Assembly: GCA_043732185.1 (NCBI GenBank)
Contig: JAYTHY010000088.1
Span: forward strand, 3,410-67,409
Source of the DNA: Fibrobacteria bacterium
Lineage (GTDB): Bacteria > Fibrobacterota > Fibrobacteria > UBA11236
Length of the DNA stretch: 64,000 bases
Reading direction: 5' to 3'
Shown here one piece after another: positions 1 through 64,000 of this stretch. The position numbers and the translations under genes are program-made. A model generated the notes under the pieces. The model did not search any database. It worked only from the letters and a program-made list of their open reading frames with translations, and was not told the DNA's origin. Positions within the stretch are counted from its first letter, which is position 1. Every line of letters begins with the position of its first letter.

Positions 1-206
1 TTCATATTGTCAAAAGCGGCCTTCCACGGAGCCGTTCCGGATTTGATCTTGTCCTTGATGAAATCTAACTGGGCTTGATTATTGATAATGCCTGGATGTA
101 CGAAAGCAGCACCCTTAATGCTTAGGGGAAGCAAGATGCCAATGACTAATACGGCAGGAAAATATTTAGCTTGAGACTGAAAATACCTTTTTACAAAGAC
201 TATCAT
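1..206 (-). CDS. N-terminal fragment of a secreted protein (gene runs off the left edge); possibly an alginate-lyase-like polysaccharide lyase
   Basis: Absent from the ORF track because it is truncated. A reverse-strand ATG at 206-204 opens a stop-free frame to the window edge (MIVFVKRYFQSQAKYFPAVLVIGILLPLSIKGAAFVHPGIINNQAQLDFIKDKIKSGTAPWKAAFDNM...). It has a hydrophobic signal-like segment. The HPG...Q.LD.IK..I..G..PW block recalls alginate-lyase-family N-termini, but that is a weak recollection from memory. Confidence 0.4.
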   Translation of the reverse strand, partial: MIVFVKRYFQSQAKYFPAVLVIGILLPLSIKGAAFVHPGIINNQAQLDFIKDKIKSGTAPWKAAFDNM

Positions 207-242
207 GATTTACCCCTAGAGTGCTGCATCATGAACCACAGG

Positions 243-1682
243 TCAGCACTCAGCCACGTTCACGGGGATATTCAAAGCCAGACCACCTTCCGACGTTTCT
301 TTATATTTCGAATTCATGTCCAGCGCCGTTTCCCACATGGATTTTATGACAGTGTCTAGAGTCACCTTGGCTTTAGCAGGATTGCCTTCTAGGGCCAGGT
401 GGCAGGCGGTGATGGCCTTAATCGCTCCCATGGTATTTCTTTCAATGCACGGAATCTGAACCAATCCTCCAACGGGATCGCAAGTTAAACCGAGATGATG
501 TTCCATGGCAATTTCCGCCGCCATCAATACCTTATGAATGTCTCCGCCCTGGCTTTGGGTCAAGGCGGCCGCGGCCATGGCGCTGGATACCCCAATCTCA
601 GCTTGGCAACCACCCATGGCGGCTGAAAGCGTGGACCCTTTTTTAAACAAGCTGCCTATTTCACCGGCCGTGAGCAAAAAATCTTCTATCCCGGTTTCGT
701 TACCATTGCAAAAGCAGATATAGTACATGAGCACGGCGGGAATCACGCCAGCGGCGCCATTGGTTGGAGCGGTAACGACTCTACCGAAGGATGCGTTTTG
801 TTCATTGACTGCTAGGGCAAAGCAGCTAACCCATTTTAGAATGTCTTGAAAACTTCCTCCTTGCTTTCGAATAGCATCCAGCCAAGCATCCGCATCAGCA
901 TAGGTTGCGCCTTTCAGCAAATCGCGCTGCATGGCCGGTGCCCGGCGAGTTACCTCTAATCCTCCCGGAAGGATTCCACTTGTATGACATCCCAAGTAAA
1001 TGCATTGTTTCATGGTTTCCCAAATGAGACCCAATTCCTTTTTTATGGATGCGTCCGTTCTCCAAGCTCTTTCATTTTGAAGAATGACTTCAGGTGCACG
1101 GAGACCTTGGCTTAGGCAATGCTTAAGAAGATCGTCGGCTTTCTCAATGGGAAACGGTAACGGTAGGGCGCGGCTATTTCTTATGGGAGTAAGTTCTTGA
1201 GCTATGAATCCGCCACCTATGGAGAAGTAGGTTTCCGAATAGACGGCGCCGTCCATTAATTGAGCCGTACATTTCATGCCATTGGGATGAAAGGGTAGGG
1301 AAATGTGTTTGTGAAAGATTATCCCCGTTACCGGAATAAAGACTATGGATTTTCCGGGTAGCAGGAAGAGTTGGTTCGACTCATTTAGGTTATGGATTTT
1401 TTCCGGGATGGTAGCGATATCGCAATGTGCGGGATCTTCACCCAATAGGCCCATCATTACGGCTATATCGGTGCCATGACCCTTTCCCGTTTTAGCTAAC
1501 GAGCCGTATAACTCTATCTGCAATTCCACAATATGTTCGAGCATCCCCAATTCGCGACAAGTTTGCACAAATTGCTGCGTAGCCCTCCAAGGGCCCATGG
1601 TATGCGAACTGGATGGTCCCACGCCAATTTTGAAGATATCGAAAACGCTAATGGATTCGTGCATAGACTTTGTTAATGGCAA
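243..1682 (-). CDS. sdaA: L-serine ammonia-lyase (Fe-S dependent, single-chain form)
   Basis: 479-aa ORF. The N-terminal [18 protein letters not shown] block and the full-length layout are typical of SdaA/SdaB-type serine dehydratases. Confidence 0.93.
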
Positions 1683-1911
1683 GGTGCTTAATTCCTACAT
1701 TTCTGGCAATTCCGCTTGGGTCACGTAAAAATGTTCGCTTAACCTCACCTAAATAGGGGTGAAGGAACGGACATAATGAGGCAGAAATGTCATAATCGAA
1801 TAGCAATCGTGCTTGGGTAGTAAAGCATCGAACATGTTTTAGCATGGGTCTGAGATTTGATGGACTTCGAATAACGCGTAAATATTCAATTGCCCCTCAG
1901 GAGGATTCTTT

Positions 1912-2790
1912 TTGAATTTGCGAAACGTATCGGGTGTAGGAACAGACTCATGCCCTATGAGAATTTCCCATCTGTTCTTATTCCTCTTAGCCCTCAGTTT
2001 TCCGGTCTCTCCACTTGGCGCTCCAATCTCTACATCGTGGGAGAAGTGGGCCGCGTATCAGGACTCAAGTCAAAAGCAGCTGAACTATGGCCCATGGAAG
2101 GTTTTTCTTGCAACTTACCTTGACACAACCTCCAAAGACCAGATAAATCGACTCCGATATGGCAAAGTATCGAAACGGGATCGGGCTGTTTTGGAATCCT
2201 TTCTTGAGGTATTGCAAGGAGAGACAATACGTACTTTGAACAGGCAGGAGCAAAAAGCCTTTTGGATGAATCTATACAATGCGATGACGGTTGCCGTGGT
2301 TCTTCGGGCCTATCCCATCGGCAGCATTCGCGAGATCGAACTTCCCAACAGCGTATCCAAAGCTGGTCCATGGGATGCTAAAATCATGCGCGTCGAAGGC
2401 GTCGAACTCTCACTCAATGATATCGAACATCAAATTTTGCGACCCCTTTGGAAAGACAATCGGGTCCATTTCGCTTTGAATTGCGCCAGCCTGGGTTGCC
2501 CCAATCTGGCTCCTGTTCCCTTCACAGCAGCGAACTCGCAAGCCTTACTGAATAGAGGCACCAAATATTTTATTCAATCTGAACGCGGTTCTTCTTTTGA
2601 CGGCAAGACTCTGGTCCTCTCCAGTATTTTCGATTGGTACAAGGAAGATTTTGGATCCGATCGCGACAAGGTGGTCGAATTCATCTCCCTATATTCCGAT
2701 CCTGTGATTCGGAAAAAGCTTGAGGATTTCAAAGGTGGAATGAAGTACCAGTATGATTGGAAGCTGAACGATGCCGTGCCTCGGCCCTGA
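1912..2790 (+). CDS. DUF547 domain-containing protein (exported?)
   Basis: TTG start 7 nt after AGGAGG (1899-1904). A hydrophobic segment LFLFLLALSFPVSPLG is present. The FWMNLYNA...DIEH..LRP...D.RVHFALNCASLGCPNL blocks are characteristic of DUF547. Confidence 0.8.
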   Translation: MNLRNVSGVGTDSCPMRISHLFLFLLALSFPVSPLGAPISTSWEKWAAYQDSSQKQLNYGPWKVFLATYLDTTSKDQINRLRYGKVSKRDRAVLESFLEVLQGETIRTLNRQEQKAFWMNLYNAMTVAVVLRAYPIGSIREIELPNSVSKAGPWDAKIMRVEGVELSLNDIEHQILRPLWKDNRVHFALNCASLGCPNLAPVPFTAANSQALLNRGTKYFIQSERGSSFDGKTLVLSSIFDWYKEDFGSDRDKVVEFISLYSDPVIRKKLEDFKGGMKYQYDWKLNDAVPRP

Positions 2791-2875
2791 GTAGGTTTGG
2801 GTCCCCGTCCATGGGGATGCGTCGATGTTCGTTTTTTCTTGAAACGTTTCGCTGAATGTCAGAGACTCAGGGAGC

Positions 2876-3703
2876 ATGAATAAAGTTCCGCAATGCTTCC
2901 TATTCCTTTTCGCCGGATTGTTTTCATTCACACGGACCCAGGGTGAAAGCTTTCGAATTTCCGGACTGGCCGTGGGTATTGGAGACTGGATAAACGTCTC
3001 GGACCGGGATTGGAGCACACGGGAGGATTACGGAACCTTGCCTGCAGCCTCCTTGTATTGGGCTGGGTGGGGCTGGAACGGCAGCTTGGGCGTCCCATTG
3101 AAATCCTCATTCAAACGGATTGGGCATAAGACACGCTACTCGCTAGGTGACGGTGAAATATCGGTGGGGAAGCGAATCGGCGCGTGGTCTCCCAGGATGT
3201 CCCTGAAATTCCCTGCCTATGATTGGTCCGTGGCGCATCCGGGAGTGAACGAACTGTATATCGGAAGTGGCACCTGGGATTTGGCTGTAGGGTTGGGCGG
3301 ACGCATTCCAAATAGCTTTCTCTCCAAGCGGCTTACCCTTCAATTCGACATCGAGGGGTCCACGGTTCTGGCGACCGGATTGGCTGACTACGGTTCGTAC
3401 AAAGGCCTTGGTGCCTTCCAGGCTTCGTATGCTTTGGGCAGCCGTTGGAAGGCAGGGATGACCACACTCTTTCTTTTCGATCACTGGATCTGGATCCCGA
3501 ATTATTGGGATCAGGAGGGAGAAACCAAATTTTCCATTGTACCCGGAGCCGTCGTAGGAGTCAGGATTTTCCAATCCACCTATTTGGATGCTAAAGCCGG
3601 TTGGGGCTTGTATGAATACAAGAAGTTGATCCGTCCAAAGTATGCGACTCTAAGCCAGGACTCATATCACTTCGGCATCTCCATTTATCAAGCTTTCAAA
3701 TGA
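2876..3703 (+). CDS. hypothetical exported protein, possibly an outer-membrane beta-barrel
   Basis: 275 aa with an N-terminal signal-like sequence (CFLFLFAGLFSFTRTQG). Alternating aromatic/Gly-rich strand-like segments run throughout. No recognisable catalytic motif. The 3' end overlaps the convergent DUF2063 gene by 42 nt. Confidence 0.5.
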   Translation: MNKVPQCFLFLFAGLFSFTRTQGESFRISGLAVGIGDWINVSDRDWSTREDYGTLPAASLYWAGWGWNGSLGVPLKSSFKRIGHKTRYSLGDGEISVGKRIGAWSPRMSLKFPAYDWSVAHPGVNELYIGSGTWDLAVGLGGRIPNSFLSKRLTLQFDIEGSTVLATGLADYGSYKGLGAFQASYALGSRWKAGMTTLFLFDHWIWIPNYWDQEGETKFSIVPGAVVGVRIFQSTYLDAKAGWGLYEYKKLIRPKYATLSQDSYHFGISIYQAFK

Positions 3704-4486
3704 AGGCTGCTCGAACCATTTTAGGCGCGTCCAGGTTTCGAACCAAGAGGGAATCTTGGACATCAAAGAGTTTACCTCCGGGGAATCAAGATTTTCGGCC
3801 ACAGCTTCACATGCCAAACCCAGGGGCTGGCCCGCGCGTAGCCTGTTCAACAGGTGGAATGGAATCGGATCCAGTTCTTTCCACTCTACATCATTCCCAT
3901 TTCTAAAAACCGCCCAATAACCCTTCCTGTCCAGGACAATCGGAACTTCATTCTTTTTTTCCTCCAAGGCCGTGCGGCATTCCATCAGGTTCCAGTCCTC
4001 TTCCAGCAGGGAAAAACATGGCTGAAAAACCAGGGAAGTGTCGGCCAGTATTTCCAATTCTCGTGGGGAGAGTTTGCTCGGGTCCAAGGGGAAAACAACA
4101 GGTGCATGAAAGGCATTCAGCATGGCTATTTCCAGGGCAGCGATTTGTATGAGTTGGGGTGTATTGTAAATCACACTGGTTTTTAAAAATTCCACGAACC
4201 CATTGGGCAAGTTTTGGAGATAGGGCGAGCGGGAAGGATGCTGATCCAGAAAGGCCGTTGCAAGTTGATTGAATTTCCAAAGGCCCATGGTCCCGGCCAG
4301 CAGGGGAAAATCCTGTTGGAGAACTGTCATTAGGCGATACCAATATTGCTCATTGTATACCACTAGTCGATCTATTCTGGATTGGAATCGGCCGGTGGAA
4401 AAGGAGAATGGCGTTCGGATCAATTTACCGAATTGTTCCTGGATTAGAACCAGTTCGAGTGGTGGGATCCTTTTTTCCATTTTCAA
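3662..4486 (-). CDS. DUF2063-family protein (MNIO partner, BufC/HvfC-like)
   Basis: 274-aa ORF directly abutting the DUF692 gene. The track start is a TTG at 4486 that overlaps the upstream TGA. An alternative ATG at 4480 lies 2 nt after that stop. Size and position match the DUF2063 partner found next to DUF692 enzymes. The family call is by context plus general sequence character. Confidence 0.65.
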   Translation of the reverse strand: MKMEKRIPPLELVLIQEQFGKLIRTPFSFSTGRFQSRIDRLVVYNEQYWYRLMTVLQQDFPLLAGTMGLWKFNQLATAFLDQHPSRSPYLQNLPNGFVEFLKTSVIYNTPQLIQIAALEIAMLNAFHAPVVFPLDPSKLSPRELEILADTSLVFQPCFSLLEEDWNLMECRTALEEKKNEVPIVLDRKGYWAVFRNGNDVEWKELDPIPFHLLNRLRAGQPLGLACEAVAENLDSPEVNSLMSKIPSWFETWTRLKWFEQPSFESLINGDAEVI

Positions 4487-5304
4487 CAGGCCACCTGGTA
4501 GTCGCGGGCCCGCAGCGCTTCGGCATGCAGCTCTGGAAATGGGGGGATTTTATCATCCCGTTCCAGCAAGGTCGGAAATCCGCCGGAAATATTCCATGCA
4601 TGTCCATACAATTCCCAAACCTCGCGGCGCACTTTTTCCTCATGGGTGTCGAGGAGGGTGCCATCCTGTTTTTCAGTGTGACCGGCGATATGGCATTGTA
4701 AAACTTTGTCCCAGCGAATGGAATCCAGATACCTTCGGGCGTCAAACCCATGATTCACGGAAGAGACGAATACGTTATTGATATCCAGCATGTACCCACA
4801 TCCGGAAAGTTCCACCACTCGATTGTAAAAATCCGATTCTTCCATTTCGCTTTCCTTGAAGCTCGCGTAACTCGATAGATTCTCCAATCCGAAAGGAATG
4901 CCGATGAAATCCTGAACTTCGGAAATCCGTTCTGCTATGTACCGCGCATTTTCCTCCGTGTACGGTACAGGAAGGAGGTCGTGGTGATGGATTCCATGGG
5001 TGGAAGTCCAGCAAAGGTGATCGGTGAAATATGGTGTTGCAGTCATTACGGTGAGAGCTTTCAAACGATCCAAATAGGAATAATCCAAAGGATCAGTTGA
5101 AGCGATGCCCAAGCTGACACCGTGGAGCACGACAGGATAGGTGGAAAGAATTCGCTCAAGATTCCGTTTTGGAAGCGGCGCATCGCCCATGAAGTTTTCC
5201 GATACAATTTCGAAAAATTCCACTTTCGGCCATTCGGAAAAGATGTGGCGGTAATGCGGCAATCGCAAGCCTAGTCCTATAGCGTTTCGTGGAATTCTGT
5301 TCAT
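4483..5304 (-). CDS. DUF692 / multinuclear non-haem iron oxidase (MNIO, MbnB/TglH/BufB family)
   Basis: The blocks GLGLRLPHYRHI...VEFFEIVSENFM...LHGVSLGIAS...YFTDHLCW...HHDLLPVPYTEE are typical of UPF0276/DUF692. I moved the start to the ATG at 5304. The track start at 5463 would overlap the precursor gene by about 100 nt and read through the 13-bp hairpin. Confidence 0.85.
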   Translation of the reverse strand: MNRIPRNAIGLGLRLPHYRHIFSEWPKVEFFEIVSENFMGDAPLPKRNLERILSTYPVVLHGVSLGIASTDPLDYSYLDRLKALTVMTATPYFTDHLCWTSTHGIHHHDLLPVPYTEENARYIAERISEVQDFIGIPFGLENLSSYASFKESEMEESDFYNRVVELSGCGYMLDINNVFVSSVNHGFDARRYLDSIRWDKVLQCHIAGHTEKQDGTLLDTHEEKVRREVWELYGHAWNISGGFPTLLERDDKIPPFPELHAEALRARDYQVAC

Positions 5305-5318
5305 GGAGTTTTCAATAC

Positions 5319-5360
5319 GGCTCCTCCGCTTTACCGCTATCGGATTTAAGCGGAGGAGCC
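5319..5360 (-). promoter_or_regulatory. perfect 13-bp stem / 16-nt loop intercistronic hairpin between the precursor gene and the MNIO gene
   Basis: GGCTCCTCCGCTT (5319-5331) and AAGCGGAGGAGCC (5348-5360) are exact reverse complements. The hairpin lies 6 nt after the precursor stop (5367-5369) and 14 nt before the MNIO ATG (5304). No strong U-tract follows it on the mRNA. Confidence 0.7.
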
Positions 5361-5366
5361 ATTGGT

Positions 5367-5666
5367 TCAGGACTCGATACAGCTCCCGCCCTTGCAGGCG
5401 GAATGGCCTTTGCACTCGTGTTGCGCAACGCCCTTTCCTTCCTGGTAGCTGTGGCCTTTGCACTCATTCAGGGACTGGCACTCATGGGTCTTGAAGGTGC
5501 CCCCCAATTTGGTACACTCCGTTTGGAAGTCGGCCAGGGTCTTGGCTGCGACGATGCCGTTCATAGTCGCTGGCGCGCTGGAAGTACTGTTTTCGCATGC
5601 CGTAAAAGTAAAGCTGCCAGCCATCATTCCTGCGATGGCGAGACGGGTTAGTGATCGCTTATCCAT
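5367..5666 (-). CDS. exported Cys-rich RiPP precursor candidate (bufferin/DUF2282-like), probable lipoprotein signal
   Basis: 99 aa. AAGGAG (5674-5679, minus strand) sits 7 nt upstream of the ATG. The signal peptide MDKRSLTRLAIAGMMAGSFTFTAC has a relaxed lipobox (FTAC). The C-terminal half carries 6 further Cys and a duplicated ECKGHS motif (NECKGHSYQEGKGVAQHECKGHSACKGGSCIES). It lies immediately upstream of the DUF692 and DUF2063 genes. Confidence 0.75.
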   Translation of the reverse strand: MDKRSLTRLAIAGMMAGSFTFTACENSTSSAPATMNGIVAAKTLADFQTECTKLGGTFKTHECQSLNECKGHSYQEGKGVAQHECKGHSACKGGSCIES

Positions 5667-5759
5667 TCTTAATCTCCTTATCAGGAACCCGGAATTGGGT
5701 TCGCCAATGTGTCTTTGTCGTTACGCAAAATGTTTCAAACAAAATGATCGACTCCTTCA

Positions 5760-6407
5760 TCAAAAAGTATTTTCCATGATCGCCTGCGGAAACTGAGACC
5801 GGATTTTTTCGACGATCAAACATCTGGCTCGATGCAGTCTCACCCGGACCAGGGATTTGGTAATGCCCAGTTCGAGTGAGGTTTCTTCACCGCTGAGTCC
5901 CTCGAAATCCCTGAGGTAATGGACGTCACGGTATTTCCTATCTAATTTTGCCGCGGCAAATTCCACCATCCGCACCAGCTCCAATTGCATGAGGACGCTG
6001 TCAGGCAAGGGATCTTTCGATTCAATATTTTCAAGGACATGGGATTGGGTAGTGGGCGAATTTACCTTACGGTATTTTTCGGCCAACTTGTCGCAAATCT
6101 TATGGTAGGCCAGGGAAAAAATCCAGGTGGACAACTTACACCGGCCTTCGAATCCGGGAAGCCCTCGATGCACGGCAATGTAGGTTTCTTGCAGGATCTC
6201 CTCTACGGCGCATGAGTCTGGAAAATATCGATGCACATAGGAGGACAATGGGGCATAGGTTTGGTTGAAAAGGTGGCTGAATGCTCTTTCGCATCCAGGG
6301 GTCTCGGAGCGCACCTCATTCAGGAAAGATGCCGTATTGATCTCCAGGAAAGGTTCGCTCGGTTCGCGAAATTTTTTCCCGGACGCGAAAGATTTGGGTA
6401 CTACCAC
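5760..6407 (-). CDS. ECF-type RNA polymerase sigma-70 family factor
   Basis: 215 aa. The region 2 block EEILQETYIAVHRGLPGFEGRCKLSTWIFSLAYHKICD and the region 4 block RDFEGLSGEETSLELGITKSLVRVRLHRAR are present. It lies 93 nt upstream of the precursor gene on the same strand. Confidence 0.85.
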   Translation of the reverse strand: MVVPKSFASGKKFREPSEPFLEINTASFLNEVRSETPGCERAFSHLFNQTYAPLSSYVHRYFPDSCAVEEILQETYIAVHRGLPGFEGRCKLSTWIFSLAYHKICDKLAEKYRKVNSPTTQSHVLENIESKDPLPDSVLMQLELVRMVEFAAAKLDRKYRDVHYLRDFEGLSGEETSLELGITKSLVRVRLHRARCLIVEKIRSQFPQAIMENTF

Positions 6408-6437
6408 AAGCTGTTCCTCGGAATTGGATCCGCATCC

Positions 6438-6460
6438 CTATTGAAACTATTGAAACTATC
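6438..6460. repeat. 9-bp tandem direct repeat (CTATTGAAA x2.5) in a divergent intergenic region
   Basis: ctattgaaa at 6438-6446, ctattgaaa at 6447-6455, then a partial copy ctatc. It lies between the ECF sigma start (6407) and the TIGR02147 gene start (6633). Confidence 0.6.
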
Positions 6461-6632
6461 TCAATGCCTTTGCATAAGATATCTTTCATAGAAATGCGAT
6501 TCTTCCATTTCCATGCAATATCCGTATTCAAATGTTAACGGCAGTTCCGACGGCCCTATAGCCTTACCTCCACTTGGCGGTTATACTTATCGGGTGCCTT
6601 CGAACCAAAGGTAGGGACAGGAAAATGCAGTT

Positions 6633-7472
6633 ATGAGTCCTTCTACGGTCGAGCCGGATGTCCTCCATTACTCGGATTACCGGACCTTTCTCCGAGATCT
6701 TTATGATTTCAGAAAGTCCCGGCAACCTTCGTTCTCCTACCGGTATTTTGCCCAAAAGGCTGGCATCGGCAGTCCCAACTACCTGAAGCTGGTCATGGAC
6801 GGAGAGCGAAATCTGACCAAAAAAAGCCTGGTGAAATTCCAATCCGCCTTGGGCCTCAAAAGCAGAAGGGCGGAATTCTTCGAGAATTTGGTATTTTTCA
6901 ACCAGGCTACCACAATTTCGGAGCGGAATATCTACTATGAAAACATCCTCAAGGTGCGCACCCGGTCGGGTCTTAGAAAGCTTGAGGAAAACCAGTTCCA
7001 ATTGTTTACGGACTGGCGACATATCGTGATTCGAGAGATGGTGGCGCTTAAGGGGTTTCGGCCGGATCCCCACTGGATACTTCGGAAGTTAGGCAAGGGA
7101 TTCACAGTGAAGCAGATTGAAGAATCACTGGCTCTCCTTTCCAATATGGGGCTCCTCAAACGGACGGCCAACGGTGTCGCCCAAAGTGACGTCAACATTA
7201 CCACCTCCGATGAAGTACGTTCTCTACTGATCAAGAACTATCACCGGCAGATGATGCAAAAGGCTCTCACCGTGCTGGATACTCTGCCCGCCTCCCAAAG
7301 AGACATTTCCAGCATCACCATCCCAATCCATGCCCGGGATTTCATCAAGGTCAAGGAACTCATCCAGCTTATGCGCAAGGAGTTGTTGAATCTGGGTGCT
7401 GATTCCGGTGAGGGCGGAGAAGTGGTGCATATCAATATTCAGCTTTTCCCTCTGACGGGCATGCAGGATTGA
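6633..7472 (+). CDS. TIGR02147-family protein (Fibrobacter-type paralogous family, HTH-like N-terminus)
   Basis: 279 aa. The N-terminal block YSDYRTFLRDLYDFRKSRQPSFSYRYFAQKAGIGSPNYLKLVMDGERNLT is the hallmark of this family. It is clearly paralogous to the ORF at 63039-63914. Confidence 0.75.
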   Translation: MSPSTVEPDVLHYSDYRTFLRDLYDFRKSRQPSFSYRYFAQKAGIGSPNYLKLVMDGERNLTKKSLVKFQSALGLKSRRAEFFENLVFFNQATTISERNIYYENILKVRTRSGLRKLEENQFQLFTDWRHIVIREMVALKGFRPDPHWILRKLGKGFTVKQIEESLALLSNMGLLKRTANGVAQSDVNITTSDEVRSLLIKNYHRQMMQKALTVLDTLPASQRDISSITIPIHARDFIKVKELIQLMRKELLNLGADSGEGGEVVHINIQLFPLTGMQD

Positions 7473-7473
7473 C

Positions 7474-8184
7474 GTGATGCGTTATCGCTTAGTCTGGATG
7501 CTCTTCGCAGGCCTGCTTTCAGGATGCCTATTCGAAAGGCTGGCCGGGACGGAAGTGGGTAACCCTGAAGTTACCGTTTCCGCCCGTTTCGGATTCATTG
7601 GAGCGGACAGTCTTGCCCTTATCTCCAGTATGGATATGATGGTCATGAAAATGGAATATCGCATGCCCGATAGTTCCCGGGACTCGATCTGGAATTACCC
7701 GGCCGGTATGGAGGTGGATCTGGCTTCACCTGTAACCGCGTTGAACCTGCCATCGGTGAAAGTCGCAAGTGCCGGATGGACTTCCGCAGAGTTGATGCTC
7801 GTTGCCAGCTACGGTGACTCGACGTTACCTGATTCGATAGCCTATAAAGACTATTCCAATCCAAGATTTATAAAGCTCATTAAAAAAATGAACGGGGACT
7901 CGATCCGTTTTCTTTTTGAGCTGCCAGAGGGAATGCATATGAAGCTCCAATTCGATTCGAGCAGGTTGCAAAGGTGGCAAACTGGAAACAAAGTTTCCGT
8001 TGAGATCCTCTTCGACTGTGCAAAATGGACTTCGGCGATTTCCGCTCAAGCCTACCAGATTCGTTTGGATGGGGCGGGGAAGCCCTACGTACTGGTCAGC
8101 CCCAGCGAAAACGTAGGACTCCATACGCTCCTGAAATCCCTGTTTCCGCAGTGCTTCCTAGCGGACGGCGCGCAGTTTATGTGA
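7474..8184 (+). CDS. hypothetical lipoprotein
   Basis: 236 aa. A GTG at 7474 or an ATG at 7477 lies 1-4 nt after the upstream stop. The lipobox is LFAGLLSGC. No recognisable domain. Confidence 0.6.
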   Translation: MMRYRLVWMLFAGLLSGCLFERLAGTEVGNPEVTVSARFGFIGADSLALISSMDMMVMKMEYRMPDSSRDSIWNYPAGMEVDLASPVTALNLPSVKVASAGWTSAELMLVASYGDSTLPDSIAYKDYSNPRFIKLIKKMNGDSIRFLFELPEGMHMKLQFDSSRLQRWQTGNKVSVEILFDCAKWTSAISAQAYQIRLDGAGKPYVLVSPSENVGLHTLLKSLFPQCFLADGAQFM

Positions 8185-8217
8185 AGGTTTCTTACTCGCC
8201 AGACCGTTCTTTTGGGT

Positions 8218-9549
8218 TTAGTTCAGGAACCAGGGAATCCGCAAAATATCCTGGAACGTGACAAATAGGAAAAGCAGTAAGAAAAAACTGAAACCCACCC
8301 GATTTATCATATGCTGTGTGCTGAGAGCCAAGGGCTTCTTACGAATCCACTCCAGAAACAAAAACATCACCACACCGCCATCCGTAATCGCCAAGGGCAG
8401 GATATTAAGTACCGCCAGGTTGGTATTGAGCAATGCCATGAATTCCAAAAACTTCTGCACGCTTTGACGCAAACTTCCGGCGATCATTTGCACAATCCCG
8501 ATGGGCCCGGACAAGGCTTTGAGTTTTATTTTTCCAAGAATGATGCCGGAAAGGGTTTTGAAAACCAAGGTGGCGGACTCGGCATTCTTCTCCACGCTTT
8601 TATTCATTGCGCCCAGTACACCGCGTTTGACCAGAATAGTTGGTACTGAAAGACCGGGATAAATTCCCACTACATACCGCTTGCTACTTTCATCCATGAC
8701 GGGTCGAATGGGAATTTCCAATTTCTGATTGTCGCGTACCACGCTGATGGTGATGGACTCTCCTTTGGAACCGTTAACCATTTCAATCAACGCGGTGGCA
8801 GACGGAATCCGGATTCCGTCCACGGCCATGATTTTGTCGCCTAATTTCAGGCCGGCCGCCTCCGCGGGTTTGCCAGGCATGACTTTAGCAACCACAACCT
8901 CGGCTTCACCTGTTATTCCAGATAAAGCGATTCCGAACTTGGCATTTATTTCAGGTACCATGGTTAGAGTTAGGGACTGTTCGGAGCGGCGAATTTCAAG
9001 TGGGATAGGATGGCCGCCTTCCATGGCCACATCTTGCATAAACGATTCCCAGCCTGTCACGGGCTTGCCATTCAGTTTGAGAACTTCATCCCCGCGTTGT
9101 AGGCCCGCTTTCTCCCCGGGGGAGCCTACGTCTACTTCACCCACTTTCATAGAATGTTTGGGCTCTTGAACACCGTTCAAATAAAGTCCGAAAAGAATTA
9201 AAAAGGCAAAGACAACATTTGCAGCGGGACCCGCAATGGCGATTAGAAAACGCACCCAAATAGGTTTCACGCGGAATTCATCGGCATTGCCATAACCGCC
9301 GTCTTCCGGGCTCTCTCCGGCCATGGCTACATATCCGCCAAAGGGTATGGCGGATATAGCGTATTCCGTTTCCCCACGCTTCCAGGTGATTAATTTTTTT
9401 CCAAATCCAATGGAAAAGGTATGCACCTTTACGCCTAGTTTTTTGGCGACAAAGAAATGACCGAACTCATGGATGAAAACCATAAAGCTCAAACCAATGA
9501 GTCCCACCGGAACCTGGTATATCAGTGACCAATAGCCGACCAAATTCAT
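8218..9549 (-). CDS. rseP: RIP zinc metalloprotease RseP (site-2 protease, M50)
   Basis: HEFGHFFVAKKLGV (HExxH within TM1), two PDZ-like segments and a C-terminal LNILPLAITDGG motif. It overlaps dxr by 4 nt. Confidence 0.92.
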   Translation of the reverse strand: MNLVGYWSLIYQVPVGLIGLSFMVFIHEFGHFFVAKKLGVKVHTFSIGFGKKLITWKRGETEYAISAIPFGGYVAMAGESPEDGGYGNADEFRVKPIWVRFLIAIAGPAANVVFAFLILFGLYLNGVQEPKHSMKVGEVDVGSPGEKAGLQRGDEVLKLNGKPVTGWESFMQDVAMEGGHPIPLEIRRSEQSLTLTMVPEINAKFGIALSGITGEAEVVVAKVMPGKPAEAAGLKLGDKIMAVDGIRIPSATALIEMVNGSKGESITISVVRDNQKLEIPIRPVMDESSKRYVVGIYPGLSVPTILVKRGVLGAMNKSVEKNAESATLVFKTLSGIILGKIKLKALSGPIGIVQMIAGSLRQSVQKFLEFMALLNTNLAVLNILPLAITDGGVVMFLFLEWIRKKPLALSTQHMINRVGFSFFLLLFLFVTFQDILRIPWFLN

Positions 9550-10721
9550 GCGATACCTGCTTTCACTTCAATCTCATCCATTATACTTATCGCAGCCTGG
9601 CGTGCCCAACTATCCGCGCTAAGTACGTCTTTAATATCCGGATTTTGTTTCACACTGGCTGCGTCAAGGACGGCTGACAGAATCACTGGAATATCGGTGA
9701 AACCAACCTTTTCTTCCAGAAAACGGGCTACAACGGCCTCATTGGCGGCATTGAGGATGGCCGGACCAGTACCTCCCAAATGACCAGCGCGATAGGCCAA
9801 GCCTAAACAAGGGAACTTGTCGAGGTCGGGCGCGAAGAATTCCAGTTTGGCCAGCTTGGCCATGTTCAGTCTTTCCACGTTCAAGGGCCAACGCTCCGGA
9901 TAGGAAAGGGCATACTGAATCGGCAGTTGCATATCCGGGCAGCCAAGTTGCGCCATCAAAGATCCATCTTGGAATTGAACGAAGGAATGAATAATGGATG
10001 TTGGATGAATGGTCACTTTGATTTTAGCGAATTCCACCCCAAACAAATAATGGGCTTCAATGACCTCCAAGCCTTTGTTCATCAGTGTGGCAGAATCAAT
10101 CGTGATTTTTTCGCCCATCACCCAAGTGGGATGTTTTAAGGCGTCGGATTTGCGAATGGATGCGAAGGTATCTTTCGGTCTTTCGCGAAATGGGCCACCG
10201 GAAGCCGTAAGCTCAATGTGTTCGACTTCGGAAATGGGTCGTCCTGCCATACATTGAAAAATCGCGGAATGTTCCGAATCAATGGGAATCAATTGACTGG
10301 CCGGATGGCTTCGCAAAGCTGAATTGATAATTTCGCCCGCCATCACCATGGTCTCTTTATTTGCCAGTCCAACATGTTTGCCCCGGCGGATGGCCTCAAG
10401 AGTCGGCTGGCAACCGATTGCGCCCACCAGCCCGTTGAGGACATAATCCACTTCGGTTAGGGAAACCAGTTCCAATAATCCGTCCATTCCCTCCAAAACT
10501 CTAATCGAAGTCTTCTGGCGCATTCGCGCAGCCGCATCCGCATCAAAGACACAGACAATCTTGATTTTGAATTCGTCGATGATGGGCAATAACTTTTCCC
10601 ATTGCCGCCCAACCGCCACACCTACCAACCGGAAGCGGTCGGGATGCTGGCGGAAAACCTTGAGGGCATTCATACCAATGGAACCGGTAGCGCCCAGCAA
10701 GGCGATATTCTTCTTATGCAT
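9546..10721 (-). CDS. dxr: 1-deoxy-D-xylulose-5-phosphate reductoisomerase
   Basis: LLGATGSIGMNAL NADPH-binding motif, PIDSEHSAIFQC and LTASGGPFR blocks. Confidence 0.95.
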   Translation of the reverse strand: MHKKNIALLGATGSIGMNALKVFRQHPDRFRLVGVAVGRQWEKLLPIIDEFKIKIVCVFDADAAARMRQKTSIRVLEGMDGLLELVSLTEVDYVLNGLVGAIGCQPTLEAIRRGKHVGLANKETMVMAGEIINSALRSHPASQLIPIDSEHSAIFQCMAGRPISEVEHIELTASGGPFRERPKDTFASIRKSDALKHPTWVMGEKITIDSATLMNKGLEVIEAHYLFGVEFAKIKVTIHPTSIIHSFVQFQDGSLMAQLGCPDMQLPIQYALSYPERWPLNVERLNMAKLAKLEFFAPDLDKFPCLGLAYRAGHLGGTGPAILNAANEAVVARFLEEKVGFTDIPVILSAVLDAASVKQNPDIKDVLSADSWARQAAISIMDEIEVKAGIA

Positions 10722-10901
10722 GGTGATTCAATATAAAAAATGCCATGAATCGAATTATAGCAAGCCTACCTCAGAATTCCCCCAAAAGACACAAAACGCG
10801 TCCTACCCATCCCATTCATTACCTGCGGATCACGCTTGCCTATTTTTTTTGCCAGGTGCTAGTGTGAGAGTGTCAGGTAATTCGGGAAGGAAGCTTAACC
10901 T

Positions 10902-11387
10902 ATGCTGTATTCTAGCACCAAACTTAGCTGGACCTTGGCGATTGGATTGTTCTTGTCCGCCTGCGATTTGACGCAATTGACGAAATCAAGTTCGACGGAC
11001 ACCGTAGCGCAGCCCAAAACTGAAGCCACCGTAATTGGCATTTGGAGGGCCAATATTCCCGTTTCCGCCACCCCTCCTACCGACATCAAAGTGACTATGG
11101 ATATTGGAAGCGACCATACCATGTTGTTGTCCTATCGGGTGGCAACGGGTAAACCGTCCCCGTATGATTATCTGGAGATAAAAAAGGAATACTCGACGTG
11201 GACAGTGTCCGATGGTAATTTATCCAGCGTTAAAACCCATTGTGAGTATAAAGATCAGACCACCGGTTTGGCGACGGCGGAAGTGGACTGCCGGGCACCC
11301 ATAGAAGAATCCCATGATATCAATGTCAAAGGCGGAGCATGGACCCTCATAATAGAGGGCGCGCCGCTAGTTTTCAATAAACGATGA
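10902..11387 (+). CDS. hypothetical lipoprotein
   Basis: 161 aa with lipobox LFLSAC. It is the only plus-strand gene inside the minus-strand cdsA...dxr block. Confidence 0.55.
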   Translation: MLYSSTKLSWTLAIGLFLSACDLTQLTKSSSTDTVAQPKTEATVIGIWRANIPVSATPPTDIKVTMDIGSDHTMLLSYRVATGKPSPYDYLEIKKEYSTWTVSDGNLSSVKTHCEYKDQTTGLATAEVDCRAPIEESHDINVKGGAWTLIIEGAPLVFNKR

Positions 11388-11408
11388 AAATATGTTGCAC
11401 TTACTTTG

Positions 11409-12200
11409 TCAATGCGCGACGCTAAATAGCGACAAGTAGAAGGCTGCCACAGGCGCACTGAAAAAGAGGGCGTCGAATCGATCCAACACTCCACCATGCC
11501 CGGGAATTAAGTTGGAGGAGTCTTTTGCACCTGCATGCCGTTTAAGAATGGATATAAAGAGGTCGCCGAGTATTGCTGTGCTGGATAGCACAAGTCCCAA
11601 ACCAAGGTTTACCATGCCGCTGGTCTTCAGTAAGATAGGACCAATGGCCATAACCAGAACCGTGGTTAGGATAGCGCCACCGACGGCACCTTCCACCGTT
11701 TTACCGGAACTGATAGAGGGCGCGAGCTTGCGTTTTCCAAAAGCCCGTCCCGTCACATAGGCGCCCGTATCGGCAGTGGCAATGGCGAGCTGCACCAGTA
11801 AGAGTGGGAAGATGCCGTGCCAACCGGTTTCCGGACGGACTAACGCGTATATACCTGCGGCATACCATCCGAAATATCCGCATCCGAAAAGCTGCAAATA
11901 AATCCAGGGGGCCATGACTGAAATATTTAGGTAGCGGAAACCAAGCAATGTGAAAGCAAGGACCCCCGTAACTGCCAAACCCCAAGCCAGAGTTTCCGGC
12001 GGAAGAGCGGAAAAACCGGGAAGATGCGCTAGCGTACTAAGGAGCACCACGAGGGCCGGAAACCAGGCTATATGGGGTCCAGAAAAGCTTTTGGAAACCA
12101 TGCGGGAATATTCCCAAGCACCCAAGGTAAGCATCAAGGCCATCACCGCCCAGCGGGTGTTCACGTTGAGCACAAGGGCGGAAAATCCCAGCAGGCCCAT
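11409..12200 (-). CDS. cdsA: phosphatidate cytidylyltransferase
   Basis: A polytopic membrane protein with the C-terminal signature SILKRHAGAKDSSNLIPGHGGVLDRFDALFF. Confidence 0.9.
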   Translation of the reverse strand: MGLLGFSALVLNVNTRWAVMALMLTLGAWEYSRMVSKSFSGPHIAWFPALVVLLSTLAHLPGFSALPPETLAWGLAVTGVLAFTLLGFRYLNISVMAPWIYLQLFGCGYFGWYAAGIYALVRPETGWHGIFPLLLVQLAIATADTGAYVTGRAFGKRKLAPSISSGKTVEGAVGGAILTTVLVMAIGPILLKTSGMVNLGLGLVLSSTAILGDLFISILKRHAGAKDSSNLIPGHGGVLDRFDALFFSAPVAAFYLSLFSVAH

Positions 12201-12242
12201 GACAACTGCTGATACGATGCGAACAGCTAGATTTGACAGGGC

Positions 12243-12974
12243 TTAGCCTTCGAACACTTTGCCGAAACGACGTTGGCGGGAATGGTATTCCTCGATGGCT
12301 TCTACCAGACCGTCGCGATCAAAATCCGGCCATAACGTTGGCGTTACGTACAATTCCGTATAGGCAATTTGCCATAGCAGGTAGTTGGATATGCGCTGGT
12401 CGCCGCCGGTTCGAATCAAAAGCTCCGGATCGGGAACTTCGCTTTGGTACATGTGTGCACGAAACACTTGGTCATCGATATCAGCGGGCTCGATTTCTCC
12501 ACGACGGGCTTTTTCGGCCAGTGCGCGGCAGGCATCCAGGATTTCTTCTCTGCCACCGTAAGAAACCGCCAAGTTAAGCTGAAGACCGGTATTTTCCCGG
12601 GTACGTTCCATGCCCCATTCCAGTTCCTTGCGTGTTACGTCGGGAAGGCGGGATAAATTTCCCAGGGCACAGAGCCGGACATTATTGTCCATTAAATCCT
12701 GAATTTCTTGTCGGATCATGTCGACCAGAAGGTGCATGAGGGCATCGACTTCCGGAAGCGGTCGTTCCCAGTTTTCGGAGGAGAAGACGTATATGGTAAG
12801 GTATTTGACACCTAATTCGCCGGCTGCTTTAACGATTCGCTTAGTCGCTTTTGTGCCTTCTTTATGGCCTACAACTCGAGGTAAAAAACGTTTTTTTGCC
12901 CAGCGGCCATTTCCGTCCATGATGACGGCAATATGTTGTAGAGGCTCACGCATGGTAGGGCGAACCGGACTCAA
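12243..12974 (-). CDS. uppS: isoprenyl transferase (undecaprenyl diphosphate synthase)
   Basis: HIAVIMDGNGRWAKKR and RTGGDQRISNYLLWQIAYTELY motifs. 4-nt overlap with frr. Confidence 0.95.
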   Translation of the reverse strand: MSPVRPTMREPLQHIAVIMDGNGRWAKKRFLPRVVGHKEGTKATKRIVKAAGELGVKYLTIYVFSSENWERPLPEVDALMHLLVDMIRQEIQDLMDNNVRLCALGNLSRLPDVTRKELEWGMERTRENTGLQLNLAVSYGGREEILDACRALAEKARRGEIEPADIDDQVFRAHMYQSEVPDPELLIRTGGDQRISNYLLWQIAYTELYVTPTLWPDFDRDGLVEAIEEYHSRQRRFGKVFEG

Positions 12975-13522
12975 ACGGTGAGGATGTCCTTTTCCTTTTC
13001 AACGATCACTTTATCCACTTCTGCAATGTATTTGTCTGTAATGGTCTGGACTTTTTCCATCTCATGTTTGAGGTCGTCTTCTGGGCCACCGGAATCTTTG
13101 GCCGCTTTTTTCAAGTGTTCGTTTTCATCACGACGAATATTACGAATGGCCACTTTGCCTTCTTCGCCCACATGCTTGGCCACTTTGGCCAGTTCCTTGC
13201 GGCGTTCACCGGTTAAAACGGGCATATTCAAACGAATGAAAGTTCCATCGTTAACTGGATTGATGCCAATGTTGCTGGTCTGGATGGCTTTTTCGATGGC
13301 TTGCATCAAACTTTTGTCCCAGGGTTTAATAGCCAGACAGCGCGGTTCCGGTATGGAGATGGCCGCCGCCTGAGGGATGGGTGTTTTGGTGCCGTAATAG
13401 TCGATGTAGATATTGTCCAGAATAGATGGAGATGCGATTCCGGTGCGAATCTTGGCCAACTCGCGGTGGACCGTGTCCACGGTTTTCTGCATACGGTCTT
13501 TAAGTGATTTCTCGTCGAACAT
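12971..13522 (-). CDS. frr: ribosome recycling factor
   Basis: 183 aa. The blocks PEPRCLAIKPWD...IRNIRRDENE are typical of RRF. Confidence 0.95.
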   Translation of the reverse strand: MFDEKSLKDRMQKTVDTVHRELAKIRTGIASPSILDNIYIDYYGTKTPIPQAAAISIPEPRCLAIKPWDKSLMQAIEKAIQTSNIGINPVNDGTFIRLNMPVLTGERRKELAKVAKHVGEEGKVAIRNIRRDENEHLKKAAKDSGGPEDDLKHEMEKVQTITDKYIAEVDKVIVEKEKDILTV

Positions 13523-13526
13523 GCTT

Positions 13527-14249
13527 TTACTCCCCGCCGTTCACCAAGGTTCCAATCTTTTCCCCTTTAGCCGCTTTGACCAAATTACCAGGAACGGTCA
13601 TGTCGAAAACCAAAATGGGAATATTGTTCTCACGACACAAGGCGAAAGCCGAAGTATCCATAACCTTGAGCTGCCGATTGATGGCCTCAGTATAGGTAAT
13701 GCTATCGTACTTAACCGCATCTTTGTGCTTGTTGGGATCCTTATCATAAATACCATCTACATTGGTGGCCTTCATGATCACGTCACAGTTTGTTTCAATG
13801 GCCCGCAATGTGGCTGCGCTATCCGTTGTAAAGTAAGGGTTACCCGTTCCGGCCGCGAATAGGGCGATGCGTCCTTTTTCCAGATGGCGGACTGCCCGGC
13901 GGCGGATATAAAACTCGGCGATGGTAGACATTTTGATTGCGCTCATCACACGGGTAAATATGCCCAGTTTTTCCAGGGCGTCTTGCATAGCCAGGCAATT
14001 GATGACTGTTGCCAACATTCCCATCTGGTCTGCGGAAACGCGGTCGAAACCGAATTTACTCAGCGTAGAGCCTCGAACAATATTGCCCCCGCCAATAACA
14101 ATTCCTAATTGTATGCCGCTTTGATAGACTTGGGCAACTTCTTCGGCGATAGCGCGGATAGTATCCGGGTCTATGCCACTTTCCTGGTCGCCTGCGAAAG
14201 TCTCCCCACTAAGTTTGAGAAGAATTCGCTTGTACCTTAGGTCGGGCAC
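13527..14249 (-). CDS. pyrH: UMP kinase
   Basis: [10 protein letters not shown]...GGGNIVRG...[11 protein letters not shown] motifs. Confidence 0.95.
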
Positions 14250-14253
14250 TGGG

Positions 14254-15120
14254 CTATTGACCCAATTGAAGTCGGTGGAAACCGAGCACCTTTACGGACT
14301 CGAGCCCTTGCGACTTGGCAGTATTGGCCAGCAATTTGTCGACAGTGAGTTTGCTGTCTTTGATGTAGACCTGGCTGATCAAACAATTCTCTTTGTAGAA
14401 TTTGGTAACCTTGCCCTCGACGATTTTTTCAAGCATGTCGCCGGTCTTGCCCTCTTTCAAAGTCAATTCCCTGGCGATTTCGCGCTCTTTATCCACTAAG
14501 GCAGTGGGGACGTCTTTTGGCTCAACGGCAATGGGCATGCTAGCGGCAACCTGCATGGCCAAGTCTTTGGCCAATGTAGATAAGCCCGCCTTGTCATTAG
14601 GTGTTCCGGCAAATCCCAGCTTTAGGATGACGCCGATTTTCCCTTGCATGTGGGAGTAGGTTTCCGCGATTTCACCGGTGCCGATTTTTTCCAAGGCGAA
14701 ACGACGTATGGAAATCATTTCTCCGATTTTGGCGATAACGGCCGTATTCGCTTCACCTACCGTAGTGGCATCCATGGGAAGAACTTTGAGGGCTTCGATA
14801 TCAGCAGGCTTTTTATCCAGAATAACCTGGGCGGTTTTGCCGGCAAAAGCGTTGAAGTCATCGGACGCAGATACGAAGTCGGTTTCGCAATTGATTTCAA
14901 CCGCTGCAACGGCATCTCCACTGGCAGCAAGAACAACCTTGCCTTCTTTAGTTTCCTTGCCTACCCGTTTAGCGGCAACAGCAGCACCTTGTTTGCGAAG
15001 GTACTCGATGGCTTTTTCCAAGTCACCGGACGATTCCGTAAGGGCTTTTTTACATTGAAGAATGCCGAGACCGGTTTTTTCACGGAGTTCGGCAACAGCT
15101 TGGGCGGTAACTTCCGCCAT
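14254..15120 (-). CDS. tsf: translation elongation factor Ts
   Basis: N-terminal UBA-like [19 protein letters not shown] block. The start overlaps the rpsB stop by 1 nt (TAATG). Confidence 0.95.
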
Positions 15121-15866
15121 TATTCTGCTCCCTCGAGGACTTCAGCTAGCTTAGGCGCAGCATCCGTCTTTTCCTCCTGAGCAACCGGGGCCTTGATGGC
15201 AACAATTGCATCTGAGAATACGCGCGTCAACAAACCCACGGATTTGATGGCATCGTCGTTACCGGGAATTGGGTAAGTAATCTTATCCGGGTCGCTATTT
15301 GTATCGACAATGGCGAAGACGGGAATGCGCAGCCGGTTGGCCTCGTGAACGGCGATTTCCTCATGCTCGGAATCGACCACGAATAGGGCACCAGGAAGGC
15401 TCTTCATATCGCGGATACCGCTGAAAATGCCTTCGAGCTTGGCGCGTTCCTTGTTTAAGCTTAAAACTTCTTTTTTGGTGATTTCCTTGAAAAGACCGTC
15501 CGCTTCCATTTTCTCGATTTCTTCGAGACGTTTAATGGATTTTTTAACGGTGGAGAAGTTGGTGAGCATTCCGCCCAACCAGCGCTCGGTGACATAATAC
15601 ATGCCGCAGCGCACGGCTTCTTCCTTCATACAATCTTTGATGGTCTTTTTGGTACCCACAAAGAGAACGGACTTGCCAGAGTGGCGGATTCTCTTGACGG
15701 CTTCGATGGCCTTCGTCAGACATTCTTGAGTCTTAGCCAAATCAATGACATAGATGCCATTTTTTTCGGTAAGGATAAACTTGCGCATCTTGGGATTCCA
15801 CCGCTTGGTGAGATGACCAAAATGAACTCCGGCTTCCAACATCTCTTTGATTTCGGGTACTGACAT
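15120..15866 (-). CDS. rpsB: 30S ribosomal protein S2
   Basis: LEAGVHFGHLTKRWNPKM and the Toprim-like DTNSDPD block. Confidence 0.95.
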   Translation of the reverse strand: MSVPEIKEMLEAGVHFGHLTKRWNPKMRKFILTEKNGIYVIDLAKTQECLTKAIEAVKRIRHSGKSVLFVGTKKTIKDCMKEEAVRCGMYYVTERWLGGMLTNFSTVKKSIKRLEEIEKMEADGLFKEITKKEVLSLNKERAKLEGIFSGIRDMKSLPGALFVVDSEHEEIAVHEANRLRIPVFAIVDTNSDPDKITYPIPGNDDAIKSVGLLTRVFSDAIVAIKAPVAQEEKTDAAPKLAEVLEGAE

Positions 15867-15902
15867 TCTGATTCCTTGGTTCTTTCTCGTACTCTTCCGG
15901 TT

Positions 15903-16298
15903 CTAGCGCTTGGAGAACTGGAAGCTGCGGCGTGCGCCGGCTTTACCATACTTCTTACGTTCCACTGCGCGCGAATCACGCGTCAGCAAACCATGCTCGC
16001 GCAAAGCGGCGCGGTATTCTTCTTTATAAGCAAGCAATGCACGAGCGATGCCCAGGCGCACTGCACCAGCCTGGCCATTGACTCCGCCGCCAACGGAAGT
16101 CACAATGACATCCCATTGCTTGTTGACATTGAGTATGGTCAGCGGCTGTTCTACAATCATCTCACGAATGGCATTGGCAAAAAAATCTGTGAAGGTGCGC
16201 TCGTTGATGGTGCGCTTGCCTGTGCCGGGTTTGATCATAACCCTGGCGATGGCGGTCTTTCTTCTTCCGGTGGCCCGGTAAACTTCCTGGGTAGCGAT
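15903..16298 (-). CDS. rpsI: 30S ribosomal protein S9, with a probable non-canonical ATC start
   Basis: The track ORF starts at an internal Met (16238). The frame stays open upstream and encodes the conserved ...[14 protein letters not shown] segment, back to an in-frame TAA at 16311-16313. That stretch contains no ATG, GTG or TTG. An ATC at 16298-16296 sits 5 nt after AGGAGG (16309-16304). It ends ...RRSFQFSKR as expected for S9. Confidence 0.8.
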
Positions 16299-16337
16299 AA
16301 AATCCTCCTGTTACAGCTAATAAATCTTGGAAATGTT

Positions 16338-16769
16338 TTACTTCAGGGAAAGCACTTCGGGCTTTTGGGCCTCGTGTGGATGCTTGACACCGTCGTAAAC
16401 GTGAAGTTTGCTCGACATGTGCTTGCCCAAAATCGTGTGGGGAAGCATGCCCTTAATGGCGTGGCGGATCGGGAATCCGGGACGCGAAGCTTGAACCTGT
16501 TCAACAGTCAAGTTGCGCCATCCACCGGGATGGGTGGAGTGATTGAAATAACGCATGGATTCGCGTTTATTCCCTGTCAAAGCAACTTTTTCCGCATTGA
16601 TGATAATGACATGATCGCCAAGGTCTTGATTCGGAGACCAAGCTGGCTTGTGTTTGCCCATGATCAAACCGGCGGCTTTGCTTGCCAGACGGCCGAGTAC
16701 AACGTCTTGTGCGTCGATAATGAACCATTTTTCTGTAATGGTCGAGGGATTGACCGTAACCGTTTTCAT
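16338..16769 (-). CDS. rplM: 50S ribosomal protein L13
   Basis: From Met22 of the track ORF the sequence reads MKTVTVNPSTITEKWFIIDAQDVVLGRLAS..., the canonical L13 N-terminus. The 21 upstream codons are not L13-like. Confidence 0.92.
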   Translation of the reverse strand: MKTVTVNPSTITEKWFIIDAQDVVLGRLASKAAGLIMGKHKPAWSPNQDLGDHVIIINAEKVALTGNKRESMRYFNHSTHPGGWRNLTVEQVQASRPGFPIRHAIKGMLPHTILGKHMSSKLHVYDGVKHPHEAQKPEVLSLK

Positions 16770-16906
16770 TCTGACCCTGTTTATTAAAAAAATTAGACAG
16801 CCAAAGTTAGTTAAGACCGTTGCTCCAGTCAAGCGGCAGAAGCCACAATTATAGCCAAATTAAGGAGTCGGAGCCATTGATGGATGCGGCCGGCTAGTAA
16901 GAACGT

Positions 16907-16949
16907 GCCCAAAATGGACCCAAGAATTGGTTTTGGGCAGTTTTCGCTT
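16907..16949 (+). promoter_or_regulatory. terminator-like hairpin in the leader of the SulP transporter gene
   Basis: GCCCAAAA (16907-16914) pairs with TTTTGGGC (16931-16938). An inner CCAA/TTGG pairing is also possible. AGTTTTCGCTT follows. No plus-strand gene ends upstream of it. Confidence 0.3.
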
Positions 16950-17001
16950 AAAAAACCAAAATTTCCTAATATGATCACTCAAATGATAAAATGATAGTCC
17001 A

Positions 17002-18750
17002 GTGAGAAACCCATTCACCAAAGGCTCTTTTTTTAACCTCCGTTTTGACTCGGCTAACCGAACTTTGCCTCGCACTGCATTACGTCCCAAAATCATCACG
17101 ACCCTGAAGGGGTACAAAAAGCAAGATTTTTTCAACGATTTGATGGCCGGGTCCATTGTAGGCATTGTGGCTCTACCCCTGGCGATAGCCTTTGCAATCG
17201 CTTCCGGTGTCTCGCCAGAAAAAGGATTGGTCACGGCGGTTGTGGCAGGGTTTCTGATTTCTCTACTCAGCGGCAGCCGTGTTCAAATTGGAGGTCCAAC
17301 CGGTGCCTTTGTCGTCATTGTTTTTGGCATCATCCAGAAACACGGCGTGGATGGATTGATGTTGGCCACTATCATGGCCGGGATCATGCTGGTGCTAATG
17401 GGGCTGGCAGGCTTCGGCTCCTTCATCAAATTCATTCCACATCCAGTGACAGTGGGATTTACCAGTGGCATTGCAGTTATCATTTTCAGCTCACAGGTGC
17501 GGGATTTTTTCGGCTTAAACATGAACAACGTGCCTGCAGGTTTTTTTTCAAAATGGGCCGCTTTTGCCGGTCACGCCGCCAGTTTCAATATATGGGCATT
17601 GGCCATTGGAAGCGCGAGTTTAGTATTCATTATCTTCTGGCCTAAAGTAACTCGTAAGATACCTGGTTCACTCATAACCTTGGTCGGTGCCACCGTGTTG
17701 GTTTGGGCATTCAAGATTCCGGTGGAAACTATTGGATCGAGATTTGGTTCTGTACCGTCAAGCATTCCCTTTCCATCCCTCCCGCATTTCCAGTGGGCAG
17801 CCTTGCCAGAATTGGTACGCCCGGCTATCACAATCGCTATGCTGGCCGGCATCGAGAGCCTGTTAAGTGCAACTGTTGCGGACGGAATGATTGGCGGTCG
17901 TCACCGTTCCAACATGGAGTTGGTGGCTCAAGGCATTGGCAATATTGTTACTCCCTTGTTCGGCGGGATTCCGGCTACAGGTGCCATTGCAAGAACGGCC
18001 ACCAATGTGCGGAATGGGGGGAGGACACCCGTGGCTGGCATGGTACATTCCATAGTGCTACTGCTGATCATGCTTTTGTTTGGAAGGATGGCGGTCTTTA
18101 TCCCCTTATGTGTATTGGCTGCGATTCTGTTAATGGTCGCCTACAATATGTCCGAATGGCGGACCTTCAAAGTCTTGCTGAAAAGTCCACGTACTGATGT
18201 TATTGTTCTGCTCGCTACTTTCTTGCTTACAGTTATTGTTGACTTAACCGTTGCCATTGAAGTGGGGATGGGGCTGGCCATACTTTTCTTTATGCGCAAT
18301 ATGTCTGAATCCGTATTAGTCAGCCCCATGGGAGCCGCCGTAGCCGCGGAACAGAGGGCTAATTCGGAACCAGATGTCCTAGTCAAGGGGCAATTTCCCA
18401 AAGGGGTCGAAGTATTTGAAGTGCAAGGGCCGCTTTTCTTTGGAGCCGCACAATGCTTCGAGGAATCCATTCTTATCCAAGGTCAAGCACCCAAAACCCT
18501 GATTCTGCTCATTCAAGAGGTTCGGCATATCGATGCCACGGGCCTGCATGCGTTGGAACAAATCAGTGACCATTGTCGGTTACGCGGCACGCGTTTCTTG
18601 TTGGCGGGCGTGCATGCGCAGCCAAGGCAGGCGATGGAAAAGTCGGGGCTGGCCGAAAAAATCGGTGAAAAGGGCCTGCAGGCTTCTTTGGATTCCGCCT
18701 TGGCATTGATTGAAAGCCAGGACCATTCAGTTAAAATAAATCCAGTTTGA
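17002..18750 (+). CDS. SulP-family anion transporter with C-terminal STAS domain
   Basis: 582 aa. DLMAGSIVGIVALPLAIAFAIASGV and GIGNIVTPLFGGIPATGAIARTATN blocks, with a C-terminal STAS-like region (VFEVQGPLFFGAA...IDATGLHALEQ). The GTG start is uncertain. Confidence 0.88.
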   Translation: MRNPFTKGSFFNLRFDSANRTLPRTALRPKIITTLKGYKKQDFFNDLMAGSIVGIVALPLAIAFAIASGVSPEKGLVTAVVAGFLISLLSGSRVQIGGPTGAFVVIVFGIIQKHGVDGLMLATIMAGIMLVLMGLAGFGSFIKFIPHPVTVGFTSGIAVIIFSSQVRDFFGLNMNNVPAGFFSKWAAFAGHAASFNIWALAIGSASLVFIIFWPKVTRKIPGSLITLVGATVLVWAFKIPVETIGSRFGSVPSSIPFPSLPHFQWAALPELVRPAITIAMLAGIESLLSATVADGMIGGRHRSNMELVAQGIGNIVTPLFGGIPATGAIARTATNVRNGGRTPVAGMVHSIVLLLIMLLFGRMAVFIPLCVLAAILLMVAYNMSEWRTFKVLLKSPRTDVIVLLATFLLTVIVDLTVAIEVGMGLAILFFMRNMSESVLVSPMGAAVAAEQRANSEPDVLVKGQFPKGVEVFEVQGPLFFGAAQCFEESILIQGQAPKTLILLIQEVRHIDATGLHALEQISDHCRLRGTRFLLAGVHAQPRQAMEKSGLAEKIGEKGLQASLDSALALIESQDHSVKINPV

Positions 18751-18796
18751 AAGCCGTCTTTAAGGGACTATTTTTAATTCAGAAGTTGGATCAAGT

Positions 18797-19588
18797 ATGC
18801 TAGCAAAAACGAAGTTAAAACCCTCTTGGGACTTCACTGCCCCTGGGGTGACTTCCGCCTTCCTGGCAATTTTTGAGCGTATGCCGGATGTTTTCCTTTT
18901 TGCCAAAGATCTGGATGGTCGCTTTACCATGGCGAATTCCATTTTTGTTGAAAAGTGTGGGCTCAGGAATGAACGCGAGCTGCTGGGGCTTACTGATTTT
19001 GATGTGTTTCCCAGGCATTTAGCCGAGAAATATACCGACGATGACAAGCAGGTTTTACAACAGGGTGAAGCGCTGGTTAATATTGTTGAACTGGTTATTC
19101 ATATCGGAAAAGCTACGGACTGGTATTCGAGCACAAAAGTCCCTGTGCGAGATGCCGCGGGTCGGATCATCGGGCTGGTGGGTTTTACCAGGGACATCAA
19201 AAAAATGGAAACCGGTGCCCGCCATTTCATGGAAATGGGCGAAGTATTCGACTATGTAATGGGCCATTATACGGAAACCATCGACATGGCCAAATTGGCG
19301 TCCCTGGTATGTATTTCCGTCAGTCAATTCGAGCGGCGATTCAAGTCCTTATTTAAAATCTCGCCTTTGAAATATATCACTATGGTCCGCATTCACTCCG
19401 CGTGCCAAGCTTTGGCGGAGAGCAATGATCGCATCTCGGATATAGCCCTCAATAACGGGTTCTACGATCTCAGCCATTTCAATCGTCAGTTTAAACGCCA
19501 AATGGGCATGTCGCCAAGCGCCTACCGCAAGAAATATACTGGCGCTAAAATCGCCCCTCACCCATGGCTGATTGCCGATGGAGACTAG
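18797..19588 (+). CDS. AraC-family transcriptional regulator with N-terminal PAS-like sensor
   Basis: PAS-like block FERMPDVFLFAKDLDGRFTMAN..F....G......LLGLTDFDVFP. C-terminal AraC HTH block ISDIALNNGFYDLSHFNRQFKRQMGMSPSAYRK. Confidence 0.85.
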   Translation: MLAKTKLKPSWDFTAPGVTSAFLAIFERMPDVFLFAKDLDGRFTMANSIFVEKCGLRNERELLGLTDFDVFPRHLAEKYTDDDKQVLQQGEALVNIVELVIHIGKATDWYSSTKVPVRDAAGRIIGLVGFTRDIKKMETGARHFMEMGEVFDYVMGHYTETIDMAKLASLVCISVSQFERRFKSLFKISPLKYITMVRIHSACQALAESNDRISDIALNNGFYDLSHFNRQFKRQMGMSPSAYRKKYTGAKIAPHPWLIADGD

Positions 19589-19611
19589 CCGCGACCAAAA
19601 GAAATAATTGC

Positions 19612-20364
19612 TTACGTGCCATGGACGGCATGCGCGAACTCTTTAATCAAAGACTCATTCTGAGTGCCTTCGAAATGGTTTCCAACCACGATTACGTGGG
19701 CACCTGCTTCTACCCTTTCACGCGCCTGTTGTGGAGTGCGGATGCCGCCTCCAACAATCACTTTCAAATCCACAGCCGCGCGTACCATGGATATCATGGG
19801 CGCGGGCACGGCGTTTAAAGCACCGCTGCCGGCTTCCAGATAGATCCAGCGCTGTCCCATCAGTTCAGCAGCCATGGCATGGGCCGCGGCGATAGCGGCC
19901 TTATCGGCAGGGATGGGGCGCGTATTGCTGATGAATTCAACTGCTGTGGTGCGCCCTGATTCTATCAGCATGTAGGCCGTTGGAAAGGCTTCCATTTTAA
20001 GCCCGCGCACCAGCACGGCACCTTTCACCTGTTCGTCAATCAAATACTGGGGATTGCGTCCGCTAATGAGAGTGGTGAATAGAATAGCGTCCGGACCCGG
20101 GGTAACATGCGAGCAACCTCCGGGGAAAAGAATGATGGGGATTTGTGTTTCCTTTTTGAGACCCGCGGCAATTTTAGTGAAGTTGGGATTGCCAATGAAC
20201 GAGCCTCCCAGTAGGAGAGCGTCCGCACCCTGTTTGGCCGCCCGCAAGCCGGACTCGATAATGGATTCGGCGCTGGCAGAATCGGGATCGAGCAGTACGA
20301 AAAAAAGAGCCCGGACTTTTTCCAAAGATTGGATGAGACGCGTTTCGATTGGACCCTGAACCAT
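19612..20364 (-). CDS. geranylgeranylglyceryl / heptaprenylglyceryl phosphate synthase family protein (PcrB/GGGPS)
   Basis: FFVLLDPD...ADALLLGGS...IPIILFPG...YLEAGSGA...VIVGGGIRTPQQARERVEAGAHVIVVGN blocks. I placed the start at the ATG at 20364-20362, which overlaps the alaS TAA (20366-20364) as TAATG. The track start at 20409 would overlap alaS by 46 nt. Confidence 0.8.
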   Translation of the reverse strand: MVQGPIETRLIQSLEKVRALFFVLLDPDSASAESIIESGLRAAKQGADALLLGGSFIGNPNFTKIAAGLKKETQIPIILFPGGCSHVTPGPDAILFTTLISGRNPQYLIDEQVKGAVLVRGLKMEAFPTAYMLIESGRTTAVEFISNTRPIPADKAAIAAAHAMAAELMGQRWIYLEAGSGALNAVPAPMISMVRAAVDLKVIVGGGIRTPQQARERVEAGAHVIVVGNHFEGTQNESLIKEFAHAVHGT

Positions 20365-23111
20365 TATCCCCCCAACGTTTGCAAAGTTTGCAACATTTGA
20401 TTTAGCCATTTTTCTGCTTCGGCCAAAACTAGACCGAATTTTTCCGGACTCTTGGAACCAGCCTGGGCCCGGTCGGGCTTGCCGCCCCCGCGGGCATCAG
20501 CCACTGCACCCACTGCCTTGACCAAATCACCCGCCTTGACTTTAGCCTGGGCTTCCTTGCCGCAGACGGCATAGATGGACAGGGTGTCATGGGTCGTGTA
20601 GGTCAGCAAGGCTATGCCATTGCGTAGACACGCAGCCAAGCCTTCTATCAATGCGGCTACGTTTTCTTTCGGAACTGTTTTTTCATCAAGGTTCTCGATA
20701 AGGCAAGTGGTCCCATGGAGAAGCTTACCGTGTTCAGCCACTAACGACACGGCCTGCAAGCGTGCTTGCGCGAGCCTGAGATCGAGGACTTCCTTTTCCA
20801 GCACTTTGATGCGTGCAGCGGATTCGAGCGCTTTTTCTGCTTCCTGTCCGGGCTTGGCTTTAAAAACCTTGGAAATTTCTGCCAAGGTTTGGAATTGACT
20901 TTGCATCAATTCCAGCGCACCCAAACCGCTTATGGCTTCCACACGGCGGACTCCGGACGCAATGGAGCTTTCGGAAAGAATTTTTAGAATGCCGATTTCA
21001 CCAGTTGCCGAAGCATGGGTTCCCCCACACAGCTCCATACTGAACTCACCCATTTGAATGACGCGAACGCGGTCGCCGTACTTTTCGCCGAACAGGGCCA
21101 TCGCACCCATTTTCTTGGCCTCTTCAATGCCGTGAACGGACACATCGATGGCGCTGTTTCCCTGAATATTTAAATTGACAAGCCGTTCAACTTTGTGGAT
21201 TTCCTCTGGAGTCAAAGCTTGAAAGTGCGTGAAGTCAAAGCGGAATCCGTCCGGACCTACGCGCGAACCCTGCTGTTGAACATGGTTACCGAGTACTTGG
21301 CGCAAAGCGGCGTGCAAAAGATGTGTGGCACTATGGTTGCGCACAATTTTGAACCGGTGGGTGGCGTCTACTTCTGCTCTAAGCCCTTTCAGTGTTTCGG
21401 CACTTAGAATTCCGCCAAGCAAGTCGCATTTGTGCACAATCATATCGAATATTTTAATCGTGTCCAGTACTCTTAAATGGACCGATGGTGTGCCAGCAGG
21501 ACCGGGCTGCCCGATTAAGCTGCCTATATCGCCAACTTGACCACCCGCTTCCGCATAGAAGGGTGTGCGATCCAATACCACTAAAATCTGATCATTGACT
21601 TCGCGATAACGATGGACGTTTACTTCGGTAGCCAGAGTTGTGTAACCGACAAACTCGGTTTCAATGGACGACGACAGCAGTGTCCAGCCTTCATCGCTGG
21701 CAAAGCTCCCATCGAATTTAGCCGCCCCGCGGGCGCGTTCGCGCTGCTCTTCCATGTATTTTGTATAGCCGGCCTCGTCTATGGTCAAGCCTTTTTCTTC
21801 GGCCAGTACCCGCGTGAGATCGGTCGGGAAGCCATAGGTATCGTACAGGGTAAATACATCTGCGCCTGGAATCACCAAAGTATTGCGTCCAATGACCTCG
21901 GTGGCGATTTTCGCAAAGCGATCGAGACCGAGATCCAAGGTGCGCATAAAGCGTTCTTCCTCGGCGCGGATGACTTGTTCAATATAATCCCTACGCTGCT
22001 GCAGTTCGGGATAAGCCTGGCCCATGGTATCGGCGACGACGCTGACCAACCGGCATAAAAAGGGTTGGGTTTGACCTAAATTCCGGGCGAAGCGACTGCC
22101 TCGACGCAGAATGCGGCGGAGGACATAACCGCGGCCGTCATTGCCAGGCGTGGCTCCATCGGCAATGGCAAAGGACAAAGCGCGCACATGGTCTGCCATA
22201 ACTCGGTGCGGGGTTCCTTCCGGTCCCTGGGAATAGGCAACTCCCGAGAGTTCCGCGATGCGGGCAATAATCGGCGCGAAAACATCGGTTTCATAATTGG
22301 ACCCGGTGCCCTGGATGACGGATACAATGCGCTCAAAACCCATGCCGGTATCGACATTCTGGCTTTTGAGCGGTTTGAGCTGTCCGCCGGATAGCCGTTC
22401 GGACTGCATGAACACATTATTCCAAAGTTCAATATATCTGGCATTGGTTCCGTTGACGCCAGCCACCGGATCTTGAAATGTCTCCGCTTGTGTGGCCAAA
22501 TCACCCATGTCGAAATGGATTTCCGAACAGGGACCGCAGGGACCGACATCACCCATTTCCCAGAAATTGGATTTTTCTCCGAACCGCATAATCCGGTCAT
22601 GGGAAATATCGGTTTCGGATTTCCAAAGTCCTTCGGCCTCCTCATCATCTTTGTATACAGTTACGAACAATCGATTTTTGGGGAGCTTCCAAACCTCGGT
22701 AAGCAGCTCCCAAGACCAACGAATGGCTTCCTTTTTATAATACTCACCAAAGGACCAGTTTCCGAGCATTTCGAAAAAGGTGTGGTGGTACGTGTCCCGG
22801 CCCACTTCATCTAGATCGTTGTGCTTACCTGATACGCGGATGCATTTTTGTGAATTGACGACGCGCCGATAGCCTTCGCGATTGTCGCCGAGCAGGGCGG
22901 ATTTAAATTGATTCATACCTGCATTGATAAAAAGCAAAGTGGGATCGTCATGCGGGACCACGGGTGAAGATGGCACGTATTGGTGCCCTTTTCCGATGAA
23001 AAAATCGATAAAGCCTTGCCGGACTTCTTGGCCGGTTAAGTAAGGAATACCAAATCCTTTGGAATTGTTGAATAAGGAAGGTGAACTACTCATTTTTCGA
23101 ACTTCTTTCAT
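20364..23111 (-). CDS. alaS: alanine--tRNA ligase
   Basis: 915 aa. DDPTLLFINAGMNQFK, the WNNVFMQ block, the editing-domain HSATHLLH motif and a C-terminal DHHA1-like GGGKPDRAQAG. Confidence 0.96.
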   Translation of the reverse strand: MKEVRKMSSSPSLFNNSKGFGIPYLTGQEVRQGFIDFFIGKGHQYVPSSPVVPHDDPTLLFINAGMNQFKSALLGDNREGYRRVVNSQKCIRVSGKHNDLDEVGRDTYHHTFFEMLGNWSFGEYYKKEAIRWSWELLTEVWKLPKNRLFVTVYKDDEEAEGLWKSETDISHDRIMRFGEKSNFWEMGDVGPCGPCSEIHFDMGDLATQAETFQDPVAGVNGTNARYIELWNNVFMQSERLSGGQLKPLKSQNVDTGMGFERIVSVIQGTGSNYETDVFAPIIARIAELSGVAYSQGPEGTPHRVMADHVRALSFAIADGATPGNDGRGYVLRRILRRGSRFARNLGQTQPFLCRLVSVVADTMGQAYPELQQRRDYIEQVIRAEEERFMRTLDLGLDRFAKIATEVIGRNTLVIPGADVFTLYDTYGFPTDLTRVLAEEKGLTIDEAGYTKYMEEQRERARGAAKFDGSFASDEGWTLLSSSIETEFVGYTTLATEVNVHRYREVNDQILVVLDRTPFYAEAGGQVGDIGSLIGQPGPAGTPSVHLRVLDTIKIFDMIVHKCDLLGGILSAETLKGLRAEVDATHRFKIVRNHSATHLLHAALRQVLGNHVQQQGSRVGPDGFRFDFTHFQALTPEEIHKVERLVNLNIQGNSAIDVSVHGIEEAKKMGAMALFGEKYGDRVRVIQMGEFSMELCGGTHASATGEIGILKILSESSIASGVRRVEAISGLGALELMQSQFQTLAEISKVFKAKPGQEAEKALESAARIKVLEKEVLDLRLAQARLQAVSLVAEHGKLLHGTTCLIENLDEKTVPKENVAALIEGLAACLRNGIALLTYTTHDTLSIYAVCGKEAQAKVKAGDLVKAVGAVADARGGGKPDRAQAGSKSPEKFGLVLAEAEKWLNQMLQTLQTLGG

Positions 23112-23223
23112 CGCAATTTTCTCAAGGTACCCAATTTTCGGATACCAACCCAGGCAGACATCGGGTTTAAATGAAACAATCGGTACTCTAAAGGAGGGAA
23201 TTTAATTAAAAACCGGGGTTCGG

Positions 23224-23252
23224 TGGACAAATCAGGTGCCTACCCCTATAAT
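23224..23252 (+). promoter_or_regulatory. sigma-70-like promoter upstream of the pseudopilin operon
   Basis: TGGACA (23224-23229), a 17-nt spacer, then TATAAT (23247-23252). It lies 39 nt upstream of the GTG start at 23291. Confidence 0.45.
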
Positions 23253-23290
23253 CGACTCAAAGTTTACAACGAAATCAAGGCCTAAAGAAG

Positions 23291-24100
23291 GTGAAAAATA
23301 AAGTCAGGTCTTCCAATCTGGGCATGACTCTCATTGAGGTTGTGGTTGCTATGGTAATTGGTACTGCAATTTCTTTGCTTGCCTATCGGTTCTATCAAAA
23401 ATTTGTGCAAGGGTTGGCTCAGCAAAAACAAATATCTTCTCTCCAAGATGGCATTCGCAACGCTTCGGACTGTATCAACCGGTTCTTAATCGCTGGGGGT
23501 GTATCGGGTGATTCACTTTTTTTTGATCCGCATAAAAAATTATCAGCTGACTTTGTAAATGGAGGCCATCGCGTGTTCGATGTAAACGCGGATTCATCCA
23601 CCTTAAGCGTTTATGGAAATTTCTCTGGTAGCGCTGCCAGCCTGGTAAGTCCGGTAGTTGATAAAACAATTCGCTCGGTTAAAACCGACAAGCCCTGGCT
23701 CTTTAAGGCCGGCGGGTATGCCTATATTTATGCCGGCAGCGCCCAAGAGGTTGCCAATATTCTTTCCATATCCGATTCCACCTTAAATCTAGCCGATGAT
23801 TTTTTTGCGCCGTATCCAAAAGGCACGCTCATTTTTCCATTGGAAAGAATTAGCGTGCGCTTGGTTAACACAAAGACTCTGCGCGTTTCCAGGGAAAGTC
23901 CAAATGGAGTAGCGTCATTTGTCCGGGATTTCACGCCTACCGAGCATATCGGTGATTCTCTGAATTTTAAAGTAAAAACGGTGGATAAAAAGGCCGGCCA
24001 AATTTCGTACGCGCTCGCTTTCACGGCAAAAACAGGGGCGCCGCCGCACATGGTTTTAGCCCGCCAATCTGACCAAACTGTTTTTGTCAGAGGATTCTAA
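23291..24100 (+). CDS. prepilin-type N-terminal cleavage/methylation domain protein (PilW/minor-pilin-like pseudopilin)
   Basis: The N-terminus ...SSNLG|MTLIEVVVAMVIGTAISLLAY fits the G-[FM]-T-L-I-E class III signal. 269 aa. The stop overlaps the next start (TAATG). Confidence 0.75.
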   Translation: MKNKVRSSNLGMTLIEVVVAMVIGTAISLLAYRFYQKFVQGLAQQKQISSLQDGIRNASDCINRFLIAGGVSGDSLFFDPHKKLSADFVNGGHRVFDVNADSSTLSVYGNFSGSAASLVSPVVDKTIRSVKTDKPWLFKAGGYAYIYAGSAQEVANILSISDSTLNLADDFFAPYPKGTLIFPLERISVRLVNTKTLRVSRESPNGVASFVRDFTPTEHIGDSLNFKVKTVDKKAGQISYALAFTAKTGAPPHMVLARQSDQTVFVRGF

Positions 24101-25929
24101 TGAATCCAAAGACGCAATTGAGGACAAACGAGACAGAAAACCAAAAGGGTGCGGTGCTATTTGTGGTGTTGATTCTGGGCATAGTGATGGCTTTGGTTCT
24201 TTTTGTTGTGATGGGGCGTAGCGCCCGGAATAGAATTGACACCGCAAAGAATCTGAAGGGCACCCAGGAATTTTATTTGGCGGACGCGGGATTCAACTTT
24301 ATCAAGACAAAGGTCACGGCGCTTAACATTGAAGGCGGTTCCAAAAAAGTGCAGGCCTTTCTGGATGGTCAAGTGGCAAATGGTTGGCAAAAATTGGCGT
24401 TCAATACCACCGACCAGGGATATTTTCGACTACAGAAATTTAAAATCATACCTGTCCCTCTTTCCATTGAGTTTACGGTTCAAGGGGCCAAGGACCCGAC
24501 CCAATTCGCGCTCAGATGGGAAAGCGCCCAAGGGGTATTGAGAGTCCCAAGTTTGGCACGGTATGCCCGGTACGTAGAGGGCAATAGTACATTAACCTAT
24601 ACGGGCGGTACCACCGTGGACGGGGAAATTTTGGTGGCCGGCGACATAAATCTTTCCAGCTCTACAGTTAAATTCACCCGCTTAGTGGGTACAGGTTCTG
24701 ACATTATCAACCCGAATTTTGGCCAGTATGATTTTGGATTTCGTTTGAAGCAAGTTGACATTCCCACCTTGAATAATGTGCATGTAAATGAATGGGACAA
24801 TTATATGTACGATGCCAGCAAATACACCCAAACTTTCCAATACTTTGCCAAGAACGGAGGCATCGCCTTCATGGATCAAGATGCGTCTCCCTTGAACCCG
24901 GCTTGGAACAATAAAAACACCACGGGTGCCTGCGCAGACACGGGGCCATGCGACACACTCTTTGCCGGATGTTATGATACACTTAGCGTTTCTCGCCGCA
25001 GTCCGGTGATAGTAGCCGGCAGCGCCGTTGCCGTAGATCTGTCGAGAATTGCCATAGTGGGAGATTCCGTAGTGGTTTTTGTTAGCCCCGTTGTTTACGA
25101 TGCCGGTGGGGACGGGATGGACTGGATCGCGCTTGGCCAACCGGAGCGGCGTTACTCCAGACTGCTCGCCACTTTTAAGGACAATGCCGTGCTCTATTTT
25201 CCCGGTGATATTTATTTGACGGGTCAGCTCAAAAATATTCCCATCACCGTTGCATCAGGAGACGATGTCTTTTTGTATGGAAGTTTTATCGGACCTCTCA
25301 AAAGCGAGGTGGATGCCTCCGGGATGCCGGTAACCTTGGGGGTTGTGGCTCAGGATAGGATCTATATCCATGAAAGTTCCTCCCGTGAGTTAACGATTCG
25401 CGCTGCTGTTATAGCTGAAAATGATGAACTGATTTACGATGATGCTTTAGGCGTTGCAGGCTGGCGCTATGGATATGTTTGCCACCGGGAAATCTTTGAT
25501 CCAATGAATCTGCCGGTTAAAGGCAGCCCAGTCCAGTTCTCTAAATATTTCCAGAACAATTATATCTGGGACGATGGTCGTATCAAGCAATCTGGATTTG
25601 GACGTGAGCCGGAAGAGGAATGCCGGGCGGATGGCACCTGCCCCAACAAAATCATGGAAAGCTACGGCTTCGCAGTATTAGGTTATGCACGAACCGGTGG
25701 CAGTGCATGGAAATTTAAATTTGAAGGGTCTTTAATTACGCGCAACCCAGGTTCCAAAGGCCCTAAAAATGATTGTGGCAGAGGATGGGATTGCGATACG
25801 GAACCTGGCCGCGTGACCTGGAGCTATGACGATAATTTAGGCGTTGCTTATCCTCCAAAATTTCCAGCGCCGGTGGTGGATGATCGCAATCCTTCCCAAG
25901 TTATCGGATTCAAAAGGAAAAGCTTTTGA
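24100..25929 (+). CDS. large PilX-N-terminal-like pilus-associated protein (possible tip/adhesin component)
   Basis: 609 aa. NQKGAVLFVVLILGIVMALVLFVV followed by QEFYLADAGFNF resembles the PilX N-terminal domain (no Glu5). The remainder is a long, beta-rich extracellular region ending ...AYPPKFPAP. Confidence 0.55.
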   Translation: MNPKTQLRTNETENQKGAVLFVVLILGIVMALVLFVVMGRSARNRIDTAKNLKGTQEFYLADAGFNFIKTKVTALNIEGGSKKVQAFLDGQVANGWQKLAFNTTDQGYFRLQKFKIIPVPLSIEFTVQGAKDPTQFALRWESAQGVLRVPSLARYARYVEGNSTLTYTGGTTVDGEILVAGDINLSSSTVKFTRLVGTGSDIINPNFGQYDFGFRLKQVDIPTLNNVHVNEWDNYMYDASKYTQTFQYFAKNGGIAFMDQDASPLNPAWNNKNTTGACADTGPCDTLFAGCYDTLSVSRRSPVIVAGSAVAVDLSRIAIVGDSVVVFVSPVVYDAGGDGMDWIALGQPERRYSRLLATFKDNAVLYFPGDIYLTGQLKNIPITVASGDDVFLYGSFIGPLKSEVDASGMPVTLGVVAQDRIYIHESSSRELTIRAAVIAENDELIYDDALGVAGWRYGYVCHREIFDPMNLPVKGSPVQFSKYFQNNYIWDDGRIKQSGFGREPEEECRADGTCPNKIMESYGFAVLGYARTGGSAWKFKFEGSLITRNPGSKGPKNDCGRGWDCDTEPGRVTWSYDDNLGVAYPPKFPAPVVDDRNPSQVIGFKRKSF

Positions 25930-25969
25930 ACCGCGTACAACTGCAATGGAACTTCCAAGGTGGTAGGAC

Positions 25970-27514
25970 ATGACTGCTAAATTCAAATCAAACGGACAAT
26001 CCGGCTTTGGGCTACTGGAGTCGATTACCGGACTCTTGGTTTTTGTGCTGCTCGCCTTTGTCGGCACCAAAGCGTTTAAGCATGTGGTGGCCAATCATAA
26101 AGAAGCGGCTCAGGTAAAAATATTGGTGGATGCCGTTACGGAAACCGCAGAAAAACTGAGCATGTTAAGCGTAGCCGCTCTCAGTGATCCCTCCGCCGGC
26201 TATTTGAATTGGAGTCAGACGCAATCCGTAGGCAAGGGTGAATACGTTTATCGTTATCGAATCATTCCTCGTCCCGCAATATCCGGAGCCCAGGACTCCA
26301 CTTTGGTTGGGCTGGAAGTGGAAACGGGAACGCTTGTTCAGAATGTGTTTACGGTAGTTCGGCGTTTTGCCACTTTGATTGCGCCGCATCTTTCGTCTAA
26401 GGATGGTCTGGGCCAAGTTTCCACTCAGAAGGAACGCGATGCCGAAGCGAGCTTTTATGCTTCTTTGCGGCAACGCATAGCAGGCTTGACGCAGGATGTT
26501 GTCCCGCTCAATCAAGTGAAGTTGAACTCATATACCTGTTATGATAAAGGACAATGTTGCGGTTTTATGAAAGAGTTTTTCAAAGACCCACTGGTGAATC
26601 CCGCGGATGGACTTAAGGAGAAATGTTTGTACCGCTGTGCGCTTACTGGCGGCGTTTCTATGACCGACTGGCAAAATTCCTGTGGAACTGATTTTTGTGG
26701 CTTGGCACCCTGGAAAACCAAAGACGATTGCTGTAAGGCGATCAGCTCTGGAAATTGTCTACAGGGTAGCGTCTGCGCGAGCGTCTGTTATGACTGTGTT
26801 CACGAAGATGGCAGTGGATGCGCCGCGCCGATCTGTGATGGCGGTTGGTGGAATGACATTTTTGACTGCGCTAATGGTACCTACTGTGACGGAACGCCTT
26901 TGCCGGACGGGGATGTGCCCGGTTGGGGCAATGTTAAGAACTTATGCAAATTGCCGCAATGCGGAACCATCCACGAGGAATGCAGTCAGAAACTTGATGT
27001 ATGCTGCAACAGTTATTGGGTGAAATTGGCCAGAGGAGAAACTCCGGATCCACGCGCGATGGTTTGTGCGACTATTAGTAAGAAAGAGGAATGTTGCGAC
27101 AGAAACACGCATGTAGGAAATTTTGGCTTCGTATGCACAACTTCGGGAACCGTCGAACATGTCATTTACCATGATACCGCCTTTTGTCCTGCGGATGTAT
27201 TCAAATCCAGCCAGGACAATTACTGCGCCATTTATCAGGGCTGTTCCGGGGCATACGGCGGAACCGACAAGACCGGTGGTCCTCCGGGCTGTCCGGCGTG
27301 GCCTGGCAGCTATCCAAAGCTCGATGATCCCTGGCAGAATCCAATTCCGCCTCCACCCGCTCCTCCGACTGCTCAACCACCCTATCAGCCACCGGCACAA
27401 CTGCCGTCTCCTCCGCAGTTGACGCCTCCCGTTATCGCGCCTCCTACCGGGGATAAGCGCGTAGCACCGGTACGTGGAGGATCAGGAAAGGGTTCAGCGG
27501 GTGGACAGGAATAA
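25970..27514 (+). CDS. pseudopilin-like protein with a Cys-rich domain and Pro-rich tail
   Basis: The N-terminus GQSG|FGLLESITGLLVFVLLAFVG is prepilin-like with Glu at +5. Residues 190-441 contain 30 Cys, including four CC doublets. Residues about 455-493 are proline-rich (PIPPPPAPPTAQPPYQPPAQLPSPPQLTPPVIAPP). Confidence 0.65.
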   Translation: MTAKFKSNGQSGFGLLESITGLLVFVLLAFVGTKAFKHVVANHKEAAQVKILVDAVTETAEKLSMLSVAALSDPSAGYLNWSQTQSVGKGEYVYRYRIIPRPAISGAQDSTLVGLEVETGTLVQNVFTVVRRFATLIAPHLSSKDGLGQVSTQKERDAEASFYASLRQRIAGLTQDVVPLNQVKLNSYTCYDKGQCCGFMKEFFKDPLVNPADGLKEKCLYRCALTGGVSMTDWQNSCGTDFCGLAPWKTKDDCCKAISSGNCLQGSVCASVCYDCVHEDGSGCAAPICDGGWWNDIFDCANGTYCDGTPLPDGDVPGWGNVKNLCKLPQCGTIHEECSQKLDVCCNSYWVKLARGETPDPRAMVCATISKKEECCDRNTHVGNFGFVCTTSGTVEHVIYHDTAFCPADVFKSSQDNYCAIYQGCSGAYGGTDKTGGPPGCPAWPGSYPKLDDPWQNPIPPPPAPPTAQPPYQPPAQLPSPPQLTPPVIAPPTGDKRVAPVRGGSGKGSAGGQE

Positions 27515-27533
27515 TCCGTCATTAATGCCGACT

Positions 27534-28619
27534 TTATTCGGGTATAAGCTGAAGGGGATGCTCCCATGCTCCTGGTGCACCATAGCCATATAAATGCATG
27601 GACACGGTATTTTTCGAATGGGTTTCATTTTGGCTCTGATGCCACTCCAGGTGGGCGGGCACATGATCGGTTTGCCTTGGCCAAGGTCGCACAACATCGC
27701 TCCCAATTAAGGCTAGCAATTTATTTGTATTCATGCTGACATTTCCGGCGCGCGGGGGCATGGGGCCCGCTGCCGCCCGCATGCAGCCCATTAACAACTC
27801 CGGCGGATAATTTCCAAGTTTGTTGATCACCTGTGCAATTTGGTACAGACTTAATGGTTTGGGTCCACCCAAATGAAATATCCCGTTCGCGTCATTGTCG
27901 AGGAATAATGCAATCACTCGGTTTAAATCTTGAACATAGAGGTTGCTCCGCACTTCATCGAAATAAAGCGTAGCCGGACGTCCTTTTCGAAATCGAGATT
28001 CAATCCAATCGATGGCACCGGCATGCCCATTCAAGGATGGGCCCATAGGCAAAGCAATTCGTAAAATAGCAGCCTCTGGATATTCCTCCAGGATGCGGTT
28101 TTCCGATTCCACCATCAGCTTTCCATAAACGGTCACCGGTGACACGGGCCAGTCCTCCAGGTAATCGCCGAAAACGGTTTTACCCTCGCGCTCATATGGA
28201 TTCCCGTCAAAAACTAAATCGGTAGACAAGCGAATGAGCCTGGCCTGGTGGCTTTTGGCGGCACGCATTAGATTGAGGCCGATATCCACATTGAGCCGGC
28301 GACCCAAGGTCGGATCGAGTTCGCAAGGCTTCAGCGCGCACCAACCCGATGCGTCCACAATGGTGTGAATAGGGAAATCCGTCCAAAGCCGATCCAATTC
28401 CTCTGGATTTTCAGCGTCCACACCCATCAGGCCGTGGTCTATGCCTTTAAATTGGCCTAAAGCCTCAGGTAGGGCAATTCCCACCACCTGGCCGGGGAAA
28501 AGTTTCCGAAGGAAGTAAAAAGCATTGTAACCCGGTACCCCAGTCAATCCCGCAACCAGTATATACCCGGCTACGCTATATTCAGGTAGAGCTGGGTCGT
28601 TTGCAGGGGATGGAGACAT
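27534..28619 (-). CDS. NAD(P)-dependent SDR-family oxidoreductase, RmlD/sugar-nucleotide-reductase-like
   Basis: Rossmann motif ILVAGLTGVPGYN, RLIRLSTDLVFDG and VYGKLMVESE blocks. About 60 aa of C-terminal extension. Substrate unknown. Confidence 0.5.
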   Translation of the reverse strand: MSPSPANDPALPEYSVAGYILVAGLTGVPGYNAFYFLRKLFPGQVVGIALPEALGQFKGIDHGLMGVDAENPEELDRLWTDFPIHTIVDASGWCALKPCELDPTLGRRLNVDIGLNLMRAAKSHQARLIRLSTDLVFDGNPYEREGKTVFGDYLEDWPVSPVTVYGKLMVESENRILEEYPEAAILRIALPMGPSLNGHAGAIDWIESRFRKGRPATLYFDEVRSNLYVQDLNRVIALFLDNDANGIFHLGGPKPLSLYQIAQVINKLGNYPPELLMGCMRAAAGPMPPRAGNVSMNTNKLLALIGSDVVRPWPRQTDHVPAHLEWHQSQNETHSKNTVSMHLYGYGAPGAWEHPLQLIPE

Positions 28620-28898
28620 GGGCCGAAAACCTACTTCCAGGGCGCGGTTTGGTCTAAAGCAAATCCCTAAAAATGCCGAAAAAATTCAAGTTGCATGCCT
28701 TACTTGAGGAATGGCATAATGGCCAACATAAAGAAGCAGATACATTTTCCGATGATGGCAGGAGGCACCGGATTGTTGGCAGTAAGGCCCCCCAGGTCCT
28801 CGATCGAAAATTTTTTAAATATCGATGGAATCCCATCTTCCCTGGGGAATGCGGCCAATGATGGGTATTATTTGCCTCGAATAGCTTTGGCACCCTTA

Positions 28899-30701
28899 AT
28901 GCAATCCACACTCCGCGACATTATCCTGCAAGTTAAAGAAAACGCGGATATCGTTCAGATCATTGGCCAGTATGTGCCCCTTAAAAAATCCGGGGCCCGG
29001 TATTTGGGACTTTGCCCCTTCCATCACGATCGAAGCCCCAGTTTAAACGTGACTCCGCAAATGGGCATTTACAAATGCTTTGCTTGCGGGGCTGGCGGAG
29101 ATGTCCTCAAGTTTGTGCAGGAATACGAGAAGCTGGATTTTATCGATGCCTTGCGGGCCGTGGCTGTGCGCGCAGGCGTGACTATTCCCGAGCATCTTCA
29201 TTTTTCCAAGGATGAAGAGGACAAAGGAAAGGCCAGCCAAGCCCTGGCAGCCAATCAACTTGCCTGTCAACTGTACCAAGAGGAATTGGAAAACAATTCG
29301 GAAGTCCTTGCCTATTTGGACGGACGCGGTATTCATGCGGAAACCCGCAAACATTTCCAATTGGGATTGGCTCCGCTTTCTACCGATAAGATTTTAAAAA
29401 AAGCGGATGCTAAAAAGGTACCTGTCCAGGCTTTTATTGAGGCTGGTATACTGGGAGAAGCGCCTGGTGGCCGCGTTTATGATCGATTTGCCGGTCGACT
29501 CATTTTCCCTATTTGGAACTTAAGCGGACATGTGATCGGGTTTGGTGGCCGGGTGTTGCCTTCGAATGATCCGGCCATTCCCGTTCATCCTGCCAAGTAT
29601 GTCAATTCTCCGGAGTCGCCGTTTTACCATAAAAGCAAAGTGCTGTATGGACTCAATTTCGCTCGGAATGCCATAGACAAATTGGGTGAAGCCGTAATTG
29701 TAGAAGGCTATATGGATATGTTGGCGTTGTGGCAAGCCGGCATTCATAACACCGTCGCGGTTTCGGGAACGGCATTGACCAAGGACCATGTGCAAATCTT
29801 GGCTCGCTTTGCCCGTAAGATTTATCTGTTTCTAGATGGAGATGCCGCTGGGCGCAAGGCGGTGCGGAGAAGCTTGGAACCGCTCCTCGTTATGGGATTG
29901 GAAGTTAAGGTACCCGTGCTCCCATCCGAAGAAGATCCGGACAGCTACGCAAAAAAATTTGGCGGAGAGAAAATCAAAGAGCTCTTTTCCCGCAGCGAAG
30001 ATATTGTGGCCTTCCTGCTAAGAAATGCAGGCAAACCGATTGAGGCCATGAGTCCGGAAGAAAAGGACGAATTGCTTAAGGAATGTTTGGGGCTATTGCA
30101 AACCATGCCTTCTCCTAATGTTCGCGACCAATACCTGGATGAGGTGCGCCGAAAGCTGGGGCTCAAAGGCATTCGGCTTCAAATGGCCCGGACGCAAGGG
30201 CCCGCTTCCTTTGCAGTGGTCTCCGCCGCGGGTCAAGGTACGGAAAATACGGATATGATTGCCGTTTTCGCCGGTGCTATTCCGGGGGGACGTCCCAAGG
30301 ATGAAGCTTTGGCCGAATGGCAATTGCTACAACTGCTATTGTCTTCCGGTGAGGCCTGTGGCTGGGCCCTGGACAAGCTTCGCTTGGAATGGCTGCTTGT
30401 CGACACAGTGAGAAATCTTACCGATTTACTGTTGGCTTTTTACGAAGAACGGGGCGGATTGGACATTAAGGTCTTTCTCGATCGCTTGTCCCAGCAGGAT
30501 CAAGACACCATCTCCGGCATGCGCTTCATTGAAGGCATGGATCAGGAACAATTAAAAAAGCATTTTTCCGGAATCCTTTTTGCTTTGGAAATCCGTTCTC
30601 TGCAAAAGCAAAAGGCCATGGAAGAGGATTTGATCAAATACGCTGACATCGTAAAACGTTTGAAAGTTCTCCAATCGAAAACCAAAGGCGGGTCCCCATG
30701 A
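28899..30701 (+). CDS. dnaG: DNA primase
   Basis: CHC2 finger [13 protein letters not shown]....[20 protein letters not shown] core [22 protein letters not shown]...[19 protein letters not shown] and Toprim [12 protein letters not shown]...FLDGDAAG. I placed the start at the Met (28899) just before the finger. The track start at 28695 adds 68 non-primase-like residues. The stop overlaps the rpoD start (ATGA). Confidence 0.92.
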
Positions 30702-32197
30702 ATGAACTCGATGGCCAAATTCTAAGAAGACTGCAAAAGCAGGCCAAGCTGCAAGGCTTCATCGCTGAGAACCAGATTCGGGCCCTGTCCAAATCGGACG
30801 ATGAATATGTGGTGCTCCGACAATTCTTTGTCGATTCAAGCGTGCAAGTTTCCGAATTTGCCGTCAAGGCACGAAAACCCACCAAGCCTGATGCCCTAAA
30901 AAAGATTACGCGCTACAACGACCCTACCTGGGTGTATCTCAACTCCGTCGGCAAGGTGCCACTGCTTTCCAGGCAGGAAGAAATCGACATTGCCAAGCGC
31001 ATCGAAGAAGTGCAGAAACGCATCGGTGCCATCATTTTCCGATCTAAAAGCATGGTGGCGGTGGTGTTGGATCTGGGACGCCAGGTGCTTGAAGAAGATC
31101 TCCGTATCGAGGAAATTCTGCAAATCGATAATGATGCCTGGACCGATCCCAAGGTGTACGATTCGGAAAAAGAGAAAGCCACGGCTGCCATTATGCGGCT
31201 GCGTAAAAATTACACCAAGCTCGAAGATTTAGGCGAGCAATACCAGTTGGCAAAGGGAACGGGCGAGGATCAGCAGGCGTTGGCTTCTGAAATCGAAAAC
31301 TTGGAAATGCGCCTGGTCAATGATTGCGTGGCGTTTAAGCTCAACCACAAACAAATCGATCGCTTAGTCGGCAAATACAAGGAAGAGCAAGGGACTTCCG
31401 AACAGGAGCTGGAGCGTCTGCGCCGCATCAAGCAATGGGAAGTGGTCCGTGACCGCGCCAAGGAAGAAATCGTTGAAGCCAATGTGCGCCTGGTGGTTTC
31501 GATAGCCAAGCGCTACACCTCCAAAGGCTTGGAACTTATCGACCTCATTCAAGAAGGCAACAGCGGGCTTATCCGCGCTGTGGAAAATTTTGATTATACC
31601 AAGGGGTATAAGTTTTCAACCTACGCCACCTGGTGGATCAAACAATCCATCACCCGTGCCATTGCCGATAAGGCCAAGACGGTGCGCGTGCCAGCCAATA
31701 TGCTGGATATCGTCCGTAAAGTCATGCGGGTTTGTCGGGAGCTGCAGCAAACCACGGGAAAAGATCCCAATCCTGAGGAAGTAGCTACCAAGGTCGGCTG
31801 CTCCATCAAAAAGGTTCAGCTGGCCATGGACGTGTCCCAGGACCCCATCTCCCTCGACGATTATGTTTCGGGTGATCAGAACAATACCTTTTCCGAGTTC
31901 ATTGAAGACAAGTCCGCCGAAAAGCCCTCTCAAAGCGTCAATATGCGCATGCTGAGAAAGCAAATCGACGGAGTTCTTTCTTCCTTGGATGCTAAAGAAC
32001 AGGCCATTGTGCGTATGCGATTTGGCCTGGATGACGGTTTGGTGAAAACGCTAAAAGAAATCGGCGACAAATATCGGATTTCACGGGAACGCGTGCGTCA
32101 AATCGAGTCCAAAGCGTTGGCCAAGTTACAACACCCCAGTCGGATTAAACAGCTGGAAGGTTGGGGCACGGATATCGAGGATATCTGTCTGGGATGA
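30698..32197 (+). CDS. rpoD: primary RNA polymerase sigma factor
   Basis: Region 2 block [45 protein letters not shown]. Region 4 block [27 protein letters not shown]. Confidence 0.95.
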
Positions 32198-32202
32198 CGC
32201 CT

Positions 32203-32240
32203 GGCCATTTCTGCCATCCCGGTTGAAATGGCCCTTTTTC
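32203..32240 (+). terminator. rho-independent terminator after rpoD
   Basis: GGCCATTTC (32203-32211) pairs with GAAATGGCC (32225-32233) across a 13-nt loop. CTTTTTC follows. Confidence 0.7.
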
Positions 32241-32324
32241 CCATAAAATCGTGGATCTTGTGCACTGATGGTGCTATGTTAAAGGCATCATGAGCCTCGG
32301 CTCCTGCCGTGGTGGGCACAAGTT

Positions 32325-34646
32325 ATGGAAAACGAGGAAAAAGCCGGAGATAAAAAGGTAGGGCCGGCAAGCCGAGCGCCTAAGCTACGCGAAGTCAAGT
32401 TGCACGATTCCCTGATGGATTCCAAGCAAGTTGATGTGCCCGGTACAGGTGCGGATGCCCAGGATTATGAGGACGTAGAAATCAAGGCGCCGGAAATCGA
32501 GCGCAGCCTTGATCGGGCCAAAGAAAATTTGCTCGCCTACATTGGTGAACGAAATCCGAATTTCAATAAGGAATTGATCCAAAGAGCCATCGACTTTACC
32601 ATGTTGGCGCATAAAAATCAGTTCCGCCGATCCGGAATGCCCTATGCGGAGCATCCTTTTGAAGTGGCCAAGCTGCTGGCGGATTTGAACATGGACAGCG
32701 TCACCATCGCCGCTGGTCTTTTGCATGACGTGGTGGAAGACACCAGCCATTCCACCCAGGAAGTTAAAGAAGTCTTTGGCGAAGAAGTTGCCTTTTTAGT
32801 GGAAGCGGTTACCAAAATTTCCGCCATCAAGTCCAAGTCCCGGGCCGATCAGCAAGCGGAAACGTTCCGAAAAATGCTCATCTCCATGGCCAAGGATATT
32901 CGCGTCATCATGATCAAGTTTGCAGATCGGCTCCACAATATGCGCACTCTCTCCTATATGCAGGAGGATCGGAAAAAGGCCATCGCGGCGGAAACCGTTG
33001 AAGTGTACGCGCCCCTGGCGCATCGGTTCGGGCTCGCCAAAATCAAATGGGAATTGGAGGATTTGGCCTTCAAACATTTGAATTCCGATGCCTACAAGAA
33101 CTTGGTTAAAAAGGTTGTGGAAAAGCGGCAAGAGCGCGAGGAATATATTCGTGGAATTCTGGCCCCGGTCAAGGAAGCTTTAAAGAATGCCGAATTGGAA
33201 GGCAAGGTATACGGCCGTCCCAAACATTTGTTCAGCATTTGGCACAAGATGCAAGCGCGACAATGCCAATTCGAGGACATCTACGATCTTTACGCTTTGC
33301 GCATCATCGTGAATTCCATTTCCGACTGTTATGCGGTATTGGGACTGGTCCACTCCATTTGGACGCCGTTGCAATCCCGCTTCAAGGATTATATCGCCAC
33401 ACCCAAATCCAATATGTATCAAAGCCTACACACCACTTTAATTGGTCCAGGCGGAAAACCCATCGAAATCCAGATCCGCACGGAAGAAATGGACATTATC
33501 GCGGAACAGGGCATTGCCGCGCATTGGGGCTACAAGGAGGGCGTTTCCCCTAAAAACATCGGCCTGGAAAACAAATGGCTCACCCAGTTCCTGGAATGGC
33601 AGCAGGATCTAACCGATTCACACGAGTTCATGGAATACTTCCGGGGTGATTTGGTTACTGGAGAGATCTTTCTGTTCACGCCGCAGGGTGACTTGATTCA
33701 ATTGCCCAAAGGGGCTACGGCACTTGACTTTGCCTTTGCCCTGCATTCCGCCATCGGTCTGCATTGCATCGGCGCCAAAGTCGATGGCAATGTGGTTCCT
33801 TTGCATCGAGAGCTGAGAACCGGTGAGCGCGTCGAAATTCTGAAGTCGGATTCACAGCGGCCCTCTAAAGACTGGCTGTCCGTGGTCGTGTCCACTAAAG
33901 CTAAAAGCGCTATCCGGCGTTGGATGCGCACGGAAGAAGTGGCGCACAGCATGCAGCTAGGCAAGGAAATGCTAGAACGTGAATTCCGGCAAGGCCATAT
34001 TCCGCCGGTTGTGCAGGCTGACCTCAAGCCTTTTGCGACCAAGTTTTCAGTTACGAGCTGGGAAATGCTATGGGAGAAAATCGGTCACGGAGAAATCACA
34101 CTAGGCGCGATTTCCGCCTTTGTCCAAGACCTCAATCCCAATCGCAAAAAACCCAGTATGCTGGACCGGCTGACTTTCAAAAGACCGGCCAAGTCCAATG
34201 ACTCCGTACTCGTAAGCGGCTTGCAGAATATGTTGATCCGGTATGCGACTTGTTGCCATCCCGTGCCGGGCGACAAAATAATCGGCTATGTGACGCGTGG
34301 CCGCGGCGTATCCATCCATCGCAGCAATTGTCCCGAAGGCAAATTGCTCATGAAGGATCAAGAGCGAATCATCCCGGTGGAATGGAAAACGGATGCGGGA
34401 CAAATGTTTGAAGTGGTGGTGGAAATTTCCGGACGGGATCGGCCTGATCTGCTCAATGACATCACCAATCTTTTTTCGAAATCGCGCATTAATGTCCAAA
34501 GGGCTTCTATCGTAACCTTGAGGGATCAGGTTCGCAATCGCTTCCGGATTCAGGTTTCCGACCTGGAGCAATTGGAGTCGACCTTGGTTAAGCTGCGAAA
34601 ACTGAAAGGCATTACCAGTGTGCTGCGACGTCAGTCGGGTGTTTAA
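32325..34646 (+). CDS. rel: bifunctional (p)ppGpp synthetase/hydrolase (RelA/SpoT homologue)
   Basis: HD hydrolase motifs (HPFEVA..., LLHDVVEDT), synthetase block YIATPKSNMYQSLHTTLIGP, and TGS and ACT-like C-terminal regions. Confidence 0.93.
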   Translation: MENEEKAGDKKVGPASRAPKLREVKLHDSLMDSKQVDVPGTGADAQDYEDVEIKAPEIERSLDRAKENLLAYIGERNPNFNKELIQRAIDFTMLAHKNQFRRSGMPYAEHPFEVAKLLADLNMDSVTIAAGLLHDVVEDTSHSTQEVKEVFGEEVAFLVEAVTKISAIKSKSRADQQAETFRKMLISMAKDIRVIMIKFADRLHNMRTLSYMQEDRKKAIAAETVEVYAPLAHRFGLAKIKWELEDLAFKHLNSDAYKNLVKKVVEKRQEREEYIRGILAPVKEALKNAELEGKVYGRPKHLFSIWHKMQARQCQFEDIYDLYALRIIVNSISDCYAVLGLVHSIWTPLQSRFKDYIATPKSNMYQSLHTTLIGPGGKPIEIQIRTEEMDIIAEQGIAAHWGYKEGVSPKNIGLENKWLTQFLEWQQDLTDSHEFMEYFRGDLVTGEIFLFTPQGDLIQLPKGATALDFAFALHSAIGLHCIGAKVDGNVVPLHRELRTGERVEILKSDSQRPSKDWLSVVVSTKAKSAIRRWMRTEEVAHSMQLGKEMLEREFRQGHIPPVVQADLKPFATKFSVTSWEMLWEKIGHGEITLGAISAFVQDLNPNRKKPSMLDRLTFKRPAKSNDSVLVSGLQNMLIRYATCCHPVPGDKIIGYVTRGRGVSIHRSNCPEGKLLMKDQERIIPVEWKTDAGQMFEVVVEISGRDRPDLLNDITNLFSKSRINVQRASIVTLRDQVRNRFRIQVSDLEQLESTLVKLRKLKGITSVLRRQSGV

Positions 34647-35174
34647 ATGGACATGAATGCACTATTAATCATTGGAGGGGGAGCGCTGGCCTCTCTGTGC
34701 CTGGTGATCGTTGTCTGGAAACGCAAACTGCTGATTCCAAAATCCGCACGCAATTTAAGCGTCAACATGGTCGAACGGCTAACGGAAAAGTTTCCGACTA
34801 TTCGCCGCACGGAATTGACTCCTGGCACCAAGGGCGCTCCCGCACGGGAAGGAGTGCAGGGAAATTTGGCCCAGACTCACCTTCACGATTTGCTTCAATA
34901 TTTGGCATTGGGCAGCAAATCAGGGATCATGGAAATCAGTTGTGGGCGACGCAGTGGCCGATTAACGCTTTGCGAGGGTCGGGTGGTACAAGTTGTGTAT
35001 CGCGGTAAAGATGGATTGGAAGCACTTTTCATGTTGATGGACGTTGTGGAAGGCGATTTTGAATTCAACGAACAGTTTGTGGAACAGACTGTTGGCACTG
35101 AAAATTGGGAAGTTGTGGACATCATCATGCTGTGGATGAATAGAAAATCCAAGAAAAAACAGTCGGTTGGTTAA
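34647..35174 (+). CDS. membrane-anchored DUF4388 (PATAN-like) domain protein
   Basis: The ATG immediately follows the rel TAA (34644-34646). There is an N-terminal TM segment (LLIIGGGALASLCLVIVVW). The block GNLAQTHLHDLLQYLALGSKSGIMEI..GRRSGRLTLCEGRVVQVVYRGKDGLEALFMLMDVVEGDFEF matches the DUF4388 pattern. Confidence 0.7.
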   Translation: MDMNALLIIGGGALASLCLVIVVWKRKLLIPKSARNLSVNMVERLTEKFPTIRRTELTPGTKGAPAREGVQGNLAQTHLHDLLQYLALGSKSGIMEISCGRRSGRLTLCEGRVVQVVYRGKDGLEALFMLMDVVEGDFEFNEQFVEQTVGTENWEVVDIIMLWMNRKSKKKQSVG

Positions 35175-35182
35175 GGAGAGCT

Positions 35183-35746
35183 ATGTACGCGAACATCTTC
35201 ATAAAAAACCGTCCCTTTTTTGGGAAGATGCGGAACCAGAATTATCAAAAAACCTATGACCTGTTCAAAAAGCTCCAAAATTTGGCTGGAGGTAAACTCT
35301 TTCAACCTAAGGAAATGATTCGAAGTTTGGACGAGTACATCAGTCAGTTGGAAGTGACCTTGCAGCATGCTTCCGATGCAACACGCGGGCTGAAACGGCG
35401 TAAAGTGGCCATGTACCGAATCGACAAGATTTTCGGAGTGTTGGAAGAAGAAATCGTACTCTGCTATTTTTTGGAAGAAATGATCAGCAGTTCCCAATTG
35501 CTTAAAAAACGACTGGAAACGGACGGTAAAATCCGAATTTACCGCGAACGCCTCAAACGTTTTCAAATGCAAAGTCCCGGTGGTAGCGGTTTTTTGGCCA
35601 ATATTCTGGAATCTTTGGAAGCGATGACCCAGACGGAATTCATAGAAATCGAGAAGCTCTTTCAAATTATGGACGAACGGTACCACATTGGCAATAAGCT
35701 TTTTGATATCATTCTCAACAAGGGCGCCAAGGCCTCGGCACCTTGA
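35183..35746 (+). CDS. hypothetical protein (helical, no recognisable domain)
   Basis: 187 aa. It lies 8 nt after the DUF4388 gene on the same strand and has a protein-like charged/helical composition. I preferred it over the antisense ORF at 35171-35686. Confidence 0.5.
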   Translation: MYANIFIKNRPFFGKMRNQNYQKTYDLFKKLQNLAGGKLFQPKEMIRSLDEYISQLEVTLQHASDATRGLKRRKVAMYRIDKIFGVLEEEIVLCYFLEEMISSSQLLKKRLETDGKIRIYRERLKRFQMQSPGGSGFLANILESLEAMTQTEFIEIEKLFQIMDERYHIGNKLFDIILNKGAKASAP

Positions 35747-35831
35747 ACAAACGGGCAGGATTGATTACTTTCACATCTCCTTTGTAAAAAAAGACTAATC
35801 GTCCATTCCTTCAATTTTCGGAAAAAAAGCC

Positions 35832-37979
35832 ATGAGACCTCTGGATAACTTGCGTAATATCGGAATCAGTGCCCATATCGATTCGGGCAAAACCACACTT
35901 ACGGAACGCATACTCTTTTACACCGGCATCATTCATCAAATCCATGAAGTAAAAGGAAAAGATGGCGTCGGTGCTACCATGGACTCGATGGATCTGGAGC
36001 GCGAACGCGGCATCACCATTCAGTCTGCTTGCACGCGTGTACAATGGGGCAAGCACCCATATTACTTGGCGGATTCAGAAGTAAACGAAACCAATATCAA
36101 TATCATCGACACACCTGGGCATGTGGATTTTACCATTGAAGTGGAACGTTCCTTGCGCGTGCTCGACGGTGCCATTCTGGTTTTATGCGGCGTGTCCGGC
36201 GTACAGTCCCAATCCATTACGGTCGATCGCCAGATGCGCAGGTACAATGTTCCGCGCGTGGCTTTCATCAATAAGCTGGATCGCTCCGGAGCCAACCCCT
36301 ACAAGGTCATTGACCAATTGCGCGAAAAGCTCAATCACAATGCCGTAGCTGTACAGATTCCTATCGGCTTGGAAGACAAGCATGATGGGCTTGTTGATTT
36401 GCTCACTATGAAAGCCTATCGATTCTCAGGGGCCAACGGTGAAATCAAAACCGAGGTTCCGATTCCGGAGGATATTGCTGAAACGGCAAAGGAACGCCGG
36501 GTCACACTTCTGGATGCACTTTCCATTTTCTCCGACGAGCTTATGGAATTGGTTCTGGAAGAAAAGGAAATCCCTCTCAACCTTTTGAAAGACGTGATTC
36601 GCGCTGCAACCATCCGCATGGAGCTGACTCCCGTGTTCATGGGTTCCGCTTTTAAAAACAAGGGTGTACAACTGCTTCTGGACGGCGTTGTGGACTTTCT
36701 TCCAAGCCCGTACGATGTTAAAAATTATGCCCTCGACATCACCACCAAAAGCGAAGAGAAAGTGGAAATCATTTCCGATTCCACCTTGCCATTCGTTGGT
36801 TATGCCTTCAAACTGGAAGAAGGCCGTTTCGGTCAGTTGACGTACCTGCGTATTTATCAGGGCCGTGTGGACAAGGGCAAACCTATTTTCAATATGAGCA
36901 CCAAGAAGAAGCATAACGTCGGCCGTTTGGTTCGTATGCATGCCAATGAAATGGGCGAAATCCAAAGTGCAGAATCCGGCGATATCGTCGCCTTGTTCGG
37001 CATCGATTGCGCAACGGGTACCACCTTTACGGATGGCAATGTTGAAGTCAATATGACTTCCATGCATGTACCCAACGCAGTTATTGATTTGGTGATCGAA
37101 GCCAAAAACCGCGACCATCTTGCCAATCTTTCCAAAGCGCTCAATCGATTTACAAAAGAAGACCCTACCTTCCGCGTCAAACTGGACGAGGAAAGTGGTC
37201 AGACCATTATTTCTGGTATGGGTGAGCTTCATCTCGAAGTGTATATCGAGCGCATGCGCCGAGAATACGGCGTGGATTTGACGACTGGGCGCCCTCAAGT
37301 AGCCTATCGCGAAACCATCAACCAACGTGCCGATTTCAATTACACCCATAAAAAGCAGACCGGTGGCTCTGGCCAATACGCCAAAGTAGCTGGTTATATT
37401 GAACCCATTTTGGCCACGGAAGAAGTTCCTGAACCGCCGGACTATGAATTTGTCGATGATATCGTCGGTGGCTCTATCCCACGCGAATTCATCCCTTCCT
37501 GTGACAAAGGATTCCGGGCCTGTTTGACTTTTGGTGCCATCATCGGCTTCCCGATTGTGAACGTACGCGCGGTCATCAATGACGGGGCCATGCATCCGGT
37601 TGATTCCAGCGATATCGCTTTCCAATTGGCAGCCCGTGGAGGCTTCCGTGAAGCCTATTCCCGTGCCAAGCCACAAGTTCTTGAGCCGATCATGAAGCTG
37701 GAAGTCTCCACCCCGACCGAGTTCCAAGGCTCGGTAGTGGGTCAGATCAACCAGAAGCGCGGCGTCATTACTGGATCTACAGAGGAACAAAACTTTACCA
37801 TCGTATCGGCAGAAGTGCCCTTGGCGGAAATGTTTGGCTATGCCACTCAAATCCGCTCTTTGACGCAAGGTAAAGCCGAGTTTACGATGGAATTCTTGAA
37901 GTACTCTCCCGTGCCTAAGAACGTGGGTGAAGAGTTGATCAAGAAGTACAGCTCCAACGCGTCCAAGCGTCTGGAGTAA
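35832..37979 (+). CDS. fusA: elongation factor G, mitochondrial-EFG1/spd-type paralogue
   Basis: 715 aa with G1-G4 motifs ([21 protein letters not shown]). The blocks [48 protein letters not shown] and [15 protein letters not shown] closely resemble mitochondrial EF-G1 (from memory). It is not in a str-operon context. Confidence 0.9.
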
Positions 37980-37981
37980 GT

Positions 37982-38000
37982 GGCTAACCTCGCGTTAGCC
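37982..38000. terminator. short hairpin between convergent fusA-like and primase-like genes
   Basis: GGCTAAC (37982-37988), loop CTCGC, then GTTAGCC (37994-38000). It overlaps the stop of the minus-strand gene. There is no clear U-tract. Confidence 0.3.
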
Positions 38001-39083
38001 CTTTCGGAACCATTCGTTCAGATCCATTCCTTTGGGAGGCGCAAGCCTCCTTACATCTACGCCATGAGCTTTTAGAATCTCCATGGTTTTAAGGGCACCG
38101 GACTCTCCAGGTGCGTCCGGATCGTAAGCAACGTGCACGGTTTTGTTTGCGAATAAATCAGCCCAATGCGGTTTGAAAATAGCCGCTCCAGGAACTCCCA
38201 CGGCAGGAAACCCTTGTTCAATCAGGGTAAGCGTGTCAATGATGCCTTCGCATAGGTAGATTTGGCCGGGCACTCCATCGAGTACGCGGCAGTTATATGG
38301 CAAGGGAATATGTCCGGACATGGAGAGTTCCTTGGGGCGCACATCGGCATCGATAGCGCGCGCTTGCATATACACCGGTTGCCCAGACTGATTGTAATAC
38401 GGAAAAAGCAATGGATGTCGATAGTAGCGTAGGTGACCGGCTGCATTGAAGAATCCCGTGCGCTCCAAATCGGCTAGGCTGAAATCTGCCTCCAATTTGC
38501 GACTCACTTCGGAATAATTTTGGATCATTCGCAATCCTTGCCTGTCCCAAGTGCGTTTGAAAATGCGCCGTTTTACCAGGTACTGGCCCACTCTTCCGCT
38601 TAAAGGTGTACATGCGACTAGCAACGCTTTCAAAATTGCGTGACGCAGCAACTCATCCTGGGACTCCACGGGAACTGGCGCACGGGATGACGCCACGGAA
38701 CCGGATTCATTTAGTACAGGGTGCGGCATGACCAGGGGCAAGATGGGCTCGGTTAAATCCGTTTCGTTATAGATAGCGATTGGATGAACGATGCCTGGAT
38801 GTTTTCTTTTTAAGAAGACCAAGGCTTCTGGAAAAGTACAGCCCCGTGCCAATCGAACCAGATCAATGCTGTCGCCTTTCACATCCGGACACACCCAACA
38901 CTTGAAGCTGCCACGTTCGGGCCAGATGGTTACGGAAGGGCTTTTATCTCCATGGGAGTGGTTTTCCGGACGTAGACAGCGGATACGGTTATTGAGTACC
39001 GGTATTCCCAAATCGTGCAGGACCTCAAGAATCGGGTAGTCCGCCTTCAGCTTATCAATATCGGCCTTGTCCATGGGGATCAA
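37995..39083 (-). CDS. compact CHC2 zinc-finger / Toprim primase-like protein (second DnaG-like gene)
   Basis: CHC2-like finger C-LRPENH-SHGDKSPSVTIWPERGSFKCWVC. DnaG-core-like stretch HLRYYRHPLLFPYYNQSGQPVYMQARAID....PKELSMSG. Toprim block IYLCEGIIDTLTLIEQG...VAYDPDAPGESGA. No helicase-binding C-terminal domain. The track start is a TTG at 39083; an ATG lies at 39074. Confidence 0.7.
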   Translation of the reverse strand: MIPMDKADIDKLKADYPILEVLHDLGIPVLNNRIRCLRPENHSHGDKSPSVTIWPERGSFKCWVCPDVKGDSIDLVRLARGCTFPEALVFLKRKHPGIVHPIAIYNETDLTEPILPLVMPHPVLNESGSVASSRAPVPVESQDELLRHAILKALLVACTPLSGRVGQYLVKRRIFKRTWDRQGLRMIQNYSEVSRKLEADFSLADLERTGFFNAAGHLRYYRHPLLFPYYNQSGQPVYMQARAIDADVRPKELSMSGHIPLPYNCRVLDGVPGQIYLCEGIIDTLTLIEQGFPAVGVPGAAIFKPHWADLFANKTVHVAYDPDAPGESGALKTMEILKAHGVDVRRLAPPKGMDLNEWFRKG

Positions 39084-39104
39084 AAGATAAAAATCGACAT
39101 CTGA

Positions 39105-40013
39105 TTGCTACTTTTCCCCGCTGCCATGTCCATTGTTATCCGTGAATATGTTCCCTTGGCGGACTATATCTCCTTTAAGGTGGGAGGGCCCGCGCGCTTT
39201 TTCTGTGAGCCCGGCACATCTGCAGAATTCTGCGAAGCCCTAGTTTGGGCCCAGCAAAAAAACCTGGACGTGTACATTCTGGGAAAAGGCACCAATTTGG
39301 TTTTTTCGGACCTTGGATATCCAGGTCTCATTCTCTATACGGGCAAATCGTTTCAAGAGATCGCGTGGGTGGAAAATCGCGTGACCGTGCAAGCCGGTGC
39401 GTTATTGCATACTGTTGTCACGCAAAGTGTCCATCGCGGATTGGCAGGCATCCAACATTTGGCGGGCATACCCGGCACCATGGGCGGTGGGACCTATATC
39501 AACGCCGGGGCCTTTGGGCAGGAGCTCAAAGAATCCATTGTGTCCGTAACTTCGGTGACACTGAAAGGAAAGCGGATGGAACGATCCAATGCCGAATGCG
39601 GATTTGGTTATCGGCACTCTCGTTTTTTTGATTTCGAAGAAATCATTCTTGAGACCGTATTGGAATTGAAGTCCGGTGACGCAGCAGCATTGCACAGTGA
39701 AATGCTGGAAACCCTCCGCCGTCGTAAGGACAAACAGCCCCTGCAATTACCCAATGCCGGCAGCATGTTCAAGCGCCCGCCGGGGCAATACGCCGGGGTG
39801 CTTATCGAACAAGCCGGGCTCAAGGGCCTGCGCTTGGGCGGCGCCATGATTTCCGAAAAGCACGCTAATTTTACGGTGAATGCCGGGGGCGCTACGGCCC
39901 AAGATATTTTCGATTTGACTGAACAAGTTATCGGCCAGGTGCGAGACCATTCCGGAACGACTTTGGAACGCGAAGTCATTTTTATCGGCGACTTTTTGCC
40001 GTGGCCCAGATGA
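39105..40013 (+). CDS. murB: UDP-N-acetylenolpyruvoylglucosamine reductase
   Basis: FKVGGPARFF, ILGKGTNLVFSD, RHSRF and NAGSMFKRP blocks. Start at a TTG (39105) or an ATG (39126). Confidence 0.92.
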   Translation: MLLFPAAMSIVIREYVPLADYISFKVGGPARFFCEPGTSAEFCEALVWAQQKNLDVYILGKGTNLVFSDLGYPGLILYTGKSFQEIAWVENRVTVQAGALLHTVVTQSVHRGLAGIQHLAGIPGTMGGGTYINAGAFGQELKESIVSVTSVTLKGKRMERSNAECGFGYRHSRFFDFEEIILETVLELKSGDAAALHSEMLETLRRRKDKQPLQLPNAGSMFKRPPGQYAGVLIEQAGLKGLRLGGAMISEKHANFTVNAGGATAQDIFDLTEQVIGQVRDHSGTTLEREVIFIGDFLPWPR

Positions 40014-40630
40014 GACGCTACTGGATTTTGACCGGCGCGATGCTGGCGTTTTTCTTGGCCACCTTCGGCATCATGGAAGCCATGCATGTATCCTTCCTGC
40101 AAGATCCCACCCAGTGGATGCAAGGCTATGGGGGATGGGGCGCGGCGGCTTTGGGTGTCGGGCTGCTCATCGCGGATGTTTTCTTACCTGTACCTTCCAG
40201 TTTGGTTATGATAGCCCATGGGGCCTTGTTTGGAATTCCTATCGGCACGGCTCTCTCCCTAGTGGGTAGCGTTGGCGCCGCCTGGTTGGGATTTGGAGTC
40301 GGCCGCCGCGGTGGACCCATGTTGGCTCGCATGGTTACACCATCGGAAATGGTCAAAGCCGACGGATTACTTAAAAAATGGGGAGCGATGGCCATCGTCA
40401 TCACACGGCCTATTCCATTGCTTGCGGAAACCGTTTCCATATTAGCCGGGGCTTCGCCGATGAGTTGGGGAAAGTTGACCTTGGCCAGTGTGGCGGGTTC
40501 ATTGCCGGCAGCGCTTTTATACGCCTTGACGGGAGCAACCGCAAAAGGATTTGCCAATAGCATTCTCATGTTTGGTGTAGTCATTTTGATCGCGGGGATT
40601 TTTTGGCTGGTAGGCAAAAGGATATCGTAA
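40001..40630 (+). CDS. TVP38/TMEM64 (DedA-related, VTT domain) membrane protein
   Basis: 209 aa, polytopic. FLPVPSSLVMIAHGALFG...GSVGAAWLGFGVGRRGG...ITRPIPLLAETVSILAGAS blocks. It overlaps the murB end by 13 nt. Confidence 0.75.
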   Translation: MAQMRRYWILTGAMLAFFLATFGIMEAMHVSFLQDPTQWMQGYGGWGAAALGVGLLIADVFLPVPSSLVMIAHGALFGIPIGTALSLVGSVGAAWLGFGVGRRGGPMLARMVTPSEMVKADGLLKKWGAMAIVITRPIPLLAETVSILAGASPMSWGKLTLASVAGSLPAALLYALTGATAKGFANSILMFGVVILIAGIFWLVGKRIS

Positions 40631-40641
40631 AGGGAAATCAA

Positions 40642-41538
40642 ATGGCAATAAGCATTAAAAAGATTGAATTCAATGGATTGGAAGCGATGGAGGTGACAAC
40701 CTCCAAAGCCCGTCTGGTTGTGATCACCTCCATGGGACCGCGTATAGCGTATTTCGGAACACGGCAGGGCCGCAATTTGCTGTTTTGGGATTATCCGGGA
40801 AAGTATCACCGAGGACAATGGCGCCTGATGGGCGGCCATCGCATTTGGGCAACCCGGCCCATGGCGGATGAAAGCGAAGAATCCTACGCGGATGACAATG
40901 GCCCATGCAAGGTACGCGTAAGCGCTCGCGGGCTGGAGGTACAAGGCCAAAGCCACCCCATTTTCAAAATCCACAAGTCCATGGGTATCAAGGTTAACGC
41001 GGATGATACCTTTACAATCGAGAATCGAATCACGAATGATTCTGAAATGGTATGGTCGGGAGGGATTTGGAGTCTGACCTGTACGCTACCAAAAGCGAAT
41101 ACCTCATACGGCATTCCTTTGGGACGAGCGGGGGAGTGGGATATCTTTTCCATTGTCATTCCAAGACGCTGGGCCGGAGCGCAGTCCACTAAAGTGAATG
41201 ACAATGCCCTGCGCTATACGGAGGACTGCCTTATTTTACGTCCCAAGGGGATTATCAGCAAGCGCATGGTGCAAGCCCCGCAGGGCATTATGGGCATGAC
41301 GGATCCGAGTGAAAAAATTTCCTTCATCAAACACTCACCGTTTTTGGAAGGAGCCAATTATCCCTGGAATTGTAATATCGCTTACTATTCCGGCAAGGGA
41401 AATTTCATGGTCGAGATGGAGAATATGGGCCCGGACCAAGGGGTGCTGCCGGGCGGCACCATCAGCAGTAAGGAAACTTGGATGTTACGTAAGCCGGTGG
41501 ATTGGGGCCGACTAAAAGGGGTTTTTACGGTCAAATGA
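40642..41538 (+). CDS. DUF4380-like (mutarotase-fold?) hypothetical protein
   Basis: ATG at 40642, 11 nt after the upstream stop. The GPRIAYFG....NLLFW and LMGGHRIWATRPMADESEESYADDNGP blocks recall DUF4380 (from memory). Confidence 0.45.
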   Translation: MAISIKKIEFNGLEAMEVTTSKARLVVITSMGPRIAYFGTRQGRNLLFWDYPGKYHRGQWRLMGGHRIWATRPMADESEESYADDNGPCKVRVSARGLEVQGQSHPIFKIHKSMGIKVNADDTFTIENRITNDSEMVWSGGIWSLTCTLPKANTSYGIPLGRAGEWDIFSIVIPRRWAGAQSTKVNDNALRYTEDCLILRPKGIISKRMVQAPQGIMGMTDPSEKISFIKHSPFLEGANYPWNCNIAYYSGKGNFMVEMENMGPDQGVLPGGTISSKETWMLRKPVDWGRLKGVFTVK

Positions 41539-41830
41539 TAATGGGGCTACCGGGCAGCGTCACGGGCTGGAAACCTGCTCGACCAGCGGGAAGTTCCAGT
41601 TTGCTTCGATCGATTTTTACCACTACCCATTGTCCATTGCGGCGTTCAATTTCCGTATAGACGGATTTGAATGGGCCGGTTCCTCCATCCCCACCATAGC
41701 CGAAGCGACTGCCTTCCCAGGCTATCTCCGGAATATTCCTGGCGAGTAGAAAGGCTTCTCCCATGCGCGCTATATCGGCTGGCTGCGTATGATCACAGGC
41801 TCCCTCGGCTGGTTTTTTTCCGGGCTCCAT
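41531..41830 (-). CDS. small hypothetical cytoplasmic protein (99 aa)
   Basis: I moved the start to the ATG at 41830 because AAGGAG (41838-41843, minus strand) lies 7 nt upstream of it. No signal peptide and no recognisable domain. It overlaps the convergent gene end by 8 nt. Confidence 0.45.
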   Translation of the reverse strand: MEPGKKPAEGACDHTQPADIARMGEAFLLARNIPEIAWEGSRFGYGGDGGTGPFKSVYTEIERRNGQWVVVKIDRSKLELPAGRAGFQPVTLPGSPIII

Positions 41831-41928
41831 AGGTCTGCTCCTTTGTGTCTCAAAACTAACCATTATTGGCTACTATTGTTGTGGTTCTGGCGCTGGCTAG
41901 CGGGCATTGAGGGGAAGGGGAGTGGTGC

Positions 41929-43524
41929 ATGGGATTGGGAATGTGGACAGACCTGCTGCAAGGAAAAGGCCGGGAATTCCTGGAGCAAACTGTGTTCCTG
42001 GACAGCCTGCCTCGTTGCCGGTGGTTTGGGGGTAAGAGCCGGTCCATTCACAACGTGCTCATTCAAGACTGGATATTGCCTTATGAAACTTCTGATTGGA
42101 TCTGGCTCATCCTTCGAATTGATTTTAGGGAAGGGGGTCCGGAAATCTATTCCCTGCCTTTGACCCAAGCGCAACTTTCAAGTTCGGCCGCCCAAAACAT
42201 GCGAATGCAAAATCCTTCGGCAATTTTGGCGGAAGTTGGAATAGCAGAGGGGCAAGCACTAAACTTGCAGCCGGTTATTTTATACGAGGCGGCATTTGAT
42301 CCCGATTTTAGAAGTCGAATTTTAGAGTGCATTACTTCACGTAGTACATGGCAAGGCCATTTGGGTACTTTGCAAGGGCACGGCCTTCCCGATTTATTCC
42401 TTGAACCCCTAAGCGAAGTTCAAAAGACATCGCATGTACTCAAAGTGGAACAGAGCAATACCGCACTCATTTATCCAGGGAGGATTTTTTTCAAAATCTT
42501 GAGACGCTTGGAAGCAGGTGAACATCCTGAATTGGAAATCCTCCGCTTTCTCAATGAAAAGACAACCTTTCGCCATGCCCCGCCCTTATTGGGTTGGCTT
42601 GAATACACGATTGTCGGACAACCAGCTTACATATTCGGCATTGCCGAGGGCCTGGTACCCCATCAGCAGGGCGCTTGGGATTTTGCGTTAGCATCAGCCA
42701 ACCGGTATATCGATAGTTTACTGATTCATCGAACCCATTTGGAGGCGATGCCTAAGTCGGAGGCTATTTTGCCGCTGGAATTTGCCCGTCTCCTGGGCCG
42801 CCGGACTGCGGAATTGCATCACGCCTTGGCTTCTCATCCTGAGCACCCAGGATTTTCTGTAGAATTTTACTCACCTCAAGATAAAGCACTTTGGCTACAA
42901 AACCTCAAAGTAAAAGTGGCGAGGGTATTGGATGATCTGGGCAAGGTGCTGCCAACCCATTCTGAAGAAAGCGCGGAATTGGGCCGTGCCGTATTGAATT
43001 CCCGAGTCCGGATTTTGGAAGCCATTGCGGAACTTGAGAATGATCCCATTGAAATTCCAAAAACTCGAGTTCACGGAGACTTCCATTTGGGCCAAGTCCT
43101 TTGTACGGATCATGATGTAGTGATTCTGGATTTTGAGGGTGAGCCAGCGCGATCCCTACTGGAAAGAACCGGCCTGCGGTCACCTTGGTGTGATGTAGCT
43201 GGTATGATCCGGTCCTTCGACTACGCGATTCATTCCGCCTGGCCTGGGGGCCGAATAAACGGGGCCACAGAAGACAAAGATTTGTTTTTGGTTTTAGAAC
43301 CTTGGGTTGAGCTCTGGCCAAAGCAATTGGCCGCTGCGTTTCTTGAGGCCTATTCGAAGACTTTGGGAAATTCCGCATCTTTTCCGATGACACAACAAAG
43401 AGAGGTTCTGCTGCGCACATTTTTACTCGAAAAGGCTGTTTATGAACTGGAGTATGAACTGAACAATCGGCCTACATGGACGCATATACCCATGCTGGGA
43501 ATTCTCAATTTACTCTCCACCTGA
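41929..43524 (+). CDS. maltokinase-like kinase (Mak/Pep2, aminoglycoside-phosphotransferase fold)
   Basis: N-terminal cap motif LPRCRWFGGKSRSI. Catalytic block TRVHGDFHLGQVLCTDHDVVILDFEGEP and C-terminal LEKAVYELEYELNNRP. Confidence 0.75.
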   Translation: MGLGMWTDLLQGKGREFLEQTVFLDSLPRCRWFGGKSRSIHNVLIQDWILPYETSDWIWLILRIDFREGGPEIYSLPLTQAQLSSSAAQNMRMQNPSAILAEVGIAEGQALNLQPVILYEAAFDPDFRSRILECITSRSTWQGHLGTLQGHGLPDLFLEPLSEVQKTSHVLKVEQSNTALIYPGRIFFKILRRLEAGEHPELEILRFLNEKTTFRHAPPLLGWLEYTIVGQPAYIFGIAEGLVPHQQGAWDFALASANRYIDSLLIHRTHLEAMPKSEAILPLEFARLLGRRTAELHHALASHPEHPGFSVEFYSPQDKALWLQNLKVKVARVLDDLGKVLPTHSEESAELGRAVLNSRVRILEAIAELENDPIEIPKTRVHGDFHLGQVLCTDHDVVILDFEGEPARSLLERTGLRSPWCDVAGMIRSFDYAIHSAWPGGRINGATEDKDLFLVLEPWVELWPKQLAAAFLEAYSKTLGNSASFPMTQQREVLLRTFLLEKAVYELEYELNNRPTWTHIPMLGILNLLST

Positions 43525-43696
43525 TATTCAAGGGTGAAAAACTCCAAGCAAACTCCATGCTCCCAAGTTTCGCCAGCTCCATTGCCACAGCCGCTGCGAG
43601 CCCTGTGAGCAACCTCACAACCTGATACATCGCTTTAAGTTTTTCTTTCAGTTCTCACATTCCTGTCCGATAATGATAAGGAACAGGGAGAACACA

Positions 43697-44560
43697 ATGC
43701 ACAACTTGAAAATCAGCCTCGCAAAAACATTCATCACTTTCCTCACCCCGGCCTTGTTCGTCAATTGCGGCCAAAGCCCTGCGGCAGTAGCCGACCGAGC
43801 CGATTCCCAGGAAAACTTCGGTGTTGTCAAATCTTCCGTCATGCTGGGAAAAATAGGAGCCTTGGGTAAAGGTTCAGCCATCAATTTGCAGAAGTTGATA
43901 TTGACTGCGGTTTCCAGTGCTACTCCCGCGGACACTGTGCGGGATACGGCAACCATCTCAGGTAACGATGCAGTAACGGTGCTTCGTACGTTAACACTAA
44001 AACCATTGCGCAATTGGGTCGTCAGCGCCAAGAGTCTGGACACTAAAGATTCCGTCATCCACTCTGGTTCCACTGCATCGTTTTTCGTGAAGCCGGCGGA
44101 TACGTCCGGAGTAACCTTGAATCTCACCTCGCGCTTTTCAATGTATCAAGCTAATTTCAACAGCCTTCCCGACAGCATCAGCTCTTCCACATCCGGTACC
44201 GGCAAGGACAAACTGAAATTGAACCGGGTACTTCTTAAAGTGGATGGCGTTATTATGAGCGATTCGGTTTTGGCTTCAGGATTCTATGCAGCGGGTCAGA
44301 ACGTCAGCGTCTTTTTTGACTACATCACGCCAGGCACGCATAGCGTAACCTTGGAAGCCTATGGCGTTCTAAATACCTACTCCGGTATATTGTACAGTGG
44401 TGCTTCTTCCTTCACCGTGGCTGCCGGCATCGATGATACCAAGGCCGTGACCCTGAATTGGATGGGACCTACTACTGGAACGGGTAAACTGACGGTTGTC
44501 ATCGGCAAAGTCGGAAAAGTCATCGTGAACGGTACCTTGCCGGGTACTATACTCAACTAA
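43697..44560 (+). CDS. hypothetical lipoprotein
   Basis: ATG at 43697, 6 nt after AGGGAG. Lipobox ALFVNC. The mature part is Ser/Thr/Val-rich and beta-like. No recognisable domain. Confidence 0.55.
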   Translation: MHNLKISLAKTFITFLTPALFVNCGQSPAAVADRADSQENFGVVKSSVMLGKIGALGKGSAINLQKLILTAVSSATPADTVRDTATISGNDAVTVLRTLTLKPLRNWVVSAKSLDTKDSVIHSGSTASFFVKPADTSGVTLNLTSRFSMYQANFNSLPDSISSSTSGTGKDKLKLNRVLLKVDGVIMSDSVLASGFYAAGQNVSVFFDYITPGTHSVTLEAYGVLNTYSGILYSGASSFTVAAGIDDTKAVTLNWMGPTTGTGKLTVVIGKVGKVIVNGTLPGTILN

Positions 44561-44570
44561 ATAGACGCAA

Positions 44571-45116
44571 CTAAATTTTTGATTGCTTGGATAGCCCGAA
44601 CAGTTGGATTTTATAACGGTTGATGCGGAAGCCCTCTTTACGGGCTAAAGCAGTTAATACCTCGTCCAGTTTCGGGCTATTTACTTCTTTCACATCTCCC
44701 GTGTCGGTGCAAATGAGATGCACATGGGGCTTGCTTCCCAGGCTTATCTCGTAGTGGGTGTGCCCATGGCCGAAGTCCGACTCGGAGAGTATGCCTGCCT
44801 CTACCATCTGATTGAGAGACCGGTATAGAGTAGCGCGAGAAACCTTCACTTCCTGCTTCTTCATTTCAAAGACGAGTTCATCCGCACTGAAATGCCCGTC
44901 CTGCGCGAAGATAAAATCCAGGAGGTGTGTTCGTTCCTTGGTAAAGAACATTTTCTTTTTTTTCAGATAGGCGGAATAAAGCTCGCGGGCATCGGAAAGG
45001 GTTTTCGCTTTGGATTCCACAGGAGCAAAGATAGGAATGTGGACTACGGGATTGTGGATTCTTTTTGGAGGGATGTCATCAAATTGTGGGCGGTAAAAAT
45101 TCGAAAAACAGGACAC
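44571..45116 (-). CDS. Fur-family metalloregulator (lacks the Cys4 structural site)
   Basis: Winged-helix block FTKERTHLLDFIF....HFSADELVFEM......VSRATLYRSLNQMVEAGIL. His-rich metal site HGHTHYE...HVHLIC. There is only one Cys in the Fur domain. The start is uncertain, and the track ORF overlaps the upstream gene by 38 nt. Confidence 0.75.
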   Translation of the reverse strand: MSCFSNFYRPQFDDIPPKRIHNPVVHIPIFAPVESKAKTLSDARELYSAYLKKKKMFFTKERTHLLDFIFAQDGHFSADELVFEMKKQEVKVSRATLYRSLNQMVEAGILSESDFGHGHTHYEISLGSKPHVHLICTDTGDVKEVNSPKLDEVLTALARKEGFRINRYKIQLFGLSKQSKI

Positions 45117-47337
45117 CGGCGCATTTTCCCTTACGAAGATCCAGGTAGTCTTTAAATGGCATAGTAGTCACTTTGTTTTTCAACTGGCTTGCATTGCGAA
45201 GTTGGGGAACACCTTTGTCGTCCACTACTAAAAACCCGGTATGGGTAACATCCAATCCAGGCAGGTCGGTTACAAAAGCAACGCCCAGGAACTTATCGCC
45301 GTATGTCCAATGGGCCATTAAATCCAGGGCCTTAGCATAGGGTAGAAATGCGATGTCGCAGATGGGATTGCTGGCAGGGGGCGGTAGTTTTTTGGATTGG
45401 AAGAACTTGATCTTGTCGATAGGCTTGTGGATTAAAGTATCGCCGGGAAAACGATAAACCCGGGTCAGGGACGCATTCTTTTTCAGCCAATCCTGGACAA
45501 AATAATGGTTGCGCGTCGAAAATTCCACCGTGTCCGATTTGTAGCGCAGTTTCATAAGCCAGGGCAGAACATCCCGGGTTTCCCGCGACAAGGCCAATGA
45601 CATTACGGTTTCAATATAGGTGACACAATCAAATCGATTAAGATCCAGAATCGGAGCAGATTCCAAGTTTCCAAAGCGGCCTTCGCCTGAGGGCCCCAGG
45701 AAATAGGGTTTTTCTTCCAGTGCACGCGAAAAATACTTCAAACGTTCGATATATCCGGAAGGGACATCGCTGCGGGCCAATAGATGATGGGCTTCAATCA
45801 GGGCGGGCCGTTCCTTGTTGTACCAAAGCGCCACGCGCATGAGTAGCGAGTCAAGTAAGTGCTGGGCGGCCTCAGGAGATCCTTGGAACTCGTTGATGAA
45901 CAAAGTAGTGGCTAGAGTGTCTCCGTCGATGCCGAAGACGTATCCACACAATCCTTGAACGCCACTTATCGATCCAGTTTTAAAGCGGACCAAGTTGGTT
46001 TTCATATAAGGCCGCAGACGCCTACCGGTAGCGCCGTCCATACCGGGTGCGGCGAGCGAACTGATATAATCCTTGGAATATTTGTGTCGGGCCATTTTGG
46101 CCAACAGCTGTGCCATGGCCCGCGGCTTGATGTGATTCTGGGACGATAACCCGCAGCCATCAAAAAGCTGAAAGTCCGCGGTATCCAGTCCCAGCCTGGA
46201 TAGAAACTCCTTTTCGGCAAGTATTCCCGCATGGGAAGTCCCGTCACCTTTTACGAATTTCCCCAGCTGTCGCAAGGTCATCTCCGCATGCAGATTCTGG
46301 CTGCGCTGATTGATTTCTTCCACCACATCGATTTGTGGTGCGGTGGTAAATCGGTACGTAGCCAAGAGCGGCGGACCCACCCGCGGTGGACTGGGCTGGT
46401 AGACTAATCCTTGGGACGCCAAAGTTTTTAGAAAGGATGCGCGAAAATATTGGGTGGGATTGCGAACAGGCAAAATCATCTGAAAGCCTGGGGCCTTGGT
46501 GCCGATGATTCCTGTTAAGGTAATGACGGTTGAATCAGGATTTTGCAGGGGTACAATGCGCCGTTTTTTCCCCACAGCGGTTCTGGATTTGTTGATGACG
46601 CGCACATAGCCAACATCAGGTGTTACGGCGTATACCGCAGGCGCACCGGGTTTGGCGGCCGGCAATACGGTTAAGGTAAAGGTATTGTCGTTATAGGAAA
46701 GTGCGGAAACTTCCGCGCCATACCAGGTGTTGAAATGGTGTTGTTTCCAGGCTTCCGGACGACGCGGTCCTGTGAAAAAGGTATCGGTGACTTCAATATT
46801 TCCGCGTATGGTATCGATTCCCAGACTGCACAAGCTGTCGATGAATGGTTCCAATGGGCTTAGAGCGTCAGGGAAAAAGCGATCGGATACATTGGGGTCC
46901 CCTTGTCCGGAAATGCGGATGGTGCCGGTCAATACGTGATTCTCAACTTTTCCCAGAACTTCCATAACCGTGGATGGAAAGAAATTAATGGGGAAGGTAT
47001 CCAGCGCAGCGGCGGTAACGATGAGTTTGAGGCAGCTGGCCGGTGTAAACCAATCGGTGTCATTGAACGACGCTTCGATGCGCCCGTATTTAGTAGAGTA
47101 CACGCTAATGGCTAGGCGACCACGGAGGCGACTGTGTTTGTAAAATGCTTCCAATTCCTGATTCAAAAAGGGTGACGGTCCGGTTACATATGTTCCCCGG
47201 TTGGGAATAAAAGCCTCTTGAGGAGGGCCAATAAACCCTACGGGAATTGAATCCAGGGGTGCGACAGGTCCCAGTTCAAGTTGCGCGGAATAAACCAAGT
47301 TGGCTGCCAAGGTTAAAATCAGGAGCAACAATTTCAT
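45079..47337 (-). CDS. fusion protein: PBP4-type D-Ala-D-Ala carboxypeptidase/endopeptidase (S13) plus C-terminal DUF1460 (amidase-like) domain
   Basis: Signal peptide MKLLLLILTLAANLVYSA. SxxK motif PASCLKLIVTAAALD and a KTGS box (RFKTGSISGVQG). The C-terminal third has LDLNRFDCVTYIETVMSLALS....RNHYFVQDWL, typical of DUF1460. ATGA overlap with aroA. Confidence 0.75.
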   Translation of the reverse strand: MKLLLLILTLAANLVYSAQLELGPVAPLDSIPVGFIGPPQEAFIPNRGTYVTGPSPFLNQELEAFYKHSRLRGRLAISVYSTKYGRIEASFNDTDWFTPASCLKLIVTAAALDTFPINFFPSTVMEVLGKVENHVLTGTIRISGQGDPNVSDRFFPDALSPLEPFIDSLCSLGIDTIRGNIEVTDTFFTGPRRPEAWKQHHFNTWYGAEVSALSYNDNTFTLTVLPAAKPGAPAVYAVTPDVGYVRVINKSRTAVGKKRRIVPLQNPDSTVITLTGIIGTKAPGFQMILPVRNPTQYFRASFLKTLASQGLVYQPSPPRVGPPLLATYRFTTAPQIDVVEEINQRSQNLHAEMTLRQLGKFVKGDGTSHAGILAEKEFLSRLGLDTADFQLFDGCGLSSQNHIKPRAMAQLLAKMARHKYSKDYISSLAAPGMDGATGRRLRPYMKTNLVRFKTGSISGVQGLCGYVFGIDGDTLATTLFINEFQGSPEAAQHLLDSLLMRVALWYNKERPALIEAHHLLARSDVPSGYIERLKYFSRALEEKPYFLGPSGEGRFGNLESAPILDLNRFDCVTYIETVMSLALSRETRDVLPWLMKLRYKSDTVEFSTRNHYFVQDWLKKNASLTRVYRFPGDTLIHKPIDKIKFFQSKKLPPPASNPICDIAFLPYAKALDLMAHWTYGDKFLGVAFVTDLPGLDVTHTGFLVVDDKGVPQLRNASQLKNKVTTMPFKDYLDLRKGKCAGVLFFEFLPPTI

Positions 47338-48647
47338 GGTTTGCCTGTTTCTCCTGTACCAGATCGGGATCCGGAAACAATGGACTTAAAAGCTTCAAAG
47401 TATCCAGGAAACGTTTTGCGCGTGCAGTCTGGATTGCGGATGGTAATGGGCACGCCACCCAAGGAGGCGAGGGAAAAGCACATAGCCATGCGATGATCCT
47501 CATACGTATCGATTTCTGCACTGGCTATCGATTGGGGAGGGTGGACTTTCAGCCAATCCGATCCCTCTTCAACCTGGGCTCCGAGCTTACGCAGTTCCGT
47601 GGCCATAGCCTGAATGCGATCGGTTTCCTTAACCCGCCAATTTCCGATATTGCGAATCGTTGTGGGTCCCTCGGCAAATAAAGCCGTTATCGCTAATGTC
47701 ATTCCCGTGTCGGACATCAAATCCATATCTACGTCAATGCCGCGCAAGTGTCCTTTGGAAGCCTTAATCCCAGTGTCGGTATATTCTACCCTGGCTCCCA
47801 TCTTGGCCAATACTTCAGCAAACTTTGCTTCGCCTTGCAGACTATGCTTGCCTATTCCGCGCACTTGTACGTCGCCGGCAATGGCGCCTGCCGCAAGGAA
47901 ATAGGATGCCGAGGAGGCGTCCGGCTCAATGGCGTATTGGCCTGGTGAACGGTAACCTCTGGGTTCAGCCAATAGGAACCGTTGGAAATTTTGGTTTTCG
48001 ATTTGTACGCCAAAAGCTTCCATGATGCGCAAAGTCAAATCCACATAAGGGGCGGAAACCAGAACGCCATCCACTTCCACAATAACTGGTTCGCGGCACA
48101 ATGGCAGTGAAAGTAAAAGCCCGGTTAAAAACTGGCTGGATACATTTCCTTTGATCTGTGTTTTGCCACCCTGTAAGCCATGGGCCGAAATTCGCAAGGG
48201 AGGAAATCCTGACTGACCACCATATGCGACCAAGGTGTTTCCCGCGATGGGACGCAGAGCATTGATGAGATCGGCAATGGGGCGCTCACGCATGCGTGCA
48301 ATACCATCCACTCCGAATTCTCCATGCCCGGCGCACAAGAGTGCCGTCAAGATCCGTGTGGCCGTTCCGGAATTTCCCAAAAAAAGATCCACCGGTGCTT
48401 TACTGACAATGGGCCCACCCCGGCCCTGCACAGTGAGCGCTCCATCTTCTTGCGAAAGGGCAAAACCCAGATGACGCAAGGCTTGACACATGAGTTCTAC
48501 ATCATCACCATCGGGAAGATTGGACAACCAGGTTGTTCCCATTGCCAAGGCCGCCAAAGGCAATACTCGATTGCTAATGCTCTTGGAACCGGGAGGTTCT
48601 ACGGATCCGAAAGCGCGTCCGGCAGGCGGCAAAGTAAGGGAAATCAT
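47334..48647 (-). CDS. aroA: 3-phosphoshikimate 1-carboxyvinyltransferase (EPSP synthase)
   Basis: PPGSKSISNRVLPLAAL, LFLGNSGTATR and RVKETDRI blocks. Confidence 0.94.
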   Translation of the reverse strand: MISLTLPPAGRAFGSVEPPGSKSISNRVLPLAALAMGTTWLSNLPDGDDVELMCQALRHLGFALSQEDGALTVQGRGGPIVSKAPVDLFLGNSGTATRILTALLCAGHGEFGVDGIARMRERPIADLINALRPIAGNTLVAYGGQSGFPPLRISAHGLQGGKTQIKGNVSSQFLTGLLLSLPLCREPVIVEVDGVLVSAPYVDLTLRIMEAFGVQIENQNFQRFLLAEPRGYRSPGQYAIEPDASSASYFLAAGAIAGDVQVRGIGKHSLQGEAKFAEVLAKMGARVEYTDTGIKASKGHLRGIDVDMDLMSDTGMTLAITALFAEGPTTIRNIGNWRVKETDRIQAMATELRKLGAQVEEGSDWLKVHPPQSIASAEIDTYEDHRMAMCFSLASLGGVPITIRNPDCTRKTFPGYFEAFKSIVSGSRSGTGETGKP

Positions 48648-48731
48648 CTCTCGGAAAACTATAAAATTTGCAAGCCCCTATCGTACTTGCGGGCCCAGAG
48701 GCAGGTGAAATTCGAACGACTCTTTCAGTAC

Positions 48732-49286
48732 TTATTCAGCCAGCTTTACAGCAGTGCCCACTGCCGAGCACAGACACACAATGGCGTCGAATTGGGAAAA
48801 CTGGAGCGTCATTCCAACTATGCCATCAGCGCCCATGGAGCGAGCCCGTTGGGATAGTTCCTCCAGCGCAATGACTTTTACTCTTTGCAGTTCGTCTTCC
48901 GCCGCCTTGAGTCGATGCAAATCTCCATGGGGGGCTGGATTTCGGAACAGCACGTCCTTGGGTACGACAATTTCAATCGAGACCATTCCCAAATATTCCT
49001 GAATGGTAAATCCCTCGACCGTAGGCGTTGTGGTGAGAAAGAATTCGGGCTTGTTTAAGTTGCCCATATCGCTTATGGCCAGTATTTGTGATTTGCGTGC
49101 ATTGGCTGAAGCAGAGGAAGATTGCGAAGGGGTTGCTCCAAAGGAGGGCGAAGCCGGCAAGCCGGCAGCGGCAATCGGTGAGAGGTCGACGGGAGCGGAT
49201 GCCGGCGGCACTTGCGAATTGCGGTTCGAACCCTGGTACGGAGCTAGAAATGGATTTTGAGCTTCGGGTGAATTTGGGTTTGGCAT
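48732..49286 (-). CDS. YbjQ/UPF0145-family domain protein with Pro/Ser-rich N-terminal extension
   Basis: The C-terminal ~105 aa (TTTPTVEGFTIQEYLGMVS...ARSMGADGIVGMTLQF....) fit the YbjQ_1 pattern. The N-terminal ~75 aa are low-complexity. Confidence 0.65.
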   Translation of the reverse strand: MPNPNSPEAQNPFLAPYQGSNRNSQVPPASAPVDLSPIAAAGLPASPSFGATPSQSSSASANARKSQILAISDMGNLNKPEFFLTTTPTVEGFTIQEYLGMVSIEIVVPKDVLFRNPAPHGDLHRLKAAEDELQRVKVIALEELSQRARSMGADGIVGMTLQFSQFDAIVCLCSAVGTAVKLAE

Positions 49287-49435
49287 GGAATGTCCTTAGT
49301 TGTATCCTATTTTAAGGGTAGGCTATGGGTTTTTGACGAGTATTTTTTCCGGCATTGCTTCTTGGAACACTATTGGACCCTAATCAACACCTTTTCGAGC
49401 CCTTATTGACCACTTATCGACCCCTGGAAAGCGAC

Positions 49436-50122
49436 TCAAATGAAGTCACGGTTCACAAGTGCGCCACGATTAAGCATCAGTCGACGATAAGGCATGGAAT
49501 TGATAAGGCCATAGTCATGGGTTGCCATAAGTACCGCAGTTCCGGACGCGTTGATGTTTTGGAAGATTTTGACAATTTCTTTTGACGTTTGGGGGTCGAG
49601 GTTTCCAGTCGGCTCATCGGCGAGGATGATATAAGGCTCATTGGCCATAGCCCGGGCAATGGAAACCCGCTGCTGTTCGCCACCGGAAAGCTGATGGGGT
49701 AAATTCCGGGCCTTATGAGAGATGCCGGTCAAAGTAAGGACTTCATAAACACGATGCTTGATGCGGCGATTGGAATATCCGGCGATTCTCAAGGCGAAGG
49801 CCACATTTTCGAATACGTTCCGATCGGGTAGCAACTTAAAGTCTTGGAATACGATTCCGAGACGACGGCGCAGCAACTGAATGGTGCCTCGCGAAGTTTC
49901 CGTGGAGCGATAGGTAAGGTCTTTGTTGAATGAAATCAAAACCTCGCCTACATCTGGTTTCTCATCCATGTAAATCAGTTTGAGAACAGTGGTCTTGCCC
50001 GCGCCGCTCGGTCCAGTCAAAAAAACAAATTCACCGCGGTCGAGGCGAAAGTGCATGTCTTGCAACGCCGTCCAATCCTTTTCATACCGTTTGGAAACAT
50101 GGCTGAAAGAAATGAGCGTCAT
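49436..50122 (-). CDS. ftsE: cell-division ABC ATPase FtsE
   Basis: Walker A GPSGAGKTT, signature LSGGEQQRVSIARA, Walker B ILADEPTGNLD. 228 aa and FtsE-like throughout. Confidence 0.85.
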   Translation of the reverse strand: MTLISFSHVSKRYEKDWTALQDMHFRLDRGEFVFLTGPSGAGKTTVLKLIYMDEKPDVGEVLISFNKDLTYRSTETSRGTIQLLRRRLGIVFQDFKLLPDRNVFENVAFALRIAGYSNRRIKHRVYEVLTLTGISHKARNLPHQLSGGEQQRVSIARAMANEPYIILADEPTGNLDPQTSKEIVKIFQNINASGTAVLMATHDYGLINSMPYRRLMLNRGALVNRDFI

Positions 50123-50126
50123 GGCT

Positions 50127-50882
50127 TCATGGTTTCCTTAAGACAAAGTGTATCCGCTCGGAAGCGTCTCGTCCAGTTCGGAATGTAAATCCTTCGAATA
50201 CCCCAGCGATTAGGAATCCGGCATTTTCAGCGCAGGCGCGCAAAATATCGATTTTGTAAATGCGCTGTTGGTGGCTCTCCTTAATTTTTTGCCAGCAGTC
50301 GCGCTTGCCCTCCACGAAAAAGATGAAATCATTGGTTTGCAATTGGGCCTCGCGGTCAAATCCACTTTCTCGAAAATAGGTGCAGCCGGCCATCTCCCCA
50401 AAATCAACGGCTTGATGAAAGTGCCTCCGAGAATTTTCCTCGGTGGTGATGTCGAAGATGAACAATCCATTTGGGCTCAGAATGCGGAACGCTTCCTCTA
50501 AACAGCGCGTAACATCCTCTTCTTCCATCAAATAATTGATGGCATCGTAGATCATGACGCAGAGTTGGAAGGGCCCCCGGAACGGTAGGGCAAGGGCATT
50601 GGCTGCCACTCGCTTGTTGGCGGCAACATCGTGGGCTTGCGCGAGCATGAACTGGGACAGATCGGAATAATAGACTCGAGCCTCAGCCGGGTATATTTCG
50701 CGACGGGCGAACGGGCATGTGCCGGCTCCGATTTCCAGAACGGTTTTCGGATCCTGTCCGAACTTGCGCCACAATTTTACAAGGTAGCGGCCCCAGGCGT
50801 CATAATCGACATGGGCCATAATCCAATCATAATAAGGGGCGATGATTCTGTATGAGGTTTCGTCCCGCATGGATGCATTCAA
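50127..50882 (-). CDS. class I SAM-dependent methyltransferase
   Basis: Motif I VLEIGAGTCPFA and post-I YYSDLS. Substrate unknown. It overlaps the upstream gene by 4 nt. Confidence 0.75.
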   Translation of the reverse strand: MNASMRDETSYRIIAPYYDWIMAHVDYDAWGRYLVKLWRKFGQDPKTVLEIGAGTCPFARREIYPAEARVYYSDLSQFMLAQAHDVAANKRVAANALALPFRGPFQLCVMIYDAINYLMEEEDVTRCLEEAFRILSPNGLFIFDITTEENSRRHFHQAVDFGEMAGCTYFRESGFDREAQLQTNDFIFFVEGKRDCWQKIKESHQQRIYKIDILRACAENAGFLIAGVFEGFTFRTGRDASERIHFVLRKP

Positions 50883-52285
50883 TTCCTAAGCGGAATGCCG
50901 CCGGGAAGCCCCTCTGAATCGGATGTCTCACCCTGGCCGCCGGTTCCGTCATCGTCCCTGGAAGCCAGTCCCTTGTACTGCGCCAATCGGTCCTCGATAT
51001 GCACTGTTTCACGCCACTTTTTTATAAAAGTGGAAAGTTTTTGACTGAGGAAATAATTTCGAGCAATCTGGCTGATTTCCAAAAAGTCTTCCTCGATATT
51101 CATTTTTCTTTCAGGTGCTTTGCCGTCTAGGCGGAAAATATGGTAGGAGTCGCCGATAGAAACAGGACCGCTGATACCGCCCACTGAAAGGCTGTCTACA
51201 GCCGCCAAATATCGTGTGTCCAATTTATCCTTCGTGAACCAGCCCAAGCTGCCACCCTGGTCCTTAGTCTTTTTGTCTTCGGAAAAACGGGTTGCCAAAG
51301 TTGCAAAGTCCCCGGTGCGCAAGGCTGTTGCGCGTAGCGAATCCAAGAAAGTACGGGTGCGGGCGCTATCGGCGGCTTCCGGAATCAGGCGGACTAAAAT
51401 ATGCGACGTGCGGATCTCATTATCTTTTTTCCCCGTAACTTTGATGATATGGTAACCAAATCGAGAGTGAATGGGAAACTTGGTATACTCGCCGGCATCA
51501 AGTGCAAATGCGGCCCGTTCATAATCGGGATCCAATGTCCCCCGTTTGGTATATCCGATATCTCCGCCTTCCTTGCTGGAAAAATCGTCAGAATATTTTT
51601 TAGCTAGATCCACAAAGGCTTCACCCTTGTCAAGCCGTTTGATTAATGAATCGATTTTCAGAAATGCGGCTCTGTCCAAGATTCCGCTGGGTTTGGTTTT
51701 GATCTGGACATGCGAGAGTCGCAGACTGTTCTGTTGCAATGGCAAACTATCCTTATACATTTTGAAAAAATCCCGCACTTGCAAGTTCGAGGGTTCATGA
51801 TCGCCGACGTACTTGAACTGCAGCTTTTGACGGTAGCTCTGTTCCAGATATTGCTGGTTCAACCGGGCTCGGAACTGGGTGAGATTCATGCCGTTGGTTT
51901 GCTTCAGCAACATTTCAAACTTTTTTTCGCCTCCTTGCTGTTCTACATAATGCGCAATGGCATCTTCCACGCGGGGGGCAATATCCTTTTCTGAAACGCG
52001 GATATTGGTGTCTAATTTGGCCTTGACCAGGACCACCTTGTCGTCAATGAGCCGGTTTAAAAGCTCGCGCCGTTGAGCGTCAATAGGTAAATGGGACATG
52101 CCCGGCTGCTGTTCGGCGGCCACTTGACGTAGCTCTTCCACTTCAGACAGCAGGATGATTTGATCATCTACAAGGGCAACAATGCCATCAAAAGGTTGAC
52201 GAGTGGCATTACCAATCCAAACGGTGGAGAGGATAAGTCCACTGACTAAGGAAAGAGCGGGGATATTCATTTGTTTATTTGCCAT
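50879..52285 (-). CDS. SurA-like periplasmic chaperone / peptidyl-prolyl isomerase (two parvulin domains)
   Basis: Signal peptide, SurA-N-like region and two PpiC-type blocks (LSHVQIK...GGDIGYTKRG...GYHIIKV and SHILVRL...GGSLGWFTKD...SYHIFRL). Confidence 0.85.
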   Translation of the reverse strand: MANKQMNIPALSLVSGLILSTVWIGNATRQPFDGIVALVDDQIILLSEVEELRQVAAEQQPGMSHLPIDAQRRELLNRLIDDKVVLVKAKLDTNIRVSEKDIAPRVEDAIAHYVEQQGGEKKFEMLLKQTNGMNLTQFRARLNQQYLEQSYRQKLQFKYVGDHEPSNLQVRDFFKMYKDSLPLQQNSLRLSHVQIKTKPSGILDRAAFLKIDSLIKRLDKGEAFVDLAKKYSDDFSSKEGGDIGYTKRGTLDPDYERAAFALDAGEYTKFPIHSRFGYHIIKVTGKKDNEIRTSHILVRLIPEAADSARTRTFLDSLRATALRTGDFATLATRFSEDKKTKDQGGSLGWFTKDKLDTRYLAAVDSLSVGGISGPVSIGDSYHIFRLDGKAPERKMNIEEDFLEISQIARNYFLSQKLSTFIKKWRETVHIEDRLAQYKGLASRDDDGTGGQGETSDSEGLPGGIPLRN

Positions 52286-53393
52286 TGGGATTCTCTTCTA
52301 CTGCGGGCCTGGGGTCGGCGGTATTTGGGGGAAGGGGTTCAGTTGGTATAGAGGGTGCGGATTCGTTATCACTCGGTTTGGATTGGGACGTTGCGGAAGT
52401 GTTTGGCGAAGCAATGGTTCTGGGGCGTTTTGACTTGGCAACTTTAGGGACGACGGGCTTGGCCGATTTCGTCTCTTGAGTTGGGACAGTTGGAGCTGTT
52501 GACACTGCTGGGACCGAATCTTTGGCGATGGACATGGGCTTGGGTGCTTCAATTTGACCAGGGATTTGATCCATATTATAGCCGATGTTCAAACCTTCCT
52601 TATACTTGGCTATGCGCGCTTCGGTGATTTTATCCTTGCGGCCAATGACGAGAAGGCTTCTGATTTCTTCTTTGGTATCCGCAAAGGGTATATACGTACC
52701 TGGTTCTTGTTTTTCTAAAACCTTCACCAGATAAACCCCATCTGGGCAATCAATAGGCAAGGTCACGGCATTGACTGGAGTATTGGGTATGGCCTGGGTC
52801 AGGCAGGTGGGGATGCCATCGAGTTTCTTGAATGCAATGGAAGCATAAGCTTCCGGTGTTGGGTCGAGCGAGTTGGCAGCGGCTATTTCTAGGAAGTCCC
52901 CACGATTTATTTTTGCCCTGAGTTCAGAAGCTTGTTTGGCAGAGCGCACGCGGAGGTGGGCTATTTTAAATTCCGTGACATTGCGACGAAAATCCTCTTT
53001 GTGCATTTCATAATATTGGTTCATGGTCATTTCGTCCGGCTCGAATGCATCCGTTCCGTTTTCACGGGCGAGAAATTCTTCAATGACAAGCTTTCGACTC
53101 AACTTTGCAAGCTTTCTAGCCACTACCGAGTCCTTGGCAAAGCCAACCTTTTCAGCGTGTTGGTAAATGACTTCATCATCGATCCAGCGTTTGATGAAAT
53201 CCAGGTACTGTTGACGGCGGATAACTTGTTCGAATTCAATCGGGAAGCTTTCCCGTAGGTCCGCTAAAGTGAGGGTAGCAGTGCCCACTTGGGCCAAAAC
53301 CAATTCTTTCTCCTTTTCCTTTTGGCAGCCGCCTAAAAGGGTCAATGCCGTGAAAAAGAGCAAAAAAAGTCGATTTATAGAAGCGTTCTGCAT
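52275..53393 (-). CDS. parvulin-like PPIase lipoprotein with Pro/Ser/Thr-rich C-terminal tail
   Basis: Start at the ATG at 53393, giving the lipobox LTLLGGC. It has a SurA-N-like segment and a degenerate parvulin block (FKIAHLRVRSAKQASELRAKINRGDFLEIAAANS). The last ~100 aa are low-complexity. Confidence 0.7.
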   Translation of the reverse strand: MQNASINRLFLLFFTALTLLGGCQKEKEKELVLAQVGTATLTLADLRESFPIEFEQVIRRQQYLDFIKRWIDDEVIYQHAEKVGFAKDSVVARKLAKLSRKLVIEEFLARENGTDAFEPDEMTMNQYYEMHKEDFRRNVTEFKIAHLRVRSAKQASELRAKINRGDFLEIAAANSLDPTPEAYASIAFKKLDGIPTCLTQAIPNTPVNAVTLPIDCPDGVYLVKVLEKQEPGTYIPFADTKEEIRSLLVIGRKDKITEARIAKYKEGLNIGYNMDQIPGQIEAPKPMSIAKDSVPAVSTAPTVPTQETKSAKPVVPKVAKSKRPRTIASPNTSATSQSKPSDNESAPSIPTEPLPPNTADPRPAVEENPNGK

Positions 53394-53504
53394 GTCCTTG
53401 GCTACCAACAGGGAAGGTTCTAATGTACTTAAAAACCCCTGCAAAGCCTATTCTAGGATTGCAGTTTGGGCACAGGTGAGCAGTGGAGACTGTTGCGTTT
53501 CCGG

Positions 53505-55103
53505 CTAAGGTCCGTTCACGAGGAATCGAAAAATACGGCAGGCGTTGCCCAGGCTTGCTGAGTTCTTGACGGTGGAAGTTACGATTTTTAGTTCGTGCTG
53601 CCGCCTCGGCAGATCCACGTTGAATAAAATCGTCCAAGGCAGATTCAATCCAGCGCTCCATTGTGTGAATTGATCCCTGGTACCCATAAACTGATTGTCG
53701 ATATAATAATCGAGCATGCCCACATCCGGGCCTGCCGGAATGACTATTCCAACTGCCGTTCCTGTGAATACAAACTTTAAGGTGTCTCGTGCCGTTAAGG
53801 CCTCTAAGACTGGAACGTTCACAAACCCATCTCGTGTGCCGCCCGAGGTAGGCGTCCACGAGGCTACGGATTTCCAGCCATTGACCAGTTGCGCGGCTTG
53901 TATGCTGTCCATATGGCCATTGGCAAAACACAGCGTGTCCAGCATTTTAACCGGTTGAAAATGTGGTATGGGCTGCGTTACTACCGAAGCTGTATCGCTC
54001 CAAGCCGTGCTTAACAGGCGGGTGATGGCATCGGCGTAGATTTGTGTGCCGAATGCTCCCGGGTGTACGTCATTGCCGAACTGCGACCATGTAAAATGTT
54101 CGGCGACATATTGCGCCAAGTTGATGGAAGATACAGCATATTGCCAAGCCGATTTTTCGTAATCGGTGACAAGGGGAATGGGTTGTCCTGCTTTTACGTA
54201 GGCATAAAATAAGTCGTGGGCGAAATACATATAGGCTACGTCGATATTCGGGTTATGCCGAATCGCTTGGCGAATAATACCTTCATAGGCTCGGGTTCTT
54301 TCGATGGAGGTTACTCCATTGGATGTGTCGTTCACCGCAGATTCAACGAAAAGCAAGTCCACTTTCCCTCGGAAGAAAACATCCTTTTGGAGACGGAAGG
54401 CGTGCATTTTAATGTCTGCGCTGGGGATTCCAGCATTGATGAAGTCAAAAGTGGTCAGGGGATATTTCCGACGCAGATACGCCATGACGCTATCGCGCCA
54501 ACCCGGATTGAAGGTGATGGAACCGCCTAGAAAGGCCACGCGACCTTGCCGGGTTACTTCGAATCGATTGCGGCAGTTGGCAAAATTATCCCGGAGAATG
54601 GATCGCGAGCTGTCCCAGAGGTCGATATGCTTGAGTTGAAAATCCCGAGTATCGCCATCATTGAAGGAAAGGTTTCTGGTCTTCAAGGGATAAATACTCT
54701 TCCCATAAATCGTCACATGATAGAGACGGGCTGCTGCGGGTTTGGCAAGCGCCATCCCTGCGTAAGCTGTGAGCCCAGGTTGGAAGGCTTCTACGCGGCG
54801 TCCAAGCAGAGTATAACGACTCTGCGCGAGCCATCCCTTGCTGCCAATCGAGTTTCGACTTTCCGGATGGATGGTCCTGAATGGACTAATGCCGACTGCT
54901 CCAGGCAGCGGTATCACGTAGTGGCCAACGGCATCTGTATACGTGTTGACTGAGAAGCTCGAATCAGCGGCATCCACAAAACGAACAAAAACATTGGGCA
55001 TGGGGACGTTTAAATTATCGCGAATGGTACCTGACACCGTAGCGTTACCTGATGTGGATAGCGCAAAAAGAGCGAGGAGAGACACCGCGAAATTTTTAAT
55101 CAT
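53505..55103 (-). CDS. secreted SGNH/GDSL-family hydrolase with N-terminal CarboxypepD_reg-like domain
   Basis: Signal peptide. Ig-like block TVSGTIRDNLNVPMPNVFVRFVD....TDAVGHYVIPLPG. SGNH blocks VAFLGGSIT, VESAVNDTS and NDVHPGAFG. Confidence 0.75.
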   Translation of the reverse strand: MIKNFAVSLLALFALSTSGNATVSGTIRDNLNVPMPNVFVRFVDAADSSFSVNTYTDAVGHYVIPLPGAVGISPFRTIHPESRNSIGSKGWLAQSRYTLLGRRVEAFQPGLTAYAGMALAKPAAARLYHVTIYGKSIYPLKTRNLSFNDGDTRDFQLKHIDLWDSSRSILRDNFANCRNRFEVTRQGRVAFLGGSITFNPGWRDSVMAYLRRKYPLTTFDFINAGIPSADIKMHAFRLQKDVFFRGKVDLLFVESAVNDTSNGVTSIERTRAYEGIIRQAIRHNPNIDVAYMYFAHDLFYAYVKAGQPIPLVTDYEKSAWQYAVSSINLAQYVAEHFTWSQFGNDVHPGAFGTQIYADAITRLLSTAWSDTASVVTQPIPHFQPVKMLDTLCFANGHMDSIQAAQLVNGWKSVASWTPTSGGTRDGFVNVPVLEALTARDTLKFVFTGTAVGIVIPAGPDVGMLDYYIDNQFMGTRDQFTQWSAGLNLPWTILFNVDLPRRQHELKIVTSTVKNSASLGNACRIFRFLVNGP

Positions 55104-55229
55104 ACCAACCTCAACCGTAAAAGCCCTGGAATACCTAGCGAATAAAATTAGCCAATTTTGCCGGAATTAGGGCTGAGTGAGGGGGCTGTTCAAATCTCCG
55201 TAAACTAGGTGGCCAGGGCCGAACCCAGG

Positions 55230-56540
55230 TCAATGTTTCTGGCTTTTCCTATCGATGATATACCCTGGCGTAAAACCAACAGATTGACCATGTGGTCGGT
55301 TTTTTCCAAGAGCATCTACAGTCGGATCTTGTCCTGGCCCATTCTGGCTTGCGCTGGCCAAGACAGGCTTCCCGTATCTGATTGTCGCGGTTTGATTGAC
55401 AGTGATCTTCCAACTGATATCCTGTTGCAACAAATCCATTTTTCTCCTGACCCAATCCAAGCTATCAGATGGAAAGGAACCGGGCACACCCAGGGAATCC
55501 TTGCCGCGATCCGAATAGGCTTTTGTCAGAACAAAATCGTACGCATGGGCTCTTAGGGTATAGTCCCCGACTTTTGCAATGTATTTGGCAGGTATAAAAG
55601 TTCCTCCGGCATTTTTGGCTACCAATACGGAATTTAGGTACCAGTCCACCTTGATGACATTGGAATCGACCACATCCACTTTGATTTGAACCGGGTTGAC
55701 CAAGGTGGTTGTATTGGGTGTCCAATTGTCCAATGGGTCGGTCAAAGCATAAATATCCCAAACCACTTTTTCTCTACCGATGGGATCATGCGCCACCACA
55801 GGCTTCGCGCAGTAAACATCCGCCATCATTTCGCAATGCGTATTCAAAGGGCGGAAATAGATTGAGTTCTCGATTGGGTAAGCGCCTACCTTCAATTTAT
55901 AGTAAGGCTCCGTATACCCAAGCCAATCGTCCCATTTGGATCCTGAGGCATCCGATGTGGCATTGGGCCAGGAGTTGCCACCGGCATTGGCGTAAACATC
56001 ACCCAATCTATGCCAGCCATGGCCCATTTCGTGCGTGCCGATGGCCTCCGGTTCAGTATCCATAGTTAGACCTAATTTTTCGGAAGCTAGGCCGACATTG
56101 CCGCCTTCACCAGATCCATTTTCTGTTGCAGCATTGTGTGACACAATATATTTCGGTTCCACTTGCGGCACGAGCTGCGTGATGGTATTGATATAGTATT
56201 CAAAATTCGTTCTATTCTGCAAGTTGTCGGTAGGCAAGGCACGGTAGTGGTTGACTCTGTAGATATTGAAGAATTTTCGATATCGAGAATATTCGGGAAC
56301 TTTGAAAAAAGCATTGATATGGTTTTGGATGGTGGTTTTCATGGCCGTCGCTTCAGAGGCCAACCAGCCGTCCCCAAGAAAAACGATGTCGACCCGATTG
56401 GAGGATGGCCCGGAAAACTGAATGGTATCGACAGTAGGGCTTTGTGCGTGAAGGACGGCAGCGGACCAAAAGAGAAAGATTCCAATGCAATTGACATTGA
56501 TTCCCATGCAATTGTTTCGGCGTGAATTGAGTCTATGCAT
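55230..56540 (-). CDS. secreted M64-family (IgA-peptidase-like) zinc metallopeptidase
   Basis: VDIVFLGDGW early block and zinc site GTHEMGHGWHRLGDVY. The start may be Met12 (56507), which gives the signal peptide MGINVNCIGIFLFWSAAVLHA. Confidence 0.7.
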   Translation of the reverse strand: MHRLNSRRNNCMGINVNCIGIFLFWSAAVLHAQSPTVDTIQFSGPSSNRVDIVFLGDGWLASEATAMKTTIQNHINAFFKVPEYSRYRKFFNIYRVNHYRALPTDNLQNRTNFEYYINTITQLVPQVEPKYIVSHNAATENGSGEGGNVGLASEKLGLTMDTEPEAIGTHEMGHGWHRLGDVYANAGGNSWPNATSDASGSKWDDWLGYTEPYYKLKVGAYPIENSIYFRPLNTHCEMMADVYCAKPVVAHDPIGREKVVWDIYALTDPLDNWTPNTTTLVNPVQIKVDVVDSNVIKVDWYLNSVLVAKNAGGTFIPAKYIAKVGDYTLRAHAYDFVLTKAYSDRGKDSLGVPGSFPSDSLDWVRRKMDLLQQDISWKITVNQTATIRYGKPVLASASQNGPGQDPTVDALGKNRPHGQSVGFTPGYIIDRKSQKH

Positions 56541-56583
56541 GGTTAGAGAATAAGGCCAATACCAGTCAAGTGCAGGAGGCCAT

Positions 56584-56613
56584 TTAAAAATAGGGTTACC
56601 AAAATGGAAACCC
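56584..56613 (-). terminator. rho-independent terminator after the GH172/DUF2961 gene
   Basis: On the minus strand GGGTTTCC pairs with GGTAACCC (7 of 8 bp, loop ATTTT), followed by TATTTTT. It begins 23 nt after the stop at 56636. Confidence 0.55.
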
Positions 56614-56635
56614 TTTGTACCGATAGTATTCGGTT

Positions 56636-58894
56636 TTATCGCATATTTATAAACGAGTACCTATGGATTTTACCGCTGCTTTGAACACGTAGGATGCATA
56701 CTCCAATGGGAAGCTTTTCAAACTCAACTGTACAGACGCCCTGGGACGAAGCAATCCAGTGGCTGGGTATACTTTGCCCTTGAACTCCTAAAACCTCAAT
56801 ATTCTGAATTGAACCCATCCCGGCCACGTTGAGTTCAATACTGTTACCCATAATTCGGTTGATATGAGTTGTTTTTATGCGTTCGGTATTCCGGAGCGAT
56901 ACAGGTGTGGGTAGTTTTTTGAGTACCAGATAGTCCAAGCCAAACATGTGTTTCTTGACGGCGTTGGCGTTTGAGCCTTTAATCACAGCCTTGAAATAGT
57001 GTAGTCCTGCGGTCAAAGTTTTTTCGCCCAACGATACCTCCGGGGTGAAAAGGACGGTTGGCGAGTAGCAGTCAAAATCTTTTTTTAAAGCCACGCTGTC
57101 CAAGTACAAGTCAAATATTCCATAATCGTCTGCTTGCGTAAATTTACCTGCCAGAGAATAGGCGCCATTTTCAGGTACCATGATTTCCAGGGAAAGGGTA
57201 TCGCCTGTCGTGCCGTCCATCCACCAGCGCTGGGCGCCAGCAGACCAGGGAAAGCTCCAGTTGCGTTGGACTTGGAGTTTGCCACCCGTGTTCTTTGCTT
57301 CCAAATCTTCCCCTTCGAAATAGGAATCGGTATCTGGCATGGCATACCAGAAATTATTTACAGCAAAATCGATGTCGCCAGTGGACCAGTCCAATATTTC
57401 AAGATTGAAATCCAAGGTATTATTAAAAGGAACTCCATCCAAATTCCTCGTTCTCCAATTCACCGTGTGACCGGCAGCGTTGTTGCCTGCTGCCAAGGGC
57501 TGGCCATGGAAAGGCGAAGTGAACGCATCAGGTTGGCCCCACGCATATCCAAAGTAATCCTCACTGCCGGTACCAAAAGTGGATGGAAAGGTTTCTTTGT
57601 CGACGAAGATTTTTTCATCACCTTCGCCCCACCAGCCGGTGTTCCTATTGTTAATAGTGAGAACATCGCCGGCATAAACACCCTTGCGGTTGCGTAAAAA
57701 CAGATAATTCCATTCCACAGCATTGGCCCCGATTACGGGTATGTTCAACTCTTCCTTCCAACGCGAGTGGAAATACATGGAACGGTCCGTGTTCCAGGTC
57801 CATGGGCAAGTCAATAATTCCTCGATGGATGCCGTGACTTGACCGACGCCACGATACGACAATTCAAGCCGAAAGGCATTCTTGAACGGCATAATCCAAT
57901 AGCAAGTCAACGTGCCGTTGGCGGCAACCTCCGAATACCAGCCGCTTGTCACATTGAGGCCAAGGCCCGATGCGAAGAAATCACCTACTGGCACATCGGT
58001 AACCGTTATGCGGTTGTCGAAAAAAATCCGCAAGCGCGTGGACCTGAGCGCGTCTTGCATGTTAGGAGATTGCAGTTTGATCACCATTTTGCATACTGCT
58101 CCCGGGCCTGGTATATCGAGAGTTATTGGACCGCTCGAAGGGGTAAGCAATTTGTTCTGCATCCCGTGAGAGGTTGTGGCTGCAGGAATGGAGCTGGCGG
58201 GATTTTTCAGCGTCTGGTTCGCCTTGCTAATTTCAGTCTGGTACGTATTCAAATCCTGGAGAGAAAAAGTCTTAACTGTGGTGCTATCGGGGTATTCGCG
58301 GTAATTGATGTTGTACCAGAAGTTGATATTCGTAGCCTTTTCGCAGGTGATTTTGCACCCGCGTGCAAAGGGCATAGCCAAAGCATTGTTTTTACCGCGA
58401 GCGGTGATTTCCGAAAGCGGTTTTCCGGCCAGTCCGCTGACGAAAAAACTATCGATGGGCATGGTGATCGCTGGTGTTGCGGAGCCATCGAAATACACCC
58501 TTAGCGTTCCAGTCATCGGCTCTGCGCCACCGCACCACATCCGTACCAGCGCTCCGGGATGAGTCGTTTCCAGCATCACATTCTCAATGCGGCCGTTTGT
58601 TGTATCTGTCCGTATAAATTGACTCCAATCGTTGTTTGCATGCCACCCTGGGCCATTCCGCACCGTGGATATTCGGTCATAGCTGGAAGCCTGTAGGGAA
58701 TTGAAAGCAGGCTGAGGAAAACTGGCAAGGGATCGATGGTCCGTCATTTCGTTCAGAAGGGTCGATAGGGTTATTTGTGCGGAGCTCGAATTTTGAGTCA
58801 AGAACAGCAATACAAGTGTGGCTAAGTATGGGTAGATTCTTCTACCGGTTGGAAGGAACTTTTCCCTCCTGCCGGTGAATATTGGATATTGCAT
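56636..58894 (-). CDS. secreted DUF2961 / GH172-family protein with CBM-like region and T9SS-type C-terminal sorting domain
   Basis: DUF2961 blocks YFHSRWKEE..., GWWGEGDEKIFVDKETFPSTFGTGSEDYFGYAWG. After residue ~500 there is a lectin/CBM-like segment. The last ~75 aa (...IELNVAGMGSIQNIEVLGVQGQSI.......LPIGVCILRVQSSGKIHRYSFINMR) fit the Por secretion tail pattern. Confidence 0.8.
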   Translation of the reverse strand: MQYPIFTGRREKFLPTGRRIYPYLATLVLLFLTQNSSSAQITLSTLLNEMTDHRSLASFPQPAFNSLQASSYDRISTVRNGPGWHANNDWSQFIRTDTTNGRIENVMLETTHPGALVRMWCGGAEPMTGTLRVYFDGSATPAITMPIDSFFVSGLAGKPLSEITARGKNNALAMPFARGCKITCEKATNINFWYNINYREYPDSTTVKTFSLQDLNTYQTEISKANQTLKNPASSIPAATTSHGMQNKLLTPSSGPITLDIPGPGAVCKMVIKLQSPNMQDALRSTRLRIFFDNRITVTDVPVGDFFASGLGLNVTSGWYSEVAANGTLTCYWIMPFKNAFRLELSYRGVGQVTASIEELLTCPWTWNTDRSMYFHSRWKEELNIPVIGANAVEWNYLFLRNRKGVYAGDVLTINNRNTGWWGEGDEKIFVDKETFPSTFGTGSEDYFGYAWGQPDAFTSPFHGQPLAAGNNAAGHTVNWRTRNLDGVPFNNTLDFNLEILDWSTGDIDFAVNNFWYAMPDTDSYFEGEDLEAKNTGGKLQVQRNWSFPWSAGAQRWWMDGTTGDTLSLEIMVPENGAYSLAGKFTQADDYGIFDLYLDSVALKKDFDCYSPTVLFTPEVSLGEKTLTAGLHYFKAVIKGSNANAVKKHMFGLDYLVLKKLPTPVSLRNTERIKTTHINRIMGNSIELNVAGMGSIQNIEVLGVQGQSIPSHWIASSQGVCTVEFEKLPIGVCILRVQSSGKIHRYSFINMR

Positions 58895-58963
58895 GCTAAC
58901 CCCTTTCTGCTGCCTTCAATTTAAGTCGGTCGGAGCTTTTGCTACTTCATTTTACGCATATAG

Positions 58964-58983
58964 CGTTCCGATTACACGGAACG
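58964..58983. promoter_or_regulatory. 20-bp palindrome in a divergent promoter region
   Basis: CGTTCCG (58964-58970), spacer ATTACA, then CGGAACG (58977-58983). It lies between the GH172 start (58894) and the purM start (59010). Confidence 0.3.
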
Positions 58984-59009
58984 GGTGAAGCGAGATCTCG
59001 AGTATTGAT

Positions 59010-60209
59010 GTGAATGCTATATTTCCGGGCGTGAACAAACCACTCAGCTATGAAGATCGAGGTGCCTCAGCCGACAAGGGGGATGTGCATAAAGCCATTG
59101 CGGATGAGCATCCTGGACTGCATCCTGGTGCCTTTTGTAAAACCCTCCCGGATACCTTAACCGGCAGCCCAGAACATTGCCTAATCATCCATGCCGATGG
59201 GGCAGGGACAAAGTCCATTCTGGCTTATTTGCATTGGAAGGAAACCGGGGATGTGTCGGCTTTCCGGGGTCTAGCCCAGGATTCCTTGATCATGAATGTC
59301 GATGACCTTGCCTGCGTGGGCGCCTTTGGTCCGATGCTGCTTTCCAATACCATTGGACGAAATGCCAAGCTCATTCCCGGTGAGGCAATAAAGGAAATCA
59401 TCACCGGATACCGGGATTGCATCGCCATGCTCAGCGCGAATGGTATTCATGTTGTGAGTGGGGGAGGAGAAACCGCCGATCTCGGGGATGTGGTCCGTAC
59501 CTTGGTAGTCGATTCCACCTTGGTCGCCAGAGCTAAACGCAGCGACATTGTCAGTGGTGTAAAATTACGGCCAGGAATGTCCATTGTCGGTTTGTATTCA
59601 GGCGGGCGCGCCAGCTATGAGTCCAAGGAGAATTCCGGCCTCGGCAGCAATGGCTATACCATGCTTCGCCACGAATTTTTGTCGCCGCATTACAAAGCCA
59701 CCTATCCCGAAGTTTTTGCGCCGGAAATCGCCGCGCTAGCCTATATGGGCAAGTACCGACTGGGCGATTCCTTACCCGGTGGTTCCGGCATGACCGTGGG
59801 AGAAGCCTTATTGTCCCCGACGCGGACCTATGCGCCGATACTCAAAAAAGTTATGGAAACCGTTGGCCCGAGGGTAGCGGCTATTTTCCACAATAGTGGC
59901 GGGGGCCAGACCAAATGTTTGCGTTTTGGCAAGGGGTTGACCTATATCAAAGACTCGCTCTTTGCGCCCACGCCCGTTTTCAAAATACTTCGCGAGAATC
60001 CGGCGCTGTCCCCGCGTGAATTGTACCGCACACTTAATATGGGACATCGCATGGAGGTTGTGTGTGAGCCTGATGCTGTTGGTGCGGTCATTGCCGCTTC
60101 GCAGTCTTTTGGCATTGATGCCAAAGTGGTTGGCCGCACCGAAGCTGCTTCTGGCGCCAATCGACTTGTGTTGCACGATGGGCAAGCGGAATACACGTAT
60201 ACGCTTTAG
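59010..60209 (+). CDS. purM: phosphoribosylformylglycinamidine cyclo-ligase (AIR synthase, long FCB-type)
   Basis: 399 aa. The N-terminal ...RGASADKGDVHKAI....LHPGAFCKTLPD.LTGSPEHCLIIHADGAGTKSILAYLHWKETGD block closely resembles the ~390-aa Bacteroidota-type PurM (from memory). GTG start. Confidence 0.8.
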   Translation: MNAIFPGVNKPLSYEDRGASADKGDVHKAIADEHPGLHPGAFCKTLPDTLTGSPEHCLIIHADGAGTKSILAYLHWKETGDVSAFRGLAQDSLIMNVDDLACVGAFGPMLLSNTIGRNAKLIPGEAIKEIITGYRDCIAMLSANGIHVVSGGGETADLGDVVRTLVVDSTLVARAKRSDIVSGVKLRPGMSIVGLYSGGRASYESKENSGLGSNGYTMLRHEFLSPHYKATYPEVFAPEIAALAYMGKYRLGDSLPGGSGMTVGEALLSPTRTYAPILKKVMETVGPRVAAIFHNSGGGQTKCLRFGKGLTYIKDSLFAPTPVFKILRENPALSPRELYRTLNMGHRMEVVCEPDAVGAVIAASQSFGIDAKVVGRTEAASGANRLVLHDGQAEYTYTL

Positions 60210-61312
60210 TTGCGTCTTGCCTCGGTGGATTCGGTGGTAGAAGGGAATAGATTCCATCTAAAAAGGTCCGGGAGAAAACGGCGACCAAGTACATCGACAC
60301 CGTTGGTTTTTTTAATGGGATGAGGAAACTCGGAGCTGATCCGTACCACTGTACTGATGCGCATGCGTCCGGGGATTTTAAGTTGGATCGAATACAAGCC
60401 CCCGTCCCCGGTCATATACAGGATTGTATTAGCGGGTCCTCCGAACACACAGTTGTCGGCATTGCCTGTGGCTCCGGATCTTTTATCATACATACCGCTG
60501 GCAAAACTCAATCGGATGAATCCTAAGGAATCCCCGTTGGCGTTGAATACTTGGACCTCCCCTTTTTGATAGCTGGCGACATAATGGTTGCCATGGGAAT
60601 CGAGTGTTCCCCCATCAGGCACGGGCATGCGCGCGAAGACGGTGGGGCTGATTAGAGCGCCTTTGGCTCCGATAGAAAATCGGGTAACCTGGCCAGCCGA
60701 AGTGGCTTGGTTTACAAAGACGGCAGAAGTCTCATCCATCCACTCAATGCCATTTGCAGAGGCCAATCCGGTTGCAGCCACGGAAAGTTGGCGCGTGGGG
60801 CTCAGAAAATAAACGTCCGTACCCAAAGCGGTGAAATAAATTCCGCCATTGGATCCGATAGTCAAATCGTTGGCTTGATTGAAGGATACGCCATTCTGTC
60901 CTGATGCCACCAAAATGGAATCCAACGCGCCCGTCGCTGTAAAGCGTGCGATCCGGCCATCTTCGGCGGCTACCAGCCGGCCTTGGAAATCGAACTCCAA
61001 ACCATTGTTCTGCCTTGTCGTTACAAAGTGTATTCCCGTATCTGCCGTACCGGGACGGATTTTCCAAATGGGCCAATTGGCTCCGCCAGCTTGCTCGGTG
61101 AAATAAACAAAGCCGGTGGAAGCTTCATATGCTGGTCCTTCACAGTATTGAGGAACCTTTTTTTCCCAAACCACGGGCGTATTGGCTGTGCAGATGGAAT
61201 CGGGTAATGCAACGGTATAATTTTGCGCAAAAGGCGCAGCCAGTGGTAATAGGGCCAGGGCTGTCAGCCATTTCAGCGGAGAGCGTAGAGATTTCCGTGA
61301 AGCGAATTTCAA
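60206..61312 (-). CDS. SMP-30/gluconolactonase/LRE-like beta-propeller protein (exported)
   Basis: Signal peptide ...ALALLPLAAPFAQ. Propeller blocks CEGPAYEASTGFVYFTE, NGLEFDFQGRLV, ANDLTIGSNGGIYFT and SANGIEW. The start overlaps the upstream gene stop by 4 nt. The stop overlaps the convergent purM stop. Confidence 0.75.
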   Translation of the reverse strand: MKFASRKSLRSPLKWLTALALLPLAAPFAQNYTVALPDSICTANTPVVWEKKVPQYCEGPAYEASTGFVYFTEQAGGANWPIWKIRPGTADTGIHFVTTRQNNGLEFDFQGRLVAAEDGRIARFTATGALDSILVASGQNGVSFNQANDLTIGSNGGIYFTALGTDVYFLSPTRQLSVAATGLASANGIEWMDETSAVFVNQATSAGQVTRFSIGAKGALISPTVFARMPVPDGGTLDSHGNHYVASYQKGEVQVFNANGDSLGFIRLSFASGMYDKRSGATGNADNCVFGGPANTILYMTGDGGLYSIQLKIPGRMRISTVVRISSEFPHPIKKTNGVDVLGRRFLPDLFRWNLFPSTTESTEARRN

Positions 61313-63042
61313 AATGCTGCCTTTTTTATCAAGATCTTTCTGTCCCCCAACTTATTTAAATAGCTCATCCTAACCGAGCTTGGGGATTGAATACCCAGAA
61401 AAACCCTCACCTCATCCATTTCCCCATCGAAATACTGACTAGCGGGTTCGGGATTCCAGGATTTCAAGCTACCTTGCCCTATTCTCCAATACCCGGTGTA
61501 TTGGTAGGGGTGCAAGCTTCCTTCCACGTGGGCCATGCGTAAACCATCGATATACAAGTTCAACCCTGACAACGTCATTCCGGCGACGACATTGTGCCAG
61601 TTGCCGTCATTGAGGGCACCGGCAGAAGCCACGGTCCAGAAAATGGGATTGCCGTCTGCGCCTCTAGGTAACCATTGCCAGGTCCCAAAATGAATGAGTC
61701 CCGCGTTGTCCATCCAGATGTGTCTATCATAATCACCTGCGTCACCAGTCGGATTGGTGTGGAATCCAATCAGCTTGCCACCCTGGGTTGTTATTGTTCT
61801 GAACCAAAGTGAAAGCGAAAGGGTGTCAGGAGCTGCCATGGGTTTACTGGTCGTAACGAATCTAGTTCCACCCAAACGAATGGCTTGTGCAATAGGCGCA
61901 GAAGTGGTATCCCAGCCCACGGGGGCATTCTGAAGGATGCCGCCATTGCCCATACTGGAAGCATCAGATAAACCCGCTGCCAGGTTTCCACTCGTGGGCT
62001 GGAAATGCCAAACGCCTCGATAACCGGAAAGAGAATCAAATACTAGGGCCCCATTGGAACGGCTTAAGGCTCCGGGCCTACCCCAATGCACATGCAGTGT
62101 CTGTTGATCATTTCCTGCTTGTAGAGAATCCATGCGTACCCAAATCATGGCCCGGCCCAAGGACGCACTCCAATATTCAATTTCAAAATCAAGATGGGTT
62201 CCATCAGCGGCAGAGAAACGCAAGTCAGAACCGTCTGGTGCCGCAGTAGCAAAAGAAAAATTTGTCGAGTCCAGTAGTACCACAAAAGGAAAGTCTGATA
62301 GGCCTTCCAACAAGCCAGCGCCGAGGGGGCCCGTGCGGACCGTCAGGGTTTTCTCATGCGCCCATGTAGCATAATCCCCATCATCTACCGTGGCCATATC
62401 GATTATTGGGAGCTGCACCGTGTCCTTGGAAAGCACGGAAATACCATATACATCGTGTGGAGAACAATTGGTTTGGCAGCTGGAGCGCAAGGTGTAATTG
62501 CCTTCCGCCAATCCCTCTAGACGAAAGCTTCCATCAAGGTTGGTGCGCCAAACCCGGTCTAAACCATAAATGCGAATCAGACCGGCTGAGTCGGTGCCGG
62601 TGGGGAAACGCAAGGTACCCTGGATGCTACCGCCAGGTTTGGTCACCGTAAGCGGCAGATCCATTTTTTTCTGCGTAGGGTCCGATTGGAAGCGGCGCAA
62701 GGCTACGTCTCCATTGGCAACCCGGATTTCGGTGGTATAGGTTCCGCCAGCTACGGAATCCAATACGAATCGCCCCGCACTGTCAGTTAGGGCTTCATGA
62801 GAGCCCATCAGTGAGCCTGGAGTCGTTGACCCCGGGAGGTAATCGGTAGAACGCAGAATCACCCGGGCCCCGATAACCGGTCTATTTAGGGTATCCACTA
62901 CTTGGCCTGTGACGACGGTTGTCTCAGAACCACTTCCTCCGCCAGCTGTGCGATCCGAGTTAGGGCCGCCGATGAAATTGCAGCCCTGGCAAGTTAGGAG
63001 ACCTGTCATAAGTGCAGCGAGGCTGGTTTGTCGCAATTTCAT
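61309..63042 (-). CDS. lipoprotein with CarboxypepD_reg-like, DUF2341 and LamG (concanavalin-like) domains
   Basis: Lipobox region LMTGLLTCQGC. VTGQVVDTLNRPVIGARVIL...TDSAGRFVLDSV. DUF2341 block DGSDLRFSAADGTHLDFEIEYWSASLGRAMIWVRMDSL...TLHVHWG. LamG-like block GVWHF....DSS..GN.G, then ...NWHNVVAG......LYIDG. Confidence 0.75.
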   Translation of the reverse strand: MKLRQTSLAALMTGLLTCQGCNFIGGPNSDRTAGGGSGSETTVVTGQVVDTLNRPVIGARVILRSTDYLPGSTTPGSLMGSHEALTDSAGRFVLDSVAGGTYTTEIRVANGDVALRRFQSDPTQKKMDLPLTVTKPGGSIQGTLRFPTGTDSAGLIRIYGLDRVWRTNLDGSFRLEGLAEGNYTLRSSCQTNCSPHDVYGISVLSKDTVQLPIIDMATVDDGDYATWAHEKTLTVRTGPLGAGLLEGLSDFPFVVLLDSTNFSFATAAPDGSDLRFSAADGTHLDFEIEYWSASLGRAMIWVRMDSLQAGNDQQTLHVHWGRPGALSRSNGALVFDSLSGYRGVWHFQPTSGNLAAGLSDASSMGNGGILQNAPVGWDTTSAPIAQAIRLGGTRFVTTSKPMAAPDTLSLSLWFRTITTQGGKLIGFHTNPTGDAGDYDRHIWMDNAGLIHFGTWQWLPRGADGNPIFWTVASAGALNDGNWHNVVAGMTLSGLNLYIDGLRMAHVEGSLHPYQYTGYWRIGQGSLKSWNPEPASQYFDGEMDEVRVFLGIQSPSSVRMSYLNKLGDRKILIKKAAF

Positions 63043-63914
63043 AAACCCTGCTCCGGAAGTCGAGTTAATGGAAATATACTGAAATTCAACTGGTAAACGC
63101 TGTCGCTGGCCTCTTCCTGATCGGCCATCTCCAGCAATTCCCGTCTAAGCGTAGCGATTTTAGCCAAGTAGGTCTCATACCGATTTCTGGATATGGACAA
63201 AGTCAAGGTAGAGGTATTTTGCACGTTACCGGGCATCCGGTCCAAGGCTTCCTTGGCCAGGTCAAGCATTTGAATTTTAAATCCATCGATTATGATAGGG
63301 TCGGCGGCGGTTCCGGTAATAAAGTGCTCGGTAAGCTCCAGAGTGCCATCTGCACTCAGTCGGATTAAACCCAGTCGCAACAGCAAAGTTACAGTGCGGC
63401 CGGCCTCGGCTGGAGAGATGGAAGGGACAAGCATGCGTGCCATCTCAGCATACTGGTCTTCCCGAAAGGATCGGGTTTCGAGCAAGGCGCGGATGGCGGA
63501 ATAATACCAATGGGTATAGTACTCGGATTGGGAAGCCTGCAATGCCTGGACACGAAAGCCTTTGGTATTCCTGATCTTTTCCAGATAGAAGCGCTTATCC
63601 TTTCCGCTCTGAGACTGGTTGTGGAATACCAGCATTTCAAAAAATTCTTTTTCTTTTCCGGTAAGCTCAAAGGCCTCGGCGAAGCGCAGCACCATGCGCG
63701 GTGACAAATTGGTCTTACCTTGGAACACTTGAGTCAGGAAGCCTTGCGATTTGAATCCCGCCCGTTTGGCTATGACGCCATAGGTGAGTCGCGGATTCAG
63801 GGATTTTTTATGGGCGTATAAATCCTGTAGAAAGGTACGATAGTTGGTGTAAGAGAAAATATCCAGCATGTGATGTCTTAATAATAAGGTACCCGGTGGG
63901 CGGGGGATGGTCAA
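63039..63914 (-). CDS. TIGR02147-family protein (second paralogue)
   Basis: The block FSYTNYRTFLQDLYAHKKSLNPRLTYGVIAKRAGFKSQGFLTQVFQGKTNLS aligns with the 6633-7472 product. The track start is a TTG at 63914; an ATG at 63869 is equally plausible. The stop overlaps the downstream ATG (ATGA). Confidence 0.75.
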   Translation of the reverse strand: MTIPRPPGTLLLRHHMLDIFSYTNYRTFLQDLYAHKKSLNPRLTYGVIAKRAGFKSQGFLTQVFQGKTNLSPRMVLRFAEAFELTGKEKEFFEMLVFHNQSQSGKDKRFYLEKIRNTKGFRVQALQASQSEYYTHWYYSAIRALLETRSFREDQYAEMARMLVPSISPAEAGRTVTLLLRLGLIRLSADGTLELTEHFITGTAADPIIIDGFKIQMLDLAKEALDRMPGNVQNTSTLTLSISRNRYETYLAKIATLRRELLEMADQEEASDSVYQLNFSIFPLTRLPEQGL

Positions 63915-63960
63915 TGCAAATATTCTGTTTAATCTTTAGTAATGCTAAATAAAAATATAG

Positions 63961-63980
63961 AATAAACCTAAATAAACCTT
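63961..63980. repeat. 10-bp tandem direct repeat in an AT-rich upstream region
   Basis: aataaaccta (63961-63970) followed by aataaacctt (63971-63980). It lies 47-66 nt upstream of the TIGR02147 paralogue on the minus strand. Confidence 0.5.
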
Positions 63981-64000
63981 AAAATAATGGAATATAAGGC

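Follow-up and report, generated by a model that had tools for sequence, protein, structure and literature searches.

A bufferin-2-like MNIO operon with a divergent, probably lipidated precursor and a putatively co-regulated outer-membrane barrel gene in the Fibrobacterota

The window, by which we mean the whole 64-kb stretch of DNA that was analysed, carries on its minus strand, in this order, genes for an ECF sigma factor, a Cys-rich exported protein (the precursor), an MNIO (DUF692) enzyme and a DUF2063 (PME1) protein (Table 1). This order and these coordinates agreed with the original prediction, all four open reading frames being present. A convergent fifth gene, for an outer-membrane barrel protein, lies just beyond the region which that prediction covered (3662–6407) and was overlooked there. 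As had been claimed, the last two genes abut or overlap: the MNIO gene ends with TGA (4485–4483, read from the sequence), and the DUF2063 gene starts either at a TTG, with a 4-nt overlap, or at an ATG 2 nt past the stop; this PME1 partner gene is predicted to be translationally coupled to the MNIO gene. The gap between the sigma and precursor genes is the anticipated 93 nt (5667–5759), and a domain scan of eight genes between 1912 and 8184 detected no DoxX, NrsF, or anti-sigma domains, in keeping with the reported lack of DoxX and anti-sigma genes. The FCB/Fibrobacterota-like lineage suggested earlier was borne out by the divergent neighbour of the cluster, a TIGR02147 'Fsuc_second' protein (268 bits), and by the Fibrobacteria MAG JAYSRH010000421, whose proteins are 95–99% identical to those of the locus; on these sequence matches, the assignment to Fibrobacterota is right. 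Related loci compared with the window are numbered L001, L002 and so on, and counts over close loci refer to a set of 11.

Table 1. Positions of genes and sequence features in the window
Feature	Position	Strand	Remarks
Outer-membrane barrel gene	2876..3703	+	275 aa; 3' end overlaps convergent DUF2063 gene by 42 nt
DUF2063 / PME1 gene	3662..4486 (TTG start) or 3662..4480 (ATG start)	-	
MNIO (DUF692) gene	4483..5304	-	ATG at 5304 gives 273 aa, equal to orthologue length
Precursor gene	5367..5666	-	99 aa
ECF sigma gene	5760..6407	-	215 aa; GTG start, GAGGAA ahead of start
Barrel-gene promoter-like motif, TGAAAC-N18-GAC	2840..2866	+	Ends 9 nt ahead of ATG
Precursor-operon promoter-like motif, TGAAAC-N18-GAC (ECF-type -35)	5711..5737	-	
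Block GCCGTTAACATTTGAATACGGA	6521..6542	-	Upstream of sigma gene; invariant in the window, L001, L003, L025 and L028
5'-leader hairpin AACCCaattccGGGTT	5686..5701	-	Directly before AAGGAG ribosome-binding site
Intercistronic stem-loop, 15-bp stem	5317..5362	-	Between precursor and MNIO genes

Domain model searches confirmed both enzyme families, with the MNIO matching PF05114 (325.7 bits, E 2.5e-97) and its partner PF09836 (60 bits, cutoff 27.2), and supported the proposal that a RiPP-type operon here combines MNIO and DUF2063 genes with one for a Cys-rich precursor exported by Sec. The sigma factor scored above cutoff for Sigma70_r2 (36.7 bits) and Sigma70_r4_2 (39.4 bits), and 79.7 bits for TIGR02937; the family assignments of all three proteins are far beyond chance. 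The best NCBIfam match of the MNIO was BufB (308.8 bits, cutoff 310; 295–316 bits for its orthologues), with HvfB at 252.5 bits (cutoff 360) and ApyH, MbnB, and ChrH at 52–76 bits (ChrH 51.8, cutoff 600). The DUF2063 protein matched NGO1945_C weakly (18.6 bits) and HvfC with 63 bits (cutoff 142), and its gene lay directly 3' of the MNIO gene at every locus retrieved with the MNIO (24/24). The invariant MNIO residues were H61, H96, E141, D174, N177, H205, D219, H221, E248, and D250; no metal ligand varies, and neither does the catalytic Asp. In the local sequence E248-R-D250-D251 the catalytic Asp is followed by a second Asp (ERDD), as in true BufB2, whereas 3BWW, the closest PDB sequence match and an enzyme of the Lys-Cys type, has ERDF at this position. 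Gadgil et al. 2026 tied the residue after the catalytic Asp to 'Cys-Lys' (BufA2-type) captophorin substrates (PMC13097082, section 14). By these sequence features, the MNIO is BufB-like and of the 'Cys-Lys' type.

The precursor is composed of an SPII signal peptide, a Ser/Thr-rich linker and a core of ~60 aa, and contains seven Cys: Cys24 in the lipobox FTAC and six in the core (C51, 63, 69, 85, 91, and 96), all invariant in an alignment of 26 homologues. Its N-terminus can be aligned with the signal of the lipoprotein AcrA and, since the lipobox is invariant, lipidation of the product is probable; the claim of a signal-peptide precursor was therefore correct as to export, but the signal appears to be of the lipoprotein type (SPII), not a plain one. 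The core begins with a helix bearing C51 (ECTKLGG), followed by C63-x5-C69KG, C85KG-x3-C91KG, and C96, giving three CKG (Cys-Lys-Gly) motifs. That the precursor fits neither published class cleanly held true only in part. It scored 16.7 bits against the BufA2 model (cutoff 60), failed the DUF2282 model likewise, and has no EGKCG repeats; weak BufA2 matches were found in every member of the family, which is small, has members in Fibrobacteria and Myxococcota and stays under the thresholds of both the BufA2 and the DUF2282 model. On the other side, the three CKG motifs, the Asp-Asp sequence of the enzyme and a profile-profile comparison (HHalign, 89.5% probability) point to homology with BufA2. 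The AlphaFold2 model of the precursor was poor (pLDDT 56.8) and a structural search with it gave no match. Of the 16 Fibrobacteria loci that have the MNIO operon, 15 place the precursor gene directly 5' of the MNIO gene.

Two candidate RNA elements flank the precursor gene. L005 (CCCCCgtttGGGGG), L027, and L029 retain the stem of the 5'-leader hairpin despite changes in both of its arms; no Rfam family matched this hairpin. The intercistronic stem-loop has a folding energy of -32.5 kcal/mol (z = -6.9) and a stem common to seven loci, in which 4 of 8 pairs show compensatory changes; no U-tract follows the stem-loop, and it is likely to be an mRNA-stability or attenuation element setting the precursor:enzyme ratio.

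The barrel protein has a signal peptide and a predicted 12-strand outer-membrane beta-barrel, for which Pfam gave no match. Its AlphaFold2 model is all-beta (pLDDT 75.9), and Foldseek matched it to FapF (5O65) and the COG4313 channel (Pput2725, 4RL8) with E about 1e-6 and TM 0.57–0.67. It resembles these 12-strand barrels in predicted fold and size but shares only 7–12% sequence identity with them, and no amyloid (fap) or hydrocarbon-degradation genes lie nearby. The barrel gene adjoins the operon in 9 of the 11 close loci, and also in L006 and L007. In L037, a close relative, the sigma and barrel genes are present and the RiPP operon is absent, so the barrel is independent of the RiPP.

The promoter-like motif ahead of the precursor operon was found at the same place in the window and L001, L002, L003, L005, L027, L028, L029, and L030, with or without an adjacent sigma gene, and as the variant GGAAAC-N17-GAC in L025 and L026. 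The barrel-gene motif was found also in L001, L003, L028, L029, L030, L037, and L039, and in variant form in L004 and L027; at least six genomes have the motif ahead of both genes. A census gave 21 matches where 3.4 +/- 1.8 were expected, and 15 of the 21 were at precursor and barrel promoters. Because the motif is common to both promoters, we infer that the operon and the barrel gene belong to a single stress regulon, whose most likely driver is the adjacent ECF sigma or a close paralogue.

The predicted linkage of an ECF sigma gene to the operon held for 5 of the 11 close loci; at the other six, no sigma gene lies beside the operon. As the motif precedes the operon even at loci that lack an adjacent sigma gene, and as sigma orthologues recur next to these genes in three different arrangements, the link is probably functional. 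The orthologues share an N-terminal extension motif, DPFxEINxxxFL, and at other loci have a zinc-finger anti-sigma alongside. In the window the sigma gene lacks an anti-sigma partner, and with the target motif missing upstream of it there is no sign of autoregulation; in L039 the sigma gene, too, has the motif ahead of it. The GCCGTTAACATTTGAATACGGA block upstream, which differs from the target-promoter motif, probably serves as an operator or promoter; in L030 and L039, where the sigma gene is linked to an anti-sigma gene, a related block, GTTAA(C)...TTGTATAC, lies ahead of the sigma gene. The gig operon of Cupriavidus had been named as an example of ECF control, but its dependence on RpoQ 'could not be demonstrated' (PMC13492112); the solid precedent is Caulobacter SigF/NrsF (PMC11626156).

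Like Bufferin 2 (BufA2B2C2 of Caulobacter vibrioides, a 'Cys-Lys' captophorin system), the locus has the precursor-MNIO-DUF2063/PME1 order without DoxX, six core Cys, Cys-Lys-Gly motifs, a Sec-type signal, an MNIO Asp next to the catalytic Asp and, in SigF, a precedent for ECF control. It differs in the sub-threshold BufA2 score, in the position of the Cys-bearing 'CxxxGG' helix, which precedes the Cys-rich strands instead of following them, in the loss of the CysIII position and gain of a C-terminal Cys, and in its SPII lipobox, Fibrobacterota host, sigma without NrsF and putatively co-regulated barrel. As the Cys topology is unlike that of BufA2, the choice of modification sites may differ as well. 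Bufferin 1 or gig-type clusters (DUF2282 precursor, MNIO, DUF2063, DoxX, often ECF sigma and NrsF) share the kind of MNIO-PME1 pair and the adjoining ECF sigma gene; the window lacks their DUF2282 precursor, DoxX, and NrsF, and its precursor has six core Cys rather than four. The oxazolin/HvfABC and fontiphorin systems (EGKCG 'Lys-Cys' captophorins) likewise combine MNIO and PME1 with an exported Cys-rich precursor, and 5-thiooxazole would be expected here too, but the window precursor lacks EGKCG, its enzyme has ERDD where Lys-Cys enzymes have Phe, and the HvfB score is below cutoff. With the lipidated MNIO RiPPs of Bacteroidota (DybA/chryseobasin-like) the locus shares a lipobox, an FCB group origin and, prospectively, a route in which the MNIO acts in the cytoplasm before the Lgt/LspA/Lnt lipoprotein pathway takes over; in contrast to them, its enzyme is not ChrH-like, macrocycle or hydantoin chemistry is not expected, and its product would be a ~75-aa folded domain rather than a short peptide.

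The system is most likely of the known MNIO–PME1 bufferin/captophorin kind, because the BufB score lies at threshold, the metal ligands are kept, and the Asp-Asp signature and three CKG motifs are present; what is unusual is the divergent precursor and the putatively co-regulated barrel. The gene identities, catalytic-residue conservation, lipobox, synteny and common motif were established directly, while the account of the modification chemistry, the lipid anchor, the metal bound and control by the sigma is inference; we consider it probable that the operon makes a bufferin-2-like ('Cys-Lys' captophorin) ribosomal metallophore in the form of a lipoprotein. By homology, the MNIO-PME1 pair would bind the precursor in the cytoplasm and, using O2 and the multi-iron site, convert three or four of the six core Cys to 5-thiooxazoles (-4 Da each). 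Foremost among the candidates are the CKG cysteines C69, C85, and C91, with C96 possible; C51 of the N-terminal helix would probably pair with C63 as a disulfide. In Buf2, CysI and CysVI form a disulfide and the four central Cys carry -4 Da each (PMC11626156). The modified precursor would then leave the cytoplasm through Sec, receive a diacylglyceryl group on Cys24, be processed by signal peptidase II, and end up anchored in a membrane; lipoprotein signals occur in 16% of Buf2 precursors (PMC12452194), and lipidation of an MNIO RiPP has been demonstrated by experiment (PMC13056109). The thiooxazole-thiolates of the anchored product would chelate a thiophilic metal, by precedent copper. The operon and the convergent barrel gene would be expressed from two promoters with the identical TGAAAC-N17/18-GAC motif, and the hairpin after the precursor gene would probably leave precursor transcript in excess of enzyme transcripts. 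The window itself holds no specific pointer to copper.

Bufferin clusters are defined by their core trio of precursor, MNIO, and PME1 genes (PMC12452194), and the locus might be an ordinary periplasmic copper-buffering bufferin operon, with sigma and barrel genes as neighbours unrelated to it but kept by shared ancestry, and with the motif as a general promoter element of these bacteria. This is unlikely: the window contains just three copies of the motif, two of them exactly ahead of the precursor operon and the barrel gene, and such rarity and placement argue that it is not a general promoter element. Its absence from the distant Fibrobacteria loci L006–L010 would fit this reading, as would close loci where the sigma gene (6/11) or the barrel gene (2/11) is missing beside the operon; however, linkage of barrel and operon survives rearrangement in L007 (65% MNIO identity), where the barrel gene is co-directional with and upstream of the operon, and sigma orthologues recur on the barrel side in L030 and L039/L002.

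Less likely still, the regulon may answer to arsenic, another thiophilic metalloid or thiol stress, and not to copper, with the lipidated thiooxazole protein and the barrel acting at the envelope. One MAG points this way, L039 and L002 being taken together on the basis of an exact 127-nt contig overlap: a sigma orthologue and a zf-HC2 anti-sigma (PF13490, 29.7 bits) lie beside arsS (TIGR04167, 425.6 bits) and an arsM-like gene, and copies of the motif lie ahead of four genes, those for sigma, arsM, barrel, and precursor. Zinc-finger anti-sigmas are classically sensors of thiol or redox state (RsrA), which also suits this reading. In L027 the motif precedes a DUF2064 gene whose best match, TIGR04282, a family named after arsenosugar glycosyltransferases, reached 88 bits, below the cutoff of 134. 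One clear genome and one sub-threshold hint stand among about 14; no ars genes lie near the cluster in the window, which is also free of zf-HC2 genes, and the characterised relatives are all copper-responsive (PMC11626156, PMC13097082).

A different modification by the MNIO, or a 99-aa lipoprotein that is not its substrate, is very improbable: although MNIOs are chemically diverse (PMC12452194) and the precursor family falls under the BufA2 threshold with a Cys spacing unlike that of BufA2, the enzyme is clearly nearest BufB, 5-thiooxazole formation has so far been assigned to every MNIO-PME1 group enzyme (PMC13097082), and strict precursor-MNIO adjacency with invariant Cys favours a substrate relationship. 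The class to which the system belongs has by now been surveyed at more than 20,000 loci.

The four reading frames that the original prediction had placed on the minus strand, encoding an ECF sigma factor, a 99-aa Cys-rich protein, an MNIO (DUF692) enzyme and a DUF2063 protein, were all found at the positions claimed, and Pfam searches upheld both family assignments: the MNIO matched PF05114 (MbnB_TglH_ChrH) with 325.7 bits and the DUF2063 protein matched PF09836 with 60 bits, where the cutoff is 27.2. Both Sigma70_r2 and Sigma70_r4_2 exceeded their cutoffs for the sigma product. The spacing read from the DNA also agreed, with 93 nt between the sigma and precursor genes and a TGA stop of the MNIO gene at 4485-4483 that either shares 4 nt with a TTG start of the DUF2063 gene or is followed after 2 nt by an ATG start; the gap between the upstream precursor gene and the MNIO gene was 62 nt. 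A longer frame for the MNIO (4483-5463) would run into the precursor gene and was rejected, as orthologues of the enzyme begin at an ATG equivalent to 5304. No DoxX gene was found among the eight genes scanned at 1912-8184, as had been noted. A generic scan for sigma-70 promoters and terminators yielded fewer sites than expected by chance. We regard the locus as a genuine MNIO-PME1 RiPP operon, of the kind known as bufferin-2 or Cys-Lys captophorin.

Few RiPP systems are as widespread as the bufferins and captophorins, yet, to our knowledge, almost everything known of them was learned in Pseudomonadota and on soluble periplasmic products. The present locus leaves the general picture of MNIO-PME1 systems unchanged. 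New here are a precursor that is a predicted lipoprotein and belongs to a small family, sub-threshold and apparently rearranged; a cluster that lacks DoxX; an outer-membrane barrel that is probably co-regulated; and a putative ECF regulon whose motif is clear. The case is compact and well delimited, and it comes from a branch of the Fibrobacteria that is uncultured and apparently uses oxygen.

The Fibrobacterota lineage proposed originally was borne out by the divergent neighbor of the sigma gene, which matched TIGR02147 ('Fsuc_second'), and by protein identities of 95-99% between the neighborhood and a Fibrobacteria MAG. In a family scan of 50 ORFs from the rest of the window, the remaining genes were housekeeping genes (rseP, dxr, cdsA, uppS, frr, pyrH, tsf, rpsB and others, among the best 25 of 84 families). 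MNIO enzymes require O2, and the presence of the operon suggests that the environmental Fibrobacteria carrying it live with oxygen, in contrast to the rumen genus; the closest MAGs bear the label GFS. Fibrobacter succinogenes is listed with zero MNIO, DUF2063 or bufferin genes (Table S4 of PMC12452194).

Features of the operon and its surroundings, by window position. Related loci have L numbers; L011-L022 are Sorangium loci
Feature	Position	Strand	Remarks
Promoter motif before barrel gene	2840-2866	+	TGAAAC-N17/18-GAC
Barrel gene, 275 aa with signal peptide	2876-3703	+	convergent with DUF2063 gene, 42-nt overlap
DUF2063 protein gene	3662-4486 (TTG start) or 3662-4480 (ATG start)	-	ORF read from DNA
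MNIO (DUF692) gene	4483-5304	-	
Intercistronic stem-loop, 15-bp stem	5317-5362	-	between precursor and MNIO genes; -32.5 kcal/mol, z = -6.9
Precursor gene, 99 aa	5367-5666	-	
Promoter motif before precursor gene	5711-5737	-	TGAAAC-N17/18-GAC
ECF sigma gene	5760-6407	-	
Tandem 9-mer ATAGTTTCA ATAGTTTCA ATAG	6438-6459	-	just upstream of sigma start
GCCGTTAACATTTGAATACGGA block (hexamer palindromes GTTAAC and GWATAC)	6521-6542	-	also L003, L025, L028, L030, L037, L038, L039
DUF4423 HTH and lipoprotein unit, copy 1	6633-7472, 7474-8184	+	divergent from sigma gene
Third motif copy, TGAAAC-N17-GAC	9627-9652	-	inside dxr 3' end, about 77 nt before rseP start (9549)
DUF4423 HTH and lipoprotein unit, copy 2	63039-63914, 61309-63042	-	recurring two-gene unit

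The best-scoring NCBIfam model for the MNIO was BufB (NF050167, the bufferin maturase equivalog), at 308.8 bits against a curated cutoff of 310; scores of the Fibrobacteria orthologues ranged from 295 to 316, on either side of that cutoff, and bona fide BufB1 and BufB2 enzymes scored 365-401 bits. The HvfB model gave 252.5 bits against a cutoff of 360, and by their NCBIfam models ApyH, MbnB and ChrH were all far from the window enzyme. In an alignment that included true BufB enzymes, residues H61, H96, E141, D174, N177, H205, D219, H221, E248 and D250 were invariant; from MbnB-type structures we take these to be iron ligands, with D250 the catalytic Asp. The residue after the catalytic Asp is Phe in enzymes with Lys-Cys (EGKCG) substrates and Asp in those with Cys-Lys (BufA2-type) substrates (Gadgil et al. 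2026, section 14; PMC13097082). The window MNIO reads E-R-D-D, as does the true BufB2 that stands beside a true BufA2 in locus L024, and the Lys-Cys-type structure 3BWW reads E-R-D-F. The PME1 partner, for which a PDB search by sequence returned no match, scored 63 bits with the HvfC equivalog, under the cutoff of 142, and its C-terminal RRE-like domain gave a weak NGO1945_C match (18.6 bits against a cutoff of 27).

The precursor had no Pfam family. It lies upstream of the MNIO gene in conserved synteny and has a signal peptide and six invariant core cysteines (C51, C63, C69, C85, C91 and C96). Its 25-26 close homologues, all of about 99 aa and from Fibrobacteria or unassigned metagenomes, keep these six and Cys24. 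A point missed in the original prediction is that Cys24 belongs to a lipobox: the signal reads MDKRSLTRLAIAGMMAGSFTFTA-C24, with a K/R-rich n-region and a hydrophobic stretch before the Cys, and conforms to the pattern [LVI][ASTVI][GAS]C after a positively charged n-region and hydrophobic h-region; the box is FTAC in the window and LALTAC, LTGC or LSAC in relatives, always with the Cys. In a PDB sequence search the family profile found nothing except the signal peptide of the lipoprotein AcrA, with which it aligned; several lipoprotein families of NCBIfam aligned with the profile too. The lipobox and these alignments predict a lipoprotein product. Lipoprotein signals are predicted in some 16% of Buf2 precursors (PMC12452194), and in Bacteroidota an MNIO RiPP has been shown to be lipidated (PMC13056109). 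A distant Fibrobacteria locus (L009 5311-5939) has two tandem precursor genes, of 98 and 99 aa and both with lipoboxes, for one MNIO gene.

The mature part runs from a Ser/Thr-rich linker through a helix with C51 (FQTECTKLGG) to a Cys-rich region, H-E-C63-x5-C69-K-G-H-S ... H-E-C85-K-G-H-S-A-C91-K-G-G-S-C96. Lys-Gly directly follows C69, C85 and C91, and these three Cys-Lys-Gly motifs fit the Cys-Lys class. The AlphaFold2 model placed a helix at residues 44-53; at pLDDT 56.8 it was too weak for disulfide placement, and Foldseek matched it to nothing in the PDB below E = 2. By analogy with the characterized systems we predict that C51 and C63 would form a disulfide and that the three CKG cysteines would be modified, the fate of C96 being uncertain; conversion of Cys to 5-thiooxazole and copper binding would be expected for this MNIO-PME1 class.

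The statement that the precursor fits neither published class held only in part. PF10048 (DUF2282), which has precomputed matches to true BufA2-type proteins, was matched neither by the precursor nor by any of its 119 relatives, which were the hits at E <= 1e-3 (21 of them at E <= 1e-10) when 1.84 billion representatives were searched exhaustively with the family profile. With the BufA2 model (NF050166) the precursor scored 16.7 bits against a curated cutoff of 60, the true BufA2 from L024 scoring 94.5; all 26 homologues matched that model weakly (best E 7e-5), as did 30 of the 119 relatives (best E 1.6e-14). Nor was the EGKCG class matched, since the precursor has a single EGKG with no Cys in it and the enzyme has ERDD, not ERDF. 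What did not stand is the separation from BufA2 in character, because the six conserved cysteines come with Cys-Lys motifs as in BufA2. Some of the 119 relatives repeat the domain 2-6 times in tandem, and several, of the GC-rich (myxobacterial-type) kind, are fusions to cytochrome c. The nearest MNIOs outside Fibrobacteria were those of Sorangium (L011-L022), at 52-55% identity; the Sorangium precursors (for example, L011 4887-5942) are lipoproteins of more than 300 aa with an EF-hand-like stretch, one six-Cys domain and a C-terminal cytochrome c.

When the precursor core was compared with 78 true BufA2 proteins, HHalign gave 89.5% probability over 30 columns and paired C63, C69, C85 and C91 with BufA2 CysI, II, IV and V. 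In BufA2 and DUF2282 proteins, a 'C-x3-GG' helix lies at the C-terminus and its Cys is disulfide-bonded to CysI (PMC11626156). The Cys-rich strands of BufA2 thus precede the Cys helix, whereas in the window precursor the 'CxxxGG' helix is N-terminal. Moving the helix in silico to the C-terminus extended the alignment to 46 columns, including the 'C-x3-GG' motif, at 91.6% probability. These comparisons would fit a circularly permuted bufferin domain, a possibility that we keep as a lead only, as the gain in score was small. The locus offers a predicted membrane-anchored product and a precursor domain apparently rearranged relative to BufA2, which, if true, would extend the substrate rules of Cys-Lys-type MNIO enzymes.

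The gap between the precursor gene and the MNIO gene contains a stem-loop that has no U-tract after it and that is kept, with compensatory changes, in seven loci. In RiPP operons a hairpin behind the precursor gene usually shifts the transcript ratio in favor of precursor over enzyme, and by analogy this one may do the same. An Rfam search of 2500-7000 assigned no family to it or to the 5'-leader hairpin.

Convergent with the operon is a gene for a protein that, like its 13 homologues, had no Pfam match. AlphaFold2 with these homologues produced an all-beta model (pLDDT 75.9), the best PDB matches of which were two 12-strand barrels, FapF and the COG4313 channel (E about 1e-6, TM 0.57-0.67). 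There was no invariant His, Met or Cys in the alignment, and so the barrel has no obvious metal site. The operon adjoined the barrel gene in 9 of 11 close loci, and the two were also neighbors in the distant loci L006, where they are convergent, and L007, where the barrel gene is co-directional and directly precedes the precursor gene; wherever the context of a barrel homologue was looked up, an MNIO operon lay beside it, except in L037, from which the operon has been lost. If the association is functional, the protein would be the first candidate outer-membrane partner for a bufferin. No terminator-like site was seen between the converging barrel and DUF2063 genes; with their overlap, co-induced transcripts of the two would be antisense at their 3' ends.

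All close loci had, 5' of the precursor gene, TTTxTGAAAC, 17-18 unconserved bases and GAC(A), followed by a small hairpin and a ribosome-binding site. The same TGAAAC-N17/18-GAC(T) lay just 5' of the barrel gene in the window and in L001, L003, L028, L029, L030, L037 and L039, and L004 and L027 had variants of it. The motif occurred 21 times in 261 kb of Fibrobacteria loci, eight times before precursor genes and seven times before barrel genes, against 3.4 +/- 1.8 (maximum 10) in shuffled sequence. TGAAAC is an ECF-type -35 element; Bacillus subtilis SigW uses TGAAAC-N16-CGTA and SigX uses TGTAAC-N17-CGAC. We conclude from the sequences that the operon and the barrel gene, linked by two promoters with a clear common motif, probably form one regulon, and we infer that an ECF sigma factor reads these promoters. 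The window contains three copies of the motif. The third, before rseP, is kept in the near-identical L001 and L037; about one match per window is expected, so it may be there by chance. In other bacteria RseP is the site-2 protease that activates ECF sigmas.

An orthologue alignment placed the window sigma in a family of Fibrobacteria sigmas whose N-terminus conserves the motif DPFxEINxxxFL. A single-protein search retrieved near-identical orthologues only, and the alignment was used as query for the rest. The sigma gene stood directly upstream of the precursor gene in the window and L001, L003, L025/26 and L028, always beside a divergent pair of DUF4423 and lipoprotein genes, and did not do so in L002, L004, L005, L027, L029 or the P0033 contig. 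Orthologues at 36-38% identity adjoined the system elsewhere: 5' of the barrel gene in L030, about 3 kb from it in L039 and directly upstream of another precursor-MNIO-DUF2063 operon in L041. All three were followed by a small zf-HC2 anti-sigma gene (PF13490, 29.7 bits for L030). In the window cluster, as originally stated, no anti-sigma of the NrsF/DUF1109, zf-HC2 or other type was found; a 54-aa ORF at 5659-5823 was rejected for this role as it lies in another frame and overlaps the end of the sigma gene. SigF-NrsF bufferin modules pair an ECF sigma with an adjacent anti-sigma, whereas the window sigma has regions 2 and 4 and no such partner. The regulon motif was absent upstream of the sigma gene in the window and close orthologues and present only in L039, 182 nt upstream, as expected for an autoregulated ECF sigma. 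Every sigma gene in the family had instead, 60-130 nt upstream and with or without the divergent DUF4423 gene, the conserved block GCCGTTAACATTTGAATACGGA, GTTAAC-N4-GWATAC, a candidate operator or unusual promoter. On these grounds the link between sigma and regulon is likely. It would then be a simple ECF regulon of a sigma, a motif and two or three targets, with an inducing signal that is possibly not copper. Caulobacter buf1 and buf2 are under SigF/NrsF control (PMC11626156), and sigma and NrsF genes have been reported in Buf1 clusters and not in Buf2 clusters (PMC12452194). The ECF control originally suggested for the gig operon of Cupriavidus found no backing in the literature, where RpoQ dependence 'could not be demonstrated' (PMC13492112).

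Copper would be the metal by analogy with the characterized relatives, and nothing in the window points to it. Anti-sigmas with a zinc finger typically act as sensors of thiols or redox state. Contigs L039 and L002, which belong to one MAG (cluster1_bin.300), overlap exactly by 127 nt, and when joined (L039 1-6546 plus L002) they contain, in this order, an ECF sigma, a zf-HC2 anti-sigma, arsS (TIGR04167, 425.6 bits), an arsM-like gene, the barrel gene and a convergent DUF2063-MNIO-precursor operon, with motif sites before the sigma, barrel and precursor genes and before the arsM-like gene, which arsS follows. In L027 the motif precedes a DUF2064 gene, the best match of which was TIGR04282, named for arsenosugar glycosyltransferases, at 88 bits and below the cutoff of 134. 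One clear genome and one hint are a thin basis for a possible metalloid or thiol-stress role. An alternative built on them, to which we give little credence, is an undescribed envelope stress regulon of environmental Fibrobacteria, of which the cluster would be one arm, with a thiophilic metalloid such as As(III), not copper, as the ligand. Here the sigma with the DPFxEINxxxFL motif, paired in some lineages with an RsrA-like zinc-finger anti-sigma, would drive from TGAAAC-N17/18-GAC promoters a lipid-anchored, circularly permuted bufferin-like thiooxazole protein. The FapF-like 12-strand barrel, in the place held by DoxX in other clusters, would expose that protein at the surface or conduct its ligand, and genes for arsenic methylation and arsenosugars would be under the same sigma in some genomes.

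Several observations concern the surroundings of the sigma gene. The tandem ATAGTTTCA repeat reads on the plus strand as TTGAAAC twice, toward the DUF4423 gene, and occurs in the window and, imperfectly, in L001 only. The window has two units in which a TIGR02147/DUF4423 HTH gene precedes a gene for a lipoprotein without known domains, and copy 1 accompanies the sigma in the window and L001, L003, L025, L028, L038 and L042. L040 contains a sigma/zf-HC2 pair, its sigma again at 36-38% identity, and no operon within its 10.6 kb. In L037 (3502-7481; MAG GFS_8554) rseP, sigma (90% identical), barrel (90%) and DUF547 genes occur without the precursor-MNIO-DUF2063 operon and without the DUF4423 and lipoprotein pair, a clean presence/absence polymorphism, and in L042 a C-terminal remnant of the DUF2063 gene alone follows the sigma gene.

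Follow-up and report, generated by a model that had tools for sequence, protein, structure and literature searches.

The window, which is the whole 64-kb stretch of DNA analysed here, carries a compact cluster of four genes on one strand, arranged in the order ECF sigma factor, precursor peptide, MNIO enzyme and DUF2063 partner protein, which is met from the other side by the gene for a secreted 275-aa protein. The features of the locus are as follows.

2840..2866, (+) strand: promoter-like motif TGAAAC-N18-GAC, whose end is 10 nt upstream of the start codon (ATG) of the 275-aa gene.
2876..3703, (+) strand: gene for the secreted 275-aa protein, convergent with the partner gene; homologues lie beside the cluster elsewhere.
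3662..4486, (-) strand: gene for the DUF2063/HvfC-type partner (Pfam PF09836, 2.7e-16), whose start overlaps the MNIO stop codon.
4483..5304, (-) strand: gene for the MNIO (DUF692) enzyme of 273 aa (Pfam PF05114, 4.6e-97; NCBIfam BufB), with its ATG at 5304.
5319..5360, (-) strand: strong stem-loop between the precursor stop and the MNIO start, without a U-tract.
5367..5666, (-) strand: whole precursor gene, 99 codons plus stop, from the open reading frame and its translation.
5370..5558, (-) strand: conserved six-Cys core, residues 37-99, with six invariant Cys and H61, an internal repeat at a shift of 22 and an hhalign match to the P0057 family.
Residues 25-36 of the same gene, (-) strand: variable S/T-rich tether between Cys24 and the core.
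5595..5597, (-) strand: Cys24, the lipobox +1 Cys, predicted diacylglyceryl site and mature N-terminus, invariant in 57/57 sequences.
5598..5666, (-) strand: predicted signal peptide, residues 1-23, with n-region MDKRSLTR, h-region LAIAGMMAGSF and F-T-A at lipobox positions -3 to -1 (PROSITE PS51257-type pattern).
5674..5679, (-) strand: Shine-Dalgarno sequence AAGGAG, read from the sequence, spaced 7 nt from the ATG (5664-5666).
5685..5702, (-) strand: 5' UTR hairpin (GAACCC-AATTCC-GGGTTC), downstream of the putative -10 element and ahead of the ribosome-binding site.
5711..5737, (-) strand: ECF-type promoter-like motif TGAAAC-N18-GAC, 23 nt past the sigma stop and ~70 nt before the precursor ATG.
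5760..6407, (-) strand: gene for an ECF-type sigma-70 family factor (Pfam Sigma70_r2 and r4_2; NCBIfam TIGR02937 sigma70-ECF, 79.7 bits against a cut-off of 42.9).

The precursor gene is real and well conserved. Its product of 99 aa, which begins MDKRSLTRLAIAGMMAGSFTFTAC..., has Cys at residues 24, 51, 63, 69, 85, 91 and 96 and His at residues 61, 72, 83 and 88. The first-pass annotation had described a 99-aa precursor behind a strong ribosome-binding site, with exactly six Cys after that of the lipobox, two copies of ECKGHS followed by ACKGGSC, and a Cys-free EGKG element, and each of these is found in the sequence. Specifically, the gene reads from 5666 to 5367 behind the AAGGAG, six Cys follow Cys24, ECKGHS occupies residues 68-73 (window 5448-5465) and 84-89 (5400-5417), ACKGGSC residues 90-96 and EGKG residues 76-79. 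The two ECKGHS copies are identical at 15 of 18 nucleotides, and any repeated 6-mer in the mature part arose in 42 of 200,000 shuffles. No second copy of the peptide or of its P0057 paralogue was found elsewhere in the 64-kb window. The AlphaFold model of the peptide is of low confidence (pLDDT 60), and a PDB fold search with this model returned nothing at E < 0.8.

Two homologue searches recovered 56 relatives of about 100 aa each, none of which carries a Pfam domain or an informative name; wherever a source name or a genome-scan match is available, they come from Fibrobacterota metagenome-assembled genomes (MAGs). The closest genome is the MAG Fibrobacteria bacterium GFS_11904, in which the peptide is 96% identical and the neighboring genes are 94-99% identical. 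Across the alignment of the window peptide and its 56 homologues, Cys24, C51, C63, C69, C85, C91, C96, H61, Gly71 and Gly93 are invariant. The His of the H-[DE]-C element is likewise retained in both of its positions (H61 in 57/57, H83 in 54/57), and conservation is lower for the His of KGHS (H72, 51/57; H88, 34/57). Comparison of the family with itself at internal shifts scores a shift of 22 residues best (44.7), followed by 16 (26.4) and 6 (14.9), and the conserved unit of the core is H-[DE]-C-x5-C-x-G, present in two copies 22 residues apart. The earlier proposal of ECKGHS as the duplicated core motif does not survive this comparison, as its exact duplication is confined to 12 of the 57 members and corresponds to the second-ranking shift of 16. 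As the defining repeat it was rejected, since it pairs Cys69 with Cys85 out of register, and the 22-residue register is preferred. The duplication of ECKGHS amounts to a clade-level coincidence of two CKG units. A single EGKG occurs in the window peptide, within the loop that joins the two H-x-C-x5-C-x-G units.

The sequence comparisons indicate that this core is most likely a divergent relative of BufA2, the precursor of the six-Cys Buf2 bufferins, which falls below the NCBI cut-off and is linked to it through profile comparisons. BufA2 (NF050166) is the sole core family matched consistently: the window peptide reaches 16.7 bits and 51 of the 57 members reach 11-25 bits with a best E of 1.1e-5, scores of which none nears the cut-off of 60. 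These direct matches are weak, and the comparison combines the NCBIfam model with a bridge through a second Fibrobacterota family, recovered by a homologue search seeded with the paralogue P0057. This P0057-like family occurs in the same Fibrobacterota MAGs and carries H-x-C-K-G-x-N-x-C-K-G-x-G-G-C twice; 37 of its 38 members match BufA2, with a best E of 3.4e-19. In turn, hhalign aligns the core with the P0057 family at 95.5% probability (E 1.6e-8), placing Cys63 and Cys69 on the first P0057 unit and Cys85 and Cys91 on the second. Buf2 precursors (BUF_6/12Cys) have six or twelve conserved Cys, and all six core Cys are present in 57/57 members. When the core by itself was used for an exhaustive profile search, it retrieved 112 cluster representatives at E <= 1e-3, among them proteins with 2-5 tandem domains and many GC-rich sequences, and a tblastn search of plasmids for a BufA2 sequence found nothing. 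The first-pass annotation had also called for a comparison with DUF2282, whose ordinary members are standard bufferin precursors; PF10048 matches none of the 57 members, although hits were accepted up to an E-value of 1, so the peptide is not a DUF2282 protein. All 57 members thus escape the curated models, lying below the BufA2 cut-off and being without a Pfam domain.

The adjoining enzyme points in the same direction. Among the MNIO subfamilies of NCBIfam, BufB (NF050167) is its best match by a wide margin, at 307.9 bits, yet 2 bits under the cut-off of 310, and HvfB follows at 251.7 bits (cut-off 360); the closest solved structure is the DUF692 protein 3bww (7.5e-48). Translation most likely starts at the ATG at 5304, which gives 273 aa as in the homologue at locus L001, and a longer reading frame from a GTG at 5463, which overlaps the precursor gene, is probably not used. 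These scores bear on a further reading, in which the gene would be a degenerate oxazolin precursor of the HvfA type and EGKG a decayed EGKCG repeat. Such an origin would account for the EGKG at residues 76-79 and for the sole NCBIfam match of the partner protein, which is HvfC (63 bits against a cut-off of 142), but the precursor contains no EGKCG, its lone EGKG lies in the inter-unit loop, the BufB score of the enzyme (307.9) exceeds its HvfB score (251.7), and the core links to BufA2 and to no oxazolin model. We therefore regard an oxazolin origin as highly improbable, and the kinship of EGKG with the EGKCG repeat that had been suggested for it is not borne out.

For comparison with the window, 11 related loci were retrieved by way of the peptide families. 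The order precursor, MNIO and DUF2063 partner, with short gaps, recurs in 10 of these 12 loci (the window and 9 of the 11), and because at one of them, L011 from Polyangiaceae, a relative from the core search precedes the MNIO and DUF2063 genes, it spans two phyla. Together with the adjoining MNIO gene of the window, this order upholds the earlier assignment of the peptide as an MNIO substrate precursor. No DoxX gene lies downstream of the partner gene at the window locus. A TIGR02147 ("Fsuc_second") gene beside the cluster suggests a Fibrobacterota origin, in line with the source names of the homologues.

It is conceivable that the peptide acts instead as a Cys/His-rich lipoprotein metallochaperone through its native thiolates, without being a true RiPP, the MNIO pair being dispensable or acting elsewhere. 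Two of the loci fit this idea, in that no MNIO gene was found near the peptide within the stretch fetched: L003, which has the sigma gene and the peptide, and L004, which has the peptide and the 275-aa gene. A paralogous family follows the same pattern, since its member P0177 is the last gene of an operon encoding OEP, CusB(HMBD), CzcB and RND components (Cus/Czc-type efflux) without an MNIO gene. However, the absence at L003 and L004 covers only 16 kb of these long contigs, bufferin precursors are often encoded as orphans that are presumably modified in trans (PMC12452194), and the precursor-MNIO-DUF2063 order is kept with short gaps in 10/12 loci across two phyla. The use of native thiolates is thus quite unlikely.

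A second set of findings concerns the N-terminus, which was judged in the 57-sequence alignment by a PROSITE PS51257-type rule that asks for a positively charged n-region, a hydrophobic h-region and then a lipobox with its +1 Cys. The window peptide satisfies the rule, as do 55 of the 57 members overall; the two exceptions are one mis-called long N-terminus and one C-I-G-A-C variant. Within the lipobox (consensus L-[TS]-[AG]-C), position -1 is A or G in 57/57 and position -3 is L in 46/57, and the F of the window peptide occurs at -3 in 2/57. Profile comparisons agree with the rule: in the PDB the family profile matches nothing but AcrA, in two versions of its chain, and does so via the signal peptide and lipobox of this proven lipoprotein, and the NCBIfam matches other than BufA2 are exclusively to lipoprotein N-termini, namely EexN (21 members), AcrA (15), TrbK (5), QseG and GldJ, of which those to EexN and AcrA are weak and secondary. 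In addition, at least 57 of 104 distant representatives retain a lipobox, and their cores differ. The reading of the N-terminus as a lipoprotein signal, which the first-pass annotation had proposed, is therefore well supported as a prediction by rule and profile matches. Canonical lipoboxes also occur in other proteins encoded in the window (L-S-G-C at 7474, L-S-A-C at 10902).

The main competitor to a lipoprotein is a soluble periplasmic bufferin that is cleaved by SPase I and carries no lipid, with Cys24 as a free N-terminus or a seventh functional Cys. The consensus L-T-A|C could indeed fit the SPase I rule at -3 and -1, at the very same bond, and most characterized bufferins are SPI substrates (PMC12452194, PMC11626156). 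Against this stand the invariance of Cys24 (57/57) with A or G at -1 throughout, the persistence of the lipobox in distant representatives whose cores differ, the F at -3 of the window peptide, which disfavors SPase I, and the fact that the profile matches are to true lipoprotein signals. A soluble product is accordingly judged unlikely, and a lipid-anchored one remains the preferred reading.

The membrane in which such a lipopeptide would reside is less readily predicted. In E. coli, an acidic residue at +2 suggests retention in the inner membrane, and in the peptide family positions +2 and +3 after Cys24 are mostly E or D and then D, K or N. By the rules for Bacteroidota, acidic residues following the Cys suggest surface exposure (PMC13056109), so that the two sets of rules point to different destinations for the same sequence.

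The first-pass annotation had, furthermore, considered lipidation to be undescribed for MNIO substrates, a claim to novelty that no longer holds because of two recent publications. Antoine et al. 2025 predicted lipoprotein signals for ~16% of Buf2 bufferins (PMC12452194), and a 2026 PNAS study demonstrated triacylated MNIO products, which it named DAG-RiPPs, and in its genome mining listed bufferins as one of the MNIO-modified families that have SPII signals (PMC13056109). The window peptide is thus most likely a divergent further member of the lipidated MNIO peptides, a kind that was predicted in 2025 and for which related families were demonstrated in 2026.

The regions flanking the precursor gene suggest how its expression may be controlled. 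A homologous sigma gene lies directly upstream of the peptide gene in 7 of the 12 loci, including L003, which has no MNIO gene in the stretch fetched, and no anti-sigma gene is adjacent to the sigma gene of the window. In 8 of 11 loci the motif [TG][GT][AT]AAC-N17/18-GAC precedes the precursor ATG by 69-76 nt, and in a ninth the distance is 93 nt, against a background elsewhere in the loci of about 1 per 11 kb per strand. The exact form TGAAAC-N16-18-GAC has only 3 matches in the 64-kb window, one of them the site before the 275-aa gene. The motif is similar to known ECF promoters, for instance that of B. subtilis sigma-W (TGAAAC-N16-CGTA), and from this resemblance we infer that an ECF sigma factor acts on it. 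Autoregulation of the sigma gene through the same motif was considered and rejected, as TGAAAC-N-GAC was not found upstream of the sigma gene itself, where a different conserved element, GTTAAC-A-w-w-TG-n-ATACGGA, is located.

Two RNA hairpins accompany this promoter-like motif. The hairpin in the 5' UTR recurs at the same place in 9 of 10 loci, with 5-7 bp and stems that covary in sequence, and its folding z is <= -2.6 in 7 loci (mean z -2.4). The stem-loop after the precursor stop folds at -32.5 to -35.2 kcal/mol (z -6.9 to -7.4), and L001, L007 and L008 have a similar hairpin, which L009 and L010 lack. Both hairpins may serve as devices for high and stable expression of the precursor.

The same promoter-like motif connects the cluster to its unclassified neighbor. 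It is found upstream of the homologue of the 275-aa gene in 5 of 5 loci checked, and at L004 both promoters have the variant TGTAAC. Homologues of the 275-aa protein, 41-98% identical, adjoin the cluster in L001/L014, L006, L007, L008 and L015; at L004 the homologue stands beside a stand-alone peptide gene, and with this locus included the 275-aa gene keeps company with the cluster in 7 independent loci. A metagenome scan starting from the 275-aa protein yielded two loci only, one of which duplicates L001. The protein has a predicted signal of the SPI type, and its C-terminus reads ...YQAFK, that of two homologues ...QGF; it has no match in Pfam, NCBIfam or PDB sequences, and its single-sequence structure model (pLDDT 32) is unusable. 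It is possibly an outer-membrane beta-barrel.

Because the promoter type is shared and the 275-aa gene lies beside the peptide gene even without MNIO genes, the two products can be considered as a pair. We tentatively raise the possibility, with more doubt than confidence, that the lipidated bufferin and the secreted 275-aa protein are two halves of one ECF-controlled envelope module. The candidate barrel could then present the lipopeptide on the cell surface, retain it in the outer membrane, or donate metal to it or accept metal from it. If true, this pairing would represent a novel use of a RiPP metallophore within a diderm envelope.

Taken together, the gene is likely to encode a bufferin precursor of the Buf2 (six-Cys) type that is divergent, specific to Fibrobacterota and equipped with a lipoprotein signal peptide. 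From the observed gene, its conserved family, lipobox and operon, and from the common promoter motif and hairpins, we infer the following course for the chemistry, lipidation, metal and membrane of the product. Transcription from the TGAAAC-N18-GAC promoter would depend on an ECF sigma factor, probably the product of the gene directly upstream; the transcript would open with a stabilizing hairpin and carry the strong ribosome-binding site, and the large hairpin after the stop codon would probably keep the precursor mRNA in excess of the enzyme mRNA. Modification would precede export, because the enzymes are without a signal peptide: in the cytoplasm, the MNIO and its DUF2063 partner would turn Cys63, Cys69, Cys85 and Cys91, the Cys of the C-x-G units, into 5-thiooxazoles. 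Cys51 and Cys96 would form a disulfide after export. Both assignments follow by analogy from Caulobacter Buf2, in which a disulfide links Cys I to Cys VI, the four Cys between them (II-V) become 5-thiooxazoles with a loss of 4 Da apiece, and a role in copper handling is reported (PMC11626156).

Subsequently, as predicted from the lipobox, the peptide would be exported by Sec, Lgt would attach diacylglycerol to Cys24 and LspA would cleave before it, and N-acylation by Lnt may follow; cytoplasmic modification followed by this Lgt/LspA/Lnt pathway has been shown for DybA and NedA (PMC13056109). The mature lipopeptide of 76 residues would sit on the membrane through its short S/T-rich tether and bind copper or another soft metal through its thiooxazoles, His61 and His83 possibly helping. 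The proposed role in metal binding draws on the homology to bufferins, the ECF-type control and the P0177 paralogue that ends an RND efflux operon.

The predicted product resembles several known systems and differs from each of them. With Buf2 of Caulobacter vibrioides (CCNA_03001, BufB2, BufC2) it shares a small precursor that is exported and has six conserved Cys in H-x-C-x-G-x-N-x-C-K-G-type units, and an A-B-C gene order with a BufB-like MNIO and a DUF2063 partner but no DoxX. The Caulobacter buf2 cluster, which also lacks DoxX, is under ECF control by SigF (PMC11626156), a likeness that in the window is suggested by the promoter motif alone. Unlike in Caulobacter BufA2, in which the Cys span 27 residues (Cys24 to Cys50; PMC11626156), they span 46 residues in the window peptide, and Cys I of its core lies in a preceding helix. 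Whereas ~16% of Buf2 bufferins have a predicted lipoprotein signal (PMC12452194), the lipobox Cys is invariant in the window family. The sigma gene, moreover, lies inside the window cluster without an NrsF anti-sigma partner, whereas sigma and anti-sigma genes have been reported in Buf1 and not in Buf2 clusters (PMC12452194), and the window cluster additionally has the conserved 275-aa neighbor gene.

The DAG-RiPPs, comprising the chryseobasin-like lipo-DybA and the oxazolin lipo-NedA (PMC13056109), share with the window peptide an MNIO precursor whose signal peptide ends in a lipobox, and the same sequence of cytoplasmic modification and Lgt/LspA/Lnt processing is predicted for the latter. 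In contrast to them, the window peptide comes from Fibrobacterota and is predicted to bear thiooxazoles on four Cys and not a ChrH-type macrocycle or modified EGKCG sites; the lipidation of bufferins in that study is likewise predicted and not experimental (PMC13056109). Buf1 (DUF2282, PF10048) has the same enzyme pair, general role and ECF sigma-linked clusters, but the window family has six Cys and not four and is without DoxX, NrsF and DUF2282. The P0057-type paralogues, finally, have homologous Cys units and in some cases a lipobox, but their resemblance to BufA2 is stronger, both SPI and SPII signals occur among them, and at least one member lies in an RND efflux operon with no adjoining MNIO gene.

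The Fibrobacterota family leaves the current picture of MNIO RiPPs unchanged. Three features of the loci may nevertheless be new: the ECF-type promoter motif that is common to the peptide operon and the 275-aa gene, the conserved hairpins before and after the precursor gene, and the occurrence of a paralogous peptide family in a Cus-type efflux operon. The findings extend bufferin-type metallophores into Fibrobacterota through a family that curated models miss, and they offer a clean natural test case for the lipidation of bufferins, which so far has been predicted only. Additionally, the promoter motif and the unclassified neighbor provide a testable lead on where in the envelope such lipopeptides are located.

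The motif TGAAAC-N17/18-GAC, a putative ECF-type promoter element, is common in the window to the precursor operon and to a conserved gene that encodes a secreted protein of 275 aa and runs convergent to the cluster. This protein has no match in Pfam, NCBIfam or PDB, and homologues are present in related loci, including the five listed below.

The 275-aa secreted protein gene, its motif and its homologues
2876-3703, plus strand: 275-aa secreted protein gene
2840-2866, plus strand: TGAAAC-N17/18-GAC motif upstream of it
L001 6328-7152: homologue
L004 8375-9220: homologue
L006 7967-8791: homologue
L008 4862-5674: homologue
L015 196-948: homologue

Members of the precursor family also occur as orphans in two loci, neither of which carries an MNIO gene within the 16 kb examined at each. 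Specifically, the stand-alone peptide gene of L004 adjoins the homologue of the 275-aa gene, which is its sole pairing, and in L003 a sigma gene is followed by the peptide gene and then by a FecR/PEGA/TPR gene.

Orphan precursor genes
L003 8001-8324: precursor gene
L004 8001-8321: precursor gene

A third exact match to the TGAAAC-N-GAC motif lies within the dxr 3' end, a short distance upstream of the site-2 protease gene rseP. As it recurs elsewhere only in L006, a near-identical locus, this match may be a chance occurrence.

Third motif match
9627-9652, minus strand: TGAAAC-N-GAC within the dxr 3' end

The same Fibrobacterota metagenome-assembled genomes contain a second Cys-rich family (alignment A5) with two copies of H-x-C-K-G-x-N-x-C-K-G-x-G-G-C, which is nearer than the precursor family to BufA2, the NCBIfam model of six-Cys Buf2 bufferins. 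Its signals are mixed, with a lipobox in some members and an SPI-type signal in others. One member, P0177, is encoded by the final gene of an efflux operon (OEP, CusB(HMBD), CzcB, RND efflux), and no MNIO gene was found near this operon in L012.

Member of the second Cys-rich family
L012 6001-6327: P0177

Two hairpins flank the precursor gene. The upstream one, which follows the putative -10 element and precedes the ribosome-binding site, keeps its position in nine of ten loci with differing stem sequences, and may stabilise the 5' end of the precursor mRNA. The downstream stem-loop lies past the stop codon of the precursor gene and ahead of the start codon of the MNIO gene. It is very stable, with a folding energy of -32.5 to -35.2 kcal/mol and a z of about -7, and lacks a U-tract; counterparts are kept in L001, L007 and L008, and not in L009 or L010.

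Hairpins around the precursor gene
5685-5702, minus strand: short hairpin
5319-5360, minus strand: stem-loop

The mechanically listed MNIO reading frame (4483-5463, minus strand) opens at a GTG and overlaps the precursor gene, and its Pfam domain begins at residue 62; homologues begin at the position of the ATG at 5304. This ATG has no obvious ribosome-binding site, and a GGAGGAG stands 16 nt upstream of it, within the 3' arm of the 5319-5360 stem-loop.

Upstream of the sigma gene, the region that separates it from a divergent TIGR02147/DUF4423 gene holds a further conserved element, distinct from the TGAAAC motif and found in the window, L002, L003, L008 and L010. This element could be an operator or the promoter of the sigma gene itself. 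The TIGR02147/DUF4423 gene and its neighbour, which encodes a 236-aa lipobox protein (L-S-G-C), are syntenic in L002, L003, L006, L008 and L010, which could reflect a functional link or mere shared ancestry.

Features upstream of the sigma gene
about 6500-6535, minus strand: GTTAAC-A-w-w-TG-n-ATACGGA
6633-8184, plus strand: TIGR02147/DUF4423 gene and 236-aa lipobox protein gene

What the first reader, a model, noticed from the sequence alone, without database searches (positions are those of the whole stretch)
23224..27514. Orphan three-gene pseudopilin operon with no assembly machinery nearby
- Three co-directional genes follow a near-consensus TGGACA-N17-TATAAT promoter. The first junction is TAATG and the second gap is 40 nt.
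- They encode a class-III-signal pseudopilin (G|MTLIEVVV), a 609-aa protein with a PilX-type N-terminal anchor, and a second prepilin-like protein (G|FGLLES).
- No prepilin peptidase, ATPase, platform or secretin gene lies within the 64 kb. The flanks are alaS and an SDR gene.
- This looks like a minor-pilin/tip module that is presumably primed onto a pilus or T2SS-like fibre encoded elsewhere.
- In Fibrobacter-like organisms, pilin-type proteins have been linked to substrate adhesion.
Basis: partly seen in the sequence, partly recalled or inferred. Interest (0 to 1): 0.65.

Follow-up and report, generated by a model that had tools for sequence, protein, structure and literature searches.

The report
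Minor-pilin tip module of an uncultured Fibrobacteria lineage
Three adjacent genes in an uncultured Fibrobacteria genome encode pilin-like proteins that most likely form the tip of a type IV pilus built by machinery encoded elsewhere; this layout is ordinary, but the third protein carries an unrecognised domain with 30 conserved cysteines.

Summary
Three co-directional genes follow an 11/12 sigma-70-like site: g1 (23291-24100), g2 (24100-25929) and g3 (25970-27514). The g1/g2 junction is TAATG and the g2-g3 gap is 40 nt.

- **g1 and g3** carry canonical class III signals (G|MTLIE, G|FGLLE). Gly-1 and Glu+5 are kept in every ortholog.
- **g2** has a conserved QRG|AxL leader that never has Glu+5, the mark of a filament-capping subunit such as GspK or PilX. 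[quoted passage not shown] - **g3** is a modular pilin: a pilin module, then a 250-residue domain with 30 conserved cysteines that matches nothing, a Pro-rich linker and a conserved C-terminal end.

No secretin, ATPase, platform protein or prepilin peptidase lies in the window. That is normal for minor-pilin operons; E. coli ppdAB-ygdB-ppdC sits between thyA and recC.

The cassette occurs only in 11 Fibrobacteria/Fibrobacterota MAG species, between alaS and an epimerase-dnaG-rpoD block in most of them. It is under purifying selection, and g3 occurs in 1-3 tandem copies.

Verdict: a real, lineage-specific member of a known kind, a type IV filament tip/priming module. Moderate interest.

The parts
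23224..23252 (+). Candidate sigma-70-type promoter TGGACA-N17-TATAAT for the three-gene operon
   Evidence: It matches 11 of 12 consensus positions. It is one of only two such sites in the 64 kb, against about 0.9 expected. It lies in the 179-nt alaS-g1 intergenic region. A TATAAT-like -10 box recurs upstream of g1 orthologs. Function is not shown.
23291..24100 (+). g1: 269-aa prepilin-type protein. It has an 11-residue leader ending in Gly and a mature N-terminus MTLIEVVV. It sits in the PilW/GspJ position, upstream of the cap subunit.
   Evidence: It reaches the cut-offs of Pfam N_methyl (24.1 bits against 21.2) and TIGR02532 (20.8 against 16.3). Gly0, Thr+2, Leu+3 and Glu+5 are invariant in 10/10 orthologs. 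The family profile matches the PilA N-terminus 9laa_A at E=6.5e-4. The globular part has no recognised homolog. There are 68 ortholog clusters, all from the same lineage.
24100..25929 (+). g2: 609-aa ComZ/PilX-type cap pilin. Its start codon overlaps the g1 stop (TAATG).
   Evidence: The junction is shown. The leader QKG|AVLFVVL has an invariant Gly and never has Glu at +5 (34/34). The AlphaFold2 model (pLDDT 78.7, pTM 0.71) shows helix 15-94, four strands 97-148, a beta-rich solenoid-like region and a final strand 600-607. The g2 family against the broad family gives hhalign probability 100%, E=1.8e-47. The broad family against ComZ 6qvi_A gives E=2.8e-6 (E=1.9e-6 with g2 included). It has no Pfam or NCBIfam hit of its own.
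24568..25824 (+). g2 beta-solenoid region (about residues 157-575), apparently inserted before the last strand of the pilin fold. It holds 8 cysteines.
   Evidence: The secondary-structure order comes from the model. The best fold match, though weak, is the ice-binding protein 6eio (E=0.029), and the second is a tapirin, 6n2b_A (E=1.4). The solenoid of ComZ is likewise closest to an ice-binding protein (PMC6561018). Cysteine positions are, and all 8 are invariant in the family.
25970..27514 (+). g3: 514-aa modular pilin with a 12-residue leader and mature N-terminus FGLLES
   Evidence: Gly0 is kept in 52/52, Phe+1 in 48/53 and Glu+5 in 54/54 family members. The family profile matches the PilA N-terminus 9laa_A at E=0.0016. 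36 of 57 family members match Pfam N_methyl at E<=1, but the window copy does not. In the AlphaFold2 model, helix 13-64 and sheet 92-137 form a pilin-like module.
26537..27292 (+). g3 cysteine-rich module (residues 190-441), with 30 Cys including four CC doublets
   Evidence: All 30 Cys are kept in 56-57 of 57 family members that are 45-94% identical. Model confidence is mostly 85-94 and the region is mainly helical. It has no match in Pfam, NCBIfam, PDB sequences, PDB folds or viral folds.
27293..27511 (+). g3 Pro-rich variable linker (residues 442-494), followed by the conserved C-terminal end R-x4-R-x-G-x6-GG-x-E (residues 495-514)
   Evidence: The alignment of 57 sequences shows it. R497, R502, G504, G511, G512 and E514 are invariant. 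Mean identity is 0.22 in the linker and 0.44 at the C-terminal end. Its function is unexplained.

Best explanation
The three genes encode subunits of a type IV filament, most likely a type IVa pilus. Together they would form the complex that starts assembly and ends up at the tip of the fibre.

**Proposed mechanism**
- All three proteins are inserted in the inner membrane by their N-terminal hydrophobic helix.
- A prepilin peptidase encoded elsewhere cuts them after the conserved Gly.
- g2 lacks Glu5 and carries a bulky beta-solenoid, so it is the distal cap, like GspK, PilX and Thermus ComZ.
- g1 and g3 keep Glu5. They dock under g2 through their helices and link it to the major pilin.
- g3 displays a disulfide-knotted 30-cysteine module on a Pro-rich stalk, probably as the ligand-binding (adhesive) element. 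This is the role PilY1 or grafted modules play in other pili.
- The machinery (ATPases, platform protein, PilMNOP, secretin, major pilin) is encoded at other loci.

**Shown here**
- The class III motifs and their conservation.
- The absence of Glu5 in g2.
- The remote homology of g2 to ComZ.
- The pilin-like predicted fold of the g3 N-terminus.
- Conserved gene order and purifying selection.

**Inferred, not shown**
- Cleavage by a prepilin peptidase.
- Formation of the complex.
- Location at the tip.
- The identity of the ligand.
- The existence of the machinery in this genome.
For: **Class III signals**
- g1 reaches the cut-offs of N_methyl and TIGR02532.
- Gly0 and Glu+5 are kept in every aligned g1 and g3 sequence. 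In g2, Gly0 is invariant and Glu+5 is never present.
- PilX-type terminal subunits are described as lacking Glu5 (bioRxiv 10.64898/2026.02.12.705559).

**Link of g2 to ComZ**
- The g2 profile finds 83 distant relatives in the representative library.
- hhalign of the g2 family against these relatives gives 100% probability, E=1.8e-47, over 411 columns.
- The relatives alone hit ComZ 6qvi_A at E=2.8e-6.
- One relative, P0104, matches Pfam PilX_N at E=1.1e-4.
- ComZ is a tip pilin with a beta-solenoid inserted between the penultimate and last strands of the pilin fold. Its solenoid is closest to an ice-binding protein (PMC6561018).
- The g2 model has the same order of elements, and its best fold hit is an ice-binding protein.

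**Genomic context**
- Relatives of g2 sit directly after one or two N_methyl genes in small operons.
- The order g1-g2-g3 is kept in 10 of the 11 GTDB species that have the cassette, with alaS on the upstream side wherever enough flank is available.
- Synonymous codon differences exceed nonsynonymous ones 3- to 4-fold.

**Precedents**
- Modular pilins with grafted effector modules are widespread (PMC8179133).
- Cysteine-rich tip proteins exist: PilY1 proteins carry 7-30 Cys (PMC13190605).
- All 10 Fibrobacteres genomes surveyed carry pilC, pilD, pilM, pilN, pilO, pilQ and pilT, and 9 of the 10 carry pilB (PMC4704652, Table 4).
Against: - No machinery gene, major pilin or fourth core minor pilin (FimU/GspH/FimT type) lies in the window or in any orthologous locus. 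I could not check their presence in this genome.
- g2 itself matches neither Pfam PilX_N nor ComZ directly. The link is transitive and covers only the helix, the pilin sheet and the first solenoid turns.
- Fold searches of both models found nothing significant.
- The globular parts of g1 and g3 have no detectable homology to PilW, PilV, GspI or GspJ.
- All three proteins are unusually well conserved for surface-exposed adhesins: 45-70% identity across the lineage.
- The complex was not modelled.
Confidence: 0.7

Rival explanations
1. The filament and tip-complex architecture are the same, but the function is DNA uptake. g2 would act with a neighbouring pilin as a tip DNA receptor of a short competence pilus, as ComZ-PilA2 do in Thermus and the PilX-Com/PilV-Com sets do in cyanobacteria.
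For: - The only solved relative of the g2 superfamily is ComZ, which binds DNA and its neighbour PilA2.
- In cyanobacteria, one set of beta-solenoid PilX proteins is required for transformation.
- The high conservation and the position among housekeeping genes (alaS, dnaG, rpoD) fit a conserved cellular function better than a fast-evolving adhesin does.
- g1 residues 207-250 give marginal matches to an S1/OB-fold protein (E=0.027; E=0.043).
Against: - Homology to ComZ is remote and does not cover the mapped DNA-binding lysines.
- The S1-like matches are not significant.
- Nothing in ComZ systems resembles the 30-Cys module of g3 or its tandem duplication to 2-3 copies, which looks more like ligand diversification.
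- No competence genes (comEA, comEC, dprA) were seen in the window.
Confidence: 0.2
2. The three proteins are the tip of a type II secretion pseudopilus, the counterparts of GspJ, GspK and GspI. They would drive secretion of hydrolases rather than form an external pilus.
For: - The QRG|xxL leader without Glu5 is shared with E. coli GspK.
- g1 gives weak GspJ and GspI N-terminal hits (E=0.03-0.07).
- The g3 model weakly resembles EpsI (2ret_A, E=0.62).
- F. succinogenes is reported to have a type II secretion pathway (PMC3079729).
Against: - Every match to Gsp models is confined to the N-terminal helix and lies far below the curated cut-offs: GspJ 14.1 bits against 64.85, GspI 13.6 against 44.35.
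- GspK carries an alpha-helical insertion, not a beta-solenoid (PMC6561018).
- In the E. coli gsp operon inspected, the pseudopilin genes lie beside the machinery genes, which is not the case here.
- A 609-aa cap plus a 514-aa modular pilin on a Pro-rich stalk is hard to fit inside a periplasmic pseudopilus.
Confidence: 0.1
3. The proteins are not filament subunits. The N-terminal helices would be uncleaved membrane anchors, and the three proteins would form a lineage-specific envelope or periplasmic complex unrelated to pili.
For: - No machinery or major pilin is nearby.
- The neighbourhood is housekeeping and conservation is high.
- ComZ itself was not predicted to be a prepilin peptidase substrate (PMC6561018).
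Against: - Strict conservation of Gly-1 and Glu+5 in g1 and g3, and of Gly-1 in g2, is hard to explain for a plain anchor.
- Relatives of g2 are always adjacent to N_methyl genes.
- The g3 N-terminus is predicted to adopt a pilin-like fold.
Confidence: 0.07

Closest known systems
Thermus thermophilus ComZ (PDB 6QVI) with its neighbouring minor pilins PilA1-3
   Same: - An N-terminal hydrophobic helix, a pilin-like sheet and a large beta-solenoid inserted before the last strand.
- The solenoid is closest to ice-binding proteins.
- The gene lies next to minor-pilin genes.
- ComZ is proposed to cap the tip.
- The sequence link is transitive: E=2.8e-6 and hhalign 100%.
   Different: - Direct identity is undetectable.
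- g2 is longer and has 8 invariant Cys.
- The partner pilins differ: a 269-aa g1 and a 514-aa Cys-rich g3.
- DNA binding was not tested.
- The ComZ locus also holds the major pilin pilA4 (the paper's introduction), whereas this operon holds none.
Cyanobacterial PilX proteins with a beta-solenoid (PilX-Com and PilX-EPS) in FimT-PilW-PilV-PilX priming complexes (bioRxiv 10.64898/2026.02.12.705559)
   Same: - A Glu5-less terminal subunit with a bulky triangular solenoid, proposed to replace PilY1 as the tip plug.
- The genes lie in small minor-pilin operons that may be away from the machinery.
   Different: - Only three genes are present here, and no FimT/FimU-type adapter was recognised.
- The gene after the cap is a modular Cys-rich pilin.
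- Homology to the cyanobacterial proteins was not tested directly.
E. coli ppdA-ppdB-ygdB-ppdC, and P. aeruginosa fimU-pilVWXY1Y2E from my own knowledge
   Same: - A minor-pilin operon that stands apart from the assembly genes and is flanked by housekeeping genes (thyA and recC in E. coli).
- The gene order runs from a PilW/GspJ-position gene to the Glu5-less cap and then to a further pilin.
   Different: - The E. coli proteins are small (107-187 aa).
- Similarity is confined to the N-terminal helix.
- There is no solenoid and no Cys-rich module.
Modular pilins, such as Streptococcus sanguinis PilB (vWA module) and PilC (lectin module); PMC8179133
   Same: g3 is a small pilin module joined by a linker to a bulky extra module. 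Such a module is expected to be exposed at the tip and to bind ligands.
   Different: - The extra module matches no known domain.
- It holds 30 conserved Cys in about 250 residues.
- It is followed by a Pro-rich stalk and a conserved C-terminal motif.
Caldicellulosiruptor tapirins (PDB 4WA0, 6N2B)
   Same: [quoted passage not shown]
- The broad g2-like family profile hits 4wa0_A at E=0.0045, at the motif DYAxF...G.VYSGGD.
- A tapirin is the second-best fold hit for the g2 model.
   Different: - The matches are weak: 19.4 bits, and Foldseek E=1.4.
- As far as I know, tapirins are not pilins and have no class III signal.
- Cellulose binding by g2 is untested.

Membership tests
Type IV pilin / pseudopilin superfamily (class III signal; Pfam N_methyl PF07963, TIGR02532) | A short polar leader ending in Gly, then a hydrophobic residue at +1 and Glu at +5, followed by about 20 hydrophobic residues | tested here: met
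   g1 scores 24.1 bits on PF07963 (cut-off 21.2) and 20.8 on TIGR02532 (cut-off 16.3). In g3 the motif G|FGLLE is kept throughout the family, the family profile hits the PilA N-terminus at E=0.0016, and 36/57 members hit PF07963 at E<=1; the window copy itself has no hit. g2 has the Gly and the hydrophobic helix but no Glu5.
Type IV pilin / pseudopilin superfamily | Cleavage and N-methylation by a prepilin peptidase, and polymerisation by a PilB/PilC-type machine | not testable with these tools
   No peptidase or machinery gene lies in the window or in the fetched loci. The only support is the phylum-level survey (PMC4704652).
Type IV pilin / pseudopilin superfamily | The 'lollipop' fold: a long N-terminal helix packed on an antiparallel beta-sheet | tested here: inconclusive
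   The AlphaFold2 models show helix 13-64 plus strands 92-137 in g3, and helix 15-94 plus strands 97-148 in g2. Foldseek gave no significant pilin match; the best pseudopilin hit was EpsI at E=0.62.
Pfam PilX_N (PF14341) | A match to the PilX N-terminal HMM at or above the gathering score (25.5 bits) | tested here: not met
   None of the 34 g2 family members matches at E<=10. A distant relative, P0104, scores 22.5 bits (E=1.1e-4), which is below the cut-off. The motifs QRG|AxL and FYxAD/EAG are visible by eye.
ComZ-type / beta-solenoid PilX tip pilins | Sequence homology to ComZ | tested here: met
   It is met only transitively. The g2 family profile alone finds no ComZ hit. The g2 family against the distant relatives gives hhalign 100%, E=1.8e-47. 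The relatives against 6qvi_A give E=2.8e-6, and the combined profile gives E=1.9e-6.
ComZ-type / beta-solenoid PilX tip pilins | A beta-solenoid inserted between the penultimate and last strands of the pilin fold | tested here: inconclusive
   The order of secondary-structure elements in the model fits: sheet 97-148, solenoid, final strand 600-607. The best fold hit is an ice-binding protein (E=0.029), as reported for ComZ. I could not inspect the coordinates to confirm that the last strand rejoins the sheet.
ComZ-type / beta-solenoid PilX tip pilins | No Glu5 (capping subunit), and a gene adjacent to other minor-pilin genes | tested here: met
   Position +5 is V, I, L, A or Y in 34/34 members. 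g2 is flanked by g1 and g3. Relatives are flanked by N_methyl genes.
ComZ-type / beta-solenoid PilX tip pilins | Binding to a neighbouring pilin and to DNA or another ligand; location at the tip | not testable with these tools
   This needs biochemistry or imaging. Modelling of the complex was not available.
T2SS minor pseudopilins GspI, GspJ and GspK (TIGR01707, TIGR01711, GspK) | A match to the equivalog models at the curated cut-off | tested here: not met
   g1 scores 14.1 bits on GspJ (cut-off 64.85) and 13.6 on GspI (cut-off 44.35). g2 and g3 have no hits. hhalign against E. coli GspI, GspJ and GspK aligns only the N-terminal 15-43 residues.
PilY1/PilC tip adhesins | A C-terminal PilY1 beta-propeller domain; the protein is not a pilin | tested here: not met
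   No Pfam or NCBIfam PilY1 hit was found in g2 or g3. g3 is predicted to be mainly helical in its C-terminal module and has a class III signal.
Modular pilins (sensu Raynaud et al. 2021) | An N-terminal class III signal and pilin module, plus an additional non-pilin module | tested here: met
   In g3 the leader and pilin-like module span residues 1-140. A linker helix follows, and then a separate module (190-441) that is confidently modelled at pLDDT about 85-94. The extra module has no database signature.

The most novel reading that the evidence does not exclude
The cassette would be a Fibrobacteria-specific tip device in which two new ligand-binding elements ride on pilin anchors.
- The first element is a ComZ/tapirin-related beta-solenoid cap (g2).
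- The second is a previously undescribed fold stabilised by up to 15 disulfides, or by bound metal (the g3 module), held on a Pro-rich stalk. In some genomes g3 has diversified into 2-3 tandem copies.

If the solenoids of ComZ, cyanobacterial PilX and the Caldicellulosiruptor tapirins share one origin, this would be a pilin-anchored, tapirin-like device for binding polysaccharides. It would connect type IV pili mechanistically to polymer attachment in the Fibrobacterota.
Probability: 0.2. Interest if true: 0.6.

Novelty: new member of a known kind. Interest (0 to 1): 0.35.

Why it matters
- **Annotation.** The result gives names to three protein families that are currently 'hypothetical' and have no Pfam domain beyond the N-terminal motif. 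It assigns them to an uncultured Fibrobacteria lineage found in glacier-fed streams, soils and groundwater.
- **Reach of the ComZ class.** It extends the ComZ/beta-solenoid PilX class of tip pilins, so far described in Thermus and cyanobacteria, to another phylum. The class also extends to a broad set of metagenomic proteins: 83 representatives at 50% clustering.
- **A possible shared origin.** It points to a possible common origin of these solenoids with the tapirins, which are cellulose adhesins.
- **The g3 module.** This is a compact domain with 30 conserved cysteines and no detectable relative. It is a good target for structure determination and ligand screening.
- **Biology.** In a phylum known for attaching to insoluble polymers, identifying the pilus tip proteins shows where to look for the adhesin.
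- **What is not new.** The 'orphan' genomic position itself is not a discovery.

Tried and rejected
**Searches that found nothing**
- Pfam and NCBIfam scans of g2 and g3 gave no hits. Scanning all 34 g2 and all 57 g3 family members one by one gave no PilX_N hit, and for g3 only weak N_methyl hits.
- PDB sequence searches with the g2 and g3 family profiles gave only N-terminal or chance hits.
- Foldseek of both models against the PDB, and of g3 against viral structures, found nothing at E<=0.001.
- hhalign of the three family profiles against E. coli PpdB, GspJ, GspK and GspI aligned only the N-terminal helix. The globular domains therefore cannot be assigned to PilV, PilW, GspI or GspJ by sequence.

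**Attempts that failed or were blocked**
- I tried to fetch more genomic contexts of the broad g2-like family from metagenome contigs. Both alignments were too diverse for the tool.
- I could not check for pilB, pilC, pilD and pilQ elsewhere in the same genome.

**Ideas considered and rejected**
- *g3 as a heme or ferredoxin-type electron carrier.* It has no CxxCH motif, and the ferredoxin match is E=0.52.
- *The g3 tail as a known C-terminal sorting signal (PEP-CTERM, GlyGly-CTERM, LPXTG, T9SS CTD).* There is no hydrophobic segment after the motif; the comparison with those signals is from my own knowledge.
- *The promoter as statistically exceptional.* There are 2 sites against 0.9 expected.

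Full report
**1. The observation**

The g1 stop and the g2 start overlap as TAATG. The g2-g3 gap is 40 nt and holds an AAGGTGG motif.

TGGACA-N17-TATAAT lies at 23224-23252 and matches 11 of 12 consensus positions. Only two sites this good occur in the 64 kb on both strands, against about 0.9 expected, so the count alone is not beyond chance. The site does sit in the 179-nt alaS-g1 spacer, and a TATAAT-like -10 box recurs upstream of g1 orthologs. The other site is antisense inside g2.

Against loci that are 96% identical, codons with synonymous differences outnumber nonsynonymous ones 3- to 4-fold in each gene. All three genes are therefore real and under purifying selection.

**2. No machinery nearby**

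Pfam scans of about 50 ORFs across the window found only housekeeping and unrelated genes. These include serine dehydratase, an MbnB-like/DUF2063 pair, rseP, dxr, cdsA, uppS, frr, pyrH, tsf, rpsB, a SulP transporter, alaS, an RmlD-type epimerase, dnaG, rpoD, relA/spoT, fusA, murB, aroA, SurA-like proteins and others.

tblastn with E. coli GspD, E, F, L, M and O against the window and every fetched locus (362 kb) found nothing. g1 and g3 are the only ORFs in the window with an N-terminal G|PhixxxE motif, so there is no major pilin either.

**3. The N-termini**

| Protein | Motif | Conservation | Database support |
|---|---|---|---|
| g1 | G|MTLIE | Gly0, Thr+2, Leu+3, Glu+5 in 10/10 orthologs | N_methyl and TIGR02532 cut-offs reached |
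| g3 | G|FGLLE | Gly0 52/52, Phe+1 48/53, Glu+5 54/54 | Family profile hits a PilA N-terminus at E=0.0016; 36/57 members hit N_methyl weakly |
| g2 | Q-R/K-G|A-x-L | Gly invariant; +5 always hydrophobic, 34/34 | No hit of its own |

Lack of Glu5 is the recognised mark of the terminal subunit, GspK or PilX. E. coli GspK starts with the same QRG|VAL.

**4. What g2 is**

g2 has no Pfam, NCBIfam or PDB sequence hit of its own. An exhaustive profile search found 83 representatives at E<=0.001.

Beyond the close orthologs, these are 400-650-aa metagenomic proteins that share four features:
- the G|xxL leader;
- an AFYxAEAG motif;
- a YxRFxE...YGxGxxxxGxV solenoid start;
- a C-terminal YDxDLxxxPPPxFP...W.E.

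Profile-profile comparison of the g2 family with these relatives gives 100% probability, E=1.8e-47, over 411 columns. The relatives alone hit Thermus ComZ (6qvi_A) at E=2.8e-6. With g2 included the value is 1.9e-6. One relative, P0104, gives a sub-threshold PilX_N hit.

ComZ is a tip pilin with a beta-solenoid inserted before the last strand of a GspK-like pilin fold. Its solenoid is closest to an ice-binding protein (PMC6561018). All cyanobacterial PilX proteins have the same design.

The AlphaFold2 model of g2 (pLDDT 78.7, pTM 0.71) shows:
- helix 15-94;
- four strands, 97-148;
- a long beta-rich region;
- a final strand, 600-607.

Its best fold hit, though weak, is an ice-binding protein (6eio, E=0.029). 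The second is a tapirin (6n2b_A, E=1.4). The broad family profile also hits tapirin 4wa0_A at E=0.0045; 4WA0 is the cellulose-binding beta-helix of Calkro_0844. This is a lead, not a result.

**5. What g3 is**

The model (pLDDT 77.6) shows four parts:
- a pilin-like module, with helix 13-64 and strands 92-137;
- a linker helix, 153-185;
- a confidently modelled, mostly helical module, 190-441;
- a disordered tail.

The module holds 30 Cys, including four CC doublets, and each is kept in 56-57 of 57 sequences. It matches nothing in Pfam, NCBIfam, PDB sequences, PDB folds or viral folds.

The tail is a variable Pro/Gly/Thr-rich linker. It ends in an invariant R-x4-R-x-G-x6-GG-x-E. g3 fits the definition of a modular pilin (PMC8179133). 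Cysteine-rich tip proteins have a precedent in myxobacterial PilY1 (PMC13190605).

**6. What g1 is**

g1 is a 269-aa prepilin. Its globular part is highly conserved (motifs GDSLFFDPH, NGGHRVF, AGSAQEV, YPKGT, PLER) but has no recognised homolog. It occupies the PilW/GspJ position, directly upstream of the cap.

**7. Distribution and context**

- g2 has 38 clusters at 90% identity, g3 has 60 and g1 has 68. All come from metagenomes or MAGs labelled Fibrobacteres, Fibrobacteria or Fibrobacterota.
- Among 185,579 GTDB species genomes, only 11 carry the cassette, and all are such MAGs. The closest, at 96%, are glacier-fed-stream MAGs.
- The order g1-g2-g3 is kept in 10 of those 11 species. The loci with annotated gene tables (L001, L003, L007) show the same alaS | g1-g2-g3 | epimerase | dnaG-rpoD neighbourhood.
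- g3 occurs in one to three tandem copies.
- The most divergent member, at 47%, has a different neighbourhood, and a g1-like gene lies downstream of it.
- Distant relatives of g2 sit in operons of the form pilin (about 140 aa), pilin (about 200-276 aa), g2-like gene, small gene. These too have no machinery within 10 kb.

**8. Interpretation**

The cassette is best read as the minor-pilin tip/priming module of a type IV filament. g2 is the Glu5-less solenoid cap. g1 and g3 are the Glu5-bearing subunits beneath it. The g3 module is a displayed effector.

Separation from the machinery is ordinary. E. coli keeps ppdA-ppdB-ygdB-ppdC between thyA and recC.

Whether this genome has the machinery could not be tested. 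In a published survey of 10 Fibrobacteres genomes, all carried pilC, pilD, pilM, pilN, pilO, pilQ and pilT, and 9 of the 10 carried pilB (PMC4704652).

The function of the tip remains open between adhesion, DNA uptake and secretion. I favour ligand binding or adhesion because of the modular g3 and its duplication. The ComZ link and the high conservation keep DNA uptake alive as a rival.

**9. Verdict**

In kind it is a new, lineage-specific member of a known class. The most original element is the 30-cysteine module of g3.

Noticed in passing
window 3662-6407, - strand: A possible RiPP cluster of the bufferin/methanobactin type (my own reading). It consists of a 99-aa ORF (5367-5666), an MbnB/TglH/ChrH-family gene (4483-5463, E=4.6e-97), a DUF2063 gene (3662-4486) and an ECF sigma factor (5760-6407). 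The 99-aa ORF has a signal/lipobox-like N-terminus and Cys/His-rich C-terminal repeats (HEC...CKGHS), and it has no Pfam hit.
   Followed up: partly
window 25559-25586, - strand: The only other 11/12 sigma-70-like site in the 64 kb (TTGATA-N16-TATAAT) lies antisense inside g2. It is probably chance: 2 sites were found against about 0.9 expected.
   Followed up: partly
window 27452-27511 (g3 residues 495-514), and all g3 homologs: An invariant hydrophilic C-terminal end, R-x4-R-x-G-x6-GG-x-E-COOH, follows a variable Pro/Gly/Thr-rich linker. No transmembrane segment follows it, so it resembles no sorting signal that I know. Its role is unexplained.
   Followed up: partly
L001 11992-14840; L012 9902-12729; L013 11854-16201: g3 is duplicated in tandem (2 to 3 copies) in several related genomes but is single in the window. 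The copies keep all the cysteines and are about 50% identical to the window protein.
   Followed up: partly
window 23909-24040 (g1 residues about 207-250): There are marginal matches to the S1/OB-fold protein GSP13 in two libraries (NCBIfam E=0.027; PDB 2k4k_A E=0.043). They are not significant. If real, they would hint at nucleic-acid or oligosaccharide binding.
   Followed up: no
distant g2 relatives (alignment A5) and PDB 4wa0_A / 6n2b_A: The profile of the broad g2-like family hits the cellulose-binding beta-helix of a Caldicellulosiruptor tapirin (E=0.0045), and a tapirin is the second-best fold hit of the g2 model. The solenoids of ComZ/PilX proteins and of tapirins may share an origin.
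   Followed up: partly
window 6633-7472 (+), 63039-63914 (-), 37995-39083 (-): There are two DUF4423 genes, a family I know from Fibrobacter, and a second, short DnaG-like gene (CHC2 zinc finger plus Toprim) in addition to the canonical dnaG at 28695-30701.
   Followed up: no
L023 5738-11676: One metagenomic contig carries two minor-pilin modules in tandem. The first ends in a g2-like protein whose N-terminal helix is called as a separate 76-aa ORF. The second ends in a DUF7305 protein with a PilX-like leader. This suggests that DUF7305 proteins belong to the same functional class.
   Followed up: no
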